DNA from: Thermoanaerobaculaceae bacterium
GTDB taxonomy: Bacteria; Acidobacteriota; Thermoanaerobaculia; Thermoanaerobaculales; Thermoanaerobaculaceae
DNA length: 64,000 nt
Assembly (NCBI GenBank): GCA_963754345.1
Contig: CAVWFZ010000002.1
Span: forward strand, 13,392 to 77,391
Reading direction: 5' to 3'
Shown here: positions 1-64,000 of the stretch, in pieces
Layout of the letters: each line of letters opens with the position of its first letter
Numbering within the stretch: the first letter of the stretch is position 1
Made by a program: the position numbers and the translations under genes
The notes under the pieces: generated by a model
Database searches by the model: none
The model's input: only the letters and a program-made list of their open reading frames with translations
Told to the model about the DNA's origin: nothing

Positions 1-2
1 CG

Positions 3-770
3 ATGGAGATCGCCAAGGGCGAAACCGGCAAGGTTGGGCCCCTGGCGATCACCTTCGACGGCTTCGACATGTCCGGCTCTCACGGCGATGCACAGCAGGT
101 CTCGATCGGCGCCAAGCTCACCGTTCACAACGGGGCCAGCGAGCAGCAGATCACGCCGCGGCTGACCTCCGGCGAGAAGGGCTTCGTCGGGGAGCCGGTG
201 CCGGTCTCCGGCGTCGCAGGCGTGACGGTTGCCATCACCGGCGTCAACGCGAGCGCCGGGCGGGTCCGACTCGCCCTGACCGGTCTGGGCGGCGGCGTCG
301 CCAAGCGCGCCGTGCTTCACAAGGGCGAGACATTGACCTACCGAGATGCGAAGCTCACGTTCGACGACTTCGACCTCTCCAACTTCGATCCCGAGACAGG
401 GAAGATCAACATCGGCGTCGTGTTCAAGGTGACCGACCCAGCCGGCAAGAGCGGCGAGATCACCTCGGTCTACCACGGCGGTGAGGGCGGCGAAACGCAC
501 GAGGACGCCGCCGTGCCCGGCCTCGCTGGCGTGCGGCTGCGCGTGGGCCGCATGAGCCCCAACGAGAAGACTGTCGAGGTCCAGGTACTCGATCCGAGCG
601 CCCCTGGGGACCCGGGCGAGCCGATGAGCTTCTCGGCGGACGTCACGGTGAAACCGATGATCGGGCTGCTCTGGACCGGGCTCGTCGTGCTCCTGGCGGG
701 AGGCCTGCTGGCCGTTGTCCGGCGGGGCGAGGAGTTCTCGGCGGCCAGCCAACCAGCCTCGGCCTCGTAA
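3..770 (+). CDS. C-terminal fragment of an envelope protein (5' end outside the window), possibly a CcmF-like cytochrome c biogenesis C-terminal domain ending in a transmembrane helix
   Basis: The ORF runs from the window edge. It has a Gly/Val-rich beta-type periplasmic region and then a final hydrophobic helix (IGLLWTGLVVLLAGGLLAV) followed by RRGEE, resembling the CcmF C-terminus. The assignment is by resemblance only. Confidence 0.3.
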   Translation: MEIAKGETGKVGPLAITFDGFDMSGSHGDAQQVSIGAKLTVHNGASEQQITPRLTSGEKGFVGEPVPVSGVAGVTVAITGVNASAGRVRLALTGLGGGVAKRAVLHKGETLTYRDAKLTFDDFDLSNFDPETGKINIGVVFKVTDPAGKSGEITSVYHGGEGGETHEDAAVPGLAGVRLRVGRMSPNEKTVEVQVLDPSAPGDPGEPMSFSADVTVKPMIGLLWTGLVVLLAGGLLAVVRRGEEFSAASQPASAS

Positions 771-837
771 GAACGAGGCTTCAGGCGACGACCGCCACGA
801 CACCCGGGTGTTGAGGGTTGGCCGCTGCAGTTGTACT

Positions 838-1452
838 ATGCGGGAAGTGCGAGGCGTCTTCACGCTCCCCCTCTATCCGCTCCAAGGAGCCGTCCTGCTC
901 CCCGGCGAGCGCGTCAGCGTGCCCTGGGGCCGCGAGGCGATGCGGGCCATTCTCGAGCGCGCCCGCGGCTTCGGCGGTGTGGTCGTGGCCTCGCTCGCGG
1001 ACGGGGAATCCGTGCACGAGGTCGGGGTCACCGCTATGGTTTCTGACGAAGGGGAGGGCGACGCGGCCCTGCACGGCATCAGCCGCTGCCGCCTCCTCTC
1101 GCTGGCCAGCGAGGATGTGACCCTCGTGCGGGCCGAGTCGTACCCCGAGGGGTCGCCGGCCGGGAAGCGGGGCACTCCTGTCGCCAGGCTCCTGCTGTCG
1201 CGCTACTCGCGCCTGTGCCAGCGCCTCGGCAAGGCCCTCGTGACCCCGGCCCGGCGGCAAGATCTGAGCGCGGTCACGTGGCGGATCACCGCAGACCTCG
1301 GCCTCTCGGCGGAAGAGCAACAGGGATTCCTCAACGTCCCGGACCCTTTGACGCGCGGCAAGCTGCTCCTCCTGGCGCTGCGGGAGCTTGAGCGCCGGGA
1401 ACGCTTCCTGCGGCGCTGGACCCATTTGAGGACGACGACAAGCTGGAACTGA
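838..1452 (+). CDS. Lon N-terminal (LON substrate-binding) domain-only protein
   Basis: ATG at 838 (MREVRGVFTLPLYPLQGAVLLPGERVSVPW) matches the Lon-N motif (hPlhPLxxxVlfPg). There is no AAA or protease part. The first ATG of the longer ORF lies in an upstream Arg-rich extension. Confidence 0.55.
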   Translation: MREVRGVFTLPLYPLQGAVLLPGERVSVPWGREAMRAILERARGFGGVVVASLADGESVHEVGVTAMVSDEGEGDAALHGISRCRLLSLASEDVTLVRAESYPEGSPAGKRGTPVARLLLSRYSRLCQRLGKALVTPARRQDLSAVTWRITADLGLSAEEQQGFLNVPDPLTRGKLLLLALRELERRERFLRRWTHLRTTTSWN

Positions 1453-1455
1453 TGG

Positions 1456-2481
1456 GTGGCTATGGCCAAACTTGACACCAATCTCGACGCGTGCCGTCTC
1501 TCGAGCGAAATCCTGCTGCGCCTCCGCAAGATCCTGCGCGAGGCCCTGAATTCCCTGTACGGCAAGAACTGGGAGGAGGCCGGGATTCCGGTCGAGATCC
1601 GGGACTTTCTCGTCCAGCGCCAGGCGAGAGAGGCCAGCATCAACTGGAACCTCAGCGACACCATCGACGTGCTTGACTTTGCCGGCTTCCTCAACCTCTA
1701 CGAAGTCATCGCCGCCAACGAGTTTCTCGTGCAGCGTTTCCTCCCGCTCGCCCCCGATCCGAGCGTGCTGCGGATCCGCTTCCTCGAGCTCGACACGATC
1801 CTCAACCGCATCGCCTACGCCAGGCCGATCTCGGAGGGCGACCTCGGCTTCCTCGTGAGCTTCGACGAACGGCTCAGGAAGACTTCCACCGCCGCAGCGA
1901 CGCCCGAGGAAGTTGCCGCCGCGAAAGCGAGACCTCCGAAGGCCGTGGTTGCGCCCCCACTGCCGGCCGAAGTGTTTACCGCCCCGCCGCCAAAGCCCGC
2001 GGCTCCCGAGCCGAAACCGGCTGCCCCGGAAGCCAGGCAGGCTCCGCCCCCTCCACCGCCACCACGCCCCGAGCCCGAGCCGGCGCCTGCGCCGGCCGTT
2101 GAGGCGCTCCCACCGGCGCCCGGCGCACCAGAGTTCGGGCCCAAGGAGCTCGAAGCGGCGCTCAAGCGCGCCAACGACAAGACGATCCTCGCGGCCCTGT
2201 ACCAGGAGGTCACGGCGCTCGCCGACGGTCTGTGGAACGGCTCGATCCAGGCCCAGCAGGCCAAGACCTGGGAGAAGGTGCGCGAGTCGCAGTGGTACCA
2301 CGACCGTTTCGCCAAGCTGGGCCTGAAGCCGATCTCGGACTTCTTCGGCCTCTTCGAGACCGCCAAGGAGAAGATGCTCTCCGGGACCTCCAAGAACGAC
2401 CTCCAGGAGTTCCTCAAGGAGCACAACTTCGTGCAGGTGCTGCTGGCGCTCAAGTCCCTTTTCAAAGCTCAGAAGGGTTAG
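1456..2481 (+). CDS. Hypothetical protein with a helical N-domain, a Pro/Ala-rich linker ([18 protein letters not shown]) and a conserved C-domain
   Basis: Clean 341-aa ORF with coding-like composition. It sits 3 nt after the previous stop, so it is probably co-transcribed with the Lon-N protein. No confident family assignment. Confidence 0.5.
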   Translation: MAMAKLDTNLDACRLSSEILLRLRKILREALNSLYGKNWEEAGIPVEIRDFLVQRQAREASINWNLSDTIDVLDFAGFLNLYEVIAANEFLVQRFLPLAPDPSVLRIRFLELDTILNRIAYARPISEGDLGFLVSFDERLRKTSTAAATPEEVAAAKARPPKAVVAPPLPAEVFTAPPPKPAAPEPKPAAPEARQAPPPPPPPRPEPEPAPAPAVEALPPAPGAPEFGPKELEAALKRANDKTILAALYQEVTALADGLWNGSIQAQQAKTWEKVRESQWYHDRFAKLGLKPISDFFGLFETAKEKMLSGTSKNDLQEFLKEHNFVQVLLALKSLFKAQKG

Positions 2482-2575
2482 CTTCCGGCACCCTTTCGCG
2501 CCGCCGCATCGCCCGGAGCTACGGCTTGACCCCGTCCAACAGTCTTCCTTCCGAAAACTTTCTTTCATTTCCTTC

Positions 2576-3120
2576 TTTTTGCCCCGCGGGCTGGGAGCAG
2601 TCGCTCGGGCTGCGCATCGAGCGCAGCCCTCCGACCCGCCTCCGCGTGCGACCGAGCAGCGGTGCTCACCGTGGGGCCCCTCGGCGTTCGGGCTGCGCCC
2701 GCCGCCGACACCCCACGGCGATTCGCCGCGCTCGGTTCCCGCGCGCTTCGGCGTGATGGCTCCTGTCGCCCGCGGTGCGGATTTCACCCCCACCCCCCTA
2801 CAGCGCGGGGCGCAACGGGCGGGGGGCGTTCAATCCGCCGGTGCCGCGGGTGGCCAATCCCTCCGAAGCCTGCGGGTACCGGACGCGCGAGCCGCGTTGG
2901 GGAGACGGCGGTGCCGCCTCACGCGAACGCCGAGGGGCCCCGACGCGGATCACGCATTCCGGTCGCAGGCGGAGGAATGTGCGGCCGCAGCGGCTGGGGA
3001 GACGCAAGGCCGCACCCAGCCACCCGCGGGACCGGCACAAACAAGAAGCCGTCACGCAGTGACAAGACAAAGCCGGCCGCGCACCCACGGGGCAACAGAA
3101 ACCCCACGGCAGTGGAAAGG
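2576..3120. repeat. Copy A of a dispersed GC-rich intergenic repeat family (about 545 nt)
   Basis: It starts at TTTTGCCCCGCGGGCTGGGAGCAGTCGCTCGGGCTGCGCATCGAGCGCAGCCC; 83 nt are identical to 27172-27255. The core GGGGGCGTTCAATCCGCCGGTGCCGCGGGTGGCCAATCCCTCCGAAGCC recurs at 27497-27545 and inverted at 63064-63112. The 3' module GCCACCCGCGGGACCGGCACAAACAAGAAGCCGTCACGCAGTGACAAG is shared with 27700-27755, 30446-30490 and 63340-63390. Confidence 0.65.
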
Positions 3121-3126
3121 TGAGCT

Positions 3127-4929
3127 TTAAGGTTTGCGGGCGAGAACCACGAAGTCGCGCGGACCCGAGAGCCAGGCGTCAAGCCGGCCCGCCAGCTCGC
3201 GCACCGCCTCCGGCTGGGAAGGCTTGGCGAGCGCCTGCTCAGGGGGGAACGGCCGCAGCAGCTCCTTCTCGACGACCTTGAGGCCGAGCGCCTTCATCAC
3301 GAACTCAAGCGCCTGCGGATGAACCGGCACCCGGTGAGTGGGGTCCATCCAGAAGAGCCCCGCCCCGACACGCAGCGAATCCGGGTTCGGACACTCGACC
3401 AGCAACAGCCCGCCGGATCGCAACGCCGCCGCGGCGGCCTCGACCACCGACATCCAGGTGGCCGCTTGGAGGTGCTCGAAGACGTGGATGCAGGTGACCG
3501 CGCCAAGGCTTCCTGGTGTGCGATCGCGCAGCGTGGCGAGGGCATCACCCACGTCCGCGGAAAGGCCCAGCCGCCGGCACGCGGCGACCATCGCCGGGTC
3601 GCTGTCCACACCCTGCGCCTCGACCCCGGCGTCGCGGAGCGCCTCCAGGAGCTCCCCGCGGCCGCAGCCGAGGTCCAGCACCGGGCCGGCGCCCGCCAGC
3701 CACGGCACGTAGTCGGCGACGCGCCCGAGGATCTCGGCGCGCTGCCCGCGGAAACTGTCCACGAAACGTCTGGATGCGGCGGCGATCGCGCGCGGGACCT
3801 CGGCCTCGACCGCGGGCTCGACCGAGACCTTCAACGGCTCGTCCTGGGCGATGCGCTCGACGAGCCCGCCGAGCGCGGTGAGGTCCTCGTGGAGAGCATC
3901 CACCAGTGCGTCGGTACGCGCCGCCAGGGCAGGCAGCCGCGCGTCCCGCAGCTCTTCGCCGAGCGCCTGAATCGCGCCCATGACCTTCTGGAGGGCCTCC
4001 ACGGCCCCCTGCAGGCTCAGCAGGTCCTTCTCCACGCGAGGCACGTGTTCGTCGCGCAGCGACTCCAGCTCCCTCTGCTGCGCCTCGGAAGCATTCTGCA
4101 GGCGCAGCAGGTCCTTCTCGACGTGTGGCACGTGCCCGTCTCGCAGCGACTCCAGCTCCTTCTGGATCACCTCGGAGGACCCCTGGAGACGGGCGAGCGC
4201 CTGTTCGGACTGGGGCAGCCGCCGGTCCCGCACCGCTTCCACCTCGCGCTGGATGGTCCCCGCCGTCTCGCTCATGCGATCGACGCGGGCGGAAAGCTCC
4301 GGGAGGGCCCGGTCCCGCACCGCCTCCACCTCGCGCTGGATGGTCCCCGCCGTCTCGCTCATGCGGTCGAGGCGAGCCGACAGCTCTGGGAGGGCGCGGT
4401 CCCGCACCGCCTCCACCTCGCGCTGGATGGTCCCTGCCGTCTCGCTCATGCGGTCGAGGCGAGCCGACAGCTCGGGGATGGTCTGGTCGCGCGCCTGTTC
4501 GAACTCGCCGCGTGTGGCGAGGTAGGCGCTCCGGACGTCCTCGATCACTCCCAGCGTCTGGTCGAGCCTTGTCTCCAGGTGCCGCTGCAGATCCTGGAGG
4601 GCGGCCGACTCGCGCTGCACGTCGGCGGCCAGGGCTGCACCAGCCGCCTCCGTCTCGCTAAACCTCTGTTCGAGCGTTTCCCGCTCCTGCTGGCGTCTGG
4701 CGAGGTCGTGCGCGAGCGTGGCCATGCCCTGATCAAGCCTCGCCATCCCCTGATCGAGCCTGGCCGTGCCCTGATCGAGCCTGCCAAGGTCCTGCCCCAG
4801 GGAGTCCAGCTCGGGGCCGATTGTGCTGAGCACGATGCGCCGCGCCAGGCGCATCAGCCACCCCCGCGGCCTGCCTGCCGGCCGCTCGCTGGGGGACTGT
4901 GCCCCACCCGCGGGGGGATGGCCGCTCAC
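3127..4929 (-). CDS. Coiled-coil protein fused to a class I SAM-dependent methyltransferase domain
   Basis: The C-terminal half has VLDLGCGRGELLEAL (motif I) and a methyltransferase fold. The N-terminal half is heptad-like coiled coil with three perfect 29-aa repeats. It starts 7 nt after the rplI stop, so the true start may be an internal Met (MRLARRIV). Confidence 0.6.
   Translation of the reverse strand: MSGHPPAGGAQSPSERPAGRPRGWLMRLARRIVLSTIGPELDSLGQDLGRLDQGTARLDQGMARLDQGMATLAHDLARRQQERETLEQRFSETEAAGAALAADVQRESAALQDLQRHLETRLDQTLGVIEDVRSAYLATRGEFEQARDQTIPELSARLDRMSETAGTIQREVEAVRDRALPELSARLDRMSETAGTIQREVEAVRDRALPELSARVDRMSETAGTIQREVEAVRDRRLPQSEQALARLQGSSEVIQKELESLRDGHVPHVEKDLLRLQNASEAQQRELESLRDEHVPRVEKDLLSLQGAVEALQKVMGAIQALGEELRDARLPALAARTDALVDALHEDLTALGGLVERIAQDEPLKVSVEPAVEAEVPRAIAAASRRFVDSFRGQRAEILGRVADYVPWLAGAGPVLDLGCGRGELLEALRDAGVEAQGVDSDPAMVAACRRLGLSADVGDALATLRDRTPGSLGAVTCIHVFEHLQAATWMSVVEAAAAALRSGGLLLVECPNPDSLRVGAGLFWMDPTHRVPVHPQALEFVMKALGLKVVEKELLRPFPPEQALAKPSQPEAVRELAGRLDAWLSGPRDFVVLARKP
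4222..4485. repeat. Three tandem 87-bp coding repeats (29 aa each, LPELSARLDRMSETAGTIQREVEAVRDRA) inside the methyltransferase gene
   Basis: Period-87 near-identity is visible directly at 4222, 4309 and 4396. Confidence 0.85.
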
Positions 4930-4935
4930 CGCGAC

Positions 4936-5397
4936 CTATGCCTCGCTCTCGGGGGCCTCGGGCTGTATGTGCAGGGTCACCGGCACACGCACGTCGCGGT
5001 GGAGGTGGATCTCGGCAGTGAAGGTGCCCAGGCGCTTGATGTGCTGGGCCAGGGCGATCCGCCGGCGCTCCACTGTGATCCCGCGCTCGGCCAGCGCGTC
5101 GGCAATGTCCGACGCGGTGACCGAGCCGTAGAGGATGTCCTCGTCACCGGCTCGCCGCTTAAAGGTCAGCTCGATGCCGGCGAGGTTCGCGGCCATCGCC
5201 TCGGCCTCGGTCTTTTCCTTGGTCTGCTTGACCACCCAGCGCTTCGTCTCCTGCTTGAAGCGGGTCAGGTTGGCGGCCGTGGCCTCATAGGCGAGTCCCT
5301 TGGGAAACAGGTAGTTCCTGGCGAAGCCGGGTTTGACTTCGACGGTTGCGCCGCGGTCGCCGAGATGCTCCACGTGGTCGTTCAAAATAACCTTCAT
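4936..5397 (-). CDS. rplI: 50S ribosomal protein L9
   Basis: MKVILNDHVEHLGDRGATVEVKPGFARNYLFPKGLA is the L9 signature. The ATG at 5397 overlaps the upstream gene's stop as ATGA. The longer ORF's N-terminal extension is an artefact. Confidence 0.85.
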   Translation of the reverse strand: MKVILNDHVEHLGDRGATVEVKPGFARNYLFPKGLAYEATAANLTRFKQETKRWVVKQTKEKTEAEAMAANLAGIELTFKRRAGDEDILYGSVTASDIADALAERGITVERRRIALAQHIKRLGTFTAEIHLHRDVRVPVTLHIQPEAPESEA

Positions 5398-6353
5398 GCT
5401 TCGGTTCCTCCGTCGTCTGCTCCACCGCGGCGCAGGCGGAAAAAAGCGTCGACCAGACCGAGGGCGGAGAACACCAGCGCCACCGGAATCTGGAGGGCGA
5501 ACACCACGACGCCCAGCCGCACCCACCGGTTTCCACCGAACCGGCGCCCGAGGTAGAAAAGGATGATAGCGAGACCGTGCACGAAATACAACCCGAGCAC
5601 GGTCACCAACAAGTTTGCAGCCAGCCACTTGGCTGGTTCCGTTGCGAACACCCAGCCGAGCCCGCCGACGACAAAGCCGACCGGCAGCCACTCCTCGGAG
5701 GTGTAGAGGGGGAAGGGCTCAGAGCCCCGTGGGAGACCCAGCATGGGTAGCCGGGGCCGCAGCCAGAGCGCGCTCGTCAGCACGTAGAGAGCCGCGAAGG
5801 CGGGCGTGAGGTAGGCAGCCACGTGCATGGCGCGGGCCACGAGATCCTCTCCCTCGACTCCCTCGCCCAGCAGCCGGACCAGCTCGCCGGCCCCGGCCGT
5901 CATGCGCGCGAACAGCTGCACCAGCGCTTCCCCGGGCATCGTCGGCCAGAACACCGCGGTCACCACACCGGCCGAGATGGCAAGCGCGACGAGCGCGACG
6001 ATCGCGGCCCAGCGGCCCGTGTTCCAACTGTGGCGGAGCCAGGTCTCCACCGAGACCGCAGGCCAGACGGCGACCAGCAGGTAGCCGACAAACGCCGCCA
6101 CCAGCCAGGGCGCCTGGTACAGGAACACCGCGGACGCCAGGCCGATGGCCACCCAGCCCCAGGCCACGAACGACGTGCGGCCGGTCGCCACCACGTGCAC
6201 CAGCGGCAGGGGAGCCAGAAGGGCAAGGAAAACCCCGGCGATGGGCAGCAACGGCAGGCTCGCGAAGACCAAAAGCGAGAATAAACCCGCCATCCCCGGG
6301 CCGAACACACGCAGGGATGGCGGTTTGGGGGCAGCCGGCGAGGACGCCATCAA
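5394..6353 (-). CDS. DUF2232 (YybS-like) polytopic membrane protein
   Basis: 319 aa with at least 8 hydrophobic helices. It lies between rpsR and rplI, as yybS does in many bacteria. Confidence 0.7.
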   Translation of the reverse strand: MMASSPAAPKPPSLRVFGPGMAGLFSLLVFASLPLLPIAGVFLALLAPLPLVHVVATGRTSFVAWGWVAIGLASAVFLYQAPWLVAAFVGYLLVAVWPAVSVETWLRHSWNTGRWAAIVALVALAISAGVVTAVFWPTMPGEALVQLFARMTAGAGELVRLLGEGVEGEDLVARAMHVAAYLTPAFAALYVLTSALWLRPRLPMLGLPRGSEPFPLYTSEEWLPVGFVVGGLGWVFATEPAKWLAANLLVTVLGLYFVHGLAIILFYLGRRFGGNRWVRLGVVVFALQIPVALVFSALGLVDAFFRLRRGGADDGGTEA

Positions 6354-6363
6354 CGGCGCTCTC

Positions 6364-6594
6364 TCAGTCCCCCAGGAATGGCAGCAGCGCCATCAAGCGT
6401 GCCCGCTTGATCGCCCGGGTCAACTTGCGCTGGTAGATCGGGTTGGTGCCGGACACCCGCCGGGGGAGGATCTTGCCGGACACGGGTACGTACTGCCTGA
6501 TGAGCTCGATGTCCTTGTAGTCGATGTACTCGATCCCCTCAGCCGTGAACTTGCAGGTCTTCTTCCGCTTGACGAAGTACTTCTTCTTCGACAT
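6364..6594 (-). CDS. rpsR: 30S ribosomal protein S18
   Basis: [36 protein letters not shown]...[18 protein letters not shown] is the canonical S18 sequence. Confidence 0.9.
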
Positions 6595-6595
6595 C

Positions 6596-7000
6596 TCAGG
6601 CCTCCTCGGCAGGGGCTGCCGCCGCCGCCGCCCCGGCGCGCCGTTCCCTCTTCTCGCGCTTGGCGGCCTTATGCTCCGCCCGCACCTTCTCCATCTTGCG
6701 GGCGCGCTGCATCTCGCGGTCGAGGTTCAGGTTGAGGAACCGCAGCACCTGGTCGGAGAGCTTGAGCCTGTACTCCAGCGGCTTCACCGCAGTGCCGGGG
6801 CCTTCGTACTGCCAGAAAACGTAGAAGCCCTCACGGACGTGCTTGATGGTGTAGGCAAGCGTGCGCTTGCCCCAGACGTCCTCTTTGACGATGGAGGCGC
6901 CCTCCTTGGCAAGGAGGTCCTTCAGCTCGCCCAGGTAGGCGATGCGCTCTTCGTCCGACAGGTTGGGGCTCAAAATGACACCAAGTTCGTACAGCGGCAT
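6596..7000 (-). CDS. rpsF: 30S ribosomal protein S6
   Basis: An internal ATG at 7000 preceded by AAGGAG gives [30 protein letters not shown] (S6) with an Ala/Lys-rich tail. The upstream 132 codons of the ORF are non-coding. Confidence 0.9.
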
Positions 7001-7302
7001 GTCGTCTCCTTTCGGCCTTCGGCCCCCGCTTCGAGGCGGGAGCAAGGGGTCCGCCATGCCCGGCGGAGGGTGTATTTTACTGGAAGCCCTGAAAAAGGCA
7101 AGCCCACGCGGTGAAACGTGCGCGAAGTGACTCCCCATTGCCCTGAGCGGTGGAACTGAACACGAGGGACGGCAGGCCCACGTCCGGCAGCGACCGGCCA
7201 CTGGGCGCCTTCGTTCGTAGTGACCGCCCGCCGGGCGGCTGCTCGCGGTCAAGCCGCGGATGAGATGTGGGGCGCGACCGCCGGGCGCGCGGAGGCCTCG
7301 TA

Positions 7303-7569
7303 TTAGCGCTCGGCGACCTTGAGGACCCAGCAGTACGAGCCGTCGGACCAGGTGATCCTGGATTCGCTGCCGATCCGCACCGTGGCGTTCTCGCACTTCG
7401 CCTCGTGGCTACAATGCTCGGTCCACACCACGGTCTTGTTTTTGGCGCGGTACATGTTCTCGCCGATCTTGTCGACGCAGGTGAGGCTCAGGGTGCGGTC
7501 CTCGCCCAACCCCGCTGGCGAGACCGCGATGAACGCAACGACGGCCGCGATAAGCAAGCCTCGTCTCAT
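7303..7569 (-). CDS. Small secreted cysteine-containing protein (88 aa, hypothetical)
   Basis: ATG at 7569 after GGGAGG. Signal peptide MRRGLLIAAVVAFIAVSPAG, then a mature part with four Cys (CVDK...CSHEAKC...CWVLK). Local GC is lower than the flanks. Confidence 0.45.
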   Translation of the reverse strand: MRRGLLIAAVVAFIAVSPAGLGEDRTLSLTCVDKIGENMYRAKNKTVVWTEHCSHEAKCENATVRIGSESRITWSDGSYCWVLKVAER

Positions 7570-7627
7570 GTGGTTGCCTCCCGTTGCGCGGAGTATCGCA
7601 CAGGGAATGTTCGCGGGGGTGGTTCGG

Positions 7628-8212
7628 TCAGGGGTCCGGGGTCGTGGCGGCTGCCTGGTTGAACTGGGTGGCGGCGCGCGGGATGCCCAGGCGCAGGACG
7701 GCCTCGACGCAGTCGGCGGCACGCCTGACCATCGCGGCCACCGCCTCCCGTTCGTCCTTCTCGAAAGGCGCGAGGACGTACTCGGCGAGATCGTCCCACG
7801 GGCACTCTCCGCGGACCCCCAGGCGCAGACGCGGGAACCCTTCGCCGACGGCGTCCACGATCGAGCGCAGCCCGTTGTGGGTGCCGGGGCCGCCGCGCTG
7901 GCGCAGCCGGAGATGCCCGAGCGGCAGGTCGACATCGTCCACCATCACCAGACACTGCCGGGGGTCGAGCTCCGCACCTTCGCAGAAGAGGGCCAGGGCC
8001 TCGCCCGAGAGATTCATGAAGGTCTGCGGCTTGACGAGCCAGGTCGGCCGGCCGCCGCTGCGTCGAGCCACCTTGGCGCGGTAGCGGTTTCGCCACGTGT
8101 CCATGCGCCAGCGGCGGGCCATCTCGTCCACCGCCGCAAAGCCCACGTTGTGGCGCGTTGCCGCGTACTCCGCGCCGGGGTTGCCCAGCCCCACGACCGC
8201 CGCGATGTCCAT
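7628..8212 (-). CDS. pth: Peptidyl-tRNA hydrolase
   Basis: MDIAAVVGLGNPGAEYAATRHNVGF...GTHNGLRS carries the Pth catalytic motifs. Confidence 0.85.
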   Translation of the reverse strand: MDIAAVVGLGNPGAEYAATRHNVGFAAVDEMARRWRMDTWRNRYRAKVARRSGGRPTWLVKPQTFMNLSGEALALFCEGAELDPRQCLVMVDDVDLPLGHLRLRQRGGPGTHNGLRSIVDAVGEGFPRLRLGVRGECPWDDLAEYVLAPFEKDEREAVAAMVRRAADCVEAVLRLGIPRAATQFNQAAATTPDP

Positions 8213-8230
8213 CTGTGCGAGGCGCGCGTA

Positions 8231-8923
8231 CTACCCGGCCTCCTCGCCCTCCTCGGCCTCGGCGGCCTTGCCGCGCTTGATGACCTCGGGCTCGGCGGCC
8301 TCCTCCGTCGCGGCGGCGGCTGCAGCAGCCTCCTCGGCGGCCTTCTCCTCCTCCTCGGCCTTCACGTGGTGCGTGGCGACGGTGACGATCACCTTGTGGG
8401 GGTCGTCCGCCAGCTTTGCGCCCTCGGGCAGAGGGATGTCGGCCGCGGTAAGGTGCTGGGAGAGCTGCAGGTGGCTGATGCCCACGTGGAACGCCTGCGG
8501 GATCTCCTCGGCCGGGCACTCCACGTGCAACGTGCGGCCCACCCAGTCGAGGAAGCCGCCGACCTTGACGCCTTCGGCCTCGCCCTCGAGCACGATCGGG
8601 ACCTCGACCTTGAGGCGCTGGCCCTTGATCACGCGGATGAAGTCCAGATGCATGTACTGCCGGGTGATCGGGTCGATCTGGGCGTCGCGCACCATCGCGT
8701 GACGCTCCTGCTTCGTCCCCTTCATCTTGAGCAGGAATATGGTGTTGCGGCCCTTCTCCTGGCGCAGCAGCTCGGTGACGGCGTGCCGGTCGATCACCAC
8801 CGGCACCGACTCCTTGCCGCCCCCATAGACGACCGCAGGGATCAGCCCTTGCTGGCGCAGCTTTCTGTTCGCGCCCTTGCCAGCGGAGCTGCGGCGCTCC
8901 ACCTCGATGACGAGCTCAGCCAT
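8231..8923 (-). CDS. rplY: 50S ribosomal protein L25 / general stress protein Ctc
   Basis: ATG at 8923 after GGAGGT. The N-terminal L25 fold (RKLRQQGLIPAVVYG) is followed by an acidic Ala/Glu-rich tail. Confidence 0.85.
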   Translation of the reverse strand: MAELVIEVERRSSAGKGANRKLRQQGLIPAVVYGGGKESVPVVIDRHAVTELLRQEKGRNTIFLLKMKGTKQERHAMVRDAQIDPITRQYMHLDFIRVIKGQRLKVEVPIVLEGEAEGVKVGGFLDWVGRTLHVECPAEEIPQAFHVGISHLQLSQHLTAADIPLPEGAKLADDPHKVIVTVATHHVKAEEEEKAAEEAAAAAAATEEAAEPEVIKRGKAAEAEEGEEAG

Positions 8924-9056
8924 AAAACCTACCTCCGCCCTCACGGCCGCGCCGCGAGGGGGATGTACTTTACCACAAGGCCCCGCGAGAGTCGACCTCT
9001 GCACGCACGCAAGCCACCTTCCCTGCGCCCTACGCCCTGTGCCCTGGACCCTGTTG

Positions 9057-10004
9057 CTAGACAAACAGGCTCGAGACCGACTTGCCCTCGTGGATGCGCC
9101 GGATGGCCTCGCCGAGCAGTTCGGCCACCGAGAGCTGGCGGATCTTGGGACAGGCGGCCGCTGCCGCGCCGAGGGGGATGGTGTCGGTCACGATGACCTG
9201 CTCCACGGAAGAGGACTGGATGCGCCCCACGGCTGGCCCCGAAAGCACAGGGTGGACGCCCGCCGCGAGCACCCGCGAGGCCCCGCGCGACGTCAACACC
9301 TCGGCTGTCTTCACCAGCGTCCCCGCGGTGTCGATGATGTCGTCCACGATGACGCAGGGACGCCCCTGCACGTCGCCGATGACGTTCAGCACCTCGGCGT
9401 GGTTGGGGCTGGTGCGGCGCTTGTCCATGATCGCGAGGCCCGCTTCCAGCCGCTTGGCGAAGGCGCGGGCGCGCTCGACGCCGCCGGCGTCGGGTGAGAC
9501 GATGACCATGTCCGGGAGCTCCAGGCGGCGAATCTCATCGATCAGGACCGGGGCCGCGAAGAGATGGTCCACCGGGATGTTGAAGAACCCCTGGATCTGG
9601 GCCGCGTGCAGGTCCATGGCGAGGATGCGCGTCGCCCCCGCTGAGGTGATGAGGTCGCAGATCAGCTTGGCCGTGATCGGCACCCTCGGGCGGTCCTTGC
9701 GGTCCTGGCGCGCGTAGCCGAAGTACGGGATCACCGCGGTGAGGCCGCTCGCCGACGAGCGCCGGCAGGCGTCCAGCAGGATCAGCAGCTCCATCAGGTT
9801 GTCGTTGGTCGGCGGGCAGGTGGGCTGGACGACGTAGACGTCGCCGCCGCGCACGTTCTCCTCGATCTGGGCGCCGTTCTCGCCGTCCGAGAAGTTGTAC
9901 AGGCGGACCTGGCCGCCCGGGATCTGCAGGTAGTCGCAGATGCGTTCGGTCAGGTGCGGGTGGGCCCGGCCCGAGAAGACGACTAAAGGGTTCTGTTCGT
10001 GCAT
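9057..10004 (-). CDS. prs: Ribose-phosphate pyrophosphokinase
   Basis: ATG at 10004. PRPP synthetase motifs VVSPDAGGVERAR and DDIIDTAGTL are present. Confidence 0.9.
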   Translation of the reverse strand: MHEQNPLVVFSGRAHPHLTERICDYLQIPGGQVRLYNFSDGENGAQIEENVRGGDVYVVQPTCPPTNDNLMELLILLDACRRSSASGLTAVIPYFGYARQDRKDRPRVPITAKLICDLITSAGATRILAMDLHAAQIQGFFNIPVDHLFAAPVLIDEIRRLELPDMVIVSPDAGGVERARAFAKRLEAGLAIMDKRRTSPNHAEVLNVIGDVQGRPCVIVDDIIDTAGTLVKTAEVLTSRGASRVLAAGVHPVLSGPAVGRIQSSSVEQVIVTDTIPLGAAAAACPKIRQLSVAELLGEAIRRIHEGKSVSSLFV

Positions 10005-10026
10005 GCCAACCTCGCAACCGGCAGTC

Positions 10027-10101
10027 TGGCTGGGGCGGCAGGACTCGAACCTGCACATGCGGGATCCAAAGTCCCGTGGCTTACCATTTGCCGACGCCCC
10101 A
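10027..10101 (-). tRNA. tRNA-Gln (anticodon UUG), 75 nt including an encoded CCA
   Basis: The reverse complement reads TGGGGCG...CGGGA-CTTTGGA-TCCCG...GGTTCGAGTCC...CGCCCCAG-CCA. It has a 7-bp acceptor stem, anticodon loop CUUUGGA and discriminator G. Confidence 0.85.
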
Positions 10102-10171
10102 GTCGGGGCAGAGTCTAGTTCCCCGACCGTCACCTGTCCACAAAGTTCAGAGGCCTTTCCGGACGGCGTTC

Positions 10172-10543
10172 CTACCGCTCCTCTTCCTCACCCTCTTCGT
10201 TGGTCCAGTACTTTTCGCCGAGAAGGCGATTGGCGATCTGCTGCGAGCGGGTGGCCGCCGCCCCCGCTTCCCCGGTCGCCCCGCGCTCGGTGGCGACCCG
10301 CTCGTACTCGGAGAGGATCGCCTCGTCCAGACGCTTCCTTGTGTCCGTGTTGAGCGGGTGGGCGATGTCGCGGAACGACCCGTTGCGCAGGCGACGCGAG
10401 GGCATCGAGACGTACACCGTGCCCTCCTTCCCTTCCAGCACCCGGATGTCGCCCACCAGGAAGCACCCGTCGAAGATCACCTGGGCGAAGGCCTTGACCT
10501 TGCCGCCCTTGTTCAGGTTGATGCGGACCTCGCTTATCTCCAT
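10172..10543 (-). CDS. spoVG: SpoVG family protein
   Basis: MEISEVRINLNKGGKVKAFAQVIFDGCFLVGDIRVLEGKEGTVYVSMPSRR is the canonical SpoVG sequence. Confidence 0.85.
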   Translation of the reverse strand: MEISEVRINLNKGGKVKAFAQVIFDGCFLVGDIRVLEGKEGTVYVSMPSRRLRNGSFRDIAHPLNTDTRKRLDEAILSEYERVATERGATGEAGAAATRSQQIANRLLGEKYWTNEEGEEEER

Positions 10544-10546
10544 GAC

Positions 10547-11446
10547 TCACTCCTCTCCAGCCGACGGCCGGAGGAGCGACGCCTCCCGGGTGAGCAGCGG
10601 GACGACCAGGAGGTCGAGGCCCGCCAGTTTCGCGGCGGCCCTCCTTGCCCCTTCCTCGTCCCCGTAGAGACCGAACACCGTTCCACCGCTTCCCGAGAGC
10701 AGCGCAAGCATCGGCTGCGTGGCGCGCACACCCGCCAGGCGCCGTCCGACCTCCGGCCAGCGCCCGGCCACCGTCGGCTGCAGGTCGTTTCGGCAGCTCC
10801 CGAGAGGCAGCTCACCGCCTGCAGTCACCCACTGGTATATCTCAGAATCCCGGCTCGCGTCCAGAGCGGCGGCGGAAAGCGCAGGCGCGCCCATCCTCCG
10901 GTAGACCTCCGCGGTCGAGATCGGCTCGGGGTCCGGCAACAAGACCAGCCACCAGGCCGGAAGGTCGGGCAACGGCGTCACCTCCGACCCACGCCCCACC
11001 CCCCAGGCGACCCCTCCGAGCAGGAAGAACGGCACATCCGCCCCAAGCGTTTCGCCGAGGGGCACCAGATTGTGAATTTCTTCACACGAACCCCACAGGC
11101 GGGCGAGAGCGACGAGCGCTGCGGCCGCATTCGCCGAACCGCCACCCAGCCCGGCGCCCACCGGGACGCGCTTGCGCAGCGCAATCCGAGCGCCGTGGCC
11201 CCCGCCCGTGCGGGCGTCGAGCGCCCTGGCCGCCCTCATCACCAGGTTGTCATCCCCGGCCGCGACGGCTCCCGCGGGCTCTACGGCCAGCTCGAAGACC
11301 CCCGGCGGCGCGGCCTCGAAGGCCAGCTCGTCCCACACCCCCACCGCTGCGAAGACCGTGCGCAACTCGTGGTAGCCGTCCGGCCGCCTGCCCAGCACCT
11401 CCAGGTGGAGGTTGACCTTGGCGGGGCAACGCACCCGCACCTTCAT
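10547..11446 (-). CDS. ispE: 4-diphosphocytidyl-2-C-methyl-D-erythritol kinase
   Basis: ATG at 11446 (MKVRVRCPAKVNLHLEVLGRRPDGYHEL). GHMP kinase motif PVGAGLGGGSANAAA. Confidence 0.85.
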   Translation of the reverse strand: MKVRVRCPAKVNLHLEVLGRRPDGYHELRTVFAAVGVWDELAFEAAPPGVFELAVEPAGAVAAGDDNLVMRAARALDARTGGGHGARIALRKRVPVGAGLGGGSANAAAALVALARLWGSCEEIHNLVPLGETLGADVPFFLLGGVAWGVGRGSEVTPLPDLPAWWLVLLPDPEPISTAEVYRRMGAPALSAAALDASRDSEIYQWVTAGGELPLGSCRNDLQPTVAGRWPEVGRRLAGVRATQPMLALLSGSGGTVFGLYGDEEGARRAAAKLAGLDLLVVPLLTREASLLRPSAGEE

Positions 11447-12141
11447 CTCACGCCCCCGCAGATGGGCGCCAAAAGCCAGGACGGCGGCGAAGGCGGGTCG
11501 CTGACACGCCACGCCCGGATGGTCAGATCGGCTTCCTGAGAGCCCGCCGTGATGGACACTTTCGCGGGTACGCGACCGTTGGAGTCCTTAACGTCCGCAG
11601 CCAACACGGGGGTCTCCTCGCCGGGCCGCGCGACCACCAGCCGCGTGAGGTGGGGCTCCGGCCCCTCGATCCGGGCCTGCCACCGGAGGCCCGCCGTCGT
11701 GGCCTCGACCCAGCCCGGCGCCTGCGGCAACTCGTGGGTGCCGGCAGGGAGCAGCCCCGAAAGCAGCAGTGTCGCGAGTTGCGGGTCGATCGGCAGCGAG
11801 GACTTCGTGGAAATCGGCAGCACCCCCTTGGGCAGCGGCTCGCGGCAGCTCTCCTTGATCCGGTGCACCCATCCCCCGTCCGGCCCCACCCATGCAGCCA
11901 GCGCCGCCCCCCCGGGCGGCACGGCAACGGTCAGGGAGAGCCTCTCGCCGTCGGCGCGCACAGCCAGGACGAGGTCGCGGTACCCGCAGCAGGAGAGCCG
12001 GTAGAGCCCGGAGAAGGGGCGCGGCTCTGCGATCAGCGACTGCCACTCGGCCGGCAGCGGCGCAGGTGATGCCACGTGGCGGCAGCCGGCAGTCGCCGCC
12101 AGGATCAGGAGCAGGAGGGCCGCGCTACGGCGCAGGTGCAC
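11443..12141 (-). CDS. Lipoprotein, LolB-like by position
   Basis: The lipobox LAATAGC sits in the signal peptide. The position lolB-ispE-prs matches the proteobacterial arrangement. Sequence similarity to LolB was not verified. Confidence 0.4.
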   Translation of the reverse strand: MHLRRSAALLLLILAATAGCRHVASPAPLPAEWQSLIAEPRPFSGLYRLSCCGYRDLVLAVRADGERLSLTVAVPPGGAALAAWVGPDGGWVHRIKESCREPLPKGVLPISTKSSLPIDPQLATLLLSGLLPAGTHELPQAPGWVEATTAGLRWQARIEGPEPHLTRLVVARPGEETPVLAADVKDSNGRVPAKVSITAGSQEADLTIRAWRVSDPPSPPSWLLAPICGGVR

Positions 12142-14071
12142 CCGTGACCTCGGCCAGCTTCTTCTCGATCCGCTCCTTCTGGCCCGCCTCCTCCGGGTCG
12201 AGGGTCAACGCCTTCGTGTACGCCTCGGCGGCCCTGGCCTTCTCGCCGCGGGCCCGGAAGAGATCGCCCACGTGCTCGTGGACGGTGGCGTCGAAGGGAT
12301 CGAGGCGCAGGCCCTCGATAAGGTGCTTCTCGGCGCGGTCGAGCTCCCCGAGGCGGAAGTACACCCAGCCCAGCGAGTCCTGGAAGGCACCCGAGGTTGG
12401 GTCCAGCTCGACGGCCTTGACGAGCATCGTGCGGGCCTCGTCGAGTTGGACTCCCTTGTCCGCGAACATGTAGCCGAGATAGTTGAGGGCAGCGGGGTTG
12501 TCGGGCTGCTTGGCGAGCAGCTTGCGGAACTGCACCACCGCCTCGTCCCACTTGCCGGAGCGTTCGAGCGCCGCGGCGTAGGCGAACAAGACCGCCGGCG
12601 GGTCGGCCAGGCGCGCCGTCGCTTCCTTCCCGCGCGAGGCTGCCTCCGCGTAGAGCTTCCGGCGGTCGAGGGCGCCCATGGCAGCCACCACGTCCTCCGG
12701 ATCCCCGGCGAACAAGCGGTCGACAGTTTGCTTGACCGCGGCCTCGTCGCCGGCGGCGATTCCGAACTCCACGAGCAACGAGTCGCGCAGGCGGACCGTC
12801 TCCTTCTCGTCCTCGATCTTGGTGTCGCGGACGAAAGCGAACCCTTCGCGGTACGACTCTCGCAGCCGGTAGTACTCACCCCAGAGGGCGAGCTGGCGCC
12901 GGTCCAGGGGCCCGTTTGAGAACTTCCGCAGCCACGTCAGCGCCGCGTCGGTCCTGTGGTCAAGAAGCTCAAGGGTCGCCCGCTCCTGGGCGATCTCGGC
13001 GGCGGCCTCCTCGCTGTCCAGCTTCTTCTCCTGAACCTGCTTCCAGAGACCGTCGAGGAGGGCCCGTGCCTCCGGGAGGCGCCGGGCGTCGATGAGCAGC
13101 CGCCCGAGGCCGAGTTCGGCATCGGGGTCACCGGGGTTGGCCGCGATGGCGCGCCGGTAGAGTTGCTCGGCCGCGTCCACATGACCGTTGCCGGCCTCGA
13201 GCATCGCTTTCAGGAGCAGCGCATCGTGCTGGTTCGGGTCGCTGGAGAGCACTTGGTCAAGGACCTCGGTGGCCCTGTCACGCTCGCCCGCACGCGCCAG
13301 CAGCGTGGCCCAGCGGGTGAGGCCGTTGAGCGTCACCCCCTCCTTCTTGAGGAACTCCCCGAGGACGTCCGCCGCTTCCTTGAACTTGCGGGCGGCGGCC
13401 AGCGTCTCCACCAGCTCGAGCGTGGCCCGCTGCCGCAGCTCGGGCACCGCCGCGGCGCGTTTGAGGTAGGTCACGGCCTCCTCGTACTTGCCCGTCTGGC
13501 GGAGCGCCTCGCCTGCGAGCACCCACAGCCTCGGGTCGTTGGGCCGCTCGTCCAGAAGGTATTGCACCTGCCCCCACGCCTGCTGTCCCCTCCCCATGCG
13601 CAACAGCGACTGTGCCAGCACCATTCGTGCCTGGCTTCCCTGCGGGAAAGCGTCCACGCCTTTCGTCAGGTGGGCGATCGCCACCTCCAGCTGGGCCGGG
13701 GTCTGGGCCGCCTGGGTCAGCAGGATGCCCAACGTGGCCTCCCCACCCATGGTCAGGTTCGGGACCTTCTGCAGTTGCTTGACCGCTTCGTCGCTCATGC
13801 CGCCGTCGGCCAGCGCCAGGCCGAACTCTTCCGCCAGCTCCAGGTTGTCGGGATCCAGCTCGCTTGCGCGGCGGAAGAGCTTCAGGCCCTCGGCGATCTC
13901 GCCGGAGGCCAGGCGGAGCTGCGCCTCCGCCACAATCGTCAGGGCTTCGACCGCGTGGTCGGACGGCACTGCCGACCGTTCCTTGGCGAGACTGGCCACG
14001 GCACCAGACAACGCCACCGCGGCCACAATAATCATTCCCAGACTTCGCCTCACCCTCACCTCCGCTGCCAT
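12125..14071 (-). CDS. Tetratricopeptide-repeat protein, secreted or membrane-anchored
   Basis: ATG at 14071 (MAAEVRVRRSLGMIIVAAVALSGAVA), then about 16 TPR-like units. The 285 codons upstream in the ORF are Arg/Gly-rich noise. Confidence 0.7.
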   Translation of the reverse strand: MAAEVRVRRSLGMIIVAAVALSGAVASLAKERSAVPSDHAVEALTIVAEAQLRLASGEIAEGLKLFRRASELDPDNLELAEEFGLALADGGMSDEAVKQLQKVPNLTMGGEATLGILLTQAAQTPAQLEVAIAHLTKGVDAFPQGSQARMVLAQSLLRMGRGQQAWGQVQYLLDERPNDPRLWVLAGEALRQTGKYEEAVTYLKRAAAVPELRQRATLELVETLAAARKFKEAADVLGEFLKKEGVTLNGLTRWATLLARAGERDRATEVLDQVLSSDPNQHDALLLKAMLEAGNGHVDAAEQLYRRAIAANPGDPDAELGLGRLLIDARRLPEARALLDGLWKQVQEKKLDSEEAAAEIAQERATLELLDHRTDAALTWLRKFSNGPLDRRQLALWGEYYRLRESYREGFAFVRDTKIEDEKETVRLRDSLLVEFGIAAGDEAAVKQTVDRLFAGDPEDVVAAMGALDRRKLYAEAASRGKEATARLADPPAVLFAYAAALERSGKWDEAVVQFRKLLAKQPDNPAALNYLGYMFADKGVQLDEARTMLVKAVELDPTSGAFQDSLGWVYFRLGELDRAEKHLIEGLRLDPFDATVHEHVGDLFRARGEKARAAEAYTKALTLDPEEAGQKERIEKKLAEVTGAPAP

Positions 14072-14205
14072 TGTAGTCTTCTCTTGCGGGGGGCTCTGCG
14101 GCACTCCGCCCACCCACCCGCCGCAGAAGTGCCCCCCGAACCCCCCGCGCTCGCGGGGAGTGAATCCCCGCTCGCTTGTCTCATCCGGCTTTTCATTCCG
14201 GGGGT

Positions 14206-15138
14206 TCAGGGGTGGTCGCTCCAGGCGGGCACGGTCGTCTTGGCCTCGGCCGGCAGCACAGCGAGGTCGCGGGCACCCGGGACGGGGACCTGCCCGCGCA
14301 GGTGCCTCCCTCCCTTCGCCAGCACGAGCAGGGCCTCGCCGGCGATGACCGCCACCTCTTCGCCTGCCGCGGCGAGCGCGGACACAGGGGCCGGCAGCGG
14401 GGTGCGAAACCTCTCCCGCAGCGGCTGCTTCGCAGAGGGATCCACCTTGAGGGCGAGTACCTCGCCCGAGGCACCGCTCGCGAGCCCCACGAGTACGTCC
14501 TTCCCGTTGGGCGCCAGACACAGGCAGCGCACCTCGCCGGCCACAGGCAGCTCGCCGCGGGCGCGCCCCTCGCCGAGCACAACTACTGCAGGGGTTGCGC
14601 CTCCCGTGGCCACCACGACGAACGCACCGTCGTTGGCCATCACGACCTGGGTGGCATCCCCCGGGAGGGCGACGGCCTGCGGCGTCCCTCCCTCCAGCAC
14701 CGCGATGAGGATCAGGGCGTGCGCCCCCACCTCGAACGGGATCGCTCCGACCAGGTGGCCGTCCTGCGAGGACGCGGCGCGCCGCACCCCCGACACTCCG
14801 GTCAGCGGAATGCGCTGCAACGGCAGCCGCTCGGGGTACGAGAGGGTCGCCAACAACCCGGGCATCACCACGTGCATGCGGTCGTAGTCGGCGAAGAACA
14901 TCGGGAAGACACGTCCGGGCCAACGCTCGGTCTTGCCGGTCGCGGCAATCACTGCAGTCGCGTCCTCTCCCTTGAGAGGGACAATGAGGCGAGCGTCGGG
15001 TGCCGCGAAGACCGCCAGGCCCTCCGAAGGCAACGGGATGCGTCGGATGACGGCCGGGCCCGCGACGTCCACGAAGACCACCTCATGCGGACAGAGAACC
15101 GCAGCTACGGTCGCGGCGAGCAGAGCAGCGGCAGGCAT
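14206..15138 (-). CDS. Hypothetical secreted protein
   Basis: Signal peptide MPAAALLAATVAAVLC. Gly/Val-rich beta-type sequence. The frame is consistent between the TPR gene and queG. Confidence 0.4.
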   Translation of the reverse strand: MPAAALLAATVAAVLCPHEVVFVDVAGPAVIRRIPLPSEGLAVFAAPDARLIVPLKGEDATAVIAATGKTERWPGRVFPMFFADYDRMHVVMPGLLATLSYPERLPLQRIPLTGVSGVRRAASSQDGHLVGAIPFEVGAHALILIAVLEGGTPQAVALPGDATQVVMANDGAFVVVATGGATPAVVVLGEGRARGELPVAGEVRCLCLAPNGKDVLVGLASGASGEVLALKVDPSAKQPLRERFRTPLPAPVSALAAAGEEVAVIAGEALLVLAKGGRHLRGQVPVPGARDLAVLPAEAKTTVPAWSDHP

Positions 15139-15172
15139 CGAGAGAGTGTACAGCCTTGTGTAGACTTGCGGG

Positions 15173-16141
15173 GTGTCCGGGCAGCTGGCCCGTGAGATCA
15201 AGAGCTATGCGAGGGAAACCCTGGGTTTCGACCTGGTGGGCATTGCCACGGCCGGGCCACTTCCGGGGGCCGAGCACCTGGCGCGCTGGGTGGCCGACGG
15301 GGCCCACGGTGACATGGGCTACATGGCCCGGACCGCGCATCTGCGGGGCGACCCGGGCCTCCTGCTCCCCGGCGCCCGGAGCGTGGTCTGCGTGGCGATG
15401 AGCTATCACACCGCGCCAGAGCCCCCAGAGCTGGGCGCACGGCGCGAGCGCGCGGTCGTCGCCCGCTATGCGCGGCGCAAGGACTACCACAAGGTCATCA
15501 AAACCCGCCTCGTACGCCTGGGACGCTTCGTTGCCGAGCGCGCCCCAGGGGCGCAGTGGCGTGCCGCCTGCGACACCGCCCCAGTTCTGGAGAAGGAGCT
15601 GGCACAGCGTGCCGGCCTCGGGTGGATCGGCAAGAACACCTGCCTCATCAACCGCACGTTGGGAAGCGAGCTGCTGCTCGGGGAGCTGCTGACGACGGTG
15701 GAGCTGCCCGCGGACGCGCCCGAGGGGGACCACTGTGGGACGTGCAACGCCTGCCTGGTCGCCTGCCCCACTCGAGCCTTCGTGGGGCCGCAAAGGCTCG
15801 ACGCGAGGCGCTGCATCTCCTACCTGACCATCGAGCACCGCGGCCCGATGTCTCGGCCGCTCCTCCCCGCGCTCGGCGGCCACCTCTTCGGCTGCGACGT
15901 CTGCCAGGCGGTCTGCCCCTGGAACCTCCACGCGCCGCCTTCGTGTGCGGGGGCCCTTGCGACCCGGGCGCGGCTAGCCGAGCTGTCGCTCGAGTCGCTT
16001 GAGGCGCTGGACCAGGCGGGCTGGGCGGACCTGTGTGCGGGTACGCCCGTGCGCCGTCTCGATTTCGACCGCTTCCGCCGCAACCTGGCCGCGATCGCCC
16101 CCGCCATGCGCCCGGGTCCGGCCGAGGAGGCGGAGGAATGA
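15173..16141 (+). CDS. queG: Epoxyqueuosine reductase
   Basis: Two 4Fe-4S ferredoxin motifs (CGTCNACLVACP and CDVCQAVCP) and the QueG N-terminal fold. Confidence 0.85.
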   Translation: MSGQLAREIKSYARETLGFDLVGIATAGPLPGAEHLARWVADGAHGDMGYMARTAHLRGDPGLLLPGARSVVCVAMSYHTAPEPPELGARRERAVVARYARRKDYHKVIKTRLVRLGRFVAERAPGAQWRAACDTAPVLEKELAQRAGLGWIGKNTCLINRTLGSELLLGELLTTVELPADAPEGDHCGTCNACLVACPTRAFVGPQRLDARRCISYLTIEHRGPMSRPLLPALGGHLFGCDVCQAVCPWNLHAPPSCAGALATRARLAELSLESLEALDQAGWADLCAGTPVRRLDFDRFRRNLAAIAPAMRPGPAEEAEE

Positions 16142-16455
16142 GCGAGGAGATGCGCTGGCAGCTCCTGATCGCGGAGGGCGAGATTCCGGACGGCGGCTTC
16201 CAGTTCACCTTCCAGGTGGGTCCCTTCACCGAGACGGGCATCCTCGTCCGCACGCCGGACGGGGTGCGCGCGTGGCGGAACCTCTGCCGGCACCTCTCGG
16301 TCCCGTTCGACCACGGCGACCCGGGGCGGTTTTTCACCTGTGACCGCCGCCATCTGGTGTGCGCCCATCACGGTGCGCTCTACCGCCCCCAGGATGGCCT
16401 GTGCGTCGCCGGGCCGCGCCGGGGGCCAGCCTGCGTCCGCTCCAGATCGCGGTGA
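16138..16455 (+). CDS. Rieske [2Fe-2S] domain protein
   Basis: CRHLSVPFDHG and CAHHGALYRPQDG give the CxH...CxxH Rieske ligands. The ATG overlaps the queG stop as ATGA. Confidence 0.6.
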   Translation: MSEEMRWQLLIAEGEIPDGGFQFTFQVGPFTETGILVRTPDGVRAWRNLCRHLSVPFDHGDPGRFFTCDRRHLVCAHHGALYRPQDGLCVAGPRRGPACVRSRSR

Positions 16456-16522
16456 GGCAGGGTTTGGTGTGTCTCGACACCGCGTCGCTTCCGGATCCCC
16501 TGGCCGGTTTTCGGCCGGCTCC

Positions 16523-16551
16523 TTGACATTTTGCCCCGGTGGGTCTATAAA
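16523..16551 (+). promoter_or_regulatory. Near-consensus sigma70 promoter (TTGACA, 17 nt, TATAAA) about 215 nt upstream of the lipoprotein gene
   Basis: Read directly as ccTTGACAttttgccccggtgggtcTATAAAccg. The long GC-rich leader that follows may be structured. Confidence 0.35.
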
Positions 16552-16765
16552 CCGCGCCTCAGAGGGCCTAAAAGGGTTCCTCGCGGAGGTGGTGGCCCGC
16601 CGGAATCAAGAAAGAGGAGCGACTAACGTGGGCTCCCACCGCGCTCGGGCAGCCGGTGATCTCCCGTTTGTGCCAAGTTGCACATCGAACAGCAAGAGAG
16701 TAGGATGCGAACCGGCATCGCGAGATGCCAACCTCAAGGCAGGAGGAGAGGAAAGGAGAGCTGAG

Positions 16766-17386
16766 ATGCGCAAGAGTCACGTTTTCGTTGGTGTGTTGCT
16801 GTTGGTTTCGGCCGTCCTGGCCGTCGGCTGCGCGAAGCCCCCGCAGCTGGAGATCGATGCTACAAAGGCCGCGCTGACCGCCGCCGAGCAGGCTGAGGCG
16901 CCCAAGTACGCCGCCGAGGCGTGGGACAAGGCCCAGCAGGGCATGAACGCGGTCAATGCCGAGCTCGAGGCCCAGAACGCCAAGTTCGCCCTGTTCCGCT
17001 CGTACACCAAGGCCAAGCAGCTCATCGCCGACGCCACCAACGCCGCCAACGCCGCCAAGGACGCCGGTATTGCGGGCAAGGAGAAGGCGAAGAACGAGGC
17101 CAAGGCCGCCATCGACGCAGCCAAGGCAGCTCTGGACGGCGCCAACGCGCTGTTCGCGGCGATCGAGAAGTGCCCCAAGGCCAAGCGGGCCAAGGAAGTG
17201 AAGAAAGACCTCGAAACCGTCAAGGGCAACCTGGACGGCTACAAGAACCAGGTCGCCGAGCTCGACGGCAAGTTCTCCAAGGAGGACTTCTTCGGCGCCA
17301 AGGCGCAGGCCGACACCCTGAAGGGTCAGATCGCGCCCGTTGCCAAGGACCTCGAGGGCATCAAGACCAAGTTCAAGTGCAAGTAA
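16766..17386 (+). CDS. Lipoprotein with Ala/Lys-rich helical repeats (DUF4398-like)
   Basis: ATG at 16766 after AGGAGAGG. Signal peptide with lipobox LAVGC. Confidence 0.55.
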   Translation: MRKSHVFVGVLLLVSAVLAVGCAKPPQLEIDATKAALTAAEQAEAPKYAAEAWDKAQQGMNAVNAELEAQNAKFALFRSYTKAKQLIADATNAANAAKDAGIAGKEKAKNEAKAAIDAAKAALDGANALFAAIEKCPKAKRAKEVKKDLETVKGNLDGYKNQVAELDGKFSKEDFFGAKAQADTLKGQIAPVAKDLEGIKTKFKCK

Positions 17387-17442
17387 GGCTGTTGCGTCTC
17401 GAGCGTACACGGACGGCGGCGGGAAACCGCCGCCGTTCTGCT

Positions 17443-18498
17443 ATGCGCGCCGCCCTGGCGCTGGCGATGGCCGCAGCCGCCTCTGGCTGCTCTTACCACC
17501 CCACGCCGGAGGTGGAGGGGGCCCGCCGCGCTGCAAAGTGCGCCGTCGCCGTCGTTCGCCCCACGGCCCCGAAACAGGCCCGGCTCATCGAACAGCTGGT
17601 GGCCCTGGCCGAGGTCGCCACGGCCGCGGAGGCAAACGCTCCGTGGTGGGAGGGCTCCGTGGGGAGGACCCAGGCGGCGTGGCTGCGGGTAGCCCGCGCA
17701 TCGCACGAGGCCACGGCCTCCGTCCGGTCGGTGCTGCAGCAGGCCCGGGGGAGCTACAGTACGCTTCACCCGGACATTCGCAACGAGGTGGTCCGCGCGC
17801 AAGCTGAGATCAGCGAGGCGGGCATGGCGCGCCGGGAAGCGGCCGCCATGGAGAGCGCCATCATGGACCTGAAGCTGGCCGAGAAGCTGGCCGCGGCCGG
17901 CCGCCACGGGCAAGCGCTCGAGGAGCTCCGGGACGCACGCGAGAACGCGGCCCTCATTCACCACACCTGGGCATCGCTGCACGCGCGCTTAGGGGACCCC
18001 GCCAACCTGCGCCTGTGGCGGCAATGGGCGGATGCCACGATCGAGGAGAGCCGCCTGAGGGGCGACATGGCTATCCTGGTGGACAAGCTGCGCCGGAGGG
18101 TCACGCTCTACCGCTCCGGCCAGCCGGTCCTGCGCTTCCCGGCAGAGCTCGGGGCCAACGGCCTGCGCCGCAAGGAGCACGCGGGCGACCGCGCGACTCC
18201 CGAGGGGATATACCGCGTCGTGCAGATCAAACAGGCGCCGACCACCAAGTTCTACAAGGCGCTCCTGCTCAACTACCCGAACGATGAGGATCGCATGCGC
18301 TTCGCGCTCGGCCAACGCCGGGGCACGATCCCTACCCGGGCCGGGATCGGGAGCCTGATCGAGATCCACGGCGCCGGCGGCGAGGGTCGGGACTGGACCG
18401 ATGGCTGCATTGCGTTGACCAACGAGGATATGGACCGCCTATTCGTGGACGTGCGCCTCGGAACTGCGGTTACCATTGTCGGGACCTATGAGCACTGA
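17443..18498 (+). CDS. L,D-transpeptidase (YkuD domain) lipoprotein
   Basis: ATG at 17443. Lipobox AASGC. Catalytic motif HGAGG...DWTDGCIALTNEDM. Confidence 0.7.
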   Translation: MRAALALAMAAAASGCSYHPTPEVEGARRAAKCAVAVVRPTAPKQARLIEQLVALAEVATAAEANAPWWEGSVGRTQAAWLRVARASHEATASVRSVLQQARGSYSTLHPDIRNEVVRAQAEISEAGMARREAAAMESAIMDLKLAEKLAAAGRHGQALEELRDARENAALIHHTWASLHARLGDPANLRLWRQWADATIEESRLRGDMAILVDKLRRRVTLYRSGQPVLRFPAELGANGLRRKEHAGDRATPEGIYRVVQIKQAPTTKFYKALLLNYPNDEDRMRFALGQRRGTIPTRAGIGSLIEIHGAGGEGRDWTDGCIALTNEDMDRLFVDVRLGTAVTIVGTYEH

Positions 18499-19186
18499 AC
18501 CCGGGGACCTCACCCCTCTTGAGCAGCCGCAGCAGCGCAGGCGCTGGCTGCCTGCGGCGGGGCTGCTCTTCGCGGCAGCCGTGGTGCTGTGCTGCGGGAG
18601 CGCCGCCGTGCTCGCGCGCCTCGGCCGGCCCTTCGTTGCCACTCCCTTCAACGCCACACCGTCCACCGCCGCCACCGACACGGATGCCGCTCTGCTGCGA
18701 AGGCACGCCGTGCTGGCCGAGAAAGAGATCGAGAAGGTCCAGCCCAAGGGGATGTACATCGTGGTGGACACCTTTCGGAACCGCCTCCACCTGGTGGAGA
18801 AGGGCAAGGTGATCCGGACCGCGGTCTGCTCCACCGGGACTGGAATCGTGCTCAAGGATCCGCGAAACGGGAAGACCTGGGTTTTCGACACACCGCTGGG
18901 CGAGCGCACGGTGGAGAGAAAGGTTAAGCACCCGGTCTGGGCCAAGCCGGACTGGGCGTTCGTCGAGGAGGGCGTGATCCCGCCCAAGGATCCCAATGAG
19001 CGCTTCGACGACGCCTCGCTTGGGGACTACGCCCTTTACATCGGGGACGGTTACATCATCCACGGAACACTTTTCAAGAGTCTCCTCGGGCGCCGCGTGA
19101 CCCACGGGTGCATCAGGCTCGGTGACGAGGACCTGGAGTTCGTGTACAAGCATGCGCCGATCGGCACTCGCGTGTATCTCTATTAG
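18476..19186 (+). CDS. L,D-transpeptidase (YkuD domain), second paralog
   Basis: HGTLFKSLLGRRVTHGCIRLGDEDL. N-terminal transmembrane or signal segment. Confidence 0.7.
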   Translation: MSGPMSTEPGDLTPLEQPQQRRRWLPAAGLLFAAAVVLCCGSAAVLARLGRPFVATPFNATPSTAATDTDAALLRRHAVLAEKEIEKVQPKGMYIVVDTFRNRLHLVEKGKVIRTAVCSTGTGIVLKDPRNGKTWVFDTPLGERTVERKVKHPVWAKPDWAFVEEGVIPPKDPNERFDDASLGDYALYIGDGYIIHGTLFKSLLGRRVTHGCIRLGDEDLEFVYKHAPIGTRVYLY

Positions 19187-19829
19187 CCTGGTGGCTGCAG
19201 GCGCCCGGGCGGGTGACGTTCCACCCGACCCCGCCCGCGTGGCCACACTGGAATTGGAGGCCGGGCTCGCCAAACGGCCGTCCGTCTACCTCGTCCTCGA
19301 TCCACAGCGCAGGGTGCTGGAGATCAAGGCGCGCGGCGCCGTACTGGACACCATCCAACTCACCGGCATCGAGATCCTCAGCCAGCAGCCTCTGCTGCGC
19401 GCCGACCATCCCAGCCGCCCGGCGATCCCGGCGGTGTGGATCGTGAAGCAGGGTCCCGGGGACACCGACCGGGAAGTCATTGCTCCAAGAGAGCTGCGCC
19501 CCGCCCCCAAGGAGGACGAGGAGGCGGAGCCGACGCCGGCCGCGACCGGGGTAGCGCCGACGCCCACTCCTACACCGGTCCCGCTGCCGCCCCAGTCATA
19601 CCGCAGCCGGCTCACCAACGGGTGGGACCTCTGGATCACCGACCGCCTGCCGCCGCAGAGTTTCCTGGGCACGTTCGTGGCAGCGGTGCGCGACGGGTGG
19701 CGCCGGCTGCGAGGGCTCAGTCAAGATCACCCCCCGGCCGTCACCCTGGCGATGACGGACGAGGACGCGCGTCGCATCCACCACCTCATGCGCGGTGGCA
19801 TGCCCATCCTCATCACGGGCGAGATGTAG
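19152..19829 (+). CDS. Hypothetical secreted protein with a Pro/Thr-rich linker
   Basis: Signal peptide MRRSALACISISLVAAGARAG. The start is uncertain and overlaps the upstream gene by about 35 nt. Confidence 0.4.
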   Translation: MRRSALACISISLVAAGARAGDVPPDPARVATLELEAGLAKRPSVYLVLDPQRRVLEIKARGAVLDTIQLTGIEILSQQPLLRADHPSRPAIPAVWIVKQGPGDTDREVIAPRELRPAPKEDEEAEPTPAATGVAPTPTPTPVPLPPQSYRSRLTNGWDLWITDRLPPQSFLGTFVAAVRDGWRRLRGLSQDHPPAVTLAMTDEDARRIHHLMRGGMPILITGEM

Positions 19830-19984
19830 TCCCCCACCCACCCACCCAGGCCTCAGGCTTCAGGCAAGACAAGGTCCGTTCGTTTCTCCTGTAGCCTGAA
19901 GCCTGTCTTTCCTGAGGTCCGAGGCCTGCGTTTGCTGCAGCGCGGCTGACGCCGCGGGACCCTTCGGCCTCACTTCATTCGGCC

Positions 19985-22786
19985 TCAGTTGCTGCGAAGC
20001 TTTGAGATGCGGTTCGCGACGTCCCGGTACGTGGGGTCCTTCGCCGCCAAGCCGGAGAACGTCGCCAGCGCGGAGGTCGTGTTTCCGGCCGCTTCCTGCG
20101 CCCTGCCCAGCTCGTACTGGAGGCCCTGCTCGACCTCGAACGGCAGTCCCTCGGCGGTGAGAGCCCGCGCGTACCACTCGGCCGCCTGCTCGGCGAGCCC
20201 CTTGTCTATGTAGCAGGCACCGATCATGCTGGCGCTCTCGACCAGGTAGTCGGGGGACTTGGCCGAGAGCTGGAACTCGCCGATCGCCTCCTCAAGGAGG
20301 CCCATCTCGCGGTAGGCGAGGCCGAGGTTGAAGTGGGTGTCGTAGTCCTCCTCGTGGACCTGCTCGGCGACCCCGCGCTGAAACTCCTTGAAGAGTTCCT
20401 CGATCGAGACTTCGCCGCTCATGCCGGCGCCGGTCGCCTGGGCAACCATCTCCTCCTCGGCGAGCTCCTTCTCCAGCTCCGCCGCCAGGTCGAAGAACTG
20501 CTCTTCCTCGCTGAAGAGCTCCGCGGCCGAGACCCCCGGCGCAACCTCCCGGCGCTCCTCGTCCCACCCGCGCGCCTTCAGGAGGGCCTGGCGTGCGACG
20601 ATGTCGGGATGCTCCGGGAACGCAGCGCGGATCTTGTCCAGCAGCTTGCCGGCGTCGTCCAGCAGACCCTGCTGGATCAGGAAGTCCAGCTCGCGGAGTT
20701 GGTCCTCACCGGGGCCCGTCAGTACGCCCGACACCTCGACCAGTTCGACTGCATCGTCGAGCGCGTCGACAGGTTCCGGTCCTGGGCGCTGTGCGGCGGG
20801 CGCCGTTGGCGGGGGCGGCGGTGCGCCGGCCGGGGCGTGAGCCGCGGGGACGTGGGCCGCGGGGACGGGGGCACGGGGCTCACGCAGCCCGAGCATGGCC
20901 TCCAGGTTGTCCAACCGGACCGCGCCGGTCGGAGCCCGGCGCGCCTCCGAGGGCCGCTCCGGTTTTGCGAGTCCCGGAACCGCGGCGAAGCCGCCGAATG
21001 GGGGCGTCTCGGCCTCGATCTCGGGGGCGGCCATCTGCCCGGCAAGCTCGTCGAGGCTGATCTCGGGCACCGGCAGGGAGAGCTCGATGGGGGGCTCCGA
21101 TGGTGCCGCGGCCCGCGCCGGTGCGGCGTCAGCGAACGCAGCCAGAGCGTCCCGCGCACCCTTGGTTTCCCTCGCACTCAAGGACGAGGGCATCTCGGCC
21201 GGCGGCATCTCCATCCGAGGCATCTCCACCGGGGCCAGTGGAGGAGGAGGCACCGGGTGCGCGCCACGAGCTTGGGCCACGGCACGGCCCAGCTCCACGC
21301 CCATCGCGTCGACGCCGCCCAGGGAATCGAGCAATTCACGGCCACGTCCATGTGAGGGGTCGACTGCAAGCAGCCGATCGAGGTGCGCCACCGCCTTGTC
21401 GGTCAGCCCGTACTTGGCGAAGACCACGGCCTCGGTGTACAGCTCCTCAAGGTTCTCCTCACCGGCGAGAGGCTCGGCCTCGAACAGCTCGGCGGGCGGC
21501 GGCGGCGGGGAAACGGCCTCGGCGGGGGCGGCCACACCGGAGTCGAAATCCACCTCCACGTACTCCAGCTCGTGGCCCGGATGCGCCGCGGTCGGCACGG
21601 GGGGCGGCAGGGGTGGCGACACACCCAGTTCCTTGAGGCGCTTGGCGAACAGCACGTTCGCGGGGTCCTGCTGGGCCAGCCCCTTGTACAGCTCCGCCGC
21701 CTCAGACTTCCGCCCCTCGCGGAAGTAGACGTCCGCGAGAGCAGTCTCGATGTTCACGACCATGTCGGCGTCGTTCTGCTTGCTGAAAACCTTGAGCGCC
21801 CGCTCCAGGATCTCCGCGTTGCCGGCGTTGCTCCTCAGCAGCCGCTCGACAAGGGTGGCCGCCCGGCCCAGGTCGTTGGCCTCCAGCAGGCGGTCGACGG
21901 TCGAGAGAACGGCATCGCTGGCCTCGAGGGCCCCGCCTCCGCGCGCAATGATCTCACTGTAGAGCTGAACGATATCGGCACGCCCGCCTGCCTGCGGCAG
22001 CAGCTCTTCCACGAGCTTGCGTGCGGCCTGGATGTCGCCGGACTCCAGGAAAGCCCGTGCGGCGGCACGCTTCAGCTCGAGGCCACCCTTGGTGGTGCCG
22101 AGCGCCTTTCTGGCGAGCTCGACCGCCTGGGTCGCTCGCCCGGCGGCCAGCAGTGCGTCCACACACGGGGCGATGAAGTCGCCGTGCTCCGTCTTGAGGT
22201 CGAGGGCGCGGTGGTAGAGCTTGACAGCTTCGTCCAGCATCCCACGCCCGAGGAGCGCGCGGCCCAGAGCGTCGATCTCGGTGCCCACGGACCCGACGTC
22301 CCCGATCTGCACCGAGAGGTCGATGAGCTTGGCGCGCGCCTGGAAGTTGCTTGGCTCCAGCTCGACCAGGCGGCGGTAAACGCGCACCGCTTCCTTGGGC
22401 TGCTTGGAGCGCAGGAACCAGTCGGCGAGCGTGACCATCTGCTGCCGCCCCTCGACGACGAGGCCCTGCTTGAAGTAGAGATCGGCAAGCAACTCGTAGG
22501 TCTCTGTGCGGCTCGGGTCGAGACGGTTGACCTTCTTGTAGATCGCCACGGCCTTGAGAAAGAAGCCGTCCTCGGCGAAGTGCGTGGCGATGCGCTGGTA
22601 GACGTCGATGGCTTCCGCGATGCGCGACGCCCGCACCAGGAGGTCGCCCAGGCGGTTGAGTGCGTTAGTGTCGCGGGGGGCCTGGTCGAGGGCACGCTTG
22701 TACTCCCTGATGGCGGCATCCAGCTTGCCCTTTGCGGCGAGCTTCTCCGCCTCCTGGATGATCAGATCCCGCTTCGACGTCGACAT
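19985..22786 (-). CDS. Large TPR-repeat protein with a central Pro/Ala-rich low-complexity region
   Basis: 933 aa. N- and C-terminal TPR blocks. The central part is PPLPPPVPTAAHP...APAGAPPPPPTAPAAQRPGP. Confidence 0.7.
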   Translation of the reverse strand: MSTSKRDLIIQEAEKLAAKGKLDAAIREYKRALDQAPRDTNALNRLGDLLVRASRIAEAIDVYQRIATHFAEDGFFLKAVAIYKKVNRLDPSRTETYELLADLYFKQGLVVEGRQQMVTLADWFLRSKQPKEAVRVYRRLVELEPSNFQARAKLIDLSVQIGDVGSVGTEIDALGRALLGRGMLDEAVKLYHRALDLKTEHGDFIAPCVDALLAAGRATQAVELARKALGTTKGGLELKRAAARAFLESGDIQAARKLVEELLPQAGGRADIVQLYSEIIARGGGALEASDAVLSTVDRLLEANDLGRAATLVERLLRSNAGNAEILERALKVFSKQNDADMVVNIETALADVYFREGRKSEAAELYKGLAQQDPANVLFAKRLKELGVSPPLPPPVPTAAHPGHELEYVEVDFDSGVAAPAEAVSPPPPPAELFEAEPLAGEENLEELYTEAVVFAKYGLTDKAVAHLDRLLAVDPSHGRGRELLDSLGGVDAMGVELGRAVAQARGAHPVPPPPLAPVEMPRMEMPPAEMPSSLSARETKGARDALAAFADAAPARAAAPSEPPIELSLPVPEISLDELAGQMAAPEIEAETPPFGGFAAVPGLAKPERPSEARRAPTGAVRLDNLEAMLGLREPRAPVPAAHVPAAHAPAGAPPPPPTAPAAQRPGPEPVDALDDAVELVEVSGVLTGPGEDQLRELDFLIQQGLLDDAGKLLDKIRAAFPEHPDIVARQALLKARGWDEERREVAPGVSAAELFSEEEQFFDLAAELEKELAEEEMVAQATGAGMSGEVSIEELFKEFQRGVAEQVHEEDYDTHFNLGLAYREMGLLEEAIGEFQLSAKSPDYLVESASMIGACYIDKGLAEQAAEWYARALTAEGLPFEVEQGLQYELGRAQEAAGNTTSALATFSGLAAKDPTYRDVANRISKLRSN

Positions 22787-22808
22787 GAGGGTGCCATGTA
22801 CCCCGCGC

Positions 22809-23420
22809 TTATCCTAGCACACGCAACGGTTTGAAGCTGAGCCGGTGGTGCTCCGACGCCCCCAGCCTGCGGAGCGCCGCGAGGTGGGCCGGCGAGGGGT
22901 AACCCTTGTTGGTGTCCCACCCATAGCCGGGGATCTCGTGCGAGAGCAGCACCATCGTCTCATCGCGCACCACCTTGGCCACGATCGAGGCGGCGGCCAC
23001 GCAAAGGTAGCGGGCGTCGGCCCGCACCTCCGCCCGGTGCTCGACGGCCAAGCCCGGCAGCGCCACCGCGTCGGTGACCACGAGGCCGGGGGTCCTGGGG
23101 AGGGAGAGCACAGCCTCCAGCATCGCCGCCCGAGTCGCTTCCAGGATGTTCAGGCGGTCAATGTCGGCCGGGCCACGGTGCGCCACCGCGCAGCACACTG
23201 CCTTCTCGAGGATCTCGGCGGCGAGGCGGCAGCGCTTCTTGGGGGAGAGGCGCTTGGAGTCGTCGAGGCCAACCACCGGCCTGCCGGGATCGAGAATGAC
23301 GGCAGCAACCGTGACGGGACCGGCGAGTGCTCCGCGTCCCACCTCGTCCACGCCGGCGATCAGGCCGTACGCTGCCTCGAGTTCTTGGTCAAGCGCACCG
23401 TCGGGCGGCGCGGCTCTCAC
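22809..23420 (-). CDS. rnhB: Ribonuclease HII
   Basis: [19 protein letters not shown] and [11 protein letters not shown] are RNase HII motifs. Confidence 0.85.
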
Positions 23421-23764
23421 TGCCGGTCGTAGTCCTCCTCGAGGCGCGCGGCCTTCCCCTTGAGCGCCCGCAGGTAGTAGAGCTTGGCCCTGCGAACGCG
23501 GCCGTGGCGCACGACCTCGATGCGGGCGATGCTCGGCGAATGCACCGGGAAGATCCTCTCCACGCCGATGCTATAGGAGACCTTGCGCACCGTGAAGCTC
23601 TCGCGAACCCCACCCCCACGACGCCCGATCACCACGCCCTCGAAGACCTGGATACGTTCCTTCTCGCCCTCGCGGATCTTGACGTGCACGCGTACCGTGT
23701 CACCCGGCCCGAAGTCCGGGATGTTCTCGCGCATCTGCTCTTTTTCGAGCTCGCGAATATCCAT
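23417..23764 (-). CDS. rplS: 50S ribosomal protein L19
   Basis: [35 protein letters not shown] is the L19 signature. Confidence 0.9.
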
Positions 23765-23829
23765 GACAGACCTCCAACCCTGACCGCGCTCGAGGAGGAC
23801 GTGGCGCGGAAGGGGGATTATACACGCCT

Positions 23830-24641
23830 TCAGCGGCTACGGGAAGGGTCCGAGCCCTCTCCGGGCGGGTCCGGGGGGAGGCTGATCCCCTCCTCGGCTG
23901 CCACGGCCCTCGCCACGCCCCGGGTCTCGGGGGCCAGGACGGCCCAGGCGGCGCGGACCAGGTCCGGCCTGCGCCTGAGCGTCAGCCGCACCGCCGCCTC
24001 GAGGCGCCACCGGCGCACCGCCTCATGGTCGCCCGACGACAGCACCTCGGGCACCTCCCGGCCCTCGAACTCGCGTGGCCGGGTGTAGACCGGGTGGTCC
24101 AGCAGGCCCGACGTGAAGGAATCGGCCGCCACGGAGCCGGGGTCCCCGACCACGCCCGGCAGGTGGCGGGCGGCCGCGTCGAGCATCGCGAGCGCGGCCA
24201 ACTCCCCCCCGAGAGCACGAAGTCCCCGAGAGAGATCTCGTCCGCGCGCAGGATCTCGTGGACGCGCTCGTCGAACCCCTCGTAGCGGCCGCAGACGAAG
24301 AGCAGGCGGGGGTAGCCGGCCAGTTCCCGGGCGACCGTGTCGTCGAAACGCCGCCCGCGCGGGTCAGGGAGCACCACGTGAGGCTCTCCGGCCATTGCGA
24401 CCACGTCGCGCACCGCCGGCACCACGGCGGGAGCCAGCAGCACCATCCCCGGCCCGCCCCCGTACGGTTCGTCGTCCACCTGCCCGTGGCGGTTTACCGC
24501 CCACCTGCGCAGGTCGTGCACGCGCACGTCGAGCAGGCCCGCGGCGCCCGCCCGCCCGAGCACGCCGACGGCCAGGTACGGCTCGACGGCGGCCGGGAAG
24601 AGGGTCAGGATGTCACAGCGCATCGTCGTCGAAGAGCCCAC
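23830..24641 (-). pseudogene. trmD: tRNA (guanine37-N1)-methyltransferase, interrupted by a -1 frameshift in a G7 run
   Basis: ORF 23982-24641 carries N-terminal TrmD through [14 protein letters not shown] 23830-24201 continues as [22 protein letters not shown]...DSFT in another frame. The junction is the run of 7 C at 24203-24209 (plus strand); 8 would restore the frame. Confidence 0.75.
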
Positions 24642-25146
24642 GGGGAGGGTCGAGCACCACGGCGCGTCCCGTCAAGTCGACCTTTACCACGATCGGGGCC
24701 GCGAACGGCACCAGCACCTCGCCCCCCTCCGTCGCCACCGCCAGCAGGGGCGCGCCGGGGCCGGTCTGCAGATCCGTCACGTCACCCAGAACGGTGCCGT
24801 CCGCGAGCACGCACCGGCAGCCCACCAGCTCGTGCTCGTAGTAGTAGTTTGCCGGCAGCGTGGAGCGCTCCTGGGCTGGGAGGAAGACCCAGAGGCCGCG
24901 CCAGCCCTCGATGTCGTCGCGGCTGAGGATCCCGACGAAGCTGAGCAGCCAGTCTCCCTTGTGGAAACGGACGCGGTGGACGACCTTCTGGAACTCGGGG
25001 GCGTCATGGCCGAGGCCGACCTCCACCCCGGCAACCAGGCGCTCGGGGAAGTCGGTCAGCGTCTCGACCGCGACCTCGCCGTGCACCCCATGGGGACGAC
25101 GCACTCGCCCCACGGCCAGCCAGCTGGCTTCGGGGCCCTCGGCCAT
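24613..25146 (-). CDS. rimM: Ribosome maturation factor RimM
   Basis: [25 protein letters not shown] is the RimM N-terminal; a PRC barrel lies at the C-terminus. Confidence 0.85.
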
Positions 25147-25377
25147 CTACTCGAGGATCTCGAGCACGAAGCGCTTGCGGATCTTCATGCCGGCGGCCGC
25201 CAACAAGGTGCGCATCGCCCGTGCCGTCTTGCCCTGCTTGCCGATGACCTTGCCGAGGTCCTCCGTCGCAACGCGCAGCTCGAGCACGGTGGTCTGTTCG
25301 CCCTGGACCTCGTTCACCTGCACCTTGTCGGGTTGGTCAACGAGCGCCTTCGCGATGTGTTCGATGAGCTCTTTCAT
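25147..25377 (-). CDS. KH-domain RNA-binding protein (UPF0109/YlqC-like)
   Basis: ATG at 25377 ([21 protein letters not shown]...[18 protein letters not shown]). Conserved position between rpsP and rimM. Confidence 0.75.
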
Positions 25378-25409
25378 GCGCGCCTCCCAGTCAGCCGTGT
25401 GTGGCGGTC

Positions 25410-25646
25410 CTAGGTCGTGGTCTTTTCGAGCAAGCTTTTCACCGTCGGCGAAAGCTGCGCCCCGCGTGCCACCCAGTACTCCACGCGCTCGCGGTTGATC
25501 GTCACCTCCACCGGCTTGCTGCGGGGATTGTAGAAACCCACCTCTTCCAGCACCGCCGCCGTCGGCGTCTTCCGGCGATCGGAGACAACCACGCGATACA
25601 CCGGGCGCTTGTTGGAGCCCATTCGCCGCAGTCGAATCATCAGCAT
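25410..25646 (-). CDS. rpsP: 30S ribosomal protein S16
   Basis: [23 protein letters not shown] is the S16 sequence. Confidence 0.9.
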
Positions 25647-25717
25647 CGAGATCTCTCCTTACCTTGCTTCGCGGAGGAACCGCGAACGAGAATTGTACCA
25701 AAACGCGCTTCCAGCCT

Positions 25718-27037
25718 CTACAACCCCATCGAGCGCAGCACCCGGCGGGGGTCGCCGCTGCCCAGCCGCTTGACCAGACGCTTCATCTCGGCGTACTGCC
25801 GCAGCAGGCGGTTGACCTCCTCCACCGTGGTCCCCGCGCCACGGGCGATCCGCTTCCGGCGCGACCCATTGAGGATGTCGGGGCGGCGGCGCTCCTGCGC
25901 GGTCATCGAGCAGATGATGGCCTCGAAACGCACGAGCTTCCTGTCGTCCACCTGGGGGCCCTTGAGCGCCTTGACGCCCGGCAACAGGTCCACGAGTTGG
26001 TTCAGCAGGCCGCCGCCGCGCATTTGCTTGAGCTGGTCGCGCAGGTCGTCGAGGTCGAACCCCTCGTTCTTGAGCTTGCGCTCCAGCTCCGCGGCCTTCT
26101 TCTCGTCCACCGTCGCCTGGGCCTTCTCGAAGAAGGTCGCCATGTCGCCGAGCCCCAGGATGCGCGCCGCCATCCGGTCGGGGTGGAAGAGCTCGAGGTC
26201 CTCCAGGCGCTCGCCCACCCCCGCCAGGCGGATCGGCTTGCCGGCCACGGAGACCACCGAAAGTGCCGCTCCGCCGCGGGCGTCGCCGTCCAGCTTGGTG
26301 AGGATCACGCCCGAGAGCGGCAACCGCGCCGAGAACGCCTCCGCCTGCTTTACCGCGTCCTGGCCGGTCATGGCGTCCGCCACGAACAGCACCTCGCTGG
26401 GTGCAAGGATGCCGTACAGCTCTGTGAGCTCGGACATCAGCTCGTCGTCCACGTGGAGCCGGCCCGCGGTGTCGAACACGATCACCTCGAACCCCTTGCG
26501 GCGGGCCTCCACGAGGGCGGCGCGGGCGATCTCCGGCGGCGACGGCCAGGCGCGCGTGTCGAGCACCGCCAGCCCGGCCTGCGCGCCGAGCTGTTCGAGC
26601 TGCTCGCGCGCCGCCGGCCGCTGGGTGTCCGCTGGCACGAGCAGGACGTGCTTGCCCAGCTTCGCCTTGATGAACACGCCCAGCTTGGCGGCCGTGGTGG
26701 TCTTCCCGGTCCCCTGCAGCCCGACCAGCATCAGCGGTGCCGGGAACCCCTTGAACTTGAGCGGGCGCTCCTGGCCGCCCAGGAGGCGCGTGAGCTCCTC
26801 GTGGACGATCTTGAGCACCTGCTGCGCCGGGGTCAGGGAGGTCAGGACCTCCTTGCCCAGGGAGCGCTCCCGCACCCTGCTTGTGAATTCCTTCACAACT
26901 GGCAGCGCCACGTCAGCGGCCAGCAACGCGCGCCGGATCTCGGCAAGGGCGTCGTCCACGTGCTTCTCGGTGAGATGCCCCTCGCCGCGCAGCGTCTTGA
27001 AGACCTTTTGCAGCCGGTCGGAGAGCGCTTCGAGCAT
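25718..27037 (-). CDS. ffh: Signal recognition particle protein Ffh
   Basis: ATG at 27037 after GGGAGG. GTPase motifs [20 protein letters not shown] and [10 protein letters not shown], plus a Met-rich M domain. Confidence 0.9.
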
Positions 27038-27114
27038 GCCCCTCCCAGGGAGGTGGAGTCTACCTCCCAATGGCCCACCCCTCAAGCCAGCCTGTTCTTA
27101 CTGCACTCCGTGCA

Positions 27115-27760
27115 CGTTTCTTGCCCCGCGGGCTCGGATCGGCACTTTGTTCCTTCAACAGCGTTGCACTCTTTTTGCCCCGCGGGCTGGGAGCAGTCGC
27201 TCGGGCTGCGCATCGAGCGCAGCCCTCCGACCCGCCTTCGCGTGCGACCGAGCTGGCACAGACCGGCGTGCGGACCCTCGCTGTTCCTCGCCCTCGCGCT
27301 GCGCGCTCGTGTTCGGCCAGCGTTTCCACCCGCCGGTCTGGCCGCTCGGTGCCCGCACGCTCCGCCGGAATGGCTCCTATCGCCCGCGGGGCGGATTTCA
27401 CCTCCACCCCCCCGGTTCCCTGTGCACCTGCACGCACCTGATGCTCTTGCCAGGACTCTCGCCCCATTGGCACAGCCACCGCGTTACGGGAGGGGGACTT
27501 TCAATCCGCCGGTGCCGCGGGCGGCCTATCTCTCCGGAGCCCGTGGGCACCACGCGGTGGGATCCGGCGTGAGGTATCGGTGGCGCGAGGAGCCCAGGTT
27601 TGTGGCGACGAGCGAACACCGAGGAGCCTCGCGACGGGCCCGCCAGGCGTGGTCGCGGGCGGAGGAGTGTGCGGCCGCAGGCCGCGGGGGCGGCCAAGGC
27701 CGCAGGTTTAGCCACCCGTGGGACCGGCAACACAAAGCCACGCAGTGAAAGGGAGAGGCC
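27115..27760. repeat. Copy B of the dispersed repeat family (about 645 nt), in the divergent ffh / secreted-protein intergenic region
   Basis: The 5' motif TTGCCCCGCGGGCT occurs twice (27121, 27176). 83 nt match copy A. The core GGGGGACTTTCAATCCGCCGGTGCCGCGGGCGGCCTATCTCTCCGGAGCC and the 3' module GCCACCCGTGGGACCGGCAACACAAAGCCACGCAGTGAAAGGG are present. Confidence 0.65.
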
Positions 27761-27874
27761 GGCCGCGAATTCCGTCGTCTCTGGCGCCACTGGCATGGCC
27801 TGCCCCCCTTGACGCCCACCCCTCGCGCCTTAGATTGGACCCAAGAGATCGAATTTGGTCCCTTGGAGGCGAAG

Positions 27875-28789
27875 ATGTGGCTTCTCCCCCGCCTTGTCGC
27901 GGCAGTCGCCGTAGGCGCCCTGGCGACCAACGCCTCTGCGGCCGGAGCAGCCGTTGCCGGCCGCCGGTTGTCAGATATCGAGATCCCACCGGGAACCTCG
28001 GTCGGTGCCAACGGGAAGGGTGAGATCGGGTTCCTCCTCGCCGAGGAACACCGTCTTTGTTGGTGGGCCCCCGATGGCGGGTTTCGCCGCTGTCTCGAGA
28101 TCCCCGGAGTCCGGCCGGCTCATGTGCCTCTTGCGCTTTGCGGACGGGCGAACAGGTTCTTGGCGTGTTTCGGGGACCGCTCTGGACCGCCCAAGCGATG
28201 CACCGTGGTGGACACGACGCGAGCAAGAATCGTTGGCGCCTTCGCTGTCGAGGATTGGCCCGGGCCCACCTTTGCAGGGGCCAACGGCTGGGTTGTAGCT
28301 CTGATCGCGCACGAGAAGGGGCCAGTGGGTTTTCGGGAACTCAGCGACGCTGGCCGGACCATCCGCGAGTTCCCCTTGCCCGCTACTTGGGAAGCGGCTG
28401 TACACGCCGCAGGGCCGGCATTCCCGTTGTGGTTCCCGCGCGTGTTCTCCATTGAGGGGGAACTCTGGGGCATACCTGCAGGGCACTATGGCTTTTGGAA
28501 GCTGAACGAACGGAGAGCAGGTGAGGTGAAGGTCCCACCGGGGCTGGCCGTGACCGACCATAACCTCGATGTCACTTCGTCTTCCCCTCTGGTGCAGGAA
28601 CGTCTGGCGGACATGCCGGCCGCAATGCGTGAGCGCACGCTTGGTGGCGGCAACACAGCTCCACGGCGGGGTTCAGCAGCCGTCCACATCAGTGCTATTC
28701 GCGACGTCGCTGCCTTTGGGAAAAGAGTAGGCGTACTCGCGGTGGTGGATCCAGAAGCTATGGACGGTGGCTGCAGACTAGATGTCTGA
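27875..28789 (+). CDS. Secreted hypothetical protein, paralog 1
   Basis: ATG at 27875 after GGAGGCGAAG, with a putative promoter TTGACG...TAGATT upstream. Signal peptide MWLLPRLVAAVAVGALATNASAAGA. Shares the motif ELWGIPAGHYGFWKL with the 29004 gene (EVWFIPNAKYELWRL). Confidence 0.5.
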   Translation: MWLLPRLVAAVAVGALATNASAAGAAVAGRRLSDIEIPPGTSVGANGKGEIGFLLAEEHRLCWWAPDGGFRRCLEIPGVRPAHVPLALCGRANRFLACFGDRSGPPKRCTVVDTTRARIVGAFAVEDWPGPTFAGANGWVVALIAHEKGPVGFRELSDAGRTIREFPLPATWEAAVHAAGPAFPLWFPRVFSIEGELWGIPAGHYGFWKLNERRAGEVKVPPGLAVTDHNLDVTSSSPLVQERLADMPAAMRERTLGGGNTAPRRGSAAVHISAIRDVAAFGKRVGVLAVVDPEAMDGGCRLDV

Positions 28790-29003
28790 CTACTACTACA
28801 CGCAGGACAGCGGGTACTGCATGATTCGCTCATGGACCTGCATCGGCGACGGCAGCGGAAGCAACGAGTACTGCTATTGAGACGTCTGGTCTGCGCCCGG
28901 CGGCGGTAATGGCCTGTGCGCCGACCGCCGCCGGGACCTGAATCCGCGGCCGCGCCATGGCAAGCCGTTGGATAATGACAGTACGGGCTGATTCTGACTG
29001 GAG

Positions 29004-30245
29004 TTGAACATGCGTTGGCTTCGGAGTGCCCAGTTGCTCATCTTCAGCGGCTTGGCCGTCATCATGATCTCTGGGCCAGCCACTGCCGAGGAAGACACCG
29101 CTCCCCTCGAGCGCGCCCACACTTCTAGCGCGTGGCTCGTGGCCCGGGACGGGCTCGGTAGGGTAGGAGTCTGGGACAAGGACACCGGGTGGGTGCGGGT
29201 TTGGAAGGCGGACGGGAGCCTCGCAGCGCAGTGCAGGGTGACCGACCTGCGCGTGGGGAACTTTCCGTCCCAACTCGCCATCCGTGGTGACAGGGCGTTG
29301 TTGAAGTCGAACGACCCGCCGCCCGGAGACCGCAAGAAGCAGCGTGCCCTCGTGGTAGACCTTGACTCGTGTGAGGTGCTCCACGATTTCACGCTGGGCG
29401 GTGTTGCGCTGTCCCTTGAACCCTCGGACTCGGCATGGCTGCTCGTCCTCAACGAGACGCTGCTGGTGTCCGACACGTACAAGCTGGTGGAGATCGATGA
29501 TGAGGGCGGCACGGTTCGGACCTTCGAGTATGACCAACCGGCCCGCCAGCTCGTGCGAGAGATGAAGCTGGATGACCTCAGCGGCCCGATGAACGGGCGA
29601 CTGGTGGCAGTCCGCCAGGAAGTCTGGTTCATTCCGAATGCAAAGTACGAGCTGTGGCGATTGCCCCAAAGGGGGCTTCCCCTGCGGCGAGTCGAGGTGC
29701 CGGAGTGCCTGGCGGCGAAGGGCCGGCGCATCACCGGAGACGAGAACGTCCGCCTCTATCAGGAGATGCTCAAGGACGAATCCGAAGCCAGTCGCAAGTT
29801 CTGGATGAAGGGAAAGATGCGCGATTCGTTCTGGCCCGCAGCCACGTCCGCGGCGGCGTATGAGCGTCTCCTCGCGGTGGCGGTCAGGGACGGCAAGCTC
29901 GGTGGTGAAGAGCGTTTGGACATCTGGGACATGACGACCGAGTCCCTGGTGGCAATCGCGAAGGTGCCGACAGGGACGTGGCTCGTTTCGCTCGGCCCCG
30001 ACCATGCCTGGCTGCTCCGCGGCGCGAAAACCTTCGAGAGGCTGGCGCTGCCAGACCTCACGGTGCCGCTGGACGATCCGTGCAAGACCTACGCGGCATT
30101 GGTCGAGAGCGCGAGCGACAAACCCAACTCCAAGACACCAATCGCGGTGGTCAAGGAGAACGGGACGGGAGCCTCAACCCAGCCGACACCGACGCCAGGA
30201 CCGCAAGCCCCATCCCATAATCTCGGCTTTCACATCTCACCATAA
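29004..30245 (+). CDS. Secreted hypothetical protein, paralog 2
   Basis: Signal peptide MRWLRSAQLLIFSGLAVIMISGPATA. Lower GC than the flanks. Similar motifs and order to the 27875 gene. The overlapping minus-strand ORF 28830-30005 is Arg/His/Pro-rich noise. Confidence 0.5.
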   Translation: MNMRWLRSAQLLIFSGLAVIMISGPATAEEDTAPLERAHTSSAWLVARDGLGRVGVWDKDTGWVRVWKADGSLAAQCRVTDLRVGNFPSQLAIRGDRALLKSNDPPPGDRKKQRALVVDLDSCEVLHDFTLGGVALSLEPSDSAWLLVLNETLLVSDTYKLVEIDDEGGTVRTFEYDQPARQLVREMKLDDLSGPMNGRLVAVRQEVWFIPNAKYELWRLPQRGLPLRRVEVPECLAAKGRRITGDENVRLYQEMLKDESEASRKFWMKGKMRDSFWPAATSAAAYERLLAVAVRDGKLGGEERLDIWDMTTESLVAIAKVPTGTWLVSLGPDHAWLLRGAKTFERLALPDLTVPLDDPCKTYAALVESASDKPNSKTPIAVVKENGTGASTQPTPTPGPQAPSHNLGFHISP

Positions 30246-30329
30246 ATATCGCGAGTGATTGCCGCCAGGTCACCAACTGGTAGTACGTCCCAGCATCGGG
30301 GACGCACCACGGAGGGAAACCATCGCAGC

Positions 30330-30495
30330 CCAAACCCCGCAACCCGCAGGCGGGCGATGCCGAGGGGTCCGCACGGTGAGCACGGCTGTTCCGCCGTACA
30401 CAGGGTCTCTCGCGCAGGCGTCGCGAGCGAAGCGAGCGCGCGAAGCCACCCCCGGGCAAACAAAAGAGGTGCCACGCAGCTGAAAAAAGATACCG
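30330..30495. repeat. Partial or degenerate copy of the dispersed repeat family (3' module)
   Basis: TCGCGCAGGCGTCGCGAGCGAAGCGAGCGCGCGAAGCCACCCCCGGGCAAACAAAAGAGGTGCCACGCAGCTGAAAAAAG aligns with 63290-63390 and with the 3' modules of copies A and B. Confidence 0.45.
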
Positions 30496-30644
30496 CTCCC
30501 AGCGCGCTGGGCAAAAGCGAGCCACGGAGTGGCAAAGTAAGCAAAATCCGGATCCAGAGGCGAAGAGCAAGCACCCAAAGACGTTGCGGATGGGGGACCG
30601 GAAACAGCTCTGGTGAACAAACCGGCTCCGGGAGAAGGCGTAGA

Positions 30645-31190
30645 ATGAAACGGGCGTTTCCGGCGAAAGGTGCAACCATGATCGTTTTCCTTACGCTCGC
30701 AGGCATCGGGCTCTTCTTGCTCCTCGTGTCCGCCTTCAGCGGGCACCACATGGACTTCCACTCCGACATCGACCACGGCGGCTTCGGCTTCCTCTCCGTG
30801 CGCGCCTTCGCGGCGTTCTTCACCGCCTTCGGAACGGTGGGCGCCATCGGGCGGCACTACGGGCTGACCACCGGCTGGAGCTCGGTGTGGGGGTTGGCCT
30901 CGGGGGTGGGCCTCGTCGGCCTGTACGTCGTTTCGATGGAGCTCGTCAAGTCGCAGCAGGCCAGCTCCCTGATCGCCGAGAACGAGCTGGTCGGCCTCAC
31001 CGCCCGGGTCACGGTGGCAATACCCGCCGACGGCATCGGCGAGGTGAGCTGCATCGTCAAGGCACAGACCGCGCGCCGCATGGCGCACAGCAGATCCGGG
31101 CAACCGATCGGCGAGGGCCATATGGTTCGCGTGATCGAGCTGCAAGGGGACGTCTGTCTGGTCGAGCCGTTAACGCAGTCGCAGGCGTAG
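30645..31190 (+). CDS. NfeD-family membrane protein (flotillin partner)
   Basis: Two N-terminal TM helices and a C-terminal OB-fold-like domain (GEVSCIVKAQTARRMAHSRSGQPIGEGHMVRVIELQGDVCLVEP). Located immediately upstream of flotillin. An alternative ATG lies at 30678. Confidence 0.7.
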   Translation: MKRAFPAKGATMIVFLTLAGIGLFLLLVSAFSGHHMDFHSDIDHGGFGFLSVRAFAAFFTAFGTVGAIGRHYGLTTGWSSVWGLASGVGLVGLYVVSMELVKSQQASSLIAENELVGLTARVTVAIPADGIGEVSCIVKAQTARRMAHSRSGQPIGEGHMVRVIELQGDVCLVEPLTQSQA

Positions 31191-31214
31191 TTTCTCAACC
31201 TTTCGGAGGTTGCC

Positions 31215-32786
31215 ATGCTCCCGTTCAGTCTTTCCCTCGTTCCGGTCCTTCTGGTCCTGGCCGCGCTGGTGGTCCTGGTCGTCTTCATGACCGCGGTGCG
31301 CAACTACATCAAGGTGCCGCCCAACAAGGTAGCGGTGTTCTTCGGGCGAAAGCACAGGACACCCGACGGGGCGACGGTCGGCTTCCGCCTGATCACCGGG
31401 GGCGCCTCGCTCAGGTGGCCGATCTTCGAGAGCGTCTCCTACCTCGACCTCAACATCTTCTCGATCGACCTGGACGTACGGGACGTGCCCAACAAGGACG
31501 GCGTGCTCGTTTCCGTTCAGGCTGTCGCCAACGTCAAGATCCGCAGCGACGAGGTGTCCCTGACCGCGGCGGCCGAGCGCTTCCTCAGCCGCAGCACCGA
31601 CGATATCAAGCAGATGGCCTACAAGAACCTCGAGGGCCACCTGCGCTCGATCGTCGGCCGCCTCACGGTCGAGGAGATCGTTCGCGACCGCGCCAAGTTC
31701 AACCAGGAGGTGCTCACCGAGGCGGCCGCCGACCTCGCCAAGATCGGGCTCGGCGTGGACGTGCTGACCATCCAGAAGGTCTCCGACGCCGAGGGCTATA
31801 TCGAGGCGCTGGGCAAGAAGCGCACCGCCGAGGTCAAGCGCGACGCCCAGATCGGTGAGGCCCTCGCCGCCCGCGAGGCCACGATTCAGTCCACCACCGC
31901 GCTGCGCGAGGGAAAGGAGACGGAGAACCAGAACCTCGCACTCGTGGCCCAGGCCGAGAAGGAGCGCGACGTTCGCAAGGCCCAGTACCAGGCCGAGGTG
32001 CAGGCGCAGCAGGCGCGCTCGCAGCAGGCCGGGCCGCTCTCCGAGGCCAAGGCCAGGCAGGAGGTGGTTGCCCAGGAGGTCCAGGTCGAGGTGATCCACA
32101 CGCTCAAGCAGACCGAGGTCGCCGAGGCCGCGGCCCTGCAGCGCGAGAAGGCCCTCCTCGCCGAGGTCGTCAAGCCCGCCGAGGCCCAGAAGGTCCAGAC
32201 CATCCTGCAGGCCGAGGCCGCCAAGCAACGCGAGATCCTCGAGGCCGAGGGCCACAGGACCGCGGTCGTCACCGTCGCCGACGCCGAGAAGCAGCGCCTT
32301 GCCCTCGAAGGCACGGGCGCCGCCGACGCCCTGCGGGCGAAGCTGCTCGCCGAGGCCGAGGGCAACAAAGCCAAGCTGCTCGCCGAGGCGGAAGGCAACA
32401 AGGCCAAGTTGCTCGCCGAGGCGGAAGGCATCAAGGCCAAGCTGCTCGCCGAGGCCGAGGGCGCCCTCAAGAAGGCGCAGGCGTTCGCGAAGATCGACGA
32501 GGGCGCCCGCACCATGCTCGTGCTCGAGCGCCTGCCCGACATGATCAAGGCGTTCGCGCCGGTGGCGGGGGCGGTGGCGGCGCCGATGGGCAACATCGAC
32601 AAGGTGATCATGATCGACGGCGGCGGCGAGGGCTCCTCGACCCTCAAGCGCTACGCCGACACCGTTCCCTCCACGATGTTCAGCGTGCTGCAGACCGCCC
32701 AGGCCCTCGGGCTCGACATCTCCGGCCTGCTGAAGAAGCTCGGGGTACAGGAGGTCAAAGAGGGCGGCGGCAAGGTGTCGGAGTAG
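31215..32786 (+). CDS. Flotillin-like SPFH/Band-7 protein
   Basis: N-terminal TM, an SPFH domain, then long Ala/Glu/Gln-rich coiled coil with KLLAEAEGNKA repeats. Typical FloT/YuaG architecture. Confidence 0.85.
   Translation: MLPFSLSLVPVLLVLAALVVLVVFMTAVRNYIKVPPNKVAVFFGRKHRTPDGATVGFRLITGGASLRWPIFESVSYLDLNIFSIDLDVRDVPNKDGVLVSVQAVANVKIRSDEVSLTAAAERFLSRSTDDIKQMAYKNLEGHLRSIVGRLTVEEIVRDRAKFNQEVLTEAAADLAKIGLGVDVLTIQKVSDAEGYIEALGKKRTAEVKRDAQIGEALAAREATIQSTTALREGKETENQNLALVAQAEKERDVRKAQYQAEVQAQQARSQQAGPLSEAKARQEVVAQEVQVEVIHTLKQTEVAEAAALQREKALLAEVVKPAEAQKVQTILQAEAAKQREILEAEGHRTAVVTVADAEKQRLALEGTGAADALRAKLLAEAEGNKAKLLAEAEGNKAKLLAEAEGIKAKLLAEAEGALKKAQAFAKIDEGARTMLVLERLPDMIKAFAPVAGAVAAPMGNIDKVIMIDGGGEGSSTLKRYADTVPSTMFSVLQTAQALGLDISGLLKKLGVQEVKEGGGKVSE
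32340..32465. repeat. About 3.8 tandem 33-bp coding repeats (KLLAEAEGNKA) inside flotillin
   Basis: Period-33 repetition of AAGCTGCTCGCCGAGGCCGAGGGCAACAAAGCC is visible directly. Confidence 0.8.
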
Positions 32787-32795
32787 GGGCCGCCC

Positions 32796-33287
32796 ATGTC
32801 CCAGCTCGCCTACACAAGCCAGAAGCCGTTCGAGGACAAGAGCAGCAACGTCCTCGTGGTCGCCTGCTCCGGCTACGCTTTTCTCCCTTTCGTGCGGGAG
32901 TTCCTCGACGCGCACCTCAAGCTGCCCGAGGGCTCCTACAACCTGATCGCGGTGCCCGGGGGCCCGCAGTTCCTGGCGCTCTCGGAGTACCTGCCGAAGT
33001 TCGCCTGGGTGGGGCAGAAGTGGATGACGTTCGCGATCGAGAAGCTGCAGGTCCGCAGGATCATCCTCGTCTGGCACCAGGAGTGCGTGTGGTACGGCGA
33101 CGAGCGCTTCGTCCCGGCGCTCCTGCACGCGCTCGGTCACGGCGAGCGGACGATGAAGGACCGCCAGCTCGAGGACCTGAGGCACGTCGTGGCCACGATG
33201 CGCGCCTCCGTGCCGGTGGCCTCCGTGGAGGCGTACTACATCGACAAGGGCGTCGACGGTCACCTGACCGTCAGCCGCGAGGCGTGA
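32796..33287 (+). CDS. Hypothetical protein (163 aa), co-oriented with flotillin
   Basis: Coding-like composition. Starts 10 nt after the flotillin stop. No family recognised. Confidence 0.45.
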   Translation: MSQLAYTSQKPFEDKSSNVLVVACSGYAFLPFVREFLDAHLKLPEGSYNLIAVPGGPQFLALSEYLPKFAWVGQKWMTFAIEKLQVRRIILVWHQECVWYGDERFVPALLHALGHGERTMKDRQLEDLRHVVATMRASVPVASVEAYYIDKGVDGHLTVSREA

Positions 33288-33398
33288 ACCCAGGTTTCGG
33301 GCTAAAACCAAGGCGCGTTCAGAAATGTGGGAAGTGCCCGCCGTGCGCGCGTTTCCGGAAGCGCTCCGGGACACACCCGGACGCGACGGAGGTGATCC

Positions 33399-34103
33399 GT
33401 GGAGGTAAACGGCAAGGCGCTATGGACGATCTCCTACGGTATGTACGTGGTCACCGCCCGCTCCGGCGGCAGGGCGAACGGACAGATCGCGAACGCCGTC
33501 TTCCAGGTCACCGCCGAACCCCCGAGGGTGGCCGTGGCGATCAACAAAGACAACTTCACCCACGGCCTGATCCGCGAAGGGGGCTGGTTCGCCTTCTCGG
33601 TGCTCGCCGAGAGCGTACCGGCGGAGATGATCGGCCTGTTCGGCTTCAAGTCGGGGCGGGACGTGGACAAGCTCGCCGAGGTCGGCTTCCGTGAGGGGCG
33701 ACACTGCCCGCTGGTGACCGATAACGCCCTCTCCGTGACCGAGGCCAGGGTCATCCAGGAGCTGGATGTGGGTTCGCACACCATGTTCGTCGGCGAAGTG
33801 GCGAGCGCGGAGTTCCTAAAAGACGGCACGCCCCTGACGTACGCGACCTACCACGCCCACAAGGGCCGTGCACCCAAGAACGCGCCCACCTACCAGCCCG
33901 AGCCTGCCCCGGCTCCGGCTGCCACGCCGGCGCCCGCCGTGGCCGCGTCCACGTGGACCTGCGGTGTGTGCGGCTACACCTACGACCCCGCGGTCGGGGA
34001 CCCGGCCAACGGCATCGCCCCGGGCACGCGGTTCGAGGACCTCCCCGACGACTGGGCCTGCCCCGCTTGCGGCGCCCCAAAGGACGCGTTCCTGGCCGAC
34101 TAA
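33399..34103 (+). CDS. Flavin reductase-like (FMN-binding split-barrel) domain fused to a C-terminal rubredoxin
   Basis: GTG start after GGAGGTG. N-terminal flavin reductase-like fold. C-terminal [12 protein letters not shown]...[15 protein letters not shown] gives the rubredoxin CxxCG...CPxCG ligands. Confidence 0.7.
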
Positions 34104-34147
34104 CTGTCGGCGCCGTTACCGAATTCGTCCGCGAAACAAGCTCCAGT

Positions 34148-34564
34148 CTACCGGCGCGCCGCTTGCTTCTGCTCGCCGGGCTTGTAGGGGCGCAGGCAAA
34201 AGGCGGACCAGGTGTCGTTCACCGAGATCAGGTTGACCCACTTCAGGTCTGCGCCGGCGAGCCCGTCCCACCCCTTGTCGCGCGTCAGGTCGGTCTGAAT
34301 CCCTGAGGTCCCCTTCGGGAACGAGATCCAGAGCAGCCCCTCGGCGCCGAGAGCCTTGACCACCCTCGGTGCGACGCTCTTCAGCTCCGCGCTCGTGCGC
34401 ACGAACGCCTGGACCCAGTCGAACGTCCCCTGCAGCTTCTCGGAGATCTCAACCCCGGCCGGCAGCGGCGCAAGCTCTTTGAGGTACCCGCCCGGCGCGC
34501 CTATCACCGCCGCGCGACTCCCCGCCTTCAGCTTCATCTTCCTCGCGAGTGCGCTTTCAGTCAT
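34148..34564 (-). CDS. DUF3052 domain protein
   Basis: MTESALARKMKLKAGSRAAVIGAPGGYLKEL matches the DUF3052 N-terminal consensus. Confidence 0.55.
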   Translation of the reverse strand: MTESALARKMKLKAGSRAAVIGAPGGYLKELAPLPAGVEISEKLQGTFDWVQAFVRTSAELKSVAPRVVKALGAEGLLWISFPKGTSGIQTDLTRDKGWDGLAGADLKWVNLISVNDTWSAFCLRPYKPGEQKQAARR

Positions 34565-34597
34565 CCCATCCCCCGTGCGTGAACGCCTGCTGCTGCG

Positions 34598-34804
34598 TCA
34601 CCTGGGCTTCTCCCCGGCGCACAGCAGCCAGATCGCCCAGGCGCAGTACGCCCCCGAAACCGGCAGTCCCACATACGACAACACGAATGGGATCGTCGTC
34701 GTTCCGACCACGATCGGCCAGTGGAAGATGAGCCTGAAGAGGTGAAGTACCGCAACGAGAAGAAAAACGGCTCCCGAAAGGATCAGGTACAGCTTCTTGG
34801 CCAT
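34598..34804 (-). CDS. Small two-TM membrane protein (hypothetical)
   Basis: 68 aa with two hydrophobic helices. Confidence 0.35.
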   Translation of the reverse strand: MAKKLYLILSGAVFLLVAVLHLFRLIFHWPIVVGTTTIPFVLSYVGLPVSGAYCAWAIWLLCAGEKPR

Positions 34805-34860
34805 ACGAACGCTCCCTTCAAACCGCCGAACGACGCGCCGGCGCCGCCCAGGGGCGAGTA

Positions 34861-34897
34861 GATCAGACGTCGCGGTAGCGGCGGAGCTGCTCGGCCA
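34861..34897. repeat. Orphan duplicate of the Lon-like gene's last 11 codons; the left member of a direct-repeat pair with 39121-39157
   Basis: ATCAGACGTCGCGGTAGCGGCGGAGCTGCTCGGCCA here versus ATCAAACCTCGCGGTAGCGGCGCAGCTGCTCGGCCA at 39121. The reverse complement encodes AEQLRRYRDV* versus AEQLRRYREV*. Similarity extends about 15 nt further upstream. Confidence 0.65.
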
Positions 34898-34943
34898 CCA
34901 CTTTCAGGCGACTTGGCCTGCCCAGGCACAGGTGGTCCCGTGA

Positions 34944-35804
34944 TCAACGCCTGAAGACGGTGTAGCCCGTCGAGGCCTGCCATTCCGAAACCGCTGAGTA
35001 GAGCCGCGTCTGGCGGAAGTACGCAAACTCGAACGCTAGACGCAGCGATTGTTCTACTCTCTCGGGCGTAACCGTTGCGGCCGAGTTAGTCCCGAGGGTC
35101 CGCCGAAGTCCAATAGCGAGAACGTTGGCGATGTCGTGGCCGCAGCAAATCTGCCACGGATCGTGATTCCATCCGACTTCCGCGCCCAACGCAGTGAGCA
35201 GGTCTCTGGTCTTCAGATCATGCCTCTGCGAGTGGTCCTTAACTTCAGCGACGAGGCGGCCTGTTTCGCAGCGGAGATACGGCCTGTCGAGGATGAACCG
35301 CGACAAGTGCAGTCCTTCAAATCTAAGCCGAAGATCGCCGCGGCGTGAGATATGCCTCAAGTGGCCTAGGGGGAGGGCGGCGAAGATGATCGCCTCGCGA
35401 TGGCTCTTTTGTGCCAGAACGGCGTGCACCTTGAGTTTCTCGACCGATCCCAACTCAGCGAGGACGCGGTCCAGCGCAGGCGACGCAACGATCATCGTTT
35501 CCAGGTCATGCGTGTCTGTGTGAAAGAGTGACGGGAGCGCGGGAATATCGTTGTCGACTACGGAAAAGTCTGCGTCGATGATGCCAAGGACACCTTCGAC
35601 ATTGGCGCGCGTGAGGATCGATAGAGCTCTGGTTAATACCTCCCGGTTGTGAGAAGGGAGCAGTACGCACTCACCCTCGACAGTGAAGGCACCCAAGCAC
35701 TTTGCGTCCGCAGGTCCCTCGACAAGGAGGATTGATCCAGCGTGAACATCGCGCAGCAAGCGCACCGTCGCCACGAGAGCGTCTGGCGAGACGCATTCGA
35801 TCAT
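34944..35804 (-). CDS. DUF4435 / OLD-family Toprim-like protein (AriB-like)
   Basis: Toprim-like Glu (LLVEGPAD) and DxD (GIIDADFS). The ATG overlaps the upstream ATPase stop as ATGA. Lower GC. Confidence 0.55.
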   Translation of the reverse strand: MIECVSPDALVATVRLLRDVHAGSILLVEGPADAKCLGAFTVEGECVLLPSHNREVLTRALSILTRANVEGVLGIIDADFSVVDNDIPALPSLFHTDTHDLETMIVASPALDRVLAELGSVEKLKVHAVLAQKSHREAIIFAALPLGHLRHISRRGDLRLRFEGLHLSRFILDRPYLRCETGRLVAEVKDHSQRHDLKTRDLLTALGAEVGWNHDPWQICCGHDIANVLAIGLRRTLGTNSAATVTPERVEQSLRLAFEFAYFRQTRLYSAVSEWQASTGYTVFRR

Positions 35805-37132
35805 GGGAGCTTTGGAGCCTCGAGCTTCGTAGTCAGATCCCAGCGGTCATTGATGATTTGCGGTGAGTGGGTGGCGATTAGAGCGTCGAACGGCGCCAAC
35901 TGGATAATGGCCGCCAGATCCTTGAGGAAACGCAACTGCCAGGCAACGTGCAGCGAGAGCTCGGGTTCGTCGATCAAGACAAGTGCGTCCCTTTGGAGCT
36001 TGAATAGCAGCTCGTATACAAGAATCAGCTCATGTTGCTCGCCGGAGGACAACGACGAGACGGGAATCGCCTCGTTCCTAGGGGTGCGAAACACGAAACC
36101 CTGCTCGCGGTCAATGCCCATCTCCTTGAAGAGAAAGTGCTGGTTGATGAGGTCCTTGAAGAGATCAATTTTTTGTGCAAGGTCCGAGTAGATCTCCAGC
36201 TTCTTCTCGACATCAGTAACCCAAAGGGATAGAACACTGGTTTCGTGATCACTAAGGTCCCCGTGGCGGACTTGGAATGCCGGTTCGGTCTGTGGATCCA
36301 GTAGGCCCGCGCCAATGAGGTGGGTCCGAGTAGTTTCGATTGATTCCATTCGAGACAGGAGTTCATCCTCGGTGAACAGCTGGCGACCGGTGACTTGGAC
36401 CAACCGCTGGGGGAAGGTGCGGTCCAACGCCTGAGATAGGGCCGCAGATTCAGCCAGCTTGCTCTTGATCGCGGACGCGAGATCTTGCGCGTATGCCTCA
36501 ACGGTGGCTGACCAAGTGGTGCGAGGTTGCTTGCGAGTGAAGGACTGCTCATCGGAAAAACGGAGTAAGCGTTGAGCTTCAATCAGACGCACGGATACCG
36601 ACTCTGTGTAGTGTGTAAGCCATTCTGGGGGCGACGATGCTTCTCGAAGAGATCTCGGCAGGGAGAGCTCGTCCGCATAGGTTCTGACCACGTCCGCCAA
36701 CTCGACGACCCGGCCTGTGCGCAAGTCTCTCCATAGCCGAGCTCCTACCCTCTCAAGATAAGGGATCTCATGCTCAATCAGGGACATCGGAAAGTGGCGC
36801 ACGAAGTCAGGGTCGAGTGGGGCATCCCTAAAGGTCTTGGGCCTGTCGCGAGGAGAGGTGAGCGTGTACTCGAGGAGGGTTATGTCTTCCTGCGGCAGTC
36901 GCTTGACCAAGAGCGATGATCGGTCAGCTAAGCCAATCTCGAGCGCTGAGAAAGGTGTTTTGCGGAGAATCTCGCGATTACGGTTGAATACGGCATCGAT
37001 TAGCCGCAGAACAGTTGTTTTGCCATAGCCATTGGGGCTGTGGATTATCGTCAGGCGCCGATCAGGATCTAGCTGTATGTCGTGGTCGAAGAGGTCAAAG
37101 AGACCCGTGACTGAGAAACGCGTGACTCTCAT
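35801..37132 (-). CDS. ABC-type ATPase of the AAA_15/AAA_21 family (AriA-like)
   Basis: Walker A SPNGYGKTT, ABC signature LSSGEQHELIL, Walker B LVLIDEPELSLH, H-loop IATHSPQI. ATG at 37132 after AGGAG. Confidence 0.65.
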   Translation of the reverse strand: MRVTRFSVTGLFDLFDHDIQLDPDRRLTIIHSPNGYGKTTVLRLIDAVFNRNREILRKTPFSALEIGLADRSSLLVKRLPQEDITLLEYTLTSPRDRPKTFRDAPLDPDFVRHFPMSLIEHEIPYLERVGARLWRDLRTGRVVELADVVRTYADELSLPRSLREASSPPEWLTHYTESVSVRLIEAQRLLRFSDEQSFTRKQPRTTWSATVEAYAQDLASAIKSKLAESAALSQALDRTFPQRLVQVTGRQLFTEDELLSRMESIETTRTHLIGAGLLDPQTEPAFQVRHGDLSDHETSVLSLWVTDVEKKLEIYSDLAQKIDLFKDLINQHFLFKEMGIDREQGFVFRTPRNEAIPVSSLSSGEQHELILVYELLFKLQRDALVLIDEPELSLHVAWQLRFLKDLAAIIQLAPFDALIATHSPQIINDRWDLTTKLEAPKLP

Positions 37133-37304
37133 GAGAGGCTCCTGTTCTGTGGCGCGGCTCTGGCAAACAGCCTAAGTCAATGCAATCGTATCCTCTTTAT
37201 AGCTGGTGCGAAAGCGCTGTCGCGCAGGGGACGCTTGGCGAACGACCGATCGGCGGTCTGCCGCTCATCTGGCTGTCCGAGCCAAAGCCAAGCTCACGGC
37301 GCCG

Positions 37305-37655
37305 CTACTCGGGCGCGAGCAGGGCCCGTGCTCTGGCCAGGATCTCCTCGACCGTCGGAGGCGGGAGCACGCAGGCGAGCGTCGCCTTGCGCGCCCGCCA
37401 GTCCAGACTCTTGATCTGGTCAGCGAGGATCACACCGCTGACGGCGAGGTCGTCAGGAATTGGCACCTCGAACGGGTACCCCTTCACCTGCGACGTCACC
37501 GGGCACGCCAGGCAGAGACCCACCTTGCGGTTATACGCCTTGGGCGTCAGCACCACGGCCGGTCGGCGACCTGCCTGCTCTCGTCCGGCCTGGGGAGTGA
37601 ACGTGAGCCAGACAACGTGGCCGCGGTCGGGCACGTAGGGCATAAGAGCTACCAA
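37305..37655 (-). CDS. mazF: MazF/PemK-family endoribonuclease toxin
   Basis: VVWLTFTPQAGREQAGRRPAVVL...ADQIKSLDW is the PemK/MazF fold signature. It overlaps the upstream antitoxin by 7 nt. Confidence 0.8.
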   Translation of the reverse strand: MVALMPYVPDRGHVVWLTFTPQAGREQAGRRPAVVLTPKAYNRKVGLCLACPVTSQVKGYPFEVPIPDDLAVSGVILADQIKSLDWRARKATLACVLPPPTVEEILARARALLAPE

Positions 37656-37891
37656 GCCTCACGGCCCTGTGGAGCGCCTGTCGAAACCTCGCCGTGCAGG
37701 TTTGTCTTGCGGACCCTCGCGAGGAGTTCCGACAGGCGAACCACTCGCCGGGAGGCCGGCGCAATGACGAGCTTCCCCTCGTGCACCGTCAGTTCCACCT
37801 GGGCATTCGGCTGCAGGCCCACCTCCGAGGCGAAAGGCTTCGGAATGCGCACCGCGAGACTGTTTCCCCATTTCTGGACCCGGGCAACCAT
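37649..37891 (-). CDS. mazE: MazE/AbrB-type (SpoVT/AbrB) antitoxin
   Basis: ATG at 37891 after GGGGAGG (MVARVQKWGNSLAVRIPKPFASEVGL). A putative promoter TTGACG-17-TATCTT lies at 37916-37944. Confidence 0.7.
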   Translation of the reverse strand: MVARVQKWGNSLAVRIPKPFASEVGLQPNAQVELTVHEGKLVIAPASRRVVRLSELLARVRKTNLHGEVSTGAPQGREAW

Positions 37892-38102
37892 GGCGCCTCC
37901 CCTGGATCGACAATGAAGATACATCGCACACCACGGCTCGTCAAGTGCGATGGCAGGGCGGGGGGTGGCACGAGCAATGGACACCCCCTCCCGGATCCCT
38001 CGCTTCGCTCGGGATGACAAACAGGAAGCGCCTTGCGGGGAGACGGACGGAACACCCGGAGGCGGGACAAGTGCGCACCGCCACCCGCTGGGCAAACCAG
38101 CG

Positions 38103-38459
38103 CTAGCTCGCCTTGGCCAGGATGACGACCTCCTTGGCGAGACGGTCGCCGAGGCGATCCTTCTCGACCTCGAGGTCGTAGCGCGCCTGGAGGTTGAGCC
38201 AGAACCGCTCCGACGTGCCGAAGTACCGCGCGAGACGCAGAGCAGTGTCGGCCGTGATCGCGCGCTTACCGTGCACCACCTCGTTGATCCGCCGGGGCGG
38301 GACGCTGGTGTCCTTGGCCACGCGGTACTGCGAGATCTCGAGCGGCTTGAGGAACTCCTCGAACAGGATCTCGCCGGGATGCACCGGCGCGAGCTTCCGC
38401 TTCCGGATCGGGGGCCCGCTCCTAGTGGTAGTCAACGATCTCGACCTCATGGGCATCAC
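38103..38459 (-). CDS. higA: HigA-family XRE helix-turn-helix antitoxin
   Basis: VHPGEILFEEFLKPLEISQYRVAKDTSVPPRRINEVVHGKRAITADTALRLARYFGTS is the HigA signature. Start uncertain (MMPMRS or MRS). Confidence 0.75.
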   Translation of the reverse strand: MMPMRSRSLTTTRSGPPIRKRKLAPVHPGEILFEEFLKPLEISQYRVAKDTSVPPRRINEVVHGKRAITADTALRLARYFGTSERFWLNLQARYDLEVEKDRLGDRLAKEVVILAKAS

Positions 38460-38709
38460 CCTCCTTCCACACGAAACAGATTCTCCACCGGTCGTTGATC
38501 CGAATGCTGTGCTGGCCCTCCCGATCGCCCGACAGCTTCTCGAGCCGGTTGCCCGGAGGAACCCTGAGGTCCTGCAGCGTCTCCGCCGCGTCGAGCATCA
38601 CCAGCCTGCGTAAGGCAACCCTCTGCAGGTCCTGAGGCAACCGCCGCGATCCGCGCCGCTGAAACACCCTTTCAGTCTCGGGGTCGCGGAAGTTCCGGAT
38701 CATCGACAA
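38422..38709 (-). CDS. higB: HigB/RelE-family toxin (plasmid-maintenance killer)
   Basis: MIRNFRDPETERVF...INDRWRICFVW...VEIVDYH. Toxin upstream of antitoxin is the HigBA order. The likely ATG is at 38703. Confidence 0.7.
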   Translation of the reverse strand: MSMIRNFRDPETERVFQRRGSRRLPQDLQRVALRRLVMLDAAETLQDLRVPPGNRLEKLSGDREGQHSIRINDRWRICFVWKEGDAHEVEIVDYH

Positions 38710-38750
38710 CCACGATAACGCGACACGTTATTATTGTCAACCGTTATGCC
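38710..38750 (-). promoter_or_regulatory. higBA promoter with a palindromic operator (ATAACG-TGTCG-CGTTAT), probably giving a leaderless transcript
   Basis: The reverse complement reads ggcataacggTTGACAataataacgtgtcgcgtTATCGTggttgtcgATG: -35 TTGACA, a 17-nt spacer, -10 TATCGT, and an inverted repeat that overlaps the spacer and -10. Confidence 0.4.
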
Positions 38751-38869
38751 TCACCCCGCGACAGACACAGCAACAAAGGGCAACCACGCGCGCACGGCGT
38801 GCGCGCCCCACGTCCGAGGAAGAGGGCACCGCATTGGTCAGGAAAGAGTTCCGTCCCGCATGTGGGGCG

Positions 38870-39115
38870 GTCATTCCCCCGAAGGCGGCGGGGACACATC
38901 GCGTGGGTGGGGAAAACACGCCCCTCGGGTGAAGCGGCGATCTCTCCGGAGGCCGCGGGGACCCAGCGCACGGATCGGCGCCGGGAGACGCGGGCGGCCG
39001 CAGGCCGAACCGCGAGGGTCACGGCGGCGAGGCGCGCCGCTGGGTCGCGGCCGAAGGAGTCTCGGGCCGCGGCGCGTCGGGACGCGCAAGGCCCAAGGCC
39101 CCGCTTCACCCGAGG
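38870..39115. repeat. Degenerate copy of the dispersed repeat family abutting the 3' end of the Lon-like gene
   Basis: GGTCATTCCCCCGAAGGCGGCGGGG matches copy C GGTGATTCCGCCCGAAGGGTGGCG. GGCGATCTCTCCGGAGGCCGCGGGG matches the core CCTATCTCTCCGGAGCC. The tail GCGCAAGGCCCAAGGCCCC...GGGGCAAATCAAAC matches the 3' modules. Confidence 0.35.
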
Positions 39116-39121
39116 GGCAAA

Positions 39122-41506
39122 TCAAACCTCGCGGTAGCGGCGCAGCTGCTCGGCCATCTCTGCCAGGCGCGCGGCGCAGCGCCCGAAGATGCTGCCCTCC
39201 GGGTAGTTCCCGTCGGCATCACGCACGCCGGCCGGCATGCCCATCAGCAGCTCGACCCCCTCCTCGATGCGCGAAACCGGGTAGATGTGGAAGCCGCCCC
39301 ACTCCACCGCCGCCGCCACCTCGGGGTCGAGCTGCAGGTCGGCGACGTTGGACTCCGGGATCAGCACCCCGTGCGTGCCCGAGAGGCCGCGCTGCGAGCA
39401 GAGGGAAAAGAACCCCTCGATCTTCTCGTTGACGCCGCCGATCGCCTGGATGCGCCCGGTCTGGTCGACCGAACCGGTCACCGCCAGGTCCTGCCGGATC
39501 GGGATCCCCGAGAGCGCCGAGAGGATCGCATACACCTCCGTGGAGGAGGCGCTGTCACCCTCGACGCCGCCGTACGACTGTTCCAGGGCGATCGACGCGG
39601 TCATCGAGAGTGGAACCTCGGACGCGAACGTGCCGCGCAGGAAGCCGGACAGGATCAGCACGCCCTTGGTGTGGATGTTGCCGGAGAGGCTCGCCTCGCG
39701 CTCGATGTTGACCACGCCCTCGCGGCCGAGTGAGACCCGTGCCGTCACGCGGCCCGGCAGGCCGAAGGCGTGGTAGCCGAGGTCGTAGACGGTGAGGCCG
39801 TTCACCTGCCCGACCACCACGCCCTCGGTCGGGATCACGAGCACGTCGTCCAGCATAAATGACGCGAGTTTCTCCTCGGGCAGGGAGTGGCGGTCGCGCC
39901 GCGCCCGCACCGCGGCGTGGATGTGCTCGGTGCCGACGATCTTCTTCCGCGTGCCGCCCGCCAGGAACGCGGCTTCGCGCAGGATGTCGGCGACGTCCGA
40001 GAACCGGGCCGAGATGCGCCTGCGGTTGCGCGCCAGCCTCACCGCCTCCTCTACCAACGCCGCCATGCCGCCGCGGTCGAGGTGGGGCAGCTTCTCGTCG
40101 CGGATGATCTTGGCCATGAGGGCGAGGAAGTCGGCCACCTGCTCGCGCCCGTTCGGCATCTCGCTGTCGAAGTCCGAGAGCACCTTGAAGATCTTGCAGA
40201 ACTCCTCGTCGGCCTCGTGCAGAAGGTCGTAGAGGGCGCGGTCCCCGATCATCATCATCTTGACGTCGAGGTCCACGGGCTCCGGCTGCAGCGCATGGCC
40301 GGACATCGCGAAGAGGATGTCGCGCGAGCGGATGACGACCCGCCGGTAGCGCAGCGCGCGCTTGAGCGCGGGCCACACGCCGGCCTCCGAGACCGCATCG
40401 AAGGCGTTGACGACCAGGAAGCCACCGTTTGCCCGCAGCAGCGACCCGGCGCGGATGCGCATGTGGTCGGAGGTGGAGTGGAAGTTTTGCGCCAGCCGGG
40501 CCTCGATGGTACCGAAGAGGTTGCCGTAGGAAGGCTCCGTCTCGATGATGATCGGGCGCCCCTTGGTGCCGCCGTTGTCCACCACGACGTTGACCCGGTA
40601 GCGTAGCAGCGGGTCGCCGTCCTCGCCGCCGTCCTGCGCGCCGAAGAGCTCCACGTGGTCCAGCATGTCCTGGCGCAGCTCGTCGAGGTAGCGGGTGACG
40701 CGGGGATCCTTGACCGCCCGCGTCACCTGGCCGAGGGACTGCTTCAGGAACGGCTCCAGCGTGTCGCGCCGAAGCTTCTCCGCGCGCGTGACCATCTCCT
40801 CCCGGATCGTCGTAACCTCGTGGAAGACCCGCTGCAGCTCCTCCGAGAGCTTGCCGTGGGCCTGCTCGATGGTGCCGGCCTTCTCGCGGTCGAACTTCCC
40901 CTCTTCGGCGAGGCTCTGGACCTTGTCGAGGGTCACCGGCCGTTCCTCGACCACCGGCAGGATCTCCGGCCGCGTGACCGAACCCACCTGCACCTGCACG
41001 AGCGTGAAACCGGCCTCCCGCACCTTGTGCTCGAAGCTCTTGATCAGCTCCTGCTGCTTTGATTTGAGGTCCTCGAGGGTCAGCTCCAGCCGCTGCTGGA
41101 ACTCCTCACCCTCGAACATGGTGGGCAGCCCCTTGGCCATGTCGCGCAGCAGCTTGTCGAGGCGTTCGCGGAGGACTGCGCCGCGCCCTGCGGCGAGGCG
41201 CAGCAGACGCGGCTGCTCGGGGCGCGCGAAGTTGTACACGAACAGCAGGTCGTCGGGAGCTTCACCCTTGTCTGCCAACGGCCGCATGTGCAGCTCGATG
41301 GCGGTCATCCGTCCGGTGCCGGTGAGACCGGTCACGAACACGTTGAAGCCGAGCGACTGCACCGAGAGGCCGAATTCGAGGGCACGCACCGCGCGCGCCT
41401 GCCCGATGATTCCCTGTGAGGGCTCGATCTTCGAGGTCGAGTCGGCCGGGAGCCATTCCTCCGGGCAATGCCACCGCAGCTCGTTTGCAGCCAGCTCTCG
41501 AGCCAC
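39122..41506 (-). CDS. Lon-like ATP-dependent protease (AAA+ ATPase plus Lon C-terminal S16 protease domain; COG1067-type)
   Basis: AAA+ Walker A VFVTGLTGTGR and a C-terminal Lon proteolytic domain (GPSAG-like Ser, Lys dyad region). The likely GTG start at 41506 after GGAGGTG avoids overlap with the MMPL gene. Confidence 0.8.
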   Translation of the reverse strand: MARELAANELRWHCPEEWLPADSTSKIEPSQGIIGQARAVRALEFGLSVQSLGFNVFVTGLTGTGRMTAIELHMRPLADKGEAPDDLLFVYNFARPEQPRLLRLAAGRGAVLRERLDKLLRDMAKGLPTMFEGEEFQQRLELTLEDLKSKQQELIKSFEHKVREAGFTLVQVQVGSVTRPEILPVVEERPVTLDKVQSLAEEGKFDREKAGTIEQAHGKLSEELQRVFHEVTTIREEMVTRAEKLRRDTLEPFLKQSLGQVTRAVKDPRVTRYLDELRQDMLDHVELFGAQDGGEDGDPLLRYRVNVVVDNGGTKGRPIIIETEPSYGNLFGTIEARLAQNFHSTSDHMRIRAGSLLRANGGFLVVNAFDAVSEAGVWPALKRALRYRRVVIRSRDILFAMSGHALQPEPVDLDVKMMMIGDRALYDLLHEADEEFCKIFKVLSDFDSEMPNGREQVADFLALMAKIIRDEKLPHLDRGGMAALVEEAVRLARNRRRISARFSDVADILREAAFLAGGTRKKIVGTEHIHAAVRARRDRHSLPEEKLASFMLDDVLVIPTEGVVVGQVNGLTVYDLGYHAFGLPGRVTARVSLGREGVVNIEREASLSGNIHTKGVLILSGFLRGTFASEVPLSMTASIALEQSYGGVEGDSASSTEVYAILSALSGIPIRQDLAVTGSVDQTGRIQAIGGVNEKIEGFFSLCSQRGLSGTHGVLIPESNVADLQLDPEVAAAVEWGGFHIYPVSRIEEGVELLMGMPAGVRDADGNYPEGSIFGRCAARLAEMAEQLRRYREV

Positions 41507-41555
41507 TCGCCACCTCCGACGTTCCGGCGCGCACCGCGGACCGCTCCACGCGATC

Positions 41556-44069
41556 TTACTCGAGCTTGCCGCTCCGGCGCACGACCAGCGGCACCAAAAC
41601 AACGGCCGTGAAACACGCAAAGGACACGCCTAGCAACGCCATCCAACCCATGCTCTGGAGGCCGGGGTAGTGGGTGGTGATCAGGGTGCCGAAGCCGATG
41701 ATCGTGGAGAGCGCGGCGAGCGTCACCGCACGCGCTGTCTGGGCGAGCGTCTCCAGGCTGGCGCCTTCGCGCACACGGTACAGGATGTAGATCGCGTAGT
41801 CGCTGCCCACCCCGATCACCATCGTGATCACGAAGACGTTGAGCAGGTTCAAGGGGTAGCCCACGACCGCCATCACCCCGAGGGCCCACAGCACGCCGGT
41901 CGCCACGGGCAGCAGGCAGACGAGGGCCGCCTTGAGGCTCTGCGAGTCCCACAGGAGGAGGCCGATCACGAGCACGAGCCCCAGCAACCCGGCGACAACG
42001 GCATCCTGCCAGACGGTGTGGCGCAGCCGCTGGGAGACGAGGTTGACGCCCGTAAGGGTCGCCTGCGGCACGCCCCGCACGAGCTCGATCAGCTGCGGCG
42101 GCGCCTCACGCCGCCACTTGCCGGGCGGCGAGAAGACGTTGACGACGGTGGTCACCCCGCCCTCGTCGTGGCGCAGCGAGCGCTGCACGACCTGCTCCAC
42201 TGGTGTCCCGCGCCAGACCTCGAGAGTGACCGGGTCCACCGGGCGGAGCGCCTCGTCGAGCGTGGCGCTCCCAGCCGCGAATGCGCCTGGCACCAGGCCG
42301 GCCGCCTGCAGCGCCGAATCGAGCTCCTTCTTCACGCGCGCCGGGTCGGTGAGCTCGCGGTGGGCCGCGAGCCAGGCGAGCGACCGCTCCTGCGAAGCAG
42401 CGGCCGGGATCAGGTTGGCGAGCGACTCGTAGGAGGAGACGACGCCCTCCTCGACCAGCTTGTCGAGGCCGACGCCGAGCTGCTGGGCCCGGGCGAGCGC
42501 GGTGGCCTCGTCAGGCGCGTTCACCAGGATCATCATGGCGTTGAACGAAAGACCGAACGCCCTGGCCACCCGCTCCTGCACGGCCACGCCCTGGTTGGAG
42601 GGGGAGCGCAGGTTGCGCACGTCATCGTCGAACCGCAGCCACGCAAGCGCGACGGCCGCCAGGACCGTCACGACCGCGGCTCCCGCCAGCACCCAGCCCG
42701 AATGGCGGTTCGCCCAGCGCAGCACCGGCCCCAGGTTCAGCCACTTCGAAGGTGGCGGGGGCGCGGCCGTGCGGTCGAAAAGCGTGACGAGCGCCGGCAG
42801 GATCAGGAACGCCGCCAGCATCATGAAGACGATGCCGGTGCCGGTGAGCAAGCCGAACTCCTGCAGGCCGACGAAGCGGGTCGCGAGAAAGGCGTAGAAC
42901 GTTCCCACCGTGGTGATCGTGCCCAGAACGACCGCCGGACCGGTGTGGACGGCCATCGCCTCCAATGCCTCGGCCTTCGCCATCCCGGCGAAGCGCCCTT
43001 CGAGGTAGCGCCCGTAGGTCACGATCGTGAAGTCGATACCGAGCCCCACCAGGAGCGCCGAGAACCCGGAGGTGGCCGAGTTGAGCGAGCCCAGGGTCAC
43101 GGCCGCAAAGATGAAGGTCAGGGCGAGGCCGGTTGCGAGGGGCAGGAAGGCGTAGTGGGCGGTCGCAAAACGGCGGTAGGCGAGGAAAAAGAGGATCAGC
43201 ACCCCGACCACGGAGGTCGCCGAGTTCCATGCGATGTCCTTCTTAATCAGCGTGGCGTCCTCGAGGGCGATACGGTGCCCACCCCCGATCTCAACACTCG
43301 GCACCTCGTCAGGCTCGATGGCCTCCTGCGCGGCAAACTGCTGCCGCACCTTGACGATGCGGGTACCAAGGTCGGACAGGAGCGCGTGGTCGAAATCGAT
43401 GTCCTGCGCAGGTCCTTTCGGCTTGGCCAGGATCAGCACCATGCTGTGGTCGGCCGAGAGGTAGTAGCCGCTCGCGAAGTCCACCTTGAGCGAGGACGGG
43501 GTGCGGCTGATCCGCGAGAGCAGCAGCGGAAGGAAGCCGAGCGGGTCCCGGATCGCGAGCTCCTTGGCGATCATGCCCTGAGGCGTGTCGAGACCGGAGC
43601 GAATGTCCGAGGCCCGCGCCGCCAGACCGGCCGGCGTGAGGCGCTCCTGGAGCGCTTCGAGCCCCTGCTGGTCGAGGAAGAGCACCGCGTGCCGCAGCAC
43701 CGTGTCGGCAAGCCGTACCGGGTCCTCGAGGTGCGCTTCCACCCGCGAGAGGTACGGGCTTCGCTGCATCTCGGCGGCGAGGGCGTCCACGAGCGCCAGC
43801 GAGGTCTCCAGGCGCTCCTCACCGTCCACCGGCACCGCGATAAGCAGGGTCTCCAGCGACCCGAAGTCCTGGAGAACGCGCCTGAATTCGCTCACGACCG
43901 GGTCGCGGCGCGGCATCAGGTTGAGGACGTCGGTCTCGAACTTGAGCCGGGTGCCGAGCACCACGCCGGAGACGATCACCACCGCGGTGCATGCGAGCAC
44001 CGCCTTGGGATAGCGGCGCCCCAGGCGGACCAGGGCCCGCGGGAGGCTGGAGGCCGCCCCGAGGCTCAC
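41556..44069 (-). CDS. MMPL/RND-superfamily transporter
   Basis: Two six-TM bundles, each followed by a large periplasmic loop (about 835 aa). The GTG start overlaps the pgsA stop as GTGA. Confidence 0.8.
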   Translation of the reverse strand: MSLGAASSLPRALVRLGRRYPKAVLACTAVVIVSGVVLGTRLKFETDVLNLMPRRDPVVSEFRRVLQDFGSLETLLIAVPVDGEERLETSLALVDALAAEMQRSPYLSRVEAHLEDPVRLADTVLRHAVLFLDQQGLEALQERLTPAGLAARASDIRSGLDTPQGMIAKELAIRDPLGFLPLLLSRISRTPSSLKVDFASGYYLSADHSMVLILAKPKGPAQDIDFDHALLSDLGTRIVKVRQQFAAQEAIEPDEVPSVEIGGGHRIALEDATLIKKDIAWNSATSVVGVLILFFLAYRRFATAHYAFLPLATGLALTFIFAAVTLGSLNSATSGFSALLVGLGIDFTIVTYGRYLEGRFAGMAKAEALEAMAVHTGPAVVLGTITTVGTFYAFLATRFVGLQEFGLLTGTGIVFMMLAAFLILPALVTLFDRTAAPPPPSKWLNLGPVLRWANRHSGWVLAGAAVVTVLAAVALAWLRFDDDVRNLRSPSNQGVAVQERVARAFGLSFNAMMILVNAPDEATALARAQQLGVGLDKLVEEGVVSSYESLANLIPAAASQERSLAWLAAHRELTDPARVKKELDSALQAAGLVPGAFAAGSATLDEALRPVDPVTLEVWRGTPVEQVVQRSLRHDEGGVTTVVNVFSPPGKWRREAPPQLIELVRGVPQATLTGVNLVSQRLRHTVWQDAVVAGLLGLVLVIGLLLWDSQSLKAALVCLLPVATGVLWALGVMAVVGYPLNLLNVFVITMVIGVGSDYAIYILYRVREGASLETLAQTARAVTLAALSTIIGFGTLITTHYPGLQSMGWMALLGVSFACFTAVVLVPLVVRRSGKLE

Positions 44070-44617
44070 CGCGCCGCCCCGACCACGCGTTTCCAGAAGC
44101 CACCGAAGTAGCTGAACAGGGAGCCGACCGTCATGACCAGCGCGACCCACAGAGCCACCTTGGCGAGCAGCGCCCAGCGCCCGAGCTGGTAGCTGACGAT
44201 GAGCAGCGAGACCGCGACAATCTGGGAAAACGTCTTGAGCTTGCCCCACCAGTTGGCGGCGATCACCACGCCCTGCTGGTGGGCGACCTGCCGGAGGCCC
44301 GAGACGGCGAAGTCACGTCCGATGATCACGACGACCATCCAGGCCGGTGCGAGCCCGAGCTCGACCAGGGAGATGAACGCCGCCGACATCAGGAGCTTGT
44401 CGGCAATCGGGTCGAGCAGCGTCCCGGTCACGGTCACGGCCTTTGTGCGGCGTGCAATGATGCCGTCGGCAAGGTCCGTGAGCGCGGCAAGCAGGAAGAT
44501 GCCGAGCCCCCAGAACTCGCTGCCCGAGAAGCGCGTGAGCAGCACGACGACCAGCAGCGGAACCATGAGGATCCGCAGGAGCGTCAGCGAGTTCGGGAGG
44601 TTCCACACGGGCGTCAC
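44066..44617 (-). CDS. pgsA: CDP-diacylglycerol--glycerol-3-phosphate 3-phosphatidyltransferase
   Basis: CDP-alcohol phosphatidyltransferase motif DLADGIIARR...G...DPIADK. Confidence 0.85.
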   Translation of the reverse strand: MTPVWNLPNSLTLLRILMVPLLVVVLLTRFSGSEFWGLGIFLLAALTDLADGIIARRTKAVTVTGTLLDPIADKLLMSAAFISLVELGLAPAWMVVVIIGRDFAVSGLRQVAHQQGVVIAANWWGKLKTFSQIVAVSLLIVSYQLGRWALLAKVALWVALVMTVGSLFSYFGGFWKRVVGAAR

Positions 44618-44813
44618 CGTTCCGCCGGGATTGTAGCGTACCGGTGCCGGCCACGGCGGTTTGCTGGCGGTTCTTCAAAGCACGGACGGTCGGCTCCGCT
44701 GGCAGCGTCGTCCAGGGCATGCCCATCGCACCAAACCGCAATGCCCGGCACCGTGGCCGCTAGACTTGCAAGCTCCATCACAAACGGTCGGCCACCTCGC
44801 GTAGAATAGTTCG

Positions 44814-45605
44814 GTGTTCCTTCTCGTGCCGGCCCTTGCCTTTGTGATCCTGGCTTCCGGGCCCGTCGCGATCCCGCCGGCGAACATCTCTCAGGTCTCG
44901 GGTGTCGGGCCGTATTTCGCGCTGACGTTCGACGCCCACGTCGAGGCTCAGGGTGCCGAGGAGCTGCTCGCCCTGTTGCGGGAACGGCACGTGCGGGCGA
45001 CCATCTTCGTCACCGGGCGTTTCGCCCAGACGTTCCCCGAGATCCTCCGGAAGGCTGCGGACGACGGCCACGAGATCGGCAACCACACCTTCAACCACCC
45101 CCACCTCACCACCTGGGACACCCGCCGGCGCCACGACACCCGGCCGGAAATCACGCGCGACCGGCTACAGGACGAGCTCTTGCGCACGGCGGCCGCGATC
45201 ATGGCCGCGATCGGCAGGCGTCCTTCAACGTTCTGGCGCGCGCCGTACGGCGAGCACAACGCGACGATTCGTGCTTGGGCCGCGGAACTCGGCCTCGTGC
45301 ACGTGGACTGGACGCACGCTACCCGGGACTCCCTGGACGCCCTGGACTGGGTAGAGGACCCGAGCACCCCCTCTTTCTTGAGCCCCCAGAGCATGGCCCG
45401 CCGTATTCTGCAGTTCGAGGCCCGCAACGGCGTCCCCCTGGCCGGCAGCATCCTGCTCATGCACCTTGGAAGCGCGCGCGCGGACCAGCCTCTCCTCGAG
45501 GCCCTCCCGATTGTCCTGGACGAGACCGACCACCGTGGCCTGCACCCGCTGCCGGTCGGCGAACTGGTCGCCCGGGGCTCGGCCTCTAGGAACCTGTCCG
45601 AGTAG
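44814..45605 (+). CDS. Polysaccharide deacetylase (NodB homology domain, CE4)
   Basis: TFDAHVEAQG...HEIGNHTFNHPHLT carries the NodB motifs. Confidence 0.75.
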   Translation: MFLLVPALAFVILASGPVAIPPANISQVSGVGPYFALTFDAHVEAQGAEELLALLRERHVRATIFVTGRFAQTFPEILRKAADDGHEIGNHTFNHPHLTTWDTRRRHDTRPEITRDRLQDELLRTAAAIMAAIGRRPSTFWRAPYGEHNATIRAWAAELGLVHVDWTHATRDSLDALDWVEDPSTPSFLSPQSMARRILQFEARNGVPLAGSILLMHLGSARADQPLLEALPIVLDETDHRGLHPLPVGELVARGSASRNLSE

Positions 45606-45764
45606 ACGACGAAAGCGAGAATTCCGAGGGCGCCGGATGGCAAGGAAGCAGAGCGGAAAGCCCGGAGGCGTAGCCAGAGCTACGTCGAGGACTTTTCGCG
45701 ACGGCTGACACAGCCAGCCGGATGCCATCGGGATTCGCAGCCGGAGTAGTACTCGGACAGGCTC

Positions 45765-46805
45765 CTAACCAGCCAGTGCCCAGCGTTCGACTCGGCGTGC
45801 GCTGATCCGCCGGGCCCGTCCCCGCCGTTCGAGCTCCATCAGGTGGCCAAGCACCTCGGAGAAGGCCAGGAAAATCCCCAGGAAGCTCACCGTGGGGAAG
45901 AGGCGCGCGATCAGCTCAGCCACCGTGACCGGGCCCGCGGCCAACGCCGCCTGCACCTCTGAGGTCCGCCGCGCCTGGCGCTCGCGCAGCAAGGCCGTCT
46001 GGCCGGTCACGTCCGAGATGCAGGGGCCGTGAGCCGGCAGGAGCCACTTCGGGCCCAGGCGCTCGAGACGTTCGAGCGTCGCAGCGTAGGCAGCAAGCGC
46101 GAGAAACGGCCGCTCCGGGTGGTCAGGATCGGCGTCCACCACCGCATTGGGGGTCAAACCATCCAGGATCGTGTCGCCGGTGATCAGGACTCCCTCGCCT
46201 CCCAGCTCGAACCCGACGTGGCCCGGGGTGTGGCCAGGCAGGTGGTGCACCCGCAACGGCCCCCGCTCGTGTTCCACCTCCTGCCCGTCCGAGAGCCACT
46301 CGACCTCGGTGACCGGGCGGGCGGTCCGATCCAGCATCCGTAAACCGGCGACCAGAGGCAGTCGCCTTGTCACCGGCAGGCCGGCGCTTGCGAGCTGGCG
46401 CCAGAGCACGGGGTAGTTGCGGGCGAGCGCCAGGTTGCGCCGCTCGTGGGCGTGGGCCGCCAGAGTGGCACCCTCCTTCAGGAAGTGGCGCGCGAGGCCG
46501 AAATGGTCGTGGTGGCCGTGGGTGACCAGCACGCGCCGGACATCGCTCGGCAACAGGGAGTGCGCTACCAGGGCCCGGCGCAGCGCGCTCCAGGCCGCCG
46601 CGGTGCCTGGCCCCGTGTCCACCAGGGTCAGCGGCTCGCCGAGCAGCAGGTAGACCGTCACCGGTCCGATCGGGTACGGGGTGGGCAGCGAGATCGGGAG
46701 CACCCAGGAGGGCACCCCTGGGCCTGCGCACGGCTGCCGGGCACGCTGGCGCGCCTTCACGACGTCAGGGGAACCGTTCGGGCTCGGCGGTTGCTCCCTG
46801 GGCAA
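45765..46805 (-). CDS. MBL-fold metallo-hydrolase
   Basis: VTHGHHDHFG is the HxHxDH motif. Confidence 0.75.
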   Translation of the reverse strand: MPREQPPSPNGSPDVVKARQRARQPCAGPGVPSWVLPISLPTPYPIGPVTVYLLLGEPLTLVDTGPGTAAAWSALRRALVAHSLLPSDVRRVLVTHGHHDHFGLARHFLKEGATLAAHAHERRNLALARNYPVLWRQLASAGLPVTRRLPLVAGLRMLDRTARPVTEVEWLSDGQEVEHERGPLRVHHLPGHTPGHVGFELGGEGVLITGDTILDGLTPNAVVDADPDHPERPFLALAAYAATLERLERLGPKWLLPAHGPCISDVTGQTALLRERQARRTSEVQAALAAGPVTVAELIARLFPTVSFLGIFLAFSEVLGHLMELERRGRARRISARRVERWALAG

Positions 46806-46837
46806 GGGGTGTTCCCGTCCTTCACCTTGCCTCGCCG

Positions 46838-48613
46838 CTATGACAAGGCCTCGGCAGCTTTCTCCTCGTACATGCTCGTCAGGAGCCCGCCGAAGCGCTT
46901 CTCGACCACCCGCCGCTTCACCTTGAGGGTGGGTGTCAGCTCCCCGCCGGCGATCGTGAAGGGTTCGGCCACCAGGCGGAATTTCTTGACGGATTCGAAA
47001 CGCGCCAGGTTGTGGTTCACCCCGTCAACGACTTCCTGGTAGGCCGCCTCCACCTCCGGCCGCGCGATCAGCCCCGCCGGGGTCTCGGCGGACAGCCCAC
47101 GCTCCGCGGCCCAGTGATTCAGCGCTTCGAAGTTGGGGGCGATGAGCGCGACGATAAAAGGCTTTCGGTCGCCGAAGAGCACCGCGTTCTCCACCAGAGG
47201 TGAGGCCTTGAGATGATTCTCGATCGGCTGTGGCGCGACGTTCTTGCCGCCAGCCGTGACCAGGATGTCCTTTTTGCGGTCGGTGATGCGCAGGAAGCCG
47301 TCCGGGTCCAGCTCGCCGATGTCCCCGGTCGCCAGCCACCCCTGAGGATCGAGCACTGCGGCGGTGTCTTGCGGCTTGTTCCAATAGCCCTTCATCACGT
47401 GACGGCCGCGCGTGAGCACCTCGCCGTCCGAGGCGATGCGAACCTCCACGCCGGGAATGAGGGGTCCGACGGTGCCGAGCCTCCAGCGGTGGAACTGGTT
47501 CACGCTGATCACCGGGGAGGTCTCGGTCAGCCCGTACCCCTCGAGCACCTTCACGCCCATGGCATGGAAGAACTCCCCGATGAAGACAGCGAGCGGCGCC
47601 CCGCCCGAGATGGTGAAACGGAGGCGGCCTCCGAGGGCGGTGCGTATCTTCTTGTAGACCACCGGATCGAAGAGGCGGCACCGGAAACCCTTGCGCCCCG
47701 TCCGCACGCTCTCGATCCCGACGCGAACGGCGGTTCGGAACAGCGTCTGCTTGAGCCTGGGACCGTGCGAGACCTCCTGGAAGACGCGGTCGTAGACCTT
47801 CTCGTAGAAGCGCGGCACGGCGGTGAAGAGGTGGGGGCGCACCCGCTGCATCGCGTCGGCAGTCTCAAGGATGCCGCAGTACGCAACCGTGATCCCTTTG
47901 AGGAAGTAGATGTAATCCACCAGGCGCTCGAGGACGTGCGAAAGGGGCAGGAACGCCAGGGCAACCTCGCCGCCCACCGGCCACGGCTGGACGCCGCTCG
48001 ACGAGCAGGCGTCGAAGACGAAGTTGTCGTGGGTCAGTATGACCCCTTTTGGCTCGCCGGTCGTCCCCGAGGTGTAGATGAGCGTGGCAACGTCCTCCGC
48101 CCGCACACTCGAGCGGCAGCCCTCGAGGACACCGTCCGCCTCGCTCTGGCTCAACTCCTCGATGCATGACGCGAGCGTGCGCACGCCCTCCGGGGCCACC
48201 CCGTCCATGAGGAGCACGTCCTTGAGGTCGGGGCACGTTGCCCGCACTTCAAGCACCTTTGCCAGCTGCTCGGCGTTCTCGGCGATCACGACGCGGGAAC
48301 CGGAGTCAACGATGATGGCGCGGATCTGGGCCGCCAGCAAGGTCGGGTAGAGCGGGACGTCGACTGCGCCCAGGTGCAGCACGGCGAAGTCCACCATGTG
48401 CCACTCAGGACGGTTTCCGCACAGCAGGCCGACCCGGTCTCCCCTGCCCACCCCGAGCGCGGACAGGCCGCGGACGAGCCCCGCGACCCGCCGAGCGACC
48501 TCCGGCGCCGGCGTGCGCGTCTCGCCGCCGCCGCGAGCGTCAACCAGCGCGGGGGTGAGGTCCGCACCCCGCCACAGGGCAAAGAAGTCCACCAGGGTCC
48601 GTGGTTCGCTCAT
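46838..48613 (-). CDS. AMP-dependent synthetase/ligase (long-chain fatty acyl-CoA ligase-like)
   Basis: ATG at 48613 after GGGGGGAGA. AMP-binding motifs LIYTSGTTGEPKGV and YGLTE. Upstream ORF sequence is noise. Confidence 0.8.
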   Translation of the reverse strand: MSEPRTLVDFFALWRGADLTPALVDARGGGETRTPAPEVARRVAGLVRGLSALGVGRGDRVGLLCGNRPEWHMVDFAVLHLGAVDVPLYPTLLAAQIRAIIVDSGSRVVIAENAEQLAKVLEVRATCPDLKDVLLMDGVAPEGVRTLASCIEELSQSEADGVLEGCRSSVRAEDVATLIYTSGTTGEPKGVILTHDNFVFDACSSSGVQPWPVGGEVALAFLPLSHVLERLVDYIYFLKGITVAYCGILETADAMQRVRPHLFTAVPRFYEKVYDRVFQEVSHGPRLKQTLFRTAVRVGIESVRTGRKGFRCRLFDPVVYKKIRTALGGRLRFTISGGAPLAVFIGEFFHAMGVKVLEGYGLTETSPVISVNQFHRWRLGTVGPLIPGVEVRIASDGEVLTRGRHVMKGYWNKPQDTAAVLDPQGWLATGDIGELDPDGFLRITDRKKDILVTAGGKNVAPQPIENHLKASPLVENAVLFGDRKPFIVALIAPNFEALNHWAAERGLSAETPAGLIARPEVEAAYQEVVDGVNHNLARFESVKKFRLVAEPFTIAGGELTPTLKVKRRVVEKRFGGLLTSMYEEKAAEALS

Positions 48614-49230
48614 GATCTCCCCCCAACTCTGCGGGCCGCGAGGCCCTCGAGGAGCAGGCAAAGCAGCGGGCCTGCCTGCTCGGTCAACGGCCGAGGGCGC
48701 GCTGCAAGCACCCACGCCGTGATCAGTTCGTCCACGGCGCCGAACACCGCGCGCGCGGCGACATCTGGAGGCACGTCCGGGCGAAAATGCCCGCTCGTCA
48801 CGCCCTCGTCGATGATTCCCTGCAAAAGGTGCAGGTACGCGGCAACCTGCCCGCGGGCCACTCTCCGGAGAAACCTCCTCGAATGGCGCAGCTCGATCTG
48901 GAACACGCGTGCCAGGGCACGATCGCTTTCGAGGCTTGACAGATGTCGCTCGACGACGCACCGCAGCTTCTCGCCCGGGTCGTCCACCTCGGCAGCGTCC
49001 CGCCGCGCACGCACGAGAAAGGCATGGGTGTGCTCCTCGAGGAGCGAGACCAGCAGGTCCTCCTTGCCCTCGAAGTAAAGGTAGACCGTGCCGTCGGCAA
49101 CACCCGCTCGGTCTGCCACCTCTCGCATCCGGGCGCCGAAGTAGCCGCGCTCGGCAAAGACCTCGACGGCCGCGCGGAGAATCGCACCGCGTTTGCGCTC
49201 CCGCGACTTCTGGTTAAGCGCTCCCGGCAC
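48610..49230 (-). CDS. TetR/AcrR-family transcriptional regulator
   Basis: The HTH region is RKRGAILRAAVEVFAERGYFGARMREVADRAGVADGTVYLYF. A GTG at 49230 after GGGGGA is preferred over the ATG at 49311. Its stop overlaps the ligase start as ATGA. Confidence 0.7.
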   Translation of the reverse strand: MPGALNQKSRERKRGAILRAAVEVFAERGYFGARMREVADRAGVADGTVYLYFEGKEDLLVSLLEEHTHAFLVRARRDAAEVDDPGEKLRCVVERHLSSLESDRALARVFQIELRHSRRFLRRVARGQVAAYLHLLQGIIDEGVTSGHFRPDVPPDVAARAVFGAVDELITAWVLAARPRPLTEQAGPLLCLLLEGLAARRVGGRS

Positions 49231-49309
49231 AAGAATCCCCCATTGCTGGTGGAACCCATTGCAAGTCTCACTGAGGGCCACCGGGTTGTCAAGCAACGGC
49301 AGTGCTAGC

Positions 49310-50017
49310 ATGGAAAAGATGAAGGACGGCGGCGCGACTGCCCTGGAAAAGCTCGTCAACCAGATCGCCCACGACGTCCGCAACCACGCGTTCACGATGG
49401 GGCTCCAGGCCGAGATGGGGGCTCGGCGGACCGCCGAGGCCCCCGAGATCAAGACTCACTTCGACGCCATCCTCCGCCAGGTGGATGCCCTCAAGCACTA
49501 CATCGAGCAGCTGCTTCTCTACGGCAGGCCCGTCACGCTCACCCCGTTATCGGTGGACCTCGCCTCGCTCATTCGCGAGCAGGTCCAGCGCCTGCAGTTC
49601 AGCGCGGACCCCGGCGCCGCACCCCTCGACATCCGGGTCGAGGTGGAGGGACAGCTCCGGCGCGGCAACTGGGACCCGCATGCACTCGCCCACGCGCTCA
49701 TGGCGGTCCTCGACAACGCGATCCGCAGCGCCCGCCCGTCGCCGCCGGTAGTTGCAACCGTGCGTGGCGACAACCACTGCGCGGTGGTCGAGATCCGGGA
49801 CGCCGGCTCCGGCATCTCCCCTGAAGCAATGGCCAAGCTCGCCGTGCCGATGGCCGTGCGGCGTACCGGAGGCGCCGGCCTCGGTCTGGCCATCGCGCGC
49901 AAGATGGTCGAAGCGCACGGCGGACGCCTGGAGCTGGAGAGCGGCCCCGGGGGCACCACGGTGCGTCTCACGCTGCCGTGGGAAACCCTGGCCGACGAGC
50001 CACCCTCGGGCGCCTGA
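49310..50017 (+). CDS. Small cytoplasmic histidine kinase (HisKA + HATPase_c, no sensor domain)
   Basis: H-box IAHDVRNHAF. N, G1 and G2 boxes are present (DNAIRSA, IRDAGSGI, GGAGLGLAI). Confidence 0.7.
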   Translation: MEKMKDGGATALEKLVNQIAHDVRNHAFTMGLQAEMGARRTAEAPEIKTHFDAILRQVDALKHYIEQLLLYGRPVTLTPLSVDLASLIREQVQRLQFSADPGAAPLDIRVEVEGQLRRGNWDPHALAHALMAVLDNAIRSARPSPPVVATVRGDNHCAVVEIRDAGSGISPEAMAKLAVPMAVRRTGGAGLGLAIARKMVEAHGGRLELESGPGGTTVRLTLPWETLADEPPSGA

Positions 50018-50047
50018 GCCCGCCATGCCGCACGCGAGACCCCGCAC

Positions 50048-50998
50048 GTGAGCCCAGACGCACACCAACCCCGGCCCGGGGTGGTGCGCTACCTCGTGCT
50101 GCCGGAGGCGGCCGGCAAGCGCCTCGATCAAGCTCTCGCCTCGGCGAGCGGCCTCTCCCGTCACGCCGCCAGGACCCTCATTGAGGCTGGCGGGCTGTGG
50201 GTCAACGCCCGCCCGGTCCGGGTGCAGTCCCGCCTGGTCCACGTCGGGGACGTGCTCGATGTCCTCGCCGAGGGGCAGGCGCTTTCCCCTCCTCCAACGC
50301 TTCCCGGCCCGCTCCTGGTCCTCCACGAAGACCGTTGGCTCGTCGCCGTGGACAAGCCGCCCGGAGTGGCTTCGCAGTCGCCCCAGCGCAGGGCGCCCGG
50401 GGAACTGACCGCGCACGAACGCGCGCTGCTCCAGCTCTCGGCCCGGGACGGGTTGCGAGTCGACCTGCTGCTCTTCCATCGCCTCGACCGCCTCACCACG
50501 GGCGTGCTGGTTTTCGCGCGCCAGCACGAGGCGGCCCGGGAGCTGACCAAGGCCTGGTCCTCCGGAAGCGCACAGAAGCGCTACCTGGCCGTGGTGCGCG
50601 GGGACATCGGGGAGGGCACGAGGACGCTCGAAGGGGCGATTGCCCCCGACCCGCTCGTGCCGGGCCGGTTCCGGGTCTCACGCCGCGGCAAGCCGGCCCG
50701 CACCGAGGTCCGCCGCCTGGCGAGCTCGGGCGAGTTCTGCCTCCTCGAGGTCAGACCGCTCACGGGTCGGACGCACCAGGTGCGCGTCCACCTTGCCCAG
50801 GCCGGCTGCCCGGTGGCGGGGGACGCACTCTACGGCGGCGGCGGTGGGGTTCTCCGCCCCTTCCTGCATGCCTGGCGGCTCGCCCTGCCGCACCCGTGCA
50901 CCGGCAAGCCGTTGCGGCTCGAGGCTCCGATCCCCGCGGACATGCAGGCGTTCCTGGCGGAACTCGGGGGCGGGGCTCAGGTCCTGCCCGCCCGCTGA
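50048..50998 (+). CDS. RluA-family pseudouridine synthase
   Basis: HRLDRLTTGVLVFAR is the catalytic Asp motif; an S4-like N-terminal region is present. Confidence 0.8.
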   Translation: MSPDAHQPRPGVVRYLVLPEAAGKRLDQALASASGLSRHAARTLIEAGGLWVNARPVRVQSRLVHVGDVLDVLAEGQALSPPPTLPGPLLVLHEDRWLVAVDKPPGVASQSPQRRAPGELTAHERALLQLSARDGLRVDLLLFHRLDRLTTGVLVFARQHEAARELTKAWSSGSAQKRYLAVVRGDIGEGTRTLEGAIAPDPLVPGRFRVSRRGKPARTEVRRLASSGEFCLLEVRPLTGRTHQVRVHLAQAGCPVAGDALYGGGGGVLRPFLHAWRLALPHPCTGKPLRLEAPIPADMQAFLAELGGGAQVLPAR

Positions 50999-51077
50999 CC
51001 CCGCCGCGGCGCTAAAATATGGGAAGGTAGCGAGGTGTGCGCATCCTGAGACAGCCGCAGCGGAACGGAGGCACGCA

Positions 51078-52379
51078 GTGCTCAACCGGCGCGAGTTCAT
51101 GGCCATGGCAAGCCAGCCGGTGGGGGCCGTGGCAACCCTCGCCTTCCTGAACCCCCGGAAGGCGACGGCGATCGCCGAGGCCGCCGGCCAGCACCCGGGG
51201 ACCCCCGAGGAGGTCGCCGCGGACGAGTCGTTCTGGACGGAGGTCCAGCGCGCCTTCGTGGTGGACCGAAGCATCATCAACCTCAACAACGGCGGCGTCA
51301 GCCCCTCGCCCGGGGCGGTGCAGGAAGTGCAGCGCAGGTACCAGGAGTACTCCAACGCGGCGCCGGCGTATACGATGTGGCAGGTGCTCGAGCCGCAGAG
51401 GGAGACGGTGCGGGAGAAGGTCGCGCGCTTCTTCGGATGCGACCCGGCGGAGATCGCGCTCACCCGCAACACCTCCGAGGGGTTGGAGGCCTGCCAGTTC
51501 GGGTTCGACCTGAAGCCAGGCGACGAGGTACTCACCAGCAACCAGGACTATCCGCGCATGATCACCACCTTCAAGCAACGCGAGCGCCGGGAGGGAATCG
51601 TTCTGAAGCAGATCTCGCTGCCGACACCGGCCGAGGATCCTGCCCAGGTCGTACGGCTCTTTGCGGCCGCGATCACCGAGAAGACCCGCCTGATCCTCGC
51701 GAGTCACATGATCTTCCTCACCGGCCAGGTGCTTCCTGTGCGCGAGCTCGTCGCGATGGGCCGCCGCAGGAACCTCCCGGTCCTAGTGGATGGCGCGCAC
51801 TCGTTCGCCCACCTGGCCTTCACGCAACCCGACCTCGACTGCGATTACTTCGCCACCAGCCTGCACAAGTGGCTCTTCGCCCCCCACGGGACCGGCATGT
51901 TGTTCGTGCGGCGGGACAAAATCCGCGGCCTCTGGCCGCTCATGGCCGCCCCTCCGGAGATGGACGAAGACATCCGCAAGTTCGAGGAGATTGGCACCCA
52001 CCCCGCGGCGCCCTACCTCGCGACCGCCGAGGCGCTCTCCTTCACGGTCGGCATCGGCCCGCAGCGCAAGGAAGCCCGGCTGCGCTACCTGCGCGACCGC
52101 TGGGCCACCAGGGTGGTCCGGACCAAGGGCGTCCGGCTGCACACCAGCCTCAAGCCGGGCCTGTCGTGCGGCCTGGCCCTCGTCGAGGTCGAGGGGGTGG
52201 ACTCCGGCGCTCTGGCCGACTACCTCTGGAACAGGCACAGGATCATCGTGGCTGCCATCAAGCACAACGAGTTCCAGGGTATCCGCGTGGCCCCCAGCGT
52301 CTACACCGCCCCGGGTGACATCGACCGGTTCAGCGAGGTCCTCGAAGCGGTTGCGACGAAAGGGCTGCCGAAGGCGTAG
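51078..52379 (+). CDS. Class V (PLP-dependent) aminotransferase / cysteine desulfurase-like enzyme with a Tat signal peptide
   Basis: GTG at 51078 after GGAGG. LNRREFMAMASQPVGAVATLAFL is a twin-arginine signal. SLHKWLFAPHGTGMLFV gives the PLP-binding Lys. Confidence 0.7.
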   Translation: MLNRREFMAMASQPVGAVATLAFLNPRKATAIAEAAGQHPGTPEEVAADESFWTEVQRAFVVDRSIINLNNGGVSPSPGAVQEVQRRYQEYSNAAPAYTMWQVLEPQRETVREKVARFFGCDPAEIALTRNTSEGLEACQFGFDLKPGDEVLTSNQDYPRMITTFKQRERREGIVLKQISLPTPAEDPAQVVRLFAAAITEKTRLILASHMIFLTGQVLPVRELVAMGRRRNLPVLVDGAHSFAHLAFTQPDLDCDYFATSLHKWLFAPHGTGMLFVRRDKIRGLWPLMAAPPEMDEDIRKFEEIGTHPAAPYLATAEALSFTVGIGPQRKEARLRYLRDRWATRVVRTKGVRLHTSLKPGLSCGLALVEVEGVDSGALADYLWNRHRIIVAAIKHNEFQGIRVAPSVYTAPGDIDRFSEVLEAVATKGLPKA

Positions 52380-52446
52380 AGACAGGGGTCAGGGCACAGG
52401 GCACTGGGCACAGGAAAAGAAGAACAGCGAGGGCGGAAGCCGCGGG

Positions 52447-53826
52447 CTACTTTGCGGCAAAGCGGGTCCACGGCCGCGACGGCAGGTCCCTGAGCAGGTC
52501 CTTCTCCCAGGCGTACTTCGGGTAGCGCTTGAGGTGCTCCGCGGCGACAAAGCCCTGCCCGCAGGGGTGGCCCATGGCGGCCCACATCTCCATCGCCTTC
52601 ACCATCGCCGCATCCGCAGCCTTGGCCTGAACCGCACCTGCCGGGCCGAACTCGTCCTGCCACGGCTTCATCCCGCGCGGCGAGAGGTCCACGTGCCCGC
52701 AGAGGGTGCGCTCGCTCGGAGCGTCGGGCTTCTTCTCATAGGCATCCACGTGGTCCGCCAGGAAGGCCTTGCTCAGCTCGACGTCAATCTTCCCCTTCGA
52801 CTCCGCCATCACCTGCTCCCAGCGAGCGCGCCGCGCATTGGCGGAAATCCCCGGGTCGTTGACGGCGAAGTCCGTCTCCTCGGCGATCAGCTTCGCGTTG
52901 ATCGGATAGTTGGCCCCCACGAAGTAACCGTCGGACGAGCGCTCCAGGGTGACGTTCTTCAGGCCTAGCTCCAGCCGAGCGATCTCGTTGCGCCCGACGT
53001 CCGCCAAAAGCCACGTGTTGGCGTACCCGCCGTTGTTGCCTTCCTCCATGATGCGGGCGAAGTCGCCGATGTTCGCGGCGTACTGCATCGCCGTGCGGGC
53101 GCGCACGAACTCGGGCACCCCGTCGGTCTTGAAGCCGTGGAAGCTCCCGATCGTGGTCTCGGTGATCACGATGCCCGCCGAGTTCATGCCGAAGTCATCG
53201 GCGCTGTGGATGAGCCCCGGCATGCCGTCCATGAGGATCCGGTACCCCTTCTCGGGGCGGATGTCGAAGATGACGTTCCAGCGCGACCCTTCGAGGTACC
53301 CAGACCAGTTGTTGTGCGCGATCACGACCTTGCCGTCGCGCGTCCAGCTGCCGGTGGCCACGAACGCGCTGCAGCGCTCCGCCTTTCCCGGCGTCTTTGT
53401 GCGGTCGAGCCAGCGCGCGTAGTCGCCCAGCTCCAGGTTGGCGTTGAGCACCACGAGGTCGGTGACGTCCGCCTTGACGCCGCGCGCGGCCAGGCCCTTC
53501 ACGATGCCCTGCAGCTCCTGCCGGTACTCCTCGGCGACGCGTGGCCAGAACATGGTCTGAGCAGCCGTGCGGAAGAAACCCCAGTCGCGCGGCGCGTTGT
53601 CATGCGTCAGGGACAGCGTGATGACCTTCAGCGCATCGCCGATCTCCGGCGCCAAAAGGTAGCCGTGCTGGAAGCCGATCTGCGCGGGGCTGCCCTGCAG
53701 CCGGACGGGGATCCAGCCGTTGGTCTCCGGACCCCGCCACGACCCGGCCAGGCGCGGGTCGGTCTTCGGCCCGCACGAGAAAAGCGCAGCGGCAAGCGCG
53801 GCAAAGAGAATCGCGCGTGGTTTCAC
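52447..53826 (-). CDS. Secreted lipoprotein, Ntn-hydrolase-like (possibly C45-family acyltransferase/peptidase)
   Basis: GTG at 53826 after GGGGG. Lipobox LFSCG. An internal candidate nucleophile is ...AERCSAFVATG...HNNW. The family call is tentative. Confidence 0.45.
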   Translation of the reverse strand: MKPRAILFAALAAALFSCGPKTDPRLAGSWRGPETNGWIPVRLQGSPAQIGFQHGYLLAPEIGDALKVITLSLTHDNAPRDWGFFRTAAQTMFWPRVAEEYRQELQGIVKGLAARGVKADVTDLVVLNANLELGDYARWLDRTKTPGKAERCSAFVATGSWTRDGKVVIAHNNWSGYLEGSRWNVIFDIRPEKGYRILMDGMPGLIHSADDFGMNSAGIVITETTIGSFHGFKTDGVPEFVRARTAMQYAANIGDFARIMEEGNNGGYANTWLLADVGRNEIARLELGLKNVTLERSSDGYFVGANYPINAKLIAEETDFAVNDPGISANARRARWEQVMAESKGKIDVELSKAFLADHVDAYEKKPDAPSERTLCGHVDLSPRGMKPWQDEFGPAGAVQAKAADAAMVKAMEMWAAMGHPCGQGFVAAEHLKRYPKYAWEKDLLRDLPSRPWTRFAAK

Positions 53827-53864
53827 GGTCGCCCCCAATCCGCGGTTCCTGCAGGCCCGCGAGG

Positions 53865-54863
53865 TCAAAGCGGCGCCTCTTCCTTGAGCGTCCGGGTCAT
53901 GAGAGCCGGAACCGCCTCGCGCGGGGTGATCTTTCCGGCGAGGATGGCCTCGATGGTGAATGTGATCGGCATCTCCACTCCGTGCCGGCGGGCGAGCTCG
54001 GACGCCGCCCGCGCCGTCGGCACGCCCTCGGCCACCTCGCGGCCGGCGAGGATCCGCTCGAGCGTCTCGCCGCACCCGAGGCGCTCCCCGACGCTGCGGT
54101 TGCGCGAGAGGGCCCCGGTGCAGGTGAGCACCAGGTCACCCATGCCCGCCAGGCCGCGAAACGTCTCCTCCCGCCCGCCGAGACGTACGCCGAGCCTGGC
54201 GATCTCGTGCAGGCCGCGCGTGAGCAGCGCCGCCAGGGCGTTGAGGCCGAGCTCGAGACCGGTGGCCATGCCGGCCGCGATCGCGATCACGTTCTTGAGC
54301 GCCCCGGCCAGCTCGACCCCCACCACGTCGCTGGCGGTGTAGAAGCGGAAGGAGCGGTTGGAGAACGCCTTCTGCAGGTCGCGCAGCGCGTCCGCGTCGC
54401 ACCCTGCCAGCACTGCCGCCGTGGGGAGACCGGCGGCCACCTCCTTGGCGAACGAGGGCCCTGAGAGCGCCACGAACGCACCCTCCTCCAAGCCGAGCTC
54501 CGCATGCACGATCTCGTCCATGCGCGCAAGGCTCGCGACCTCGATCCCCTTGCTGGCCGAGACCACCAGCGCGCCGGACGGCAGGTGCGGGCGCAGTCCG
54601 CGCAGCACCTCGCGGGCGAACTGCACCGGCACCACGAACACGACGGCCTCGGCTCCGGAGGCCGCCTCGTCCAGGCGGCCCGTGACCCGAACCGCTTCGG
54701 GGATCTCGAACTCCGAGAGGAACAGCGGGTTGCGCCGATCCTTCCGGACGCCCTCGACGATCTCCGGCTCCCGCGCCCACAGCGTCACGTCGCAGCCGGT
54801 GCGCGCCAGGTGCACCGCGAGCGCCGTGCCCCACGACCCTGCGCCGATGACCGCGGCCCTCAC
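53865..54863 (-). CDS. gpsA: NAD(P)H-dependent glycerol-3-phosphate dehydrogenase
   Basis: MRAAVIGAGSWGTALA is the Rossmann start. GpsA C-terminal domain present. Confidence 0.9.
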   Translation of the reverse strand: MRAAVIGAGSWGTALAVHLARTGCDVTLWAREPEIVEGVRKDRRNPLFLSEFEIPEAVRVTGRLDEAASGAEAVVFVVPVQFAREVLRGLRPHLPSGALVVSASKGIEVASLARMDEIVHAELGLEEGAFVALSGPSFAKEVAAGLPTAAVLAGCDADALRDLQKAFSNRSFRFYTASDVVGVELAGALKNVIAIAAGMATGLELGLNALAALLTRGLHEIARLGVRLGGREETFRGLAGMGDLVLTCTGALSRNRSVGERLGCGETLERILAGREVAEGVPTARAASELARRHGVEMPITFTIEAILAGKITPREAVPALMTRTLKEEAPL

Positions 54864-55459
54864 GGCTTCTTCTCCCCGAACCGCGGCTCCTCACCGCGCA
54901 CGAGGCGCGCCAGGTTGCCGCGGTGCCGGAAGATGATCACGATGGCGGCCAGCACCGCGCACAGCTCAACCGGCACCGACGGCTTCGCGATGAAGAAGAA
55001 CGCCACCGGGAAGGCGGCCGCGGCCGTGACGCTCGCGAGCGAGACGAACCGGAACAGAGCCAGCATCACGATCCACACGGCGGCCACGACGAGCATCGCC
55101 TGCCACGCGAGCGTGAAGAACACCCCCGCCGCGGTGGCGACACCCTTGCCGCCCTTGAACCTCAGCCAGACCGGGAAGCAGTGCCCGACCACAGCTGCCA
55201 ACCCGGCAGCTGCCACCCAGTCCGGGTTGGCCGTCACCTGCCGCATCAGTAGCACCGCCGCCACACCCTTGGCGATGTCGAGGAGAGCGATGGGAAGTGC
55301 GACCTCCCACCCCGCGGCGCGCATGGCGTTGGTGGCCCCCACGTTGCCCGACCCCACTCGGCGGACATCGCCGCGGCCGGCCGCCTTGACCAGGAGGAAG
55401 GCGAATGGGATCGAGCCCAGCAGGTACGCCACGACGACCGTCAGTTCCCGTTCCATCAC
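54860..55459 (-). CDS. plsY: Glycerol-3-phosphate acyltransferase PlsY
   Basis: Five-TM PlsY with GSGNVGATN. Overlaps the gpsA start. Confidence 0.85.
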   Translation of the reverse strand: MMERELTVVVAYLLGSIPFAFLLVKAAGRGDVRRVGSGNVGATNAMRAAGWEVALPIALLDIAKGVAAVLLMRQVTANPDWVAAAGLAAVVGHCFPVWLRFKGGKGVATAAGVFFTLAWQAMLVVAAVWIVMLALFRFVSLASVTAAAAFPVAFFFIAKPSVPVELCAVLAAIVIIFRHRGNLARLVRGEEPRFGEKKP

Positions 55460-55475
55460 CGCCCCCCTCGCCCGC

Positions 55476-56033
55476 TCACGCTCCGACCGGCCAGCGCCGT
55501 AGCGGGGTGTACACCGCGCCCGAAGGCTTCAGCTCGCTCTGGAAGAGGACTGCCTCTCGGGCAACGAACTCGGGGAAGCGCCACTTCCCCACCGCGACCC
55601 GGAAGTGCTCCACGGCCTGCGCACCCCAGGGGCGCTCCAGGCGCGCCAGCGTGAGGTGGAGCGAGAAGGGCCGTGCCTCGCGCGGCACGCCGAGGCCGGC
55701 CGCGACATCCTCCACCGCTGCCGCCCAGGCTCCAAGCGCACCAGCCTCCCCGCCAACCCAGGCCACACGGGGCCGGCGCTCGTGAGGGAAGAAGCCTCCC
55801 CCGCCGAGCCTGACGGTTGCGGGGGCGAACGCGGCCAGCGGACCGGGCAGGGCGCGGTCGAGGCCGTCCACCAGCTCGGGCGGCTGTTCCCCGAGGAACT
55901 TGAGCGTAATGTGCATCCCCTCCGGCCGTACCCACCGTGCAGGGGGCTGATCGCGCTTGAGCAGACCGAGGCCCAGCGTCAGCACTTGACGGACGGCCTC
56001 AGGGAGTTCTACCGCGACGAAAACCCTCATCAC
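55476..56033 (-). CDS. thpR: RNA 2',3'-cyclic phosphodiesterase (2H family, ThpR/LigT)
   Basis: Two HxT/S motifs: HITLKFLG and HLTLARL. Confidence 0.75.
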   Translation of the reverse strand: MMRVFVAVELPEAVRQVLTLGLGLLKRDQPPARWVRPEGMHITLKFLGEQPPELVDGLDRALPGPLAAFAPATVRLGGGGFFPHERRPRVAWVGGEAGALGAWAAAVEDVAAGLGVPREARPFSLHLTLARLERPWGAQAVEHFRVAVGKWRFPEFVAREAVLFQSELKPSGAVYTPLRRWPVGA

Positions 56034-57259
56034 ACCTCCTGCAAGGCGCGGCGCAGCAGATCGAGGGCGAAGTTGCCCGAGAACTCCCGTACCATCTCGC
56101 GGTTGCCGCTGAATCGGTGGTGCGCGTGCAGGAGGCCGACCGGCGTGGCCGCGGCCAGGTGGACGGTTCCGACCGGTTTCTCCTCGCTACCGCCGGCGGG
56201 TCCCGCGATCCCAGTGATCGCCAGACCGCACTCCGCCCCCAGCCCGCATGCGCCACGCGCCATCGCCTCCGCGACCTCGCGGCTGACCGCCCCGTGCGCT
56301 TCCAGAAGCGTCCGCGGCACGCCCAGCAGCCTCTCCTTGAGATCGTTCGAGTAGGCCACGGCGCCCCCGACGAACGATTCACTCGAGCCCGGGACGGCGG
56401 TCAGAAGAAACCCCACCAGGCCCCCGGTGCACGACTCCGCCGTGGCCAGGCGCCAGCCTCGCCGCCCCAGCAGCGCGAGCACGGCCGAGGCCAGCGTCTC
56501 GTCGTCCCTGCCGAAAAGGTCGGCGCCGGCGGCGGCCGCGAAGGCCTCCTCCATCAAGGCAAGCTCCGCGCGCGCCCGCGCGCCGGAGGCGGAAAGCACG
56601 AGGTTCACCTGGCCGCGCGCCGCCAGGATCGTGACCCGATCCCGCCCGAAGCGCTCGTACAGCGGGCTCACCCGTTGCTCCACCTGCGACTCGTAAACGC
56701 CGGAAAGGCGCAGCGTGCGCGTCAGCACGCCTGCCGCCCCCGCCCAGCGCGGGAGGAGGTGCGCTGTGAGGATCTGCTCGAGCTCCGACGGCACACCGGG
56801 GAGGAGCACGAGCGTGCGGCCATCCACCTGCAAGACCTGACCCGGGGCGGTCCCGAGGGGGTTCTCCAGCACCTCGGCACCCTCAAGGACGTCCGCCATA
56901 CGAAGGGCGATTGCAGGGAGCTTGCGCCCCCGCTGCCGGTAGCGCGAGCGCAGCGCGTCCTCCAGGCGGCGGTCGCGGGCGACCTTGAGGCCGAGAGCCT
57001 GGGCCACGGCCTCGCGGGTGAGGTCATCCGCGGTCGGGCCGAGCCCACCGCTCACGATCACCAGCTCAACGCGATCCAGCAGCTCGCCGACCGCCGTGGC
57101 GATCGCACCCGCGTCGTCCTCCACGCACCGTTTCTCGACGAACGCGAAGCCGCACGTGGCGAGCAGACGCCTGGCGAGCAGCGAGTTGGTGTCGAGCCGG
57201 TCGGTGCGCAGCAGCTCGGAGCCGACGGCGACGAAGGCGGCTGCCCGACGCGAGGTCAT
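56030..57259 (-). CDS. cinA: Competence/damage-inducible protein CinA (MoCF-binding plus nicotinamide-nucleotide amidohydrolase domains)
   Basis: ATG at 57259 (MTSRRAAAFVAVGSELL); C-terminal CinA domain ESCTGGLVG. Confidence 0.8.
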   Translation of the reverse strand: MTSRRAAAFVAVGSELLRTDRLDTNSLLARRLLATCGFAFVEKRCVEDDAGAIATAVGELLDRVELVIVSGGLGPTADDLTREAVAQALGLKVARDRRLEDALRSRYRQRGRKLPAIALRMADVLEGAEVLENPLGTAPGQVLQVDGRTLVLLPGVPSELEQILTAHLLPRWAGAAGVLTRTLRLSGVYESQVEQRVSPLYERFGRDRVTILAARGQVNLVLSASGARARAELALMEEAFAAAAGADLFGRDDETLASAVLALLGRRGWRLATAESCTGGLVGFLLTAVPGSSESFVGGAVAYSNDLKERLLGVPRTLLEAHGAVSREVAEAMARGACGLGAECGLAITGIAGPAGGSEEKPVGTVHLAAATPVGLLHAHHRFSGNREMVREFSGNFALDLLRRALQEV

Positions 57260-57410
57260 GGCGCGATTGTAGCCTCCCCCTACGTACCAGGGCACAGAGC
57301 GCCTGAGGCTCGCGAGTTGTGTGCCGCCGTGCCGGGCGGCGCAGCCCGGCCGACGAACCCCCGGGCTCTGCGGGCTTGCGCCACGACGAGACCTGGGTTC
57401 CAATGGCCGC

Positions 57411-58169
57411 ATGGACCGTGACCATCTTGTCGCCTACCTGGACGACCTGCTGGAGGTGGATACCCTGCAGGACGTCGGCGTCAACGGCCTCCAGGTGGCG
57501 GGCAGGCAGGAGGTGGAGAGGCTCGCCACCGCCGTCTCGGCCTCTGCCGAGCTCTTCTCGCAAGCAGCGGACTGGGAGGCGGATGCGGTGCTGGTCCACC
57601 ACGGCCTGCTCTGGCGGGAGGACGACCCGCCGCGGGTGACGGGCTCGTTCCGCCAGCGCCTGCGTCTCCTGTTGGAGCACGACCTCAACCTCATCGCCTA
57701 TCACTTGCCGCTCGACCGCCACCCCGCCCACGGCAACGCGGCCGTGCTGGCCCGGGAGCTGGGCCTCGAGCAGCTCGAGCCGTTCGGGAGCTTCGGCGGG
57801 GTGGCGCTCGGGGTCGCGGGCGTGTTCCCCGATCCTCTGCCCGCCGAGGACCTCTTCGTCCTGCTCCGCCAGGTGTGCGGCCAGGAGCCGCAGATCTTCC
57901 CCGGCGGGCCGGAGCGGGTGGCCTCGGTGGGGATCGTGACCGGCGGTGCCCCCACCGCCTTCGAGGAGGCCGTGGCCTCCGGGCTCGACGCCTACATCAC
58001 CGGCGAGGCGCGCGAGTGGGTGCTGCACCGCGCCGCGGAAGACGGCGTGCACTTCATCGCCGCCGGGCACTACGCCACCGAACGCTTCGGCGTGCGCTCG
58101 TTGGGGGAGTTCCTGGCCAAACGGTTCGACCTCGAGGTTCGCTTCTTCGATCTCCCCAACCCGGTCTGA
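57411..58169 (+). CDS. Nif3-family dinuclear metal-centre protein
   Basis: MDRDHLVAYLDDLL...GVNGLQV...LVHHGLLW...AGHYATERFG carries the NIF3 motifs. Confidence 0.75.
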   Translation: MDRDHLVAYLDDLLEVDTLQDVGVNGLQVAGRQEVERLATAVSASAELFSQAADWEADAVLVHHGLLWREDDPPRVTGSFRQRLRLLLEHDLNLIAYHLPLDRHPAHGNAAVLARELGLEQLEPFGSFGGVALGVAGVFPDPLPAEDLFVLLRQVCGQEPQIFPGGPERVASVGIVTGGAPTAFEEAVASGLDAYITGEAREWVLHRAAEDGVHFIAAGHYATERFGVRSLGEFLAKRFDLEVRFFDLPNPV

Positions 58170-58386
58170 CGCCGTACTTGGGGTGCCGGCTGCATCCTCC
58201 GTGAGCGCCGAACGCCGCCTCGCGGCCGTGATGCCCCGGGCAAACGCAAGAGAAACTCGAACTGCATCCCATGACCTGGCCCTGGCGGGGTAGTTCTCAA
58301 CCGTCACGAGGTGCGGTACCCTTGGGCGCCGGCGCCGGGACCGGTGAGGATCCCCACCGGTGCGCCGTTACCGGAAAGGAGCAGGC

Positions 58387-59447
58387 ATGGACATTCAGGA
58401 CAGGTCGGTCGCCCGCGCCCCGAAAGCCCCGTTGGACCCCTCCAACCTCCCGTTCGGGCGCACCTTCGCTCCCAACATGTTCATGGTGGAGTGGGACGAG
58501 GGGAAGGGCTGGCACGACCCGCGGATGGTCCCCTACGGCCCCCTGGACCTTGCCCCCGCCGCGATGGTGTTTCATTACGGACAGGAGATCTTTGAGGGGC
58601 TGAAGGCGTTCAAGCACCCGGACGGGAGCGTCCACCTCTTCCGCCCCGACCGCAACGCCTCCCGCCTCAACACCTCTGCCGTTCGCCTGTCCATGCCGGA
58701 GATCCGGGTGGAGTTGCAGGTGGAGGCAATGCGCAAGCTCGTCAAGATCGACATCGGCTGGGTCCCCCCCCGCCCGCCACGCTCTACGTGCGCCCGACAA
58801 TGATCGCCACCCAGGAGGCGCTCGGCGTCCACAGCTCCAACAAGTTCCTCTACTTCATCATCACGGGGCCGACCGGCTCTTACTTCGGCACGAAGAGCAG
58901 CACGGTGCGGATCATGGTGGCGCGCGACTGGGCGCGCGCGGCCCCCGGGGGCACCGGCGCCGCGAAGACCGGCGGCAACTACGCCGCCTCGCTCGTGGCC
59001 GGCGCGGTCGCGCAGCAAAAGGGGTGCGAGCAGGTGATGTGGCTCGATGCCCTGGAGCGACGCCACGTGGAGGAGGTGGGCGCAATGAACCTGATGTTCG
59101 TGTTCGACGGCGTCGTGACCACCCCCCCGACCTCGGGCACGATCCTCGCCGGCATCACCCGCGAGAGCCTGGGCGTGCTTTGCCGTGAGCTGAAGCTGCA
59201 CTTCGTCGAGCGGACGATCCACATCGAGGAGGTCATCCAGGGTCTCGGCAGCGGTGACTGCACCGAGATCTTCGGGTGCGGAACGGCGGCGGTGGTCTCG
59301 CCCGTCGGCGAGCTGATGGACGGGGACAAGGTCTACCGCGTCGGCGACGGCAACGAGGGCCCGGTGGCACGCCAGCTGCGCGAGGCGCTCACGGCGATCC
59401 AGTTCGGCACCGCTCCCGACACCCGCAGCTGGATGGCCCGGGTCTGA
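58387..59447 (+). pseudogene. ilvE: Branched-chain amino acid aminotransferase, interrupted by a frameshift in a C8 run
   Basis: ORF 58360-58803 carries the N-terminal BCAT sequence to ...KIDIGWVPP. ORF 58788-59447 continues as LYVRPTMIATQEALGV...GTAAVVSPV. The junction is the run CCCCCCCC at about 58766-58773. Confidence 0.7.
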
Positions 59448-59500
59448 CTCCGGTGGTGTGCCGCGGCCGCAGGCGGGAATGAAGCGGCCCCCCTTCCGCT

Positions 59501-60163
59501 TTGGACCGTGAGGAGGCGCCCGTGCACGACGATATGCCAGTCATCCCGGTCTTTCCCCTCGGGGTGGTCGTCCTCCCGGGTGAGGCGTTGCCGCTGCACA
59601 TCTTCGAGGAACGCTGCAAGACCATGCTGGCCGATTGCCGCTCGGGAAACCCGACGGGGCAGACGCTGCCGTTCGGGGTCTCGCTGGCGCAGGAGAAGAG
59701 CCTCTTCGAGGTGGGGTGCACGGTCAGCCTGGAGAGCGTCGTCCAGGAGTACGACGACGGCCGGCTCGACATCCTCACGGTCGGGCGCCGGCGGTACCGC
59801 GTCGTGAGGATCAACGAGAATCGTCCCTACCTGCAGGCGGTCGTGGAGTTTTTCGACGATGACGAGGAGGAGCCTGACACCGCCCTGCGGGAACGCGCCC
59901 ACGCCCTCGCCGCCAGGTTGACCGAGATGGTGACCGGAGAGCCGGCGCTCTCCTTCAGCACCGACCCGCAGTCCTCCTTCCAGCTCGCCGGTCTCGCCGG
60001 CTTCGACCTCAAGGCCAAGCAGGAGCTGCTCGAAATGCGCAGCGAGAACGCCCGTCTCGCCGTGGTCGCCGCTCGGCTCGGGGCCCTCATCGCACGGCTT
60101 CAGGAGAACGCCGAGCCCGGGGAGTGGGCCCGCAGCAAGGGCAAACTGCATCTTGTGAACTGA
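59501..60163 (+). CDS. Lon N-terminal (LON substrate-binding) domain-only protein, second copy
   Basis: MPVIPVFPLGVVVLPGEALPLHIFEERCKTML parallels the E. coli Lon N-terminus ([24 protein letters not shown]). No ATPase or protease domain. Confidence 0.55.
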   Translation: MDREEAPVHDDMPVIPVFPLGVVVLPGEALPLHIFEERCKTMLADCRSGNPTGQTLPFGVSLAQEKSLFEVGCTVSLESVVQEYDDGRLDILTVGRRRYRVVRINENRPYLQAVVEFFDDDEEEPDTALRERAHALAARLTEMVTGEPALSFSTDPQSSFQLAGLAGFDLKAKQELLEMRSENARLAVVAARLGALIARLQENAEPGEWARSKGKLHLVN

Positions 60164-60164
60164 T

Positions 60165-60944
60165 TCACAAGCTCTCCCGGAAACCCTCGAGCAGCTCGCG
60201 CAGGCGCACGAAACCGGCGCGGCTGATCGGGACCTTGCTGCCGTCGGCAAGCACCGCGAGCCGGCTGTCCTTGGAGTAGCGTTCGATGCGCACGACGCGC
60301 CCCACGTTCACGATGAACGACCGGTGCACGCGCACGAAATGGTCCCGGTCGAGCTGAGCTTCCAGCTCTGCAAGGGTCTGCTGCTTCAGGAACTCACGCC
60401 CCCCCGAGCGCAGGCACACGTAATCGTCACGGGCCTCCGCGACGTCGAGCTCGCCGGCAGGGATCACGTGGACCCGCGAGCCCTCGCGCAGGAGCAGGCG
60501 CGCGAGGGGGACGCCGGACGGCCGAGCTTCGGCCGCCGCCCGTTCGAGCCCAGGATCCCTGGGCCGCCCGACCCGCTGCCTGGCGCGCGCGAGGGCCTCG
60601 GCCAGGCGCTCGGCCGAGAACGGCTTGAGCAGGTAGTCCACGGCGTGCACGTCGAATGCGCGCAGCGCGTGCCGATCGTAGGCGGTGACGAAGACGACCG
60701 CCACTTCCCGCCCGAGGAGCTCCAGCACGTCGAAACCGGAGAGGCCCGGCATCTGCACATCCAGCAACAGGAGGTCGGGGGTGAGCTCTTCGACGGCCTT
60801 GACCGCCTCGAACCCGTTGGCGCACTCGGCGACGACCTCCACGTCGGCGTGTGCGGCGAGGTACTGGCGGAGCAGCGCCCGTGCCGGCTCCTCGTCGTCA
60901 ACGATCGCCACCTTCAACGTCGCGCGCGCCGCTCTTCCAGTCAT
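60165..60944 (-). CDS. LytTR-family two-component response regulator
   Basis: ATG at 60944. Receiver domain (VAIVDDE...LLLLDVQMPGLSGFDV) plus a C-terminal LytTR DNA-binding domain. Confidence 0.8.
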   Translation of the reverse strand: MTGRAARATLKVAIVDDEEPARALLRQYLAAHADVEVVAECANGFEAVKAVEELTPDLLLLDVQMPGLSGFDVLELLGREVAVVFVTAYDRHALRAFDVHAVDYLLKPFSAERLAEALARARQRVGRPRDPGLERAAAEARPSGVPLARLLLREGSRVHVIPAGELDVAEARDDYVCLRSGGREFLKQQTLAELEAQLDRDHFVRVHRSFIVNVGRVVRIERYSKDSRLAVLADGSKVPISRAGFVRLRELLEGFRESL

Positions 60945-60954
60945 GTCGCTCACC

Positions 60955-62031
60955 TCAGGATGGTCCTGCAGCGCGGCGTGAGGTCGTGGCGGGCAGCACC
61001 AGCTCGACACGGAAAGCCCCGGCGCGCCGCCTAACGTCGATCTGGGCCTCCTGCGCATGCAGCGCGGCGAGGCGGCTGCGCACGTTGGCGAGCCCGAGCC
61101 CTTCCCCCGGGCTCGCCGGGACCGCAGGGTCCACAGGGTTTTCCACCGCCAGGTGCAGCAGTCCACCGCCGCACCGGGCCTCGATGCGGACCGCGCCCCC
61201 GTCCACGAGGCTCGCGATGCCGTGCTTCACGGCGTTTTCCACCAACGGCTGGAGCATGAGCGGCGGCACCTCACACGTGCCCGCCTCGGGGGTGATCTCG
61301 CGCTCGACGCGCAGGCGCGCACCGAAGCGTGCCCGCTCGACCGCCAGGTACTTCTCCGCCAGGGCGATCTCCGCGGAGAGAGGGATGCTACCGGCGCCAC
61401 CGAGGCGCAAGGTCTCCCGGAGGAAGTCCGCGAGCTCGAGGCACATCGCTCGGGCCGCCGCGGGATCGCTGCCGGTGAGCGAGCTGATGGAGTTGAGCGC
61501 GTTGAAGAGGAAGTGAGGGTCGATCTGGGCCCGCAGCGAGCGCAGCTCTGCCTCCCGGGCGAGCACCTCAAGCTCGAGGGCGCTCCGCTCCGACCGGCGG
61601 GCGTCCTGGAACGCGATCAGGAGGTAGTGCAGCGCCGCGGCAAGCGCGTAGAGGACCACGGCGACCGCCAAGATCACGGGCACCAGCCGCGGGAACCGCT
61701 GCACGGACCCTGCGAAGGCCGGGAACTCCTCCAGGAAGACGACCCAGGTATTGGCCAGGAAGAGCCAGAGGACGGCCGAAAGACCGGCCGCCGCGGCCTG
61801 CGTCACCAGGACCTTCGCGAGGGAGGAGCCCTGCAGCGAGGCGCTCCGGCACGGGTACCAGGCGGCCAGGCAGATGAACGCGTAGACGACCGCGAGCGGG
61901 AACGCCACCACCGCGGCCTCCAGCCATGGCGCCCCCGCAATGTAGAGCAGCCCTGCGAGCAGCGCCGCCAGCGGGACCCACGCAGCCAGGTAGGGGCCCA
62001 ACCGTCCCCGGTAGGCGAGGATCGGGTGCAT
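60955..62031 (-). CDS. LytS/YehU-type sensor histidine kinase (His_kinase PF06580 + HATPase_c)
   Basis: Five or six N-terminal TM helices, then QIDPHFLFNALNSISSL (H-box), then ENAVKHG and GLGLANVRSRL. Confidence 0.8.
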   Translation of the reverse strand: MHPILAYRGRLGPYLAAWVPLAALLAGLLYIAGAPWLEAAVVAFPLAVVYAFICLAAWYPCRSASLQGSSLAKVLVTQAAAAGLSAVLWLFLANTWVVFLEEFPAFAGSVQRFPRLVPVILAVAVVLYALAAALHYLLIAFQDARRSERSALELEVLAREAELRSLRAQIDPHFLFNALNSISSLTGSDPAAARAMCLELADFLRETLRLGGAGSIPLSAEIALAEKYLAVERARFGARLRVEREITPEAGTCEVPPLMLQPLVENAVKHGIASLVDGGAVRIEARCGGGLLHLAVENPVDPAVPASPGEGLGLANVRSRLAALHAQEAQIDVRRRAGAFRVELVLPATTSRRAAGPS

Positions 62032-62034
62032 GGG

Positions 62035-62805
62035 TCAGTTCTTGACCTCGACGCCGCCCATGACCGCGGCGCCCCTGATCACGAGGACCTTCTTGCCGGG
62101 CTCCCCCGCGTGCACCGTCGTGTCCTCGAAGGCGGCCAGGATCGGCGTGCCCTGCACGACCACGGTCCAGTCATCCGGGACCCTGATCTCGATCCCGCCC
62201 CAGAGCGCGAAGGTGTCGAGGACGGCCGGGCCGGTGGCGATCGAGGCCTGTCGCAGGTCCAGCTCACAGCCGCCCATGACCGCCGTGAGGTCGCCTCCGC
62301 GGAAATCCTGCGACACGCACCTCCGTTTGACACCGCCCAGGAGCGCCAGCGCGGAGACCGTGGCGCTGCTGTCGCCGCCGCCTGCGCCTGACCCGGCCAC
62401 CGGCACCGAGCCCTCCTCACCGGGGACTGCGGCACGAACGTGCCGCGGGATCCCGCGCCACGGCGCCCCGGCGATCGCACGCCAGATCATCATGGCCCCG
62501 AAAAGCACCAGCAGCACCGACCAGTAATCCCAGACGCGGTACTCGATCACGTCCAGGTTGGAGAGCAGGAACCATGCTCCCAGCACGATCAGGAAGACCC
62601 CGAAGCCCCGGCCGTGGGTGCCGCGCGGTTGGACGATCCGGCCGATCCCGACGGCGATCAGGATCACCGGCCAGTACTCCCAGAAGTCTCCGGCCCGAAC
62701 GTACCTCAGCTTGTCGAGCGTGAACAGCACGCCTATGGCGATGACCACCAGGCCCATGACGATCCTGGCGCTGTTGCGGTGCCTGTACTCGTCCACCATC
62801 CCCAC
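62035..62805 (-). CDS. LiaF-like / DUF2154-type membrane protein with a C-terminal putative beta (toastrack-like) domain
   Basis: Four N-terminal TM helices. The C-terminal domain has repeated DxxxGG(V/I)E(I/V) strands. Its position next to the LytS/LytTR pair is typical of such accessory sensors. Confidence 0.55.
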   Translation of the reverse strand: MGMVDEYRHRNSARIVMGLVVIAIGVLFTLDKLRYVRAGDFWEYWPVILIAVGIGRIVQPRGTHGRGFGVFLIVLGAWFLLSNLDVIEYRVWDYWSVLLVLFGAMMIWRAIAGAPWRGIPRHVRAAVPGEEGSVPVAGSGAGGGDSSATVSALALLGGVKRRCVSQDFRGGDLTAVMGGCELDLRQASIATGPAVLDTFALWGGIEIRVPDDWTVVVQGTPILAAFEDTTVHAGEPGKKVLVIRGAAVMGGVEVKN

Positions 62806-63046
62806 CTCCCGAGCTGGCCCCCTCCGGGCCGGCGCCGCTCACGCACACCATACGCCAGGCCGGAGCCGGAGTTCGCGGTTCTCCGGTCAACGGCGGTGCC
62901 TCACCGGTGAACAGCGGCAGATCGGTCCTTCCTGGGGCCGCTCCCCGAATCCCCCTTCTTCTTTTCTGGTGCACCGGCTCACAGCGCTTTGGTGTTTCTT
63001 GATCTGCGTGGCAGCGTTTTCATTTCCTCGGGGGTGACGACGCATT

Positions 63047-63400
63047 CTGTTTTGCCCCGCGGGCTTCGGAGAGATAGGCCACCCGCGGCACCGGCGGATC
63101 AAAAAGCCCCCTCCCGCAGCGCGAGACGAGGAGGGCAACCTCATCGCGCACCGGGTGGGTGGGGGTGATTCCGCCCGAAGGGTGGCGAAGCCATCGCGCT
63201 GGAGCGAGCGGGGTCCCCGACGCGCTGGCCGGCATGGGGAGACGGCGGCGGCGCTTCATGCGAACGCCGAGGGGCCCTGTGCCGGGCAGCGCTGTCGGGT
63301 CGCTCGCGCAGGCGTCACGAGTCCTGCCAACGGCAGGATGAGTGAGCGAAGCCACCCCCGGGCAAGAAAGCCCAACGCAGTTGAAAGAAGATTCCACTCC
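63047..63400. repeat. Copy C of the dispersed repeat family, with the core motif in inverted orientation, next to the ahcY 3' end
   Basis: TTTTGCCCCGCGGGCT is followed directly by TCGGAGAGATAGGCCACCCGCGGCACCGGCGGATCAAAAAGCCCCCTCCCG, the reverse complement of the core seen in A and B. The middle aligns with A (GGGGAGACGGCGG.G.CGC.TCA.GCGAACGCCGAGGGGCCC). The 3' module GCCACCCCCGGGCAAGAAAGCCCAACGCAGTTGAAAG is present. Confidence 0.6.
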
Positions 63401-63459
63401 GAACCCGTGGACCAACGGGCGGAGAGAAAGAAAGGTTGGGGGCGGCGCCCCAGAGAGCC

Positions 63460-64000
<541 letters not shown>

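What the first reader, a model, noticed from the sequence alone, without database searches (positions are those of the whole stretch)
2576..3120. Previously uncharacterised GC-rich dispersed repeat family, five or more copies in 64 kb, all intergenic, with conserved cores and palindromes
Five regions share long non-coding homology: 2576-3120, 27115-27760, 30330-30495, 38870-39115 and 63047-63400, with a possible weak sixth at about 7040-7160. Three copies start with a T-run followed by the palindrome-containing GCCCCGCGGGCT, followed in copies A and B by a perfect hairpin GGGCTGCGC-ATCGA-GCGCAGCCC. All contain a core of about 50 nt (GGGGGNNTTCAATCCGCCGGTGCCGCGGGYGGCCWATCYCTCCGRAGCC). Most contain a 3' module (GCCACCCNNGGG...CAANACAAAG..CACGCAGTGAAAGG). 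The 5' end (CCCCGCGGGCT) is complementary to a sequence just after the core (AGCCTGCGGGTAC), so a long-range stem could close the element. Copies lie at gene 3' ends (methyltransferase, Lon-like, ahcY), in divergent promoter regions (ffh), and at the edges of the low-GC accessory segments. There is no transposase, RT or Cas gene nearby. Candidate explanations are a MITE-like non-autonomous element, a family of structured ncRNAs, or recombination or integration hot-spots that seed accessory gene gain. A family with this motif does not match any RNA or repeat family I recognise.
Basis: seen in the sequence. Interest (0 to 1): 0.85.

Follow-up and report, generated by a model that had tools for sequence, protein, structure and literature searches.

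The report
Palindromic intergenic repeat family in Acidobacteriota
The window carries five real copies or fragments of a roughly 500-650 bp non-coding, hairpin-forming repeat that occurs dozens of times per genome in Thermoanaerobaculaceae-type Acidobacteriota; it looks like an undescribed member of the familiar class of miniature, non-autonomous palindromic repeats rather than a new kind of system.

Summary
Copies A (2541-3122), B (27098-27769) and E (63040-63415, opposite orientation) are full or nearly full. C (30330-30535) and D (38876-39127) are fragments, and about 7085-7118 holds one solo end module. The family is non-coding and matches nothing in Rfam. A 23-nt core occurs at 74 loci in 8 Acidobacteriota/Thermoanaerobaculaceae MAGs, 37 of them in one MAG.

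Each element has about 45-nt inverted terminal modules enclosing two adjacent long hairpins. Pairing is strongly maintained: 97.5% of cells paired and 47 of 123 pairs compensatory. Both strands fold equally well, which points to DNA-level palindromy rather than a strand-specific RNA.

Copies sit at the same sites in different species, yet positional orthologues are seldom each other's closest relatives, so copies exchange sequence. They are enriched between convergent genes. They also accumulate foreign DNA: a 2.7-kb two-gene insertion splits B from C relative to a 99%-identical strain.

No transposase with matching ends was found. RayT-like Y1 transposases occur in these genomes and abut two copies, but their inverted repeats differ from the family's.

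Verdict: a MITE/REPIN/BIME-like selfish repeat family, a new member of a known kind. The mobilising enzyme is unknown.

The parts
2541..3122 (+). Copy A, a full element between convergent genes. It has a degenerate T-rich 5' end, a left hairpin domain, an apex, the core, a right hairpin domain and two tandem 3' terminal modules.
   Evidence: It is also present at the orthologous site of MAG JBGQAK01 (L040).
2607..2629 (.). Perfect 9-bp hairpin with an invariant ATCGA loop (GGGCTGCGC-ATCGA-GCGCAGCCC) in copy A. The same hairpin is at 27203-27225 in copy B.
   Evidence: Across the family the stem changes by compensatory substitutions while the loop is kept (helix 3).
2833..2855 (+). 23-nt core of copy A (ATCCGCCGGTGCCGCGGGTGGCC). 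It pairs with the inner part of the 3' module (GCCACCCGCGGGACCGGC, about 3019-3036).
   Evidence: helix 9: 16 pairs, 98% paired.
3019..3120 (+). Two tandem 3' terminal modules of copy A. Each is a GC palindrome, then an A-rich linker, then the CACGCAGTG / CACGGCAGTG mini-palindrome. Read on the minus strand they look like weak hairpin-plus-T-tract terminators directly downstream of the methyltransferase gene.
27098..27769 (+). Copy B, a full element upstream of ffh. It has an extra 5' module at 27098-27140 and its core is at 27504-27526. It ends with 3' module 1 and the left half of the palindrome of module 2.
   Evidence: The interior 27414-27769 is only 80% identical to strain L077, against 99% in the flanks.
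27770..30502 (+). A 2.7-kb segment absent from the 99%-identical strain L077. It holds two paralogous secreted-protein ORFs (27876-28789 and 29010-30245, no Pfam match) and then fragment C. It is inserted exactly at gcgaa^cgcgctggg, inside the palindrome of the second 3' module.
30330..30535 (+). Copy C, a right-arm fragment with two 3' terminal modules and no core. It forms the right end of the inserted segment together with the resident half-module.
38876..39127 (-). Copy D, a self-complementary variant unit bounded by CCTCGGGTGAAGCGG ... CCGCTTCACCCGAGG. It lies inside the low-GC island, next to the 3' end of the LonB-like gene.
   Evidence: The same unit type is joined to the orthologue of copy A in L040.
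63040..63415 (-). Copy E, in the opposite orientation, between the 3' end of ahcY and the 5' end of the liaF-like gene. The core is at 63077-63099 on the minus strand. The right domain is missing and the core is closed directly by a terminal box.
   Evidence: It is conserved in strain L083 at 99.5% identity.
7085..7118 (+). Solo terminal module (GCCC..GAAAAAGGCAAGCC-CACGCGGTGAAAC).

Best explanation
These are copies of a lineage-specific, non-coding, non-autonomous repeat family of Thermoanaerobaculaceae-type Acidobacteriota. It is MITE/REPIN/BIME-like palindromic selfish DNA.

A full element is 500-650 bp. It is built from four units of about 130 nt in alternating orientation, which form two adjacent long hairpins. 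It is capped at both ends by inverted terminal modules of about 45 nt. Each module holds a mini-palindrome TCCAC-TGC-GTGGA, a T-rich (outer strand) or A-rich linker, and a CCCGCGGG-type GC palindrome.

Shown here:
- The elements are dispersed, intergenic and present at dozens of copies per genome in at least 8 species.
- Hairpin complementarity is actively maintained, and equally so on both strands.
- Copies stay at the same sites across species, while their sequences are exchanged among copies.
- Copies accumulate at gene 3' ends.
- Copies are sites where other DNA is inserted or swapped.

Inferred:
- The elements spread, or once spread, through a trans-acting enzyme that recognises the terminal or hairpin structures on DNA. 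A hairpin-recognising Y1 (RayT-like) transposase is the leading candidate but is unproven.
- Copies are now homogenised mainly by ectopic recombination or gene conversion and by intra-palindrome template switching.
- Their effects on the host are by-products. These include portable homology for gain and loss of accessory genes, weak terminator-like ends, and landing pads for insertion sequences.
For: Repeat family and distribution:
- The copies in the window are related.
- 76 loci carry the exact 23-nt core; 74 of them lie in 8 Acidobacteriota/Thermoanaerobaculaceae MAGs, 37 of those in one MAG, and the other 2 are chance hits in Actinomycetota.
- The family was not found in viral contigs or in the plasmid collection searched.

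Non-coding nature:
- No ORF with a coding signature runs through the elements.
- No recurrent neighbouring protein family was seen.

Anatomy:
- Inverted terminal modules and their boundaries.
- Half-elements and solo modules occur on their own.

Structure:
- Copy A folds with z = -7.3 on the plus strand and -7.4 on the minus strand.
- In the 41-copy alignment, 97.5% of cells are paired against 91% in shuffles, and 47 pairs carry double changes against 23.9 expected. None of 500 shuffles reached these values, and slid controls gave about 42% paired.
- Strand symmetry: 981 G-T against 1054 A-C mismatches, and alifold energies of -169.7 against -171.4 kcal/mol.

Dynamics:
- At least 14 cross-species locus pairs carry an element at the same site.
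- Positional orthologues rank only 13th to 50th among each other's matches, whereas paralogues reach 94-98% identity.
- Orthologous copies differ by block indels and unit swaps.
- Filled and empty sites were seen.

Context:
- 18 of 41 elements lie between convergent genes against 36 of 199 background intergenic regions, p = 0.0008.

Insertions into copies:
- The 2.7-kb segment in the window.
- An IS1595-family element in L034.
- A miniature TIR-flanked Y1 derivative in L056.
Against: - No target-site duplication could be defined. The filled/empty comparisons available are too diverged, and element flanks are often further modules.
- No autonomous partner with matching ends was found in about 600 kb of flanking sequence.
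- The RayT-like Y1 genes found in these genomes carry unrelated inverted repeats, GGTGCCAGGTACGCAAGTAGC. A close homologue sits at a single fixed locus with no family elements nearby.
- Long positional persistence and very strong maintenance of pairing, including a hairpin with an invariant loop and compensated stem, would also fit a host-selected function.
- The centre of copy A is 94.7% identical to its orthologue although the flanking genes are only about 85% identical. This could reflect either constraint or recent conversion.
Confidence: 0.62

Rival explanations
1. The terminal modules are dedicated site-specific recombination sites, functionally like integron attC sites or plasmid pdif sites. 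Gene cassettes that carry one module or half-element are inserted next to resident modules, or excised from them, by a structure-recognising recombinase or Y1 enzyme.
For: - The 2.7-kb segment in the window ends with its own half-element and 3' module. It is inserted right after a resident module: the junction lies 22 nt after CACGCAGTG on the left and 20 nt after CACGCAGCTG on the right, within the palindrome of the next module. The cassette is therefore bracketed by direct module repeats.
- Copy D sits at the end of a defence/toxin-antitoxin island.
- In relatives, the homologous cassette lies next to a TIR-flanked Y1 transposase gene.
- Y1 remnants abut elements in L056 and L044.
Against: - There is only one clear insertion event.
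- In the same comparison the interior of B is also replaced (80% against 99% identity). This fits ordinary homologous exchange that uses the repeats as flanking homology.
- No integrase, Xer-type site or recombinase is linked to the elements.
- The island around D is bracketed by a duplicated 3' end of the lon gene, not by modules.
- Most copies carry no cassette.
Confidence: 0.12
2. The elements have been taken over by the host as functional DNA or RNA signals at gene ends. Examples would be bidirectional transcription terminators, mRNA 3'-end stabilisers, or binding sites for a nucleoid or topology protein, as proposed for REP/BIME elements.
For: - The elements are enriched between convergent genes.
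- The terminal mini-palindrome plus T-tract scores as terminator-like and faces inward from both ends, directly after the stop codon of the methyltransferase gene.
- Positions are conserved across species.
- Pairing is strongly maintained.
Against: - The terminator-like stems are short (5-7 pairs, 3 of them G-C), and their count is not above that of shuffled sequence.
- Copies also lie in divergent and tandem intergenic regions, and some orthologous sites are empty.
- Enrichment at 3' ends is equally expected from selection against insertions into promoters.
- The element interiors are mosaic and rich in indels.
Confidence: 0.12
3. The copies encode a family of large structured non-coding RNAs, acting in cis or in trans.
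For: - The structure is large, thermodynamically stable and supported by covariation.
- The core is conserved in 8 species.
- The centre of copy A is more conserved than its flanking genes.
Against: - Both strands fold equally well and G-T is not in excess over A-C.
- There is no Rfam match even at E = 1.
- No conserved promoter or terminator defines a transcript.
- Copy number is high, orientation relative to genes varies (E is inverted), and truncated copies are frequent.
Confidence: 0.07
4. The repeats are assembly artefacts, from chimeric or collapsed contigs.
For: Many short-read contigs end inside the repeats.
Against: - Independent assemblies from different studies and samples carry the same elements at the same loci, with unique flanks on both sides. 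Examples are L040 and L083; L077 has an intact family element at the B site, although its interior differs from B. L002, L005 and L048 are a further set.
- Copies differ from one another by 6-35%.
Confidence: 0.01

Closest known systems
REPINs / REP sequences mobilised by RAYT (REP-associated tyrosine transposases), as in Pseudomonas and Enterobacteria
   Same: Both are intergenic, non-coding, inverted doublets that fold into hairpins, with tens to hundreds of copies. Both persist for long periods at fixed sites and include singletons that are remnants of doublets. In both cases the mobilising enzyme acts in trans. RayT-like Y1 transposase genes are present in the genomes that carry this family.
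   Different: These elements are 5-6 times larger than REPINs: units of about 130 nt and elements of 500-650 nt, against 20-40 nt REPs and REPINs of about 100 nt. No GTAG or CGTC tag sits at the hairpin foot. The Y1 genes found are flanked by unrelated inverted repeats, not by family modules.
BIMEs (bacterial interspersed mosaic elements) of E. coli
   Same: Both are mosaic arrays of palindromic units in alternating orientation joined by conserved linkers. Composition varies from copy to copy, and both are preferentially located at gene 3' ends.
   Different: The unit size and the sequences differ. Binding of IHF, gyrase or Pol I has not been tested here.
Bacterial MITEs such as Correia/NEMIS (Neisseria), ERIC/IRU (enterobacteria), RUP (pneumococcus) and Nezha (cyanobacteria)
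   Same: Both have terminal inverted repeats, no coding capacity, a length of 100-600 bp, the potential to form a whole-length hairpin, dispersed intergenic copies, and possible terminator or promoter side-effects.
   Different: No target-site duplication and no parent insertion sequence with matching ends could be identified. Positions are unusually stable between species.
TIR repeat families associated with TIRYT/TIRtron Y1 transposases (Di Nocera et al. 2013, PMC3733652), including Acidobacteria such as Koribacter
   Same: The phylum is the same. TIR-flanked Y1 transposase genes (TIRtrons) exist in these MAGs, together with a miniature derivative (L056 2923-3117). Two family copies physically abut TIRtron remnants.
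   Different: The TIRtron inverted repeat (GGTGCCAGGTACGCAAGTAGCTGAAG) does not resemble the family's terminal modules and is not dispersed in the sequence sampled.
Integron attC sites and pdif modules
   Same: Both are imperfect palindromes found at the boundaries of accessory gene cassettes, and the cassette is bracketed by repeat units.
   Different: There is no linked integrase or Xer-type site. These elements are far larger, and most copies carry no cassette.

Membership tests
[quoted passage not shown] | Short (under about 600-700 bp), non-coding and multicopy | tested here: met
   Elements are 500-650 bp with no coding signature. There are 74 core-bearing loci in 8 MAGs.
[quoted passage not shown] | Terminal inverted repeats | tested here: met
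   The ends are about 45-nt inverted modules: TTCACTGCGTGAGGCC-TCTTG..GCC..CCGCGGG at one end and CCCGCGGG..GGC-AAGAA-GGCCTCACGCAGTGAA at the other.
[quoted passage not shown] | Target-site duplication flanking the element | tested here: inconclusive
   Flanks are often other modules. The only filled/empty pairs come from genomes about 75-78% identical, too diverged to place the junctions.
[quoted passage not shown] | An autonomous insertion sequence with the same ends in the same or related genomes | tested here: not met
   No ORF-containing element is bounded by family modules in about 600 kb. The one candidate, in L034, is an unrelated IS1595-family element with its own inverted repeats. 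Sampling covers only a small fraction of each genome.
REPIN / REP-RAYT system | Two inverted REP units that form a hairpin | tested here: met
   Inverted units form long hairpins with compensatory changes. The units are about 130 nt rather than 20-40 nt.
REPIN / REP-RAYT system | A conserved GTAG (or CGTC) tetranucleotide at the foot of the REP hairpin | tested here: not met
   The conserved end motif is CACTGCGTG / CACGCAGTG, about 20 nt from the GC palindrome. The module consensus has no GTAG or CGTC tag.
REPIN / REP-RAYT system | A single-copy RAYT gene flanked by the same repeats | tested here: not met
   RayT-like Y1 genes were found in L056, L099-L102 and L105-L114. They are flanked by a different inverted repeat and not by family modules. 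Other Y1 paralogues exist (L101, NF047646 at 80.9 bits) whose flanks could not be examined.
Any described RNA family (Rfam 15) | A covariance-model match | tested here: not met
   There was no hit at gathering thresholds across the window other than a tRNA. There was no hit at E <= 1 on copy A.
Strand-specific structured RNA | Pairing better on one strand, with G-U tolerated and A-C not | tested here: not met
   G-T 981 against A-C 1054. Alifold gave -169.7 against -171.4 kcal/mol for the two strands.
Integron attC-like or Xer-site cassette system | A linked integrase or recombinase and conserved recombination core sites | tested here: not met
   No recombinase was found among the flanking ORFs scanned or among recurrent neighbours. 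Only one cassette-like insertion was seen.
Intrinsic terminator | A GC-rich stem followed by a U-tract at gene 3' ends | tested here: inconclusive
   The terminal mini-palindrome plus T-tract passes the simple scan, but with short stems and counts no higher than in shuffled sequence. Transcript 3' ends cannot be tested here.

The most novel reading that the evidence does not exclude
The elements could be giant REPIN-like replicators, or hairpin-marked recombination modules, that a structure-recognising Y1 (RayT-like) enzyme of Thermoanaerobaculaceae acts on. In that reading, the enzyme or the host uses the terminal modules as fixed entry points for swapping accessory gene cassettes between strains. 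This would be an integron-like cassette system without an integrase.
Probability: 0.12. Interest if true: 0.7.

Novelty: new member of a known kind. Interest (0 to 1): 0.36.

Why it matters
Repeat families of this kind break metagenome assemblies. Many contigs of these uncultured Acidobacteriota end inside the elements, so a profile for the family would help with binning, scaffolding and annotation of Thermoanaerobaculaceae genomes.

Biologically, the family combines three features that make it a useful system for studying how palindromic repeats persist and are homogenised outside the well-studied Proteobacteria:
- long-term positional stability;
- rapid exchange of sequence between copies;
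- very strong maintenance of hairpin complementarity.

The elements also mark places where accessory genes and other mobile elements enter: a two-gene secreted-protein cassette, insertion sequences, and a site next to a defence/toxin-antitoxin island. They are therefore practical signposts for strain-level variation. If a dedicated enzyme acts on the terminal modules, this would extend the REP/RAYT paradigm to much larger elements in a new phylum.

Tried and rejected
1. Coding reading. The conserved sequence upstream of the core in one MAG looked codon-like and could be read as the start of a gene (MSEVLL...). Six-frame ORF and GC3 analysis showed no consistent coding frame. The sequence is one arm of the apex hairpin.

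2. Parent transposase.
- All-against-all clustering of 453 flanking ORFs found no recurrent family.
- A search for ORFs bracketed by inverted modules gave one candidate. It is an IS1595-family element with unrelated ends that has inserted into an element.

3. Link to a RayT/TIRYT Y1 transposase. TIR-flanked Y1 genes were found next to a homologue of the window's cassette, and abutting two family copies. However, their inverted repeat is unrelated to the family modules and is not dispersed. A possible degenerate remnant of that repeat at window 30268-30290 did not survive alignment. A close homologue sits at a single fixed locus with no family elements nearby.

4. Phage or plasmid carriage. None was found. 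The 8 viral matches to the module pattern are chance hits in coding DNA.

5. The single metagenome scan yielded only 4 further copies and no same-species alleles.

6. Look-ups that found nothing. Exact-protein look-ups for genes flanking A, C and D, and one of the two tried for E (the liaF-like gene), found nothing, because of start-codon or strain differences.

7. Invalid calls. and the second protein used an out-of-frame reference and should be ignored.

8. Target-site duplication. The filled/empty comparisons (L072 against L057, and L052 against the window) are too diverged to place the junctions.
Full report
**Observation**

- Sensitive BLASTN aligns copy A (about 2565-3081) with copy B (27170-27767) at 67% identity over 608 nt, E 1e-62.
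- A aligns with E in both orientations, E 6e-31 and 2e-21.
- A aligns with D at E 1e-17.
- C aligns with E at E 6e-12 and with B at E 1e-10.

A profile HMM built from 41 copies, 38 of them from other genomes, recovers A, B, E and D with E-values from 1e-122 to 4e-14.
- the T-run followed by GCCCCGCGGGCT;
- the perfect GGGCTGCGC-ATCGA-GCGCAGCCC hairpin at 2607-2629 and 27203-27225;
- the core;
- the A-rich 3' module ending in CACGCAGTG.

Corrections:
- E lies in the opposite orientation to A and B.
- C is only a right-arm fragment without the core.
- D is a variant self-complementary unit that lacks the first half of the core.
- The 'sixth copy' is a solo terminal module at about 7085-7118.

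None of the copies overlaps an ORF with the GC3 coding signature of this genome.

**Distribution**

An exact-match scan of one genome per species with the 23-nt core returned 76 loci. Of these, 74 lie in eight MAGs labelled Acidobacteriota or Thermoanaerobaculaceae, 37 of them in a single MAG. The other two are chance hits in Actinomycetota.

The window's own genome is not in that collection. Its nearest relative there is MAG JBGQAK01, about 85% identical across the syntenic stretch upstream of copy A. Contigs 97.6-99.8% identical to the window exist in JGI metagenomes.

Several contigs end inside the repeats. Others span them with unique flanks on both sides, so the repeats are real and not chimeras. 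The family was not found in viral contigs or plasmids. It matches nothing in Rfam, even at E = 1.

**Anatomy**

The better-preserved copies in other MAGs show the full design. The element is 500-650 bp.

Both ends carry a module of about 45 nt in inverted orientation. Read inward, each module consists of:
- a short pyrimidine run;
- a mini-palindrome (T)TC(C)AC-TGC-GT(G)GA;
- a T-rich linker;
- a GC palindrome of the CCCGCGGG type.

The interior consists of two adjacent long hairpins. In the right-hand hairpin the 23-nt core pairs with the inner part of the 3' module. The left and right halves are themselves inverted copies of one another (copy A aligns to its own reverse complement at 66% over 495 nt). 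The element is therefore effectively four units of about 130 nt in alternating orientation.

Half-elements, short forms in which the core is closed directly by the 3' module, and solo or tandem extra modules are all common.

**Structure test**

Copy A folds far better than shuffled sequence on both strands, z = -7.3 and -7.4.

On the 41-copy alignment, the consensus structure has 123 pairs.
- 97.5% of cells are paired, against 91% in column shuffles and about 42% when the partners are slid.
- 47 pairs show changes on both sides, against 23.9 ± 2.1 expected.
- None of 500 shuffles reached the observed values.
- Whole hairpin arms occur as alternative, internally complementary versions.
- The 9-bp hairpin keeps its ATCGA loop while its stem changes by compensation.

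This maintenance is symmetric between the strands. G-T and A-C mismatches are equally frequent, 981 against 1054. The reverse-complement alignment folds as well as the forward one, -171.4 against -169.7 kcal/mol. That argues for palindromy maintained at the DNA level. Such maintenance could come from structure-dependent recognition on single-stranded or cruciform DNA, or from correction by template switching and arm-to-arm conversion. It argues against an RNA transcribed from one strand.

**Dynamics**

Copy A is present between the same convergent genes in JBGQAK01. There its centre is 94.7% identical to copy A, although the flanks are about 85% identical. That orthologue also has an 83-nt deletion in the left arm, and its 3' arm is replaced by a D-type unit.

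Three species whose flanks are 93-95% identical share an element at one site. The element itself is only 82-91% identical and differs by block indels.

Overall, at least 14 locus pairs from different MAGs carry an element at the same position. Even so, positional orthologues are rarely each other's best match, ranking 13th to 50th, while copies at unrelated loci reach 94-98% identity. Position is therefore stable while sequence is exchanged among copies.

Gain and loss also occur. One MAG has an element between the pgsA-like and deacetylase genes, where the window (44615-44815) has none. L072 has an element at a site that is empty in L057. These comparisons are too diverged to reveal a target-site duplication.

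Elements are enriched between convergent genes, 18 of 41 against 36 of 199, p = 0.0008. They tend to be depleted between divergent genes.

**Association with accessory DNA**

A contig from the same species, L077, has 99% identical flanks. It carries one intact element between ffh and the nfeD-like/flotillin genes. In the window, that element is interrupted by 2733 bp (27770-30502), inserted at gcgaa^cgcgctggg within the palindrome of the second 3' module.

The inserted DNA holds two paralogous secreted-protein genes with no Pfam match. It ends with fragment C and its own 3' module, so direct module repeats bracket the segment. In the same comparison the interior of B (27414-27769) is only 80% identical to L077. 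The whole tract may therefore have been exchanged by homologous recombination anchored in the repeats.

Copy D lies at the lon-proximal end of a 4.2-kb low-GC island. The island carries a PARIS-like AAA_15/DUF4435 pair and two toxin-antitoxin pairs. It is bracketed by a duplicated 49-nt 3' end of the lon gene rather than by modules.

Other mobile elements also land in copies:
- an IS1595-family element in the A-rich linker of a 3' module (L034);
- a roughly 195-nt miniature derivative of a TIR-flanked Y1 transposase gene (L056).

**Search for the mobilising enzyme**

No protein family recurs next to the elements. No ORF is bracketed by family modules.

Following the cassette gene led to relatives in which the homologous cassette is followed by a TIR-flanked Y1_Tnp gene. 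The same RayT-like gene occurs in the copy-rich MAG (L056). A remnant abuts an element in L044. JGI names its homologues 'REP element-mobilizing transposase RayT', and a paralogue reaches the NCBIfam REP-associated tyrosine transposase cut-off. This echoes the TIRYT/TIRtron systems described in Acidobacteria (PMC3733652).

Against a direct link, the inverted repeat of that gene is unrelated to the family's modules and is not dispersed. A close homologue sits at one fixed locus with no family elements nearby. A Y1 enzyme is therefore a reasonable candidate on general grounds, because such enzymes recognise DNA hairpins. The link is not shown.

**Verdict**

The finding is real and apparently undescribed. 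It belongs to a familiar kind: non-autonomous palindromic intergenic repeats, MITE/REPIN/BIME-like.

The hot-spot idea holds as a consequence of the repeats. The ncRNA idea is disfavoured by the symmetry between strands.

The unusual points are:
- the size and the four-unit, double-hairpin design;
- the very strong maintenance of pairing;
- stable positions combined with sequence turnover.

The mobiliser and any host function remain open.

Noticed in passing
window 34862-39169: A 4.2-kb low-GC island (55-64% G+C). It encodes a PARIS-like pair (AAA_15/AAA_21 ATPase at 35801-37132 and a DUF4435 protein at 34944-35804, both on the minus strand). It also carries a MazF/PemK-like toxin with an AbrB/MazE-like antitoxin (37305-37890) and a HigB/HigA-like pair (38103-38709). 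The island is bracketed by an 86%-identical 49-nt direct repeat of the 3' end of the LonB-like gene (34862-34910 and 39121-39169). This suggests integration into the end of that gene. No integrase was seen.
   Followed up: partly
L056 1-505 and 2923-3117; L044 2526-2640; L099 3690-4320: A RayT-like Y1 transposase gene flanked by roughly 26-nt inverted repeats (GGTGCCAGGTACGCAAGTAGCTGAAG), i.e. a 'TIRtron'. A miniature derivative of about 195 nt (repeat, 36 codons, repeat) abuts a truncated family element in L056. A C-terminal remnant abuts an element in L044. In L099-L102 the gene is internally deleted, has lost its catalytic tyrosine, and lies next to a homologue of the window's cassette.
   Followed up: partly
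L034 about 1555-3545: An IS1595-family insertion sequence with its own inverted repeats (GGCGATTATGCT...TTGACAC) and low-GC passenger ORFs. It is inserted into the A-rich linker of a family element's 3' module, with no clean 8-bp duplication.
   Followed up: partly
window 27876-28789 and 29010-30245: Two paralogous predicted secreted proteins with no Pfam match. Only five homologues (47-57% identity) were found in 5.8 billion proteins; the one that carries an organism name is from Thermoanaerobaculaceae. They always occur in small variable cassettes.
   Followed up: partly
window 3984-4508: Tandem 87-nt (29-codon) repeats inside the N-terminal, coiled-coil-like half of the 600-aa methyltransferase gene on the minus strand.
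   Followed up: no
window 32326-32495: Four to five tandem 33-nt (11-codon) repeats encoding AKLLAEAEG-like units inside the Band_7/flotillin gene.
   Followed up: no
window 34805-34862 compared with L077 about 4600-4868: Synteny with the 97.6-99% identical strain L077 ends immediately upstream of a 68-aa membrane-protein gene. Beyond that point L077 carries unrelated genes (aminotransferase, peptidase S51) instead of the lon region. This is a second strain-level rearrangement, and no repeat module lies at the breakpoint.
   Followed up: partly
window 10030-10101 (minus strand): A single tRNA gene, the only Rfam match in the window.
   Followed up: no

Follow-up and report, generated by a model that had tools for sequence, protein, structure and literature searches.

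Thermoanaerobaculia are abundant, almost uncultured Acidobacteriota whose mobile DNA is, to our knowledge, essentially undescribed; searching the literature on repeats and MITEs in Thermoanaerobaculia and Acidobacteria, we found nothing specific. In the stretch of Thermoanaerobaculaceae DNA analysed here (64,000 nt, the window), a dispersed repeat brackets a small gene cassette. The repeat can be compared with MITE and foldback elements such as the Correia elements of Neisseria and the enterobacterial RU/ERIC sequences. Like these it is non-coding, a few hundred nucleotides long, multi-copy and intergenic, it carries inverted motifs at its termini and has a strong tendency to form hairpins, and its copies lie in either orientation, are truncated or rearranged and often border variable DNA. 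At ~550 nt, however, it stands at the large end of the range and is built of separable modules, no parent transposase or target-site duplication was identified for it, and its compensatory changes and strand bias are not given by simple inverted-repeat decay. Judged as a MITE, it is short (< ~600 bp), non-coding, dispersed in multiple copies and bounded by terminal inverted repeats, but a cognate autonomous element with a transposase sharing its termini was not found in the window or the repeat-bearing contigs.

A second comparison is offered by the enterobacterial BIMEs and REPs and by the NIMEs of Neisseria (dRS3/RS mosaics). These, too, are mosaics of a conserved imperfect palindrome (here a 61-nt core) and other motifs, with inverted palindrome pairs, as in one copy of the window and many metagenome copies, with hairpins kept by compensatory changes, and with a tie to rearrangement or variable regions. 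While REPs measure 20-40 nt, the core hairpin of the repeat is longer, about 45-61 nt; the GTAG/CGTC tag is not visible in it on inspection, and no RAYT or Y1_Tnp gene lies near any repeat copy in the window or the repeat-bearing contigs. Y1_Tnp genes are linked in other organisms to the gene triad described below, not to the repeat. The mosaic arrangement in both orientations is thus present, but the tagged 20-40-nt palindrome with its RAYT is not.

Integron cassettes, finally, are likewise repeat-delimited genes on one strand, accessory or poor in promoters, of deviant composition and beside a conserved gene, and attC sites, which work as single strands, are imperfect palindromes as the repeat is. 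Nevertheless, no integrase or recombinase was found among the scanned window genes, the repeat is 5-10 times longer than attC and on inspection has no R''/R' GTTRRRY boxes, the cassette has its own promoter-like site, and repeats also stand singly between core genes.

A modular repeat family in intergenic DNA

Using an nhmmer profile built from 17 repeat copies, together with blastn, we located four strong sites and one weak site of the family in the 64 kb:

2571-3127, + strand: repeat copy A, full element between two convergent core genes (nhmmer E 7e-126)
27098-27771, + strand: repeat copy B (nhmmer 27169-27771, E 2e-100; blastn against copy A)
30355-30533: repeat copy C, partial and degenerate (blastn; under the nhmmer threshold)
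38842-39127: repeat copy D, partial (nhmmer 38907-39127, E 2.5e-22 and 2.8e-21 on the two strands)
63055-63415: repeat copy E, inverted core pair plus right module (nhmmer)

The repeat is a modular intergenic element composed of a left arm, the core hairpin, a right arm and the terminal inverted motifs, with module boundaries at -13/+48, about +250 and about -207/-330. Left ends consist of a mini-hairpin plus TTTTGCCCCGCGGGC and right ends of GCCCGCGGGGCAAAA plus a mini-hairpin. Left and right arms are approximate reverse complements of each other, and the profile matches both strands. Among copies the modules are shuffled, inverted and truncated, inverted core pairs occur, and ORFs inside the copies lack a coding-type GC3 (GC at third codon positions). 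A 22-nt core sequence occurs three times in the window and never in 100 shuffles.

Copy A folds as a long hairpin (z -8.7); its self-complementarity by blastn amounts to an 18-nt match, so that the foldback is seen only in folding and in the two-strand profile matches. In copy B (single-strand fold z -6.3) a terminal motif at 27102-27135 is followed by a left module, by the core at 27487-27551 and by a right module that lacks its terminal inverted motif; over 580 nt, copy B shares 76% identity with the metagenome copies on contigs L125 and L129. Searched by blastn, the spacer between ffh and the first cassette gene, ORF1, matched copy A at 2574-3081 (70-77% identity, E 7e-50 and 5e-26), the inverted core at 63056-63123 and the weak copy at 39006-39093. 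The spacer between the second cassette gene, ORF2, and the NfeD gene matched 63297-63400 (72%, E 6e-10) and the reverse complement of 2577-2685; copy C is thus real by blastn yet beyond the reach of the nhmmer profile, and therefore degenerate. It ends in two terminal motifs, inverted relative to the left end of copy B, and its hairpin-plus-TTTTGCCC motif at 30533-30500 (-) mirrors 27102-27135 (+). As a possible trace of a target-site duplication, the string CGCGAA is found at both cassette-side junctions (27762-27769 and 30438-30445), though perhaps by chance. Copy D abuts the stop codon of a Lon-like gene and matches many metagenome copies at 70-78%.

The family was found only in this Thermoanaerobaculaceae sublineage. 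It is the only thing that 33 metagenome contigs share with the window. Repeat content varies between strains that are 95-98% identical, one contig (L094) terminates in repeats at both sides, and on two others (L098 and L123) the genes between repeats have a GC3 of 0.86-0.91. A RAYT/REP or IS200-type origin of the repeats was considered and is unsupported, as tblastn with Y1, IS91 and IS66 transposases found none in the window or the repeat-bearing contigs.

The alignment of the family (322 columns) supports a structure of core plus right arm. In it 95.6% of cells are paired, against 36-44% with slid partners, and compensatory changes affect 28 of the 74 pairs, against 4-7 when slid, a value reached by none of 500 shuffles. 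One strand is preferred (alifold -118 vs -97 kcal/mol; G-U pairs 95 vs 20). Such covariation is also expected for single-stranded DNA hairpins. Searched against Rfam at the gathering threshold, the window contained only a tRNA, and neither copy A nor copy B had a match at E <= 1; the structure is supported by covariation but corresponds to no curated covariance model.

A strain-variable region beside ffh

The genes around the cassette and to its right are as follows:

25718-27085, - strand: ffh (SRP54 GTPase; Pfam SRP54, SRP_SPB and SRP54_N), conserved anchor
30678-33287, + strand: NfeD, flotillin (SPFH) and a 163-aa gene (Pfam), GC3 0.91-0.96, native
33399-34564: conserved block of two genes, a flavin reductase-rubredoxin fusion (Pfam) and a 138-aa gene
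34862-34910, - strand: displaced 49-bp duplicate of the 3' end of the Lon-like gene, left border of the second islet
34944-38709, - strand: second variable islet, with PARIS-like AriB and AriA, MazF and a HigB-like toxin

Synteny was assessed against L008, a Thermoanaerobaculaceae MAG (Ffh 87% identical in amino acids) that was the closest genome found and the sole one reasonably close. By tblastx the two genomes are collinear over 17911-27089 of the window, again over 33414-34820, and then from 39110 onward; ffh is the last collinear gene before the first break, at 27089. The interval from ffh to the Lon-like gene thus holds two variable segments with two conserved genes between them. The gap beside ffh is filled in L008 by other secreted-protein genes. 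Because synteny breaks at ffh and different secreted-protein genes occupy the gap, we regard the 5' side of the ffh operon as strain-variable in this uncultured genome.

One of the genes next to ffh in L008 is a lower-GC secreted-protein gene of its own, flanked by two copies of the same repeat family. Contig L128 holds a third case of low-GC cargo between repeat copies, and the three cases (window, L008 and L128) hint at a role of the repeat beyond passive accumulation.

The initial annotation, made from the sequence alone, had suggested a single accessory island between ffh and the Lon-like protease, its modules marked by repeats and the NfeD-flotillin genes among its cargo. The interval is indeed variable, but the conserved block at 33399-34564 splits it in two (72-74% amino acid identity to L008 and L115 by tblastx and tblastn). 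As module markers the repeats fit in part: copies B and D lie at the two outer borders of the variable region and copy C at an inner module border, whereas copies A and E lie singly between core genes and homologous triads elsewhere have no repeats. For the NfeD-flotillin genes, the native GC3 does not support a reading as accessory cargo. L008 lacks them at this position, none of 80 genomes has a homolog up to 10 kb away from ffh, and the module has no repeat on its right side. Judged against a single close genome, they may have been gained here or lost in L008.

The second segment is delimited not by the repeat family but by the 49-bp duplicate. The direct repeat (34862-34910 vs 39121-39169) is 86% identical, and the duplicate translates to ...AEQLRRYRDV*, which is the Lon C-terminus in L008. 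The islet between (PADLOC AriB 9e-14 and AriA 6.5e-25; NCBIfam MazF 1e-39; Pfam HigB 3.5e-20) has a GC3 of 0.65-0.68 and is absent from L008. Direct repeats, deviant GC and absence in the relative are features of a genomic island integrated at the 3' end of a gene. An integrase gene was not found. For the first variable segment, no att-like direct repeats were found besides the repeat family itself, and searches of the window for a transposase, integrase or target-site duplication of cassette or repeats found none.

The three-gene cassette and its probable decay

Copies B and C enclose a segment of 2.6 kb (27768-30350), as the initial annotation had proposed, with the following features:

27809-27836, + strand: predicted sigma-70-like promoter (TTGACG-16-TAGATT; consensus scan)
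27875-28789, + strand: ORF1, propeller A, 304 aa, C-terminally truncated, with ~52 residues (the last blade) missing
28782-28880, + strand: remnant of the gene for peptide S, with the last 30 codons kept and the signal peptide and first three Cys lost
29010-30245, + strand: ORF2, propeller B, 411 aa, apparently intact

The difference in composition is real. The GC content of 27875-30245 is 0.639 against a window mean of 0.683, a value matched elsewhere in the window only by a patch at 34.5-37 kb (7% of same-size stretches are at or below it). GC3 is 0.67 in ORF1, 7 sd under the core mean, and 0.79 in ORF2, compared with 0.870 +/- 0.028 in core genes (n = 30, minimum 0.80). Neither of the two findings that would have refuted the initial annotation was obtained: L008 does not have the same genes, and the compositional difference is significant. 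The initial annotation had also described the two products as paralogous secreted proteins without a recognisable domain, and both motifs that it quoted are present. ORF1 and ORF2 are true paralogs on sequence comparison (BLASTP 23% identity over 232 aa, E 2e-9; hhalign of the two families, probability 99.0%, E 2.6e-18 over 319 columns). At 23% identity the duplication is an old one, and other organisms retain the pair within a triad. Both N-termini are hydrophobic with AxA-like sites, predicted by inspection to be signal peptides, and neither protein nor S belongs to a family in Pfam, NCBIfam or PADLOC.

The conserved unit is a triad of propeller A, a secreted six-Cys peptide S of 69 aa, and propeller B. 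The initial annotation had missed the third gene and the deletion that removed parts of ORF1 and of S; the start of ORF1 is now placed at 27875. ORF2 is modelled as an NHL-type six-bladed beta-propeller, the fold of TRIM-NHL/Brat, PAL, bacterial DUF4221/DUF5128 and the PknD sensor. Unlike these, ORF1 and ORF2 have no match to Pfam NHL (PF01436), although their family profile weakly matches single NHL blades; at low confidence, blades are separated by a helical insert (about residues 240-275), and every occurrence of the family is a pair of paralogs with a six-Cys peptide gene in between. The S remnant, MSDYYYTQDSGYCMIRSWTCIGDGSGSNEYCY, matches the C-terminal half of S proteins of 68-69 aa. Mature S is a six-Cys, all-beta mini-protein of 41 residues, modelled with five strands (pLDDT 87-92 over the mature part); no sequence relative was found in PDB, and the best structural match by Foldseek, at E 0.4, was not significant. 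A likeness of S to the small, Cys-rich subunits of quinoprotein amine dehydrogenases was considered and dropped, as no supporting maturation genes were seen nearby. We know of no described paralogous propeller pair flanking a six-Cys peptide gene, and A, S and B together could form a new extracytoplasmic system of peptide and propellers.

The decay of the triad is indicated by contig L094 (95-98% identical to the window), in which 202-1221 aligns to window 27768-28788 and 1724-3444 to window 28787-30510. The 502 bp between (L094 1222-1723) are missing from the window, with a junction at 28788/28789 and TG microhomology, and encode the lost parts of A and S: the last ~52 residues of A, and the signal peptide and three Cys of S. 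Other A proteins are all ~50 residues longer (homologs of 332-353 aa extend beyond GGCRLD(V)W, and L094 has the intact end), and other S proteins all have a signal peptide and six Cys. With its export signal and half its cysteines deleted, at least S is predicted to be non-functional. Substitutions between ORF1 and L094 are biased to the third codon position (10/8/29), so that ORF1 may still have a function or may have lost it only recently. As a reference L094 is imperfect, since its single-base indels may be assembly errors.

Triads were found in at least eight unrelated contexts, adjoining Y1_Tnp, IS66, IS91, AbiE or RepA_C genes, and the repeat family was absent around the homologous triads in eight other contexts. 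In contig L133 the GC3 of the triad is also below that of adjoining genes. Low GC3, together with these unrelated, transposase-adjacent contexts, argues for a foreign origin of the cassette. A viral origin was rejected, as IMG/VR contained neither the repeat core nor relatives of ORF2. The promoter candidate sits in the unique leader of the cassette (27768-27874, 100% identical in L094), downstream of copy B.

Origin of the locus

We think it probable that the locus is a variable spot with an acquired, decaying three-gene cassette, and that the bracketing repeats are an independent, lineage-specific intergenic element. Cassette 27768-30350 would have been acquired horizontally as a self-promoted unit of A, S and the paralogous B, which appears to move with transposases in other genomes and would be decaying here. 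The intact triad would most likely act outside the cytoplasm as a complex whose two propellers bind or process the disulfide-rich peptide. MITE/BIME-like repeats would populate intergenic DNA throughout the lineage; they may lie at variable borders because such DNA tolerates insertion, or because dispersed copies give recombination homology. Since triads elsewhere have no repeats and repeats also lie between core genes, the repeats are not part of the cassette; they are a lineage-wide intergenic element rather than a dedicated cassette marker.

The repeats might instead be active agents, either ends of composite or foldback transposons or recombination sites that move modules, in which case the region would be a repeat-delimited cassette array. 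We consider this unlikely. The inverted terminal motifs at 27102-27135 (+) and 30533-30500 (-) enclose the whole unit, and copy C provides the terminal motif that the right arm of copy B lacks, but the two are too diverged for a recent event. Low-GC cargo does lie between copies at three independent loci, yet native genes are flanked as well, copies A and E are single, and triads occur without such repeats. The ends of L094 and the unequal repeat content of closely related strains would suit mobile repeats, for which, however, neither a cognate transposase nor a target duplication was found. The proposed array is further contradicted by the native NfeD-flotillin genes with no repeat to their right and by the att-like borders of the second islet itself.

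We give somewhat less credence to the idea that the ~250-nt core plus right arm is a functional single-stranded nucleic acid, either a structured RNA of a new kind or a DNA hairpin on which an unrecognised system of transposition or recombination acts, and that element pairs capture and exchange modules at hot spots such as the region upstream of ffh. If true, this would mean the exchange of cassettes (the triad, secreted proteins, small membrane proteins) without an integron integrase.

It is improbable that the repeat is primarily a structured RNA, whether as a non-coding RNA in many copies or as the RNA of a mobile element (for example a guide or scaffold RNA), with the cassette nearby only incidentally. 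The strong covariation over 74 pairs, the strand preference and the fold z-scores of -6 to -9 would be expected of an RNA, but recognition of single-stranded DNA by a transposase would yield the same signals. Its primary sequence is conserved across many contigs; nevertheless no Rfam model matched it even at E <= 1, no protein gene was found in association with it, and copies take every orientation relative to their neighbours, even between convergent genes. Its modules occur shuffled, inverted and truncated, and the left arm, as in DNA foldback elements, approximates the reverse complement of the right. Least credible is a native segment, with ORF1 and ORF2 a local tandem duplication, a GC set by weak expression or amino acid content and the repeats mere intergenic filler: the drop in GC is modest (0.64 vs 0.68, within the lowest 7% of same-size stretches) and the GC3 of ORF2 is near that of the lowest core gene (0.79 vs 0.80), but the GC3 of ORF1 is far below the core genes, the genes are absent at this locus in L008, and the duplication that gave A and B is an old one, kept within triads in other organisms, where triads adjoin transposases.

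A variable spot with a decaying cassette among independent repeats does not overturn current ideas; the locus is of an ordinary kind and holds two uncharacterised families. The repeat is dispersed and modular, with unusually strong, strand-biased structural covariation. It breaks metagenome assemblies, as in L094, and coincides with variable loci, which makes it relevant to MAG quality and genome plasticity. The triad is unannotated and transposase-associated, and could be a new secreted peptide system.

Gene order and synteny around ffh

The best match to the window's Ffh (87% identity) came from L008 (DATKLI010000076), a Thermoanaerobaculaceae MAG and the nearest genome; the runner-up, another Thermoanaerobaculia MAG, reached 61%. 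The genes and spacers of the region are as follows.

Features from ffh to MMPL (window coordinates)
25718-27085, minus strand: ffh
27086-27874: ffh-ORF1 spacer, 790 nt
27875-28789, plus strand: ORF1
28782-28880, plus strand: 32-codon mini-ORF
29010-30245, plus strand: ORF2
30246-30677: ORF2-NfeD spacer, 432 nt
30678-31190, plus strand: NfeD
31215-32786, plus strand: flotillin
32796-33287, plus strand: 163-aa gene
33399-34103, plus strand: flavin reductase-rubredoxin fusion
34148-34564, minus strand: 138-aa gene
34944-37132, minus strand: AriB/AriA-like pair (PARIS-like AriB, 34944-35804, minus strand; PARIS-like AriA, 35801-37132, minus strand)
37305-37655, minus strand: MazF
38422-38709, minus strand: HigB-like toxin
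39122-41620, minus strand: LonB/LonC-like protease
41556-44249, minus strand: MMPL

Within the flotillin gene, four 33-nt (11-codon) tandem repeats at 32336-32495 encode AKLLAEAEGNK units, probably a coiled-coil protein repeat.

Alignment of the window with L008 (L008 coordinates on the reverse complement)
17911-27089: 3-9331, collinear
27089-33414: replaced by 6.1 kb with unrelated genes for secreted proteins
33414-34820: 15492-16876, collinear
34820-39110: replaced by 0.6 kb
39110 onward: 17483 onward, collinear

The initial annotation had suggested one accessory island between ffh and the Lon-like protease/MMPL genes. Synteny with L008 indeed breaks there, but 33414-34820 remains collinear between the two breaks, and the region is made up of two or more islets that are independent of each other.

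The second islet abuts the Lon-like gene on its 3' side. Positions 34862-34910 are a direct copy of 39121-39169 (49 bp, 86% identity) and read on the minus strand ...AEQLRRYRDV*, the Lon-like C-terminus in L008; the live window gene ends in ...AEQLRRYREV*. The 4.2 kb between the copies hold the PARIS-like AriB/AriA pair, MazF, the HigB-like toxin and repeat copy D. With this 3'-end duplicate, the low GC content at third codon positions (GC3, 0.65-0.68) of its genes and its absence from L008, the second islet bears the hallmarks of an element that integrated into the Lon-like 3' end. No integrase gene was seen in it.

In the first islet, the 2.37-kb ORF1-ORF2 segment had a GC content of 0.639 vs 0.683 for the whole window (about 68%), and only the 34.5-37 kb patch was as low. 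GC3 was 0.67 for ORF1 and 0.79 for ORF2 vs 0.870 ± 0.028 for 30 other window genes. The two proteins are homologous over their entire length (BLASTP, E 2e-9), and their family profiles matched with 99% probability (E 2.6e-18, 319 columns). No domain library searched with these proteins or their small partner S (see below) assigned a function. The earlier description of a low-GC pair of paralogs with no recognisable domain was thus borne out.

A three-gene module and its partly deleted copy

Homologs of ORF2 are scarce (five clusters at 47-57% identity, about 60 remoter clusters by profile search), and every contig with one carried the same gene trio in an unchanged order: propeller A (ORF1 in the window; 332-353 aa in homologs), the small secreted peptide S (68-69 aa) and propeller B (ORF2; 383-411 aa). 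On one triad contig, L093, no S gene was called. S homologs have a signal peptide and six invariant cysteines in the pattern C-x6-C-x2-CD-x3-Y-x6-7-C-x4-W-x-C-x8-10-C-x.

In the window, ORF2 is full length, A terminates at GGCRLDV*, about 50 residues early, and S is reduced to its final 30 codons, without the export signal and three of the six cysteines. The metagenome contig L094 (ENA ERZ25039515 contig_76554), 95-98% identical to window 27768-30510, has 502 additional bases precisely between 28788 and 28789, and the deletion junction shows TG microhomology. Because these bases encode the absent end of A (WSLPAS...GGTR*), a spacer and the opening 37 codons of S (MRARLVVGLLLVAVALLGIGLAADIAQGCESYTSACQYCDS), the window copy is read as derived, having lost them by deletion. 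In the A/B profile alignment, the missing portion of A corresponds to the final propeller blade. Substitutions between window and L094 by codon position were 10/8/29 in ORF1, with third-position bias, and 10/7/14 in ORF2, where the bias is weaker. L094 also differs from the window by six single-base indels, which split its gene calls and are probably assembly errors. Both ends of this contig lie inside the repeat, which illustrates how repeats break assemblies.

The ORF2 model, built from a six-sequence alignment, is an all-beta propeller with pLDDT of 80-92 in the blades and low values in the signal peptide, an insert at about 238-275 and the tail. Weak hits of the family profile fell on NHL blades among PDB sequences (E 1e-4) and on multi-blade NHL and WD40 proteins. 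S was modelled as a five-strand mini-protein (pLDDT 87-92 for residues 30-69), for which structure and sequence comparison yielded no significant relative. The intact triad is proposed to assemble outside the cytoplasm into a complex whose two paralogous propellers bind or process S, the disulfide-rich peptide.

The triad is part of the accessory genome. At other loci, a conserved Y1_Tnp gene (IS200/RAYT-like, 233-332 aa) lies 0.15-2.1 kb downstream of it in three independent contexts (loci L002-L005, L133 and L134; 55-78% identity across contexts; twice in tandem in L004) and may be a means of triad movement; the window has none. The triad also adjoins IS66 in L133, where its GC3 (0.72-0.81) is under that of most neighbours (0.82-0.96), IS91 and a group II intron reverse transcriptase in the 280-kb Thermoanaerobaculaceae contig L131, and AbiE and RepA_C genes in L001. 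A search of viral contigs found no triad. In L002, a second pair lies 3' of the triad and Y1_Tnp (4486-5976) and may be an analogous small-peptide-plus-propeller module; its first protein is secreted, Cys-rich and 119 aa long, its second is secreted, beta-rich and 364 aa long. The cargo in the window is one copy of this mobile three-gene triad, in decay.

A structured, lineage-specific repeat family

The repeat copies reported initially proved real. The ffh-ORF1 spacer aligned with 2574-3081 in two blocks, at 77% and 70% identity (E 7e-50 and 5e-26), with an inverted core at 63056-63123 and, weakly, with 39006-39093. The ORF2-NfeD spacer aligned with 63297-63400 and, in reverse complement, with 2577-2685. 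A profile of 17 copies found four sites in the window, each on both strands (2571-3127, 27169-27771, 38907-39127 and 63055-63415; E 1e-21 to 7e-126). It found no further copies there and missed copy C (30355-30533), which is too degenerate. A 22-nt core pattern occurred in 36 metagenome contigs, 33 of which share the surrounding element (the other three are chance coding matches). The repeat-bearing contigs have nothing but the repeat in common with the window, except one that is the L008 locus itself. Freshwater-sediment and wetland samples are the source of contigs L095-L130.

Pairwise extents delimit a core (-13 to +48), a right arm (to about +250/+290) and a left arm (to about -207/-330), and copies consist of the core alone, the core with one arm, all three modules or two inverted cores. 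The left end is a 5-bp mini-hairpin followed by TTTTGCCCCGCGGGC and the right end is GCCCGCGGGGCAAAA followed by a mini-hairpin, the end motifs being mutually inverted. Copy A folds into a single long hairpin (z -8.7; copy B, z -6.3). Core and right arm share a 74-pair consensus structure across 18 distinct copies, in which 95.6% of cells are paired vs 36-44% with partners slid by 1-3 columns; compensatory double changes occur at 28 pairs vs 4-7 when slid, and none of 500 shuffles reached the observed values. The core-to-right-arm strand folds better (alifold energy -118 vs -97 kcal/mol; 95 vs 20 G-U pairs; lower single-sequence MFE in 15 of 18 copies).

An Rfam search gave no match, and no transposase gene was found near any copy. 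L008 and L094 carry the family, and no copy was found in five further Thermoanaerobaculia ffh loci, in L131 or in the remaining triad loci. Because of its modules, inverted ends, covarying structure, lack of Rfam and transposase matches and restricted occurrence, we read the repeat as a lineage-specific, non-autonomous, MITE/BIME-like structured element with a selected single-stranded form, DNA or RNA.

Other repeats occur in the window. At 3984-4508, 87-nt tandem repeats (families D1, three copies, and D7, two copies) within a 600-aa methyltransferase-domain gene (3127-4929, minus strand) indicate a repeated 29-residue unit in its coiled-coil-like N-terminal part. A distant inverted pair of 41 nt (9019-9059 and 52377-52417; 78% complementary) consists of GGGCACAGGGC-type units without kinship to the main family.

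Repeat copies and module borders

The proposal that the repeats mark the modules of the region is partly right. Copy B abuts ffh, D abuts the Lon-like gene and C lies between the triad and NfeD. In L008, copies at 9388-9615 and 11352-11509 bracket a lower-GC gene directly beside ffh, which encodes a different secreted protein (9654-11060 on the reverse complement; GC3 0.73; FG-GAP/VCBS-like DxDGDG motifs), and in contig L128 a stretch of 0.58 GC with a small ORF lies between two copies. With about 5 of about 45 intergenic regions occupied, the chance of hitting both flanks of a given block is roughly 1% (post hoc). However, copies A and E have ordinary genes on either side, genes between copies in L098 and L123 have native GC3, and NfeD-flotillin, at a GC3 of 0.91-0.96, lacks a repeat to its right. 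Moreover, the triad travels elsewhere without these repeats. Upstream of the same cassette, L094 has 58 unrelated nt where the window has a 216-nt right arm, so the repeats change faster than the cassette. The variable region and the repeats at several of its borders stand, but these repeats do not serve as a cassette marker; they are a structured element of intergenic DNA across the genome.

The locus combines interspersed structured repeats with genomic islets, both of them known kinds; two of its families, the repeat and the A-S-B triad, are uncharacterised and worth follow-up.

Follow-up and report, generated by a model that had tools for sequence, protein, structure and literature searches.

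The 64-kb window analysed here, a stretch of 64,000 nucleotides from a Thermoanaerobaculaceae bacterium, carries two copies of the 3′ end of lonC, and we interpret this repeat, with a probability of about 0.5, as a scar of recombination by gene-end displacement, lying in a hotspot between lonC and ffh. Ordinary recombination with the DNA of relatives, and not a self-contained mobile island, is its most likely source. The ancestral order, which is kept in relatives, is lonC (ending in ...RYRDV*), a spacer of ~60–70 nt and p68. The order in the window is lonC (...RYREV*), a structured repeat, 4.2 kb of cargo, a 49-nt orphan terminus, the native spacer and p68. The lonC-end repeat is a true insertion scar, with toxin-antitoxin (TA) and anti-phage genes placed behind lonC.

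Table 1. Features of the lonC locus in window coordinates.
Feature	Coordinates	Strand	Remarks
p138, accessory gene	34148..34564	-	present in L001, L081, L164; lacking in L163, L165, L169
p68, small membrane protein gene	34598..34804	-	directly follows lonC in empty-site relatives
Distal repeat copy	34862..34910	-	putative displaced lonC terminus (...SRLKVVAEQLRRYRDV*), non-coding remnant
ariB-like DUF4435/TOPRIM gene	34944..35804	-	PADLOC AriB 9.4e-14; 4-nt overlap with ariA
ariA-like ABC/AAA ATPase gene (PARIS-like)	35801..37132	-	Pfam AAA_15, AAA_21, AAA_23; PADLOC AriA 6.5e-25
mazF (PemK-like) toxin gene	37305..37655	-	Pfam PemK_toxin, 9.9e-25
mazE antitoxin gene	37649..37891	-	80 aa, starts MVARVQKWGNSLAV; Pfam MazE_antitoxin, 9.5e-13
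higA antitoxin gene	38103..38459	-	HTH_3
higB toxin gene	38422..38709	-	Pfam HigB-like_toxin, 3.5e-20
Structured repeat family, partial second copy (right end)	38850..38903	-	E = 0.0012
Structured repeat family (~240 nt), complete copy	38903..39136	-	nhmmer E = 2.4e-50
Proximal repeat copy	39121..39169	-	functional lonC 3′ end (...ARLAEMAEQLRRYREV*) and the base following the stop
LonC-like protease gene	39122..41506	-	794 aa from GTG; Pfam LonC_helical, AAA_32, LonB_AAA-LID, Lon_C
Segment differing from nearest relative L163 (strain-level exchanged block)	34133..38866		flanks 98.5% and 98.1% identical

The whole-window repeat scan recovered the lonC-end repeat as family D10, and the direct repeat that the first-pass annotation had reported at the end of the Lon-like gene was confirmed at its site, with the coordinates shifted by one base. 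The two 49-nt copies are spaced 4,259 nt apart and are 86% identical (42/49). The 36-nt core (34862–34897 and 39121–39156) has three mismatches, and the longest identical runs are just 13–14 nt. A 29-nt core pattern, searched with up to three mismatches, matched both repeat copies and nothing else in 64 kb, and two such matches were obtained in 0 of 100 shuffles. The proximal copy comprises the final 16 codons of lonC plus the stop and ends in AEQLRRYREV*. As had been claimed, the distal copy reads in frame to ...AEQLRRYRDV*, and a weaker similarity of the copies continues for ~15 nt beyond the stop codon when a 4-nt indel is allowed.

The distal copy lies 33 nt past the ariB stop and 58 nt ahead of the p68 start. 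No further lonC homology was detected upstream of its 49 nt, where 13 of 500 shuffles scored equally high. When compared with the lonC ends of nine lineages, it was identical at 27–33 of 36 positions. Its end GACGTCTGA (RDV*) is the same as in L165, the TGATCTAC after its stop is similar to TGATCAAC of L167, and the spacer that follows it aligns with the lonC-p68 spacer of L169. Because the distal copy is still joined to the 58-nt spacer and p68, it comes from an unoccupied lonC-p68 junction. The two copies differ by 14%, and a difference of ~15% is typical of lonC between lineages, as expected if the copies came from different lineages. The junction of ariB, distal copy and p68 was also present in L161, a same-strain contig from a separate assembly record (ENA ERZ25039515 contig_76555, 98.4% identical).

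The genes between the copies, listed earlier as ariB-like, ariA-like, mazEF and higBA, were identified as such by Pfam and PADLOC. The LonC protein has orthologues in Thermoanaerobaculaceae at 97–60% identity. The best PADLOC model for the ariA-like product was AriA, PtuA models scoring too (3e-19), and the ariB-like product reached 26.5 bits with Pfam DUF4435, slightly below the cut-off of 27, its homologues having PF14491. An ATPase of the AriA profile is encoded with an AriB DUF4435/TOPRIM gene immediately downstream, as in PARIS, and both products have counterparts beside lonC in L162 (86% amino acid identity for AriA and 71% for AriB). Similarly, a HigB-like gene upstream of an HTH_3 gene and mazE upstream of a PemK/MazF gene form two type II TA pairs. 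From family membership, AriA-AriB would be expected to provide phage-triggered tRNA-cleaving defence, and the TA pairs to act as addiction or abortive-infection modules. The results reported for PARIS in E. coli include an anti-phage activity triggered by anti-restriction proteins and tRNA cleavage (PMC11464382). The GC content was 0.57 in ariAB and 0.65–0.67 in the TA genes, and the GC3 was 0.65–0.68 in ariAB, 0.82–0.92 in the TA genes and 0.85–0.94 in host genes. Thus, ariAB alone of the cargo is compositionally foreign and the TA genes are host-like; the lower GC ascribed to the whole island holds for the former and not for the latter. The 138-aa product of p138 had no Pfam match, and its naming as DUF3052 could not be confirmed.

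The locus was compared in one representative genome per species and in short metagenome contigs. The empty site, proposed earlier as a check, was found in L165 and L166, where lonC is followed by 70 nt and p68, and in L169, where the spacer is 74 nt. The interval between lonC and ffh showed at least nine occupancy states in relatives with 76–97% Lon identity, and in these comparisons it forms a hypervariable hotspot. In L162, lonC is followed by a spacer and ariAB and the TA genes are missing; homology with the window stops at 39033 and restarts at 37255, which makes higBA and mazEF a separate indel. This homology stops again at the ariB stop, and the L162 sequence ends 254 nt after ariB. No donor sequence for the right-hand joint was found among the sequences compared.

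In the nearest relative, L163, the identity with the window breaks at 38867, within the repeat element after lonC, and at 34132, beyond p138, and neither break is at the direct repeats. The p68 genes of the two are 91% identical and the flanks 98%, and the last 21 nt of lonC contain five clustered substitutions next to flanks of 98.5% identity. The cargos of the window, L163 and L164 differ but have one left junction in common, which consists of the lonC stop and the structured repeat. The distal lonC copy was absent from the other occupied sites L163, L164, L081 and L001, and from L162 within the 254 nt available; among the occupied sites examined it was present in the window only. L081 carries, in the same hotspot, a 52-nt duplication (86.5%) of the 5′ end of a different gene, p138. 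A single site-specific integrase would not account for both scars.

These comparisons bear on the first-pass reading of the repeats as attL and attR of one discrete element. Its core, an insertion behind or within the Lon-like 3′ end that left a second gene end downstream, is borne out by the empty sites and by the context of the distal copy. Like an integrative island, the locus has flanking direct repeats, one of them over the end of the target gene, and relatives with an empty site. An integrase was not found among the ORFs scanned in and beside the island, nor were boundaries at the repeats or behaviour as a single unit, and the other occupied sites examined have no distal copy. A single integrative island is not supported: the cargo is composite, ariAB occurring in L162 with no TA genes, and the boundaries with L163 are at 38867 and 34132. 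The third alternative offered with that reading, capture by recombination at a copy of the repeat family, comes closest to gene-end displacement in its capture by recombination.

Recombinase genes were searched with Pfam in ~45 larger ORFs of the window, the smaller ORFs and the 44–49 kb stretch being covered via the precomputed annotation of L163 only. None was found among these ~45 ORFs. Searching every ORF of the island with Pfam and PADLOC likewise gave none, in agreement with the earlier statement that no integrase is encoded inside, and in the other relatives examined the hotspot contained none apart from a remnant in L163. This remnant, the sole integrase trace at the locus, is the C-terminal part of a tyrosine recombinase 380 nt after lonC. 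It is of integron type (TIGR02249, 2.6e-32, versus XerD, 1.2e-23), and after it come GTTAGGC, a cassette ORF and an attC hairpin of canonical form. As it has its own attI/attC-like sites, the remnant belongs to the cargo of L163 and speaks for cassette capture, not for island integration. The spacers of the window island contain no GTTRRRY or RYYYAAC, and an attC scan found no site in the window and one in L163, this being a crude scan that gave no site in L170 either, where a cassette array is presumed. No viral contigs with the repeat core or the repeat arm were found.

The structured repeat family has at least seven copies in 64 kb, mostly just 3′ of genes, and its folding is backed by covariation. 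The complete copy abuts lonC, and the family model overlaps the final 15 nt of the gene. It contains perfect 18-nt terminal inverted repeats (38920–38937 and 39101–39118) and gave a DNA fold of -83.9 kcal/mol (z = -7.4). This copy is 93–98% identical to that of L164, where lonC is ~85% identical. The identity break with L163 (38867) falls inside the partial copy. A repeat-family copy had been annotated inside the island; the complete copy abutting lonC and the partial copy are statistically significant, and the higA-mazE spacer showed a non-significant resemblance to the family (E = 1.6). All cargo breakpoints (window/L163, L162 and L081) are in or at copies of the structured repeat. It could be imagined that the repeat acts as a landing pad for a cassette-capture system not described before, with a recombinase in trans, which we consider very improbable. 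If it were so, higBA, mazEF and ariAB would have been inserted beside or inside repeat hairpins, in analogy to attC/attI with an unrelated site.

Under gene-end displacement, DNA from related Thermoanaerobaculaceae would have been joined by homologous recombination on one side and illegitimately on the other, leaving part of the lonC end in duplicate. The event could have had either of two polarities, which fit equally well. Either a segment with the 3′ part of lonC, the repeat element and cargo would have entered anchored in lonC, with the illegitimate joint 49 nt before the resident stop codon, or a segment with a lonC fragment, p68 and p138 would have entered anchored on the flavin-reductase side, with the illegitimate joint just after ariB. 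The cargo would have been built stepwise, with ariAB behind lonC as in L162 and the TA pairs as a separate indel, and between close relatives it would be swapped wholesale via homologous recombination in the conserved flanks. An integrase encoded by the element would be unnecessary. The orphan gene end beyond the incoming DNA, with a divergence typical of another lineage, and the similar scar at another gene in L081 (one case), which indicates a process that is not site-specific, are the observations that agree with displacement. Against it, integrase islands, too, are classically recognised by landing in a conserved gene's 3′ end and restoring its frame, and the left junction shared by several cargos could equally be a preferred recombination site. 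Furthermore, the two scars are alike in length and identity, which random illegitimate joints do not predict, and this likeness might point to a process dependent on short homology, for instance the Campbell-type insertion of a circular molecule.

The main rival is an ancient integrase-mediated integration, which is possible but rather unlikely. Here, an attP mimicking the last ~40–50 nt of lonC would have been used by a tyrosine or serine recombinase, with the copies as attL and attR, the integrase since deleted or acting in trans and the cargo later reshuffled by recombination. The duplication of a conserved gene's 3′ end, the restoration of its ORF, the existence of an empty site and the common left junction before the cargos of the window, L163 and L164 are in line with it, and the five substitutions in the lonC end relative to L163 look as if elements had supplied different gene ends. 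The tyrosine-recombinase remnant near lonC in L163 could be added, but it is of integron type and serves cassette capture, and recombinases were missing from the Pfam-scanned window ORFs and the other hotspots examined. Also difficult to reconcile with integration are the lack of a distal copy in L163, L164, L081 and L001, the strain-level exchange boundaries away from the repeats and ariAB of L162 standing behind lonC with no lonC copy within 254 nt after ariB. The short identical runs, the second scar of L081 at another gene and the absence of core or arm from viral contigs argue in the same direction.

The Campbell-type insertion mentioned above is improbable. A circle excised illegitimately from a relative, with ~50 nt of the lonC end plus cargo, would be inserted by a single RecA-dependent crossover in the short homology, and such a crossover would duplicate exactly the shared segment. 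Homologous recombination has a minimal efficient processing length, and scars of ~50 nt are close to that figure, as is seen for both scars (49 nt, 86%; 52 nt, 86.5%); however, recombination over ~50 nt with 14% mismatch would be very inefficient, there is no sign of a circular intermediate and the present data match displacement equally. That the repeat is no scar at all, whether a chance match, an assembly chimera of co-occurring strains or the remnant of a second Lon paralogue near defence genes, is scarcely credible. The source is a metagenome-derived genome and the related L164 lineage was found in the same ENA sample as L161, but the shuffles did not reproduce the match, the same junction stands in the separate record L161 and lonC homology is lacking upstream of the 49 nt. 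Homology running past the stop into a spacer like that of L169 fits an orthologous lonC end and not a paralogue.

Gene-end displacement has precedents in Rhs and T6SS effector-immunity loci, where C-terminal displacement with orphan remnants has been explained by homology-facilitated illegitimate recombination (Kirchberger et al, 2017, PMC5361080; Jackson et al, 2009, as cited there). As in those loci, DNA of relatives would be anchored in a conserved upstream gene, bringing its own gene end and new cargo, the previous gene end would be pushed downstream as an orphan with no recombinase involved, and close relatives mostly show clean homologous replacement, scars being rare. Unlike in those loci, the duplicated piece is 49 nt of a housekeeping-type protease gene and not a toxin domain with its immunity gene, the cargo consists of TA and anti-phage genes, and the mechanism is inferred from one scar and the L081 analogue. 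PARIS was discovered in P4-like satellites (Rousset et al, 2022, PMC9122126). With integrase-borne islands and phage satellites the locus shares direct repeats at a 3′ end, the restored frame and a defence cargo with an AriA/AriB pair, whereas integrase, excisionase and other mobility genes were not found among the ORFs scanned, the cargo is composite, the strain boundaries are off the repeats, no other occupied site examined has the second repeat and the copies are just 86% identical.

Defence hotspots flanked by core genes, with rapid turnover of cargo, are known from pan-genome studies of E. coli and Pseudomonas. The fixed lonC-ffh interval resembles them in that almost every lineage has its own set of defence, TA or unrelated genes there and in the exchange of these genes, seemingly through conserved flanks, and differs in its host, an uncultured Acidobacteriota family, in its non-defence genes, in the decayed integron of one strain and in the structured dispersed repeat at the left edge. 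Similarly, the locus recalls chromosomal integrons and CALIN cassette arrays in that TA cassettes and defence genes follow a fixed point in a single orientation, and the hotspot of the sister strain L163 contains an intI remnant together with core sites (GTTAGGC) and an attC hairpin; in contrast, the window island is without attC-like sites or intI and its modules have promoter-bearing spacers.

The locus gives no evidence of a new type of mobile element. The covarying, high-copy repeat at gene 3′ ends is maybe a more original lead than the repeat scar. In an uncultured soil bacterium of a barely studied Acidobacteriota family, the locus shows how defence and TA genes build up and turn over at a fixed site without mobility genes, and a rare physical scar preserves how one acquisition happened. 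The lonC-ffh interval could be used as a marker when accessory and defence genes are to be collected from Thermoanaerobaculaceae metagenomes.

The direct repeat that brackets the accessory genes downstream of lonC, the gene of a LonC-like protease, was found by sequence reading and with a repeat finder to be 49 nt long, with 42 of 49 positions identical and a spacing of 4259 nt; the 37-nt core with three mismatches reported in the first-pass annotation was right to within one base. The proximal copy covers the last 16 codons and the stop of lonC, whose translation ends AEQLRRYREV*. The distal copy, lying between ariB and the small membrane protein gene p68, translates as ...AEQLRRYRDV*, and similarity runs about 15 nt past its stop codon, given a 4-nt indel. 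The core of the repeat is GGCCGAGCAGCTSCGCCRCTACCGCGA; a 29-nt core pattern allowing up to three mismatches occurred at two places only in the 64 kb, and none of the 100 shuffles yielded two matches. Further lonC sequence upstream of the 49 nt of the distal copy was unconvincing, as 13 of 500 shuffles reached its alignment score.

The orphan lonC end was seen to occupy a native lonC-p68 context. The distal copy shares its end, ...RYRDV* with GACGTCTGA, exactly with the true lonC of the relative L165, the lonC end of L167 reads CGCTACCGCGACATCTGATCAAC against CGCTACCGCGACGTCTGATCTAC in the distal copy, and the 58-nt spacer separating the distal copy from p68 can be aligned to the 74-nt lonC-p68 spacer of L169 (CCTGG.C.GCG.CGGCGC ... 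GCGTTCGGC). Because of these matches in ends and spacer, the distal copy, the spacer and p68 derive from a junction of the unoccupied type, and this part of the first-pass interpretation holds. Identity to the distal copy across nine lonC ends was 27-33 of 36, and no lineage was decisively the nearest. The two copies diverge by 14%, similar to the ~15% typical of lonC between lineages, which is expected if they stem from two lineages. When the hotspot (the lonC-ffh interval) of every relative was searched with all lonC ends, the distal copy was found only in the window and in the same-strain contig L161 (ENA ERZ25039515); the search of the partial contig L162 covered the 254 nt remaining past ariB, with no lonC copy there.

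Features of the window and of related loci, in the coordinates of the sequence named
Feature	Sequence	Position	Strand	Remarks
lonC, LonC-like protease	window	39122-41506	minus	Pfam LonC_helical, AAA_32, LonB_AAA-LID, Lon_C
Direct repeat, proximal copy	window	39121-39169		
Direct repeat, distal copy	window	34862-34910		
Element after lonC	window	38920-39118		199 nt; perfect 18-nt terminal inverted repeats
Repeat-family copy	window	2573-2791	plus	
Repeat-family copy	window	2822-3065	minus	
Repeat-family copy	window	27158-27402	plus	
Repeat-family copy	window	27493-27750	minus	
Repeat-family copy	window	38903-39136	minus	
Repeat-family copy	window	63160-63385	minus	
Partial family copy	window	38850-38903		
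Partial family copy	window	63055-63111		
Small hairpin	window	37993-38017		higA-mazE spacer
Sole tRNA	window	10027-10101		
Methyltransferase-domain gene	window	3127-4929		600 aa; 87-nt tandem units
Tandem repeats, coding	window	4223-4508 and 3984-4157		
Band_7/flotillin gene	window	31215-32786	plus	33-nt tandem units (AKLLAEAEGNK-like)
Tandem repeat, coding	window	32336-32495		
163-aa gene	window	32796-33287	plus	
734-aa ORF	window	31170-33374	minus	probably spurious
Direct repeat	L081	3419-3470 / 4305-4356		52 nt, 86.5%
75-aa ORF	L163	12765-12992		380 nt after lonC
GTTAGGC core	L163	13229-13235		
attC-like hairpin GCCTAAC...GTTAGGC	L163	14145-14271		127 nt, fold z = -5.1
Split intI	L170	3260-4273		243-aa + 90-aa ORFs
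Recombinase C-terminus	L049	8349-8510		
Recombinase C-terminus	L068	2-118		
Recombinase C-terminus	L154	1169-1285		

The Lon homologues place the window within the Thermoanaerobaculaceae (Acidobacteriota). The fetched contexts of the relatives showed that the lonC-ffh interval is hypervariable. The empty site that the first-pass annotation had proposed to look for, with lonC followed by p68, exists in two lineages (L165/L166 and L169), and the window carries an insertion relative to it.

Gene order after lonC in the relatives
Locus	Lon identity	After lonC
L167/L168, L172/L173	about 84%	orf134, ffh
L165/L166	86%	70 nt, p68, flavin reductase, ffh
L169	84%	74 nt, p68, flavin reductase, orf163, Band_7, orf170, ffh
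L164	85%	repeat element, two unknown ORFs, p68-like, p138, flavin reductase
L081	85%	orf133, chimeric p138'::p68, orf146, p138
L001	76% by tblastn; 80% for the same contig's protein P0155	520 nt, cupin-like ORF, p138
L163	97%	repeat element, decayed integron, three minus-strand genes, p68, orf131
L162 (partial contig)		partial repeat element, ariAB

All genes of the window locus lie on the minus strand and, in the orientation of lonC, follow the order lonC, inverted-repeat element, higB-higA, mazE-mazF, ariA-like/ariB-like, distal copy, p68 and p138 (an accessory gene of 138 aa), beyond which lies a convergent flavin reductase-rubredoxin gene. PADLOC detected AriA (6.5e-25) and AriB (9.4e-14), and ariAB is a putative PARIS pair by sequence-level criteria; the two toxin-antitoxin pairs are canonical and would function as such. 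The ariAB genes, with a GC content of 0.57 and GC3 of 0.65-0.68, are the only compositionally foreign part of the cargo, the toxin-antitoxin genes having GC3 of 0.82-0.92 against a host range of 0.85-0.94. No recombinase domain was found between the two copies. The higA-mazE spacer contains a perfect small hairpin, GTCATCCCGAGCGAAGCGAGGGATCC, which is single-copy in the window and presumably similar to a palindromic motif that is common across other phyla. A candidate repeat-family copy in the same spacer was not significant (E = 1.6).

The cargo is composite and rapidly exchanged. On the L162 contig the 3' end of lonC is followed, after a spacer of 283 nt, by ariA-ariB (86% and 71% amino acid identity to the window); its positions 1-340 match window 39352-39033 and 388-2697 match window 37255-34950, and because of this break in the match higBA and mazEF (1.8 kb) constitute an indel inside the lonC-ariA spacer. 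The homology of L162 to the window ends at the ariB stop. The nearest relative, L163, is 98.5% identical to the window over 48000-38867 and 98.1% over 34132-30900, and between them it has a different 6.5 kb. Inside this exchanged block p68 is just 91% identical and p138 is replaced, and one boundary falls inside the partial post-lonC repeat copy and the other past p138, neither of them coinciding with the direct repeats. The direct repeat of L081 duplicates the 5' end of p138, and its first copy is fused in frame with the 3' part of p68, which yields a small chimeric ORF; this second scar, independent but alike in style, lies in the same hotspot of another lineage. A sliding identity scan showed no recombination breakpoint inside lonC. 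Between window 39122-39142 and L163 12365-12385, the last 21 nt of lonC, there are five substitutions (CGC to AGA, GAG to GAA, GTT to TTC; V to F) where the two genomes are otherwise 98.5% identical, and the repeat element that follows is again 97-100% identical; gene conversion of a patch or a junction left by recombination could account for this cluster.

The direct repeat is very probably a real insertion scar, and we put the probability that it arose by acquisition through a homology-anchored plus an illegitimate join at about 0.5. DNA from related genomes would have been acquired by homologous recombination on one side and illegitimate recombination on the other, and either polarity of such a one-sided event fits; clean replacements such as the one seen when L163 is compared with the window would result from ordinary double crossovers, either within the conserved flanks or within copies of the repeat family. 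Homology-facilitated illegitimate recombination was put forward as the explanation of "C-terminal displacement" and of orphan arrays at Rhs/T6SS loci (PMC5361080), and in its workings the window locus resembles both gene-end displacement at polymorphic loci and defence hotspots flanked by core genes. Use of the structured repeat as a recombination landing pad appears quite improbable. A Campbell-type insertion via the homology of ~50 nt is slightly less improbable, and an artefact or paralogue remnant is very improbable.

Site-specific integration in the distant past, by an integrase since lost or by one that acts in trans, is the main rival and less probable than the homology-anchored join. 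The locus is similar in architecture to attL/attR islands such as P4-like satellites, in which PARIS has been found (PMC9122126), but differs from them in two defining respects, the lack of an integrase and of boundaries acting as the ends of a unit. The discrete attL/attR element of the first-pass annotation was not borne out, given the composite cargo, the L163 boundaries elsewhere, the restriction of the distal copy to the window and L161, and the L081 scar. No integrase, transposase or resolvase was detected among ~45 window ORFs scanned with Pfam, a scan that showed housekeeping genes (prs, pth, ribosomal proteins, queG, the ffh-rpsP-rimM-trmD-rplS-rnhB cluster, cinA and plsY among them), and a tRNA or tmRNA as insertion site was ruled out, the one tRNA of the window lying far off at 10027-10101. 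Viral contigs scanned for relatives of AriA, for the core of the repeat and for the inverted-repeat arm gave zero matches, nothing points to an attP of phage or satellite origin, and the repeat contains no dif-like dyad of the XerCD/dif capture type by eye. An exact-protein look-up of the window Lon (two start codons) and AriA returned no match. Elsewhere in the window, the tabulated tandem repeats lie in coding regions, and the plus-strand ORFs at 31215-32786 and 32796-33287 (GC3 0.94-0.96) correspond to the genes for Band_7 and for the 163-aa protein in the annotations of L163 and L169.

The 75-aa ORF of L163 represents the C terminus of an integrase of the integron type (TIGR02249 2.6e-32, model positions 242-313 of 315; XerD 1.2e-23). 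It is followed by a GTTAGGC core, a DUF5677 ORF and an attC-like hairpin, with the intI remnant and the cassette in the same orientation, and L163 12765-14271 is a decayed integron with at least one cassette. Integron integrases capture cassettes and are not known to insert islands into gene ends, and the remnant is therefore not the "missing integrase". An integron origin of the window island, suggested by this remnant, was rejected in the absence of attC boxes or hairpins, whereas for the L163 cargo itself an integron was accepted. The intI fragment had its 120 best database matches (P0241-P0360) exclusively in proteins of 66-132 aa, some of them encoded on contigs between 50 kb and 1.2 Mb long. 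Among the matches is the 90-aa second half of an intI split in L170 upstream of a run of small same-strand ORFs, and intI C-terminal pieces called as separate genes seem very common. Tyrosine-recombinase C-termini also occur directly upstream of Lon-like genes in L049, L068 and L154 (Nitrospirae and other distant phyla), which may reflect a conserved xer-like/lon neighbourhood; given the distant phyla and the position upstream of lon, they were judged unrelated.

The inverted-repeat element after lonC is a member of a dispersed ~240-nt family, whose copies often form convergent pairs just 3' of genes; L081, L164 and L165 have further copies in the stretch from the flavin reductase gene to ffh. 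The family model takes in the final 15 nt of lonC. The lonC-adjacent element folds at -83.9 kcal/mol (z = -7.4), and seven copies gave a common structure of 73 pairs, 30 with compensatory changes, in which 92% of cells are paired against 37-48% with partners slid; none of 500 shuffles reached the observed values. G-U and A-C counts revealed no preferred strand, and Rfam searched with the structured repeat and the whole island returned no family, the sole sub-threshold match being ASdes inside lonC. The lonC-adjacent copy (window 39121-38911) is 93-98% identical to L164 12386-12604, as compared with about 85% for lonC, and this step at the lonC stop codon was the only sharp change in the scan. 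It suggests strong constraint or a recent junction exchange between lineages; L164 and L161, the twin of the window strain, come from the same ENA sample, ERZ25039515. The locus is a fresh example of known phenomena in an under-sampled phylum, and the structured repeat family is its most original by-product.
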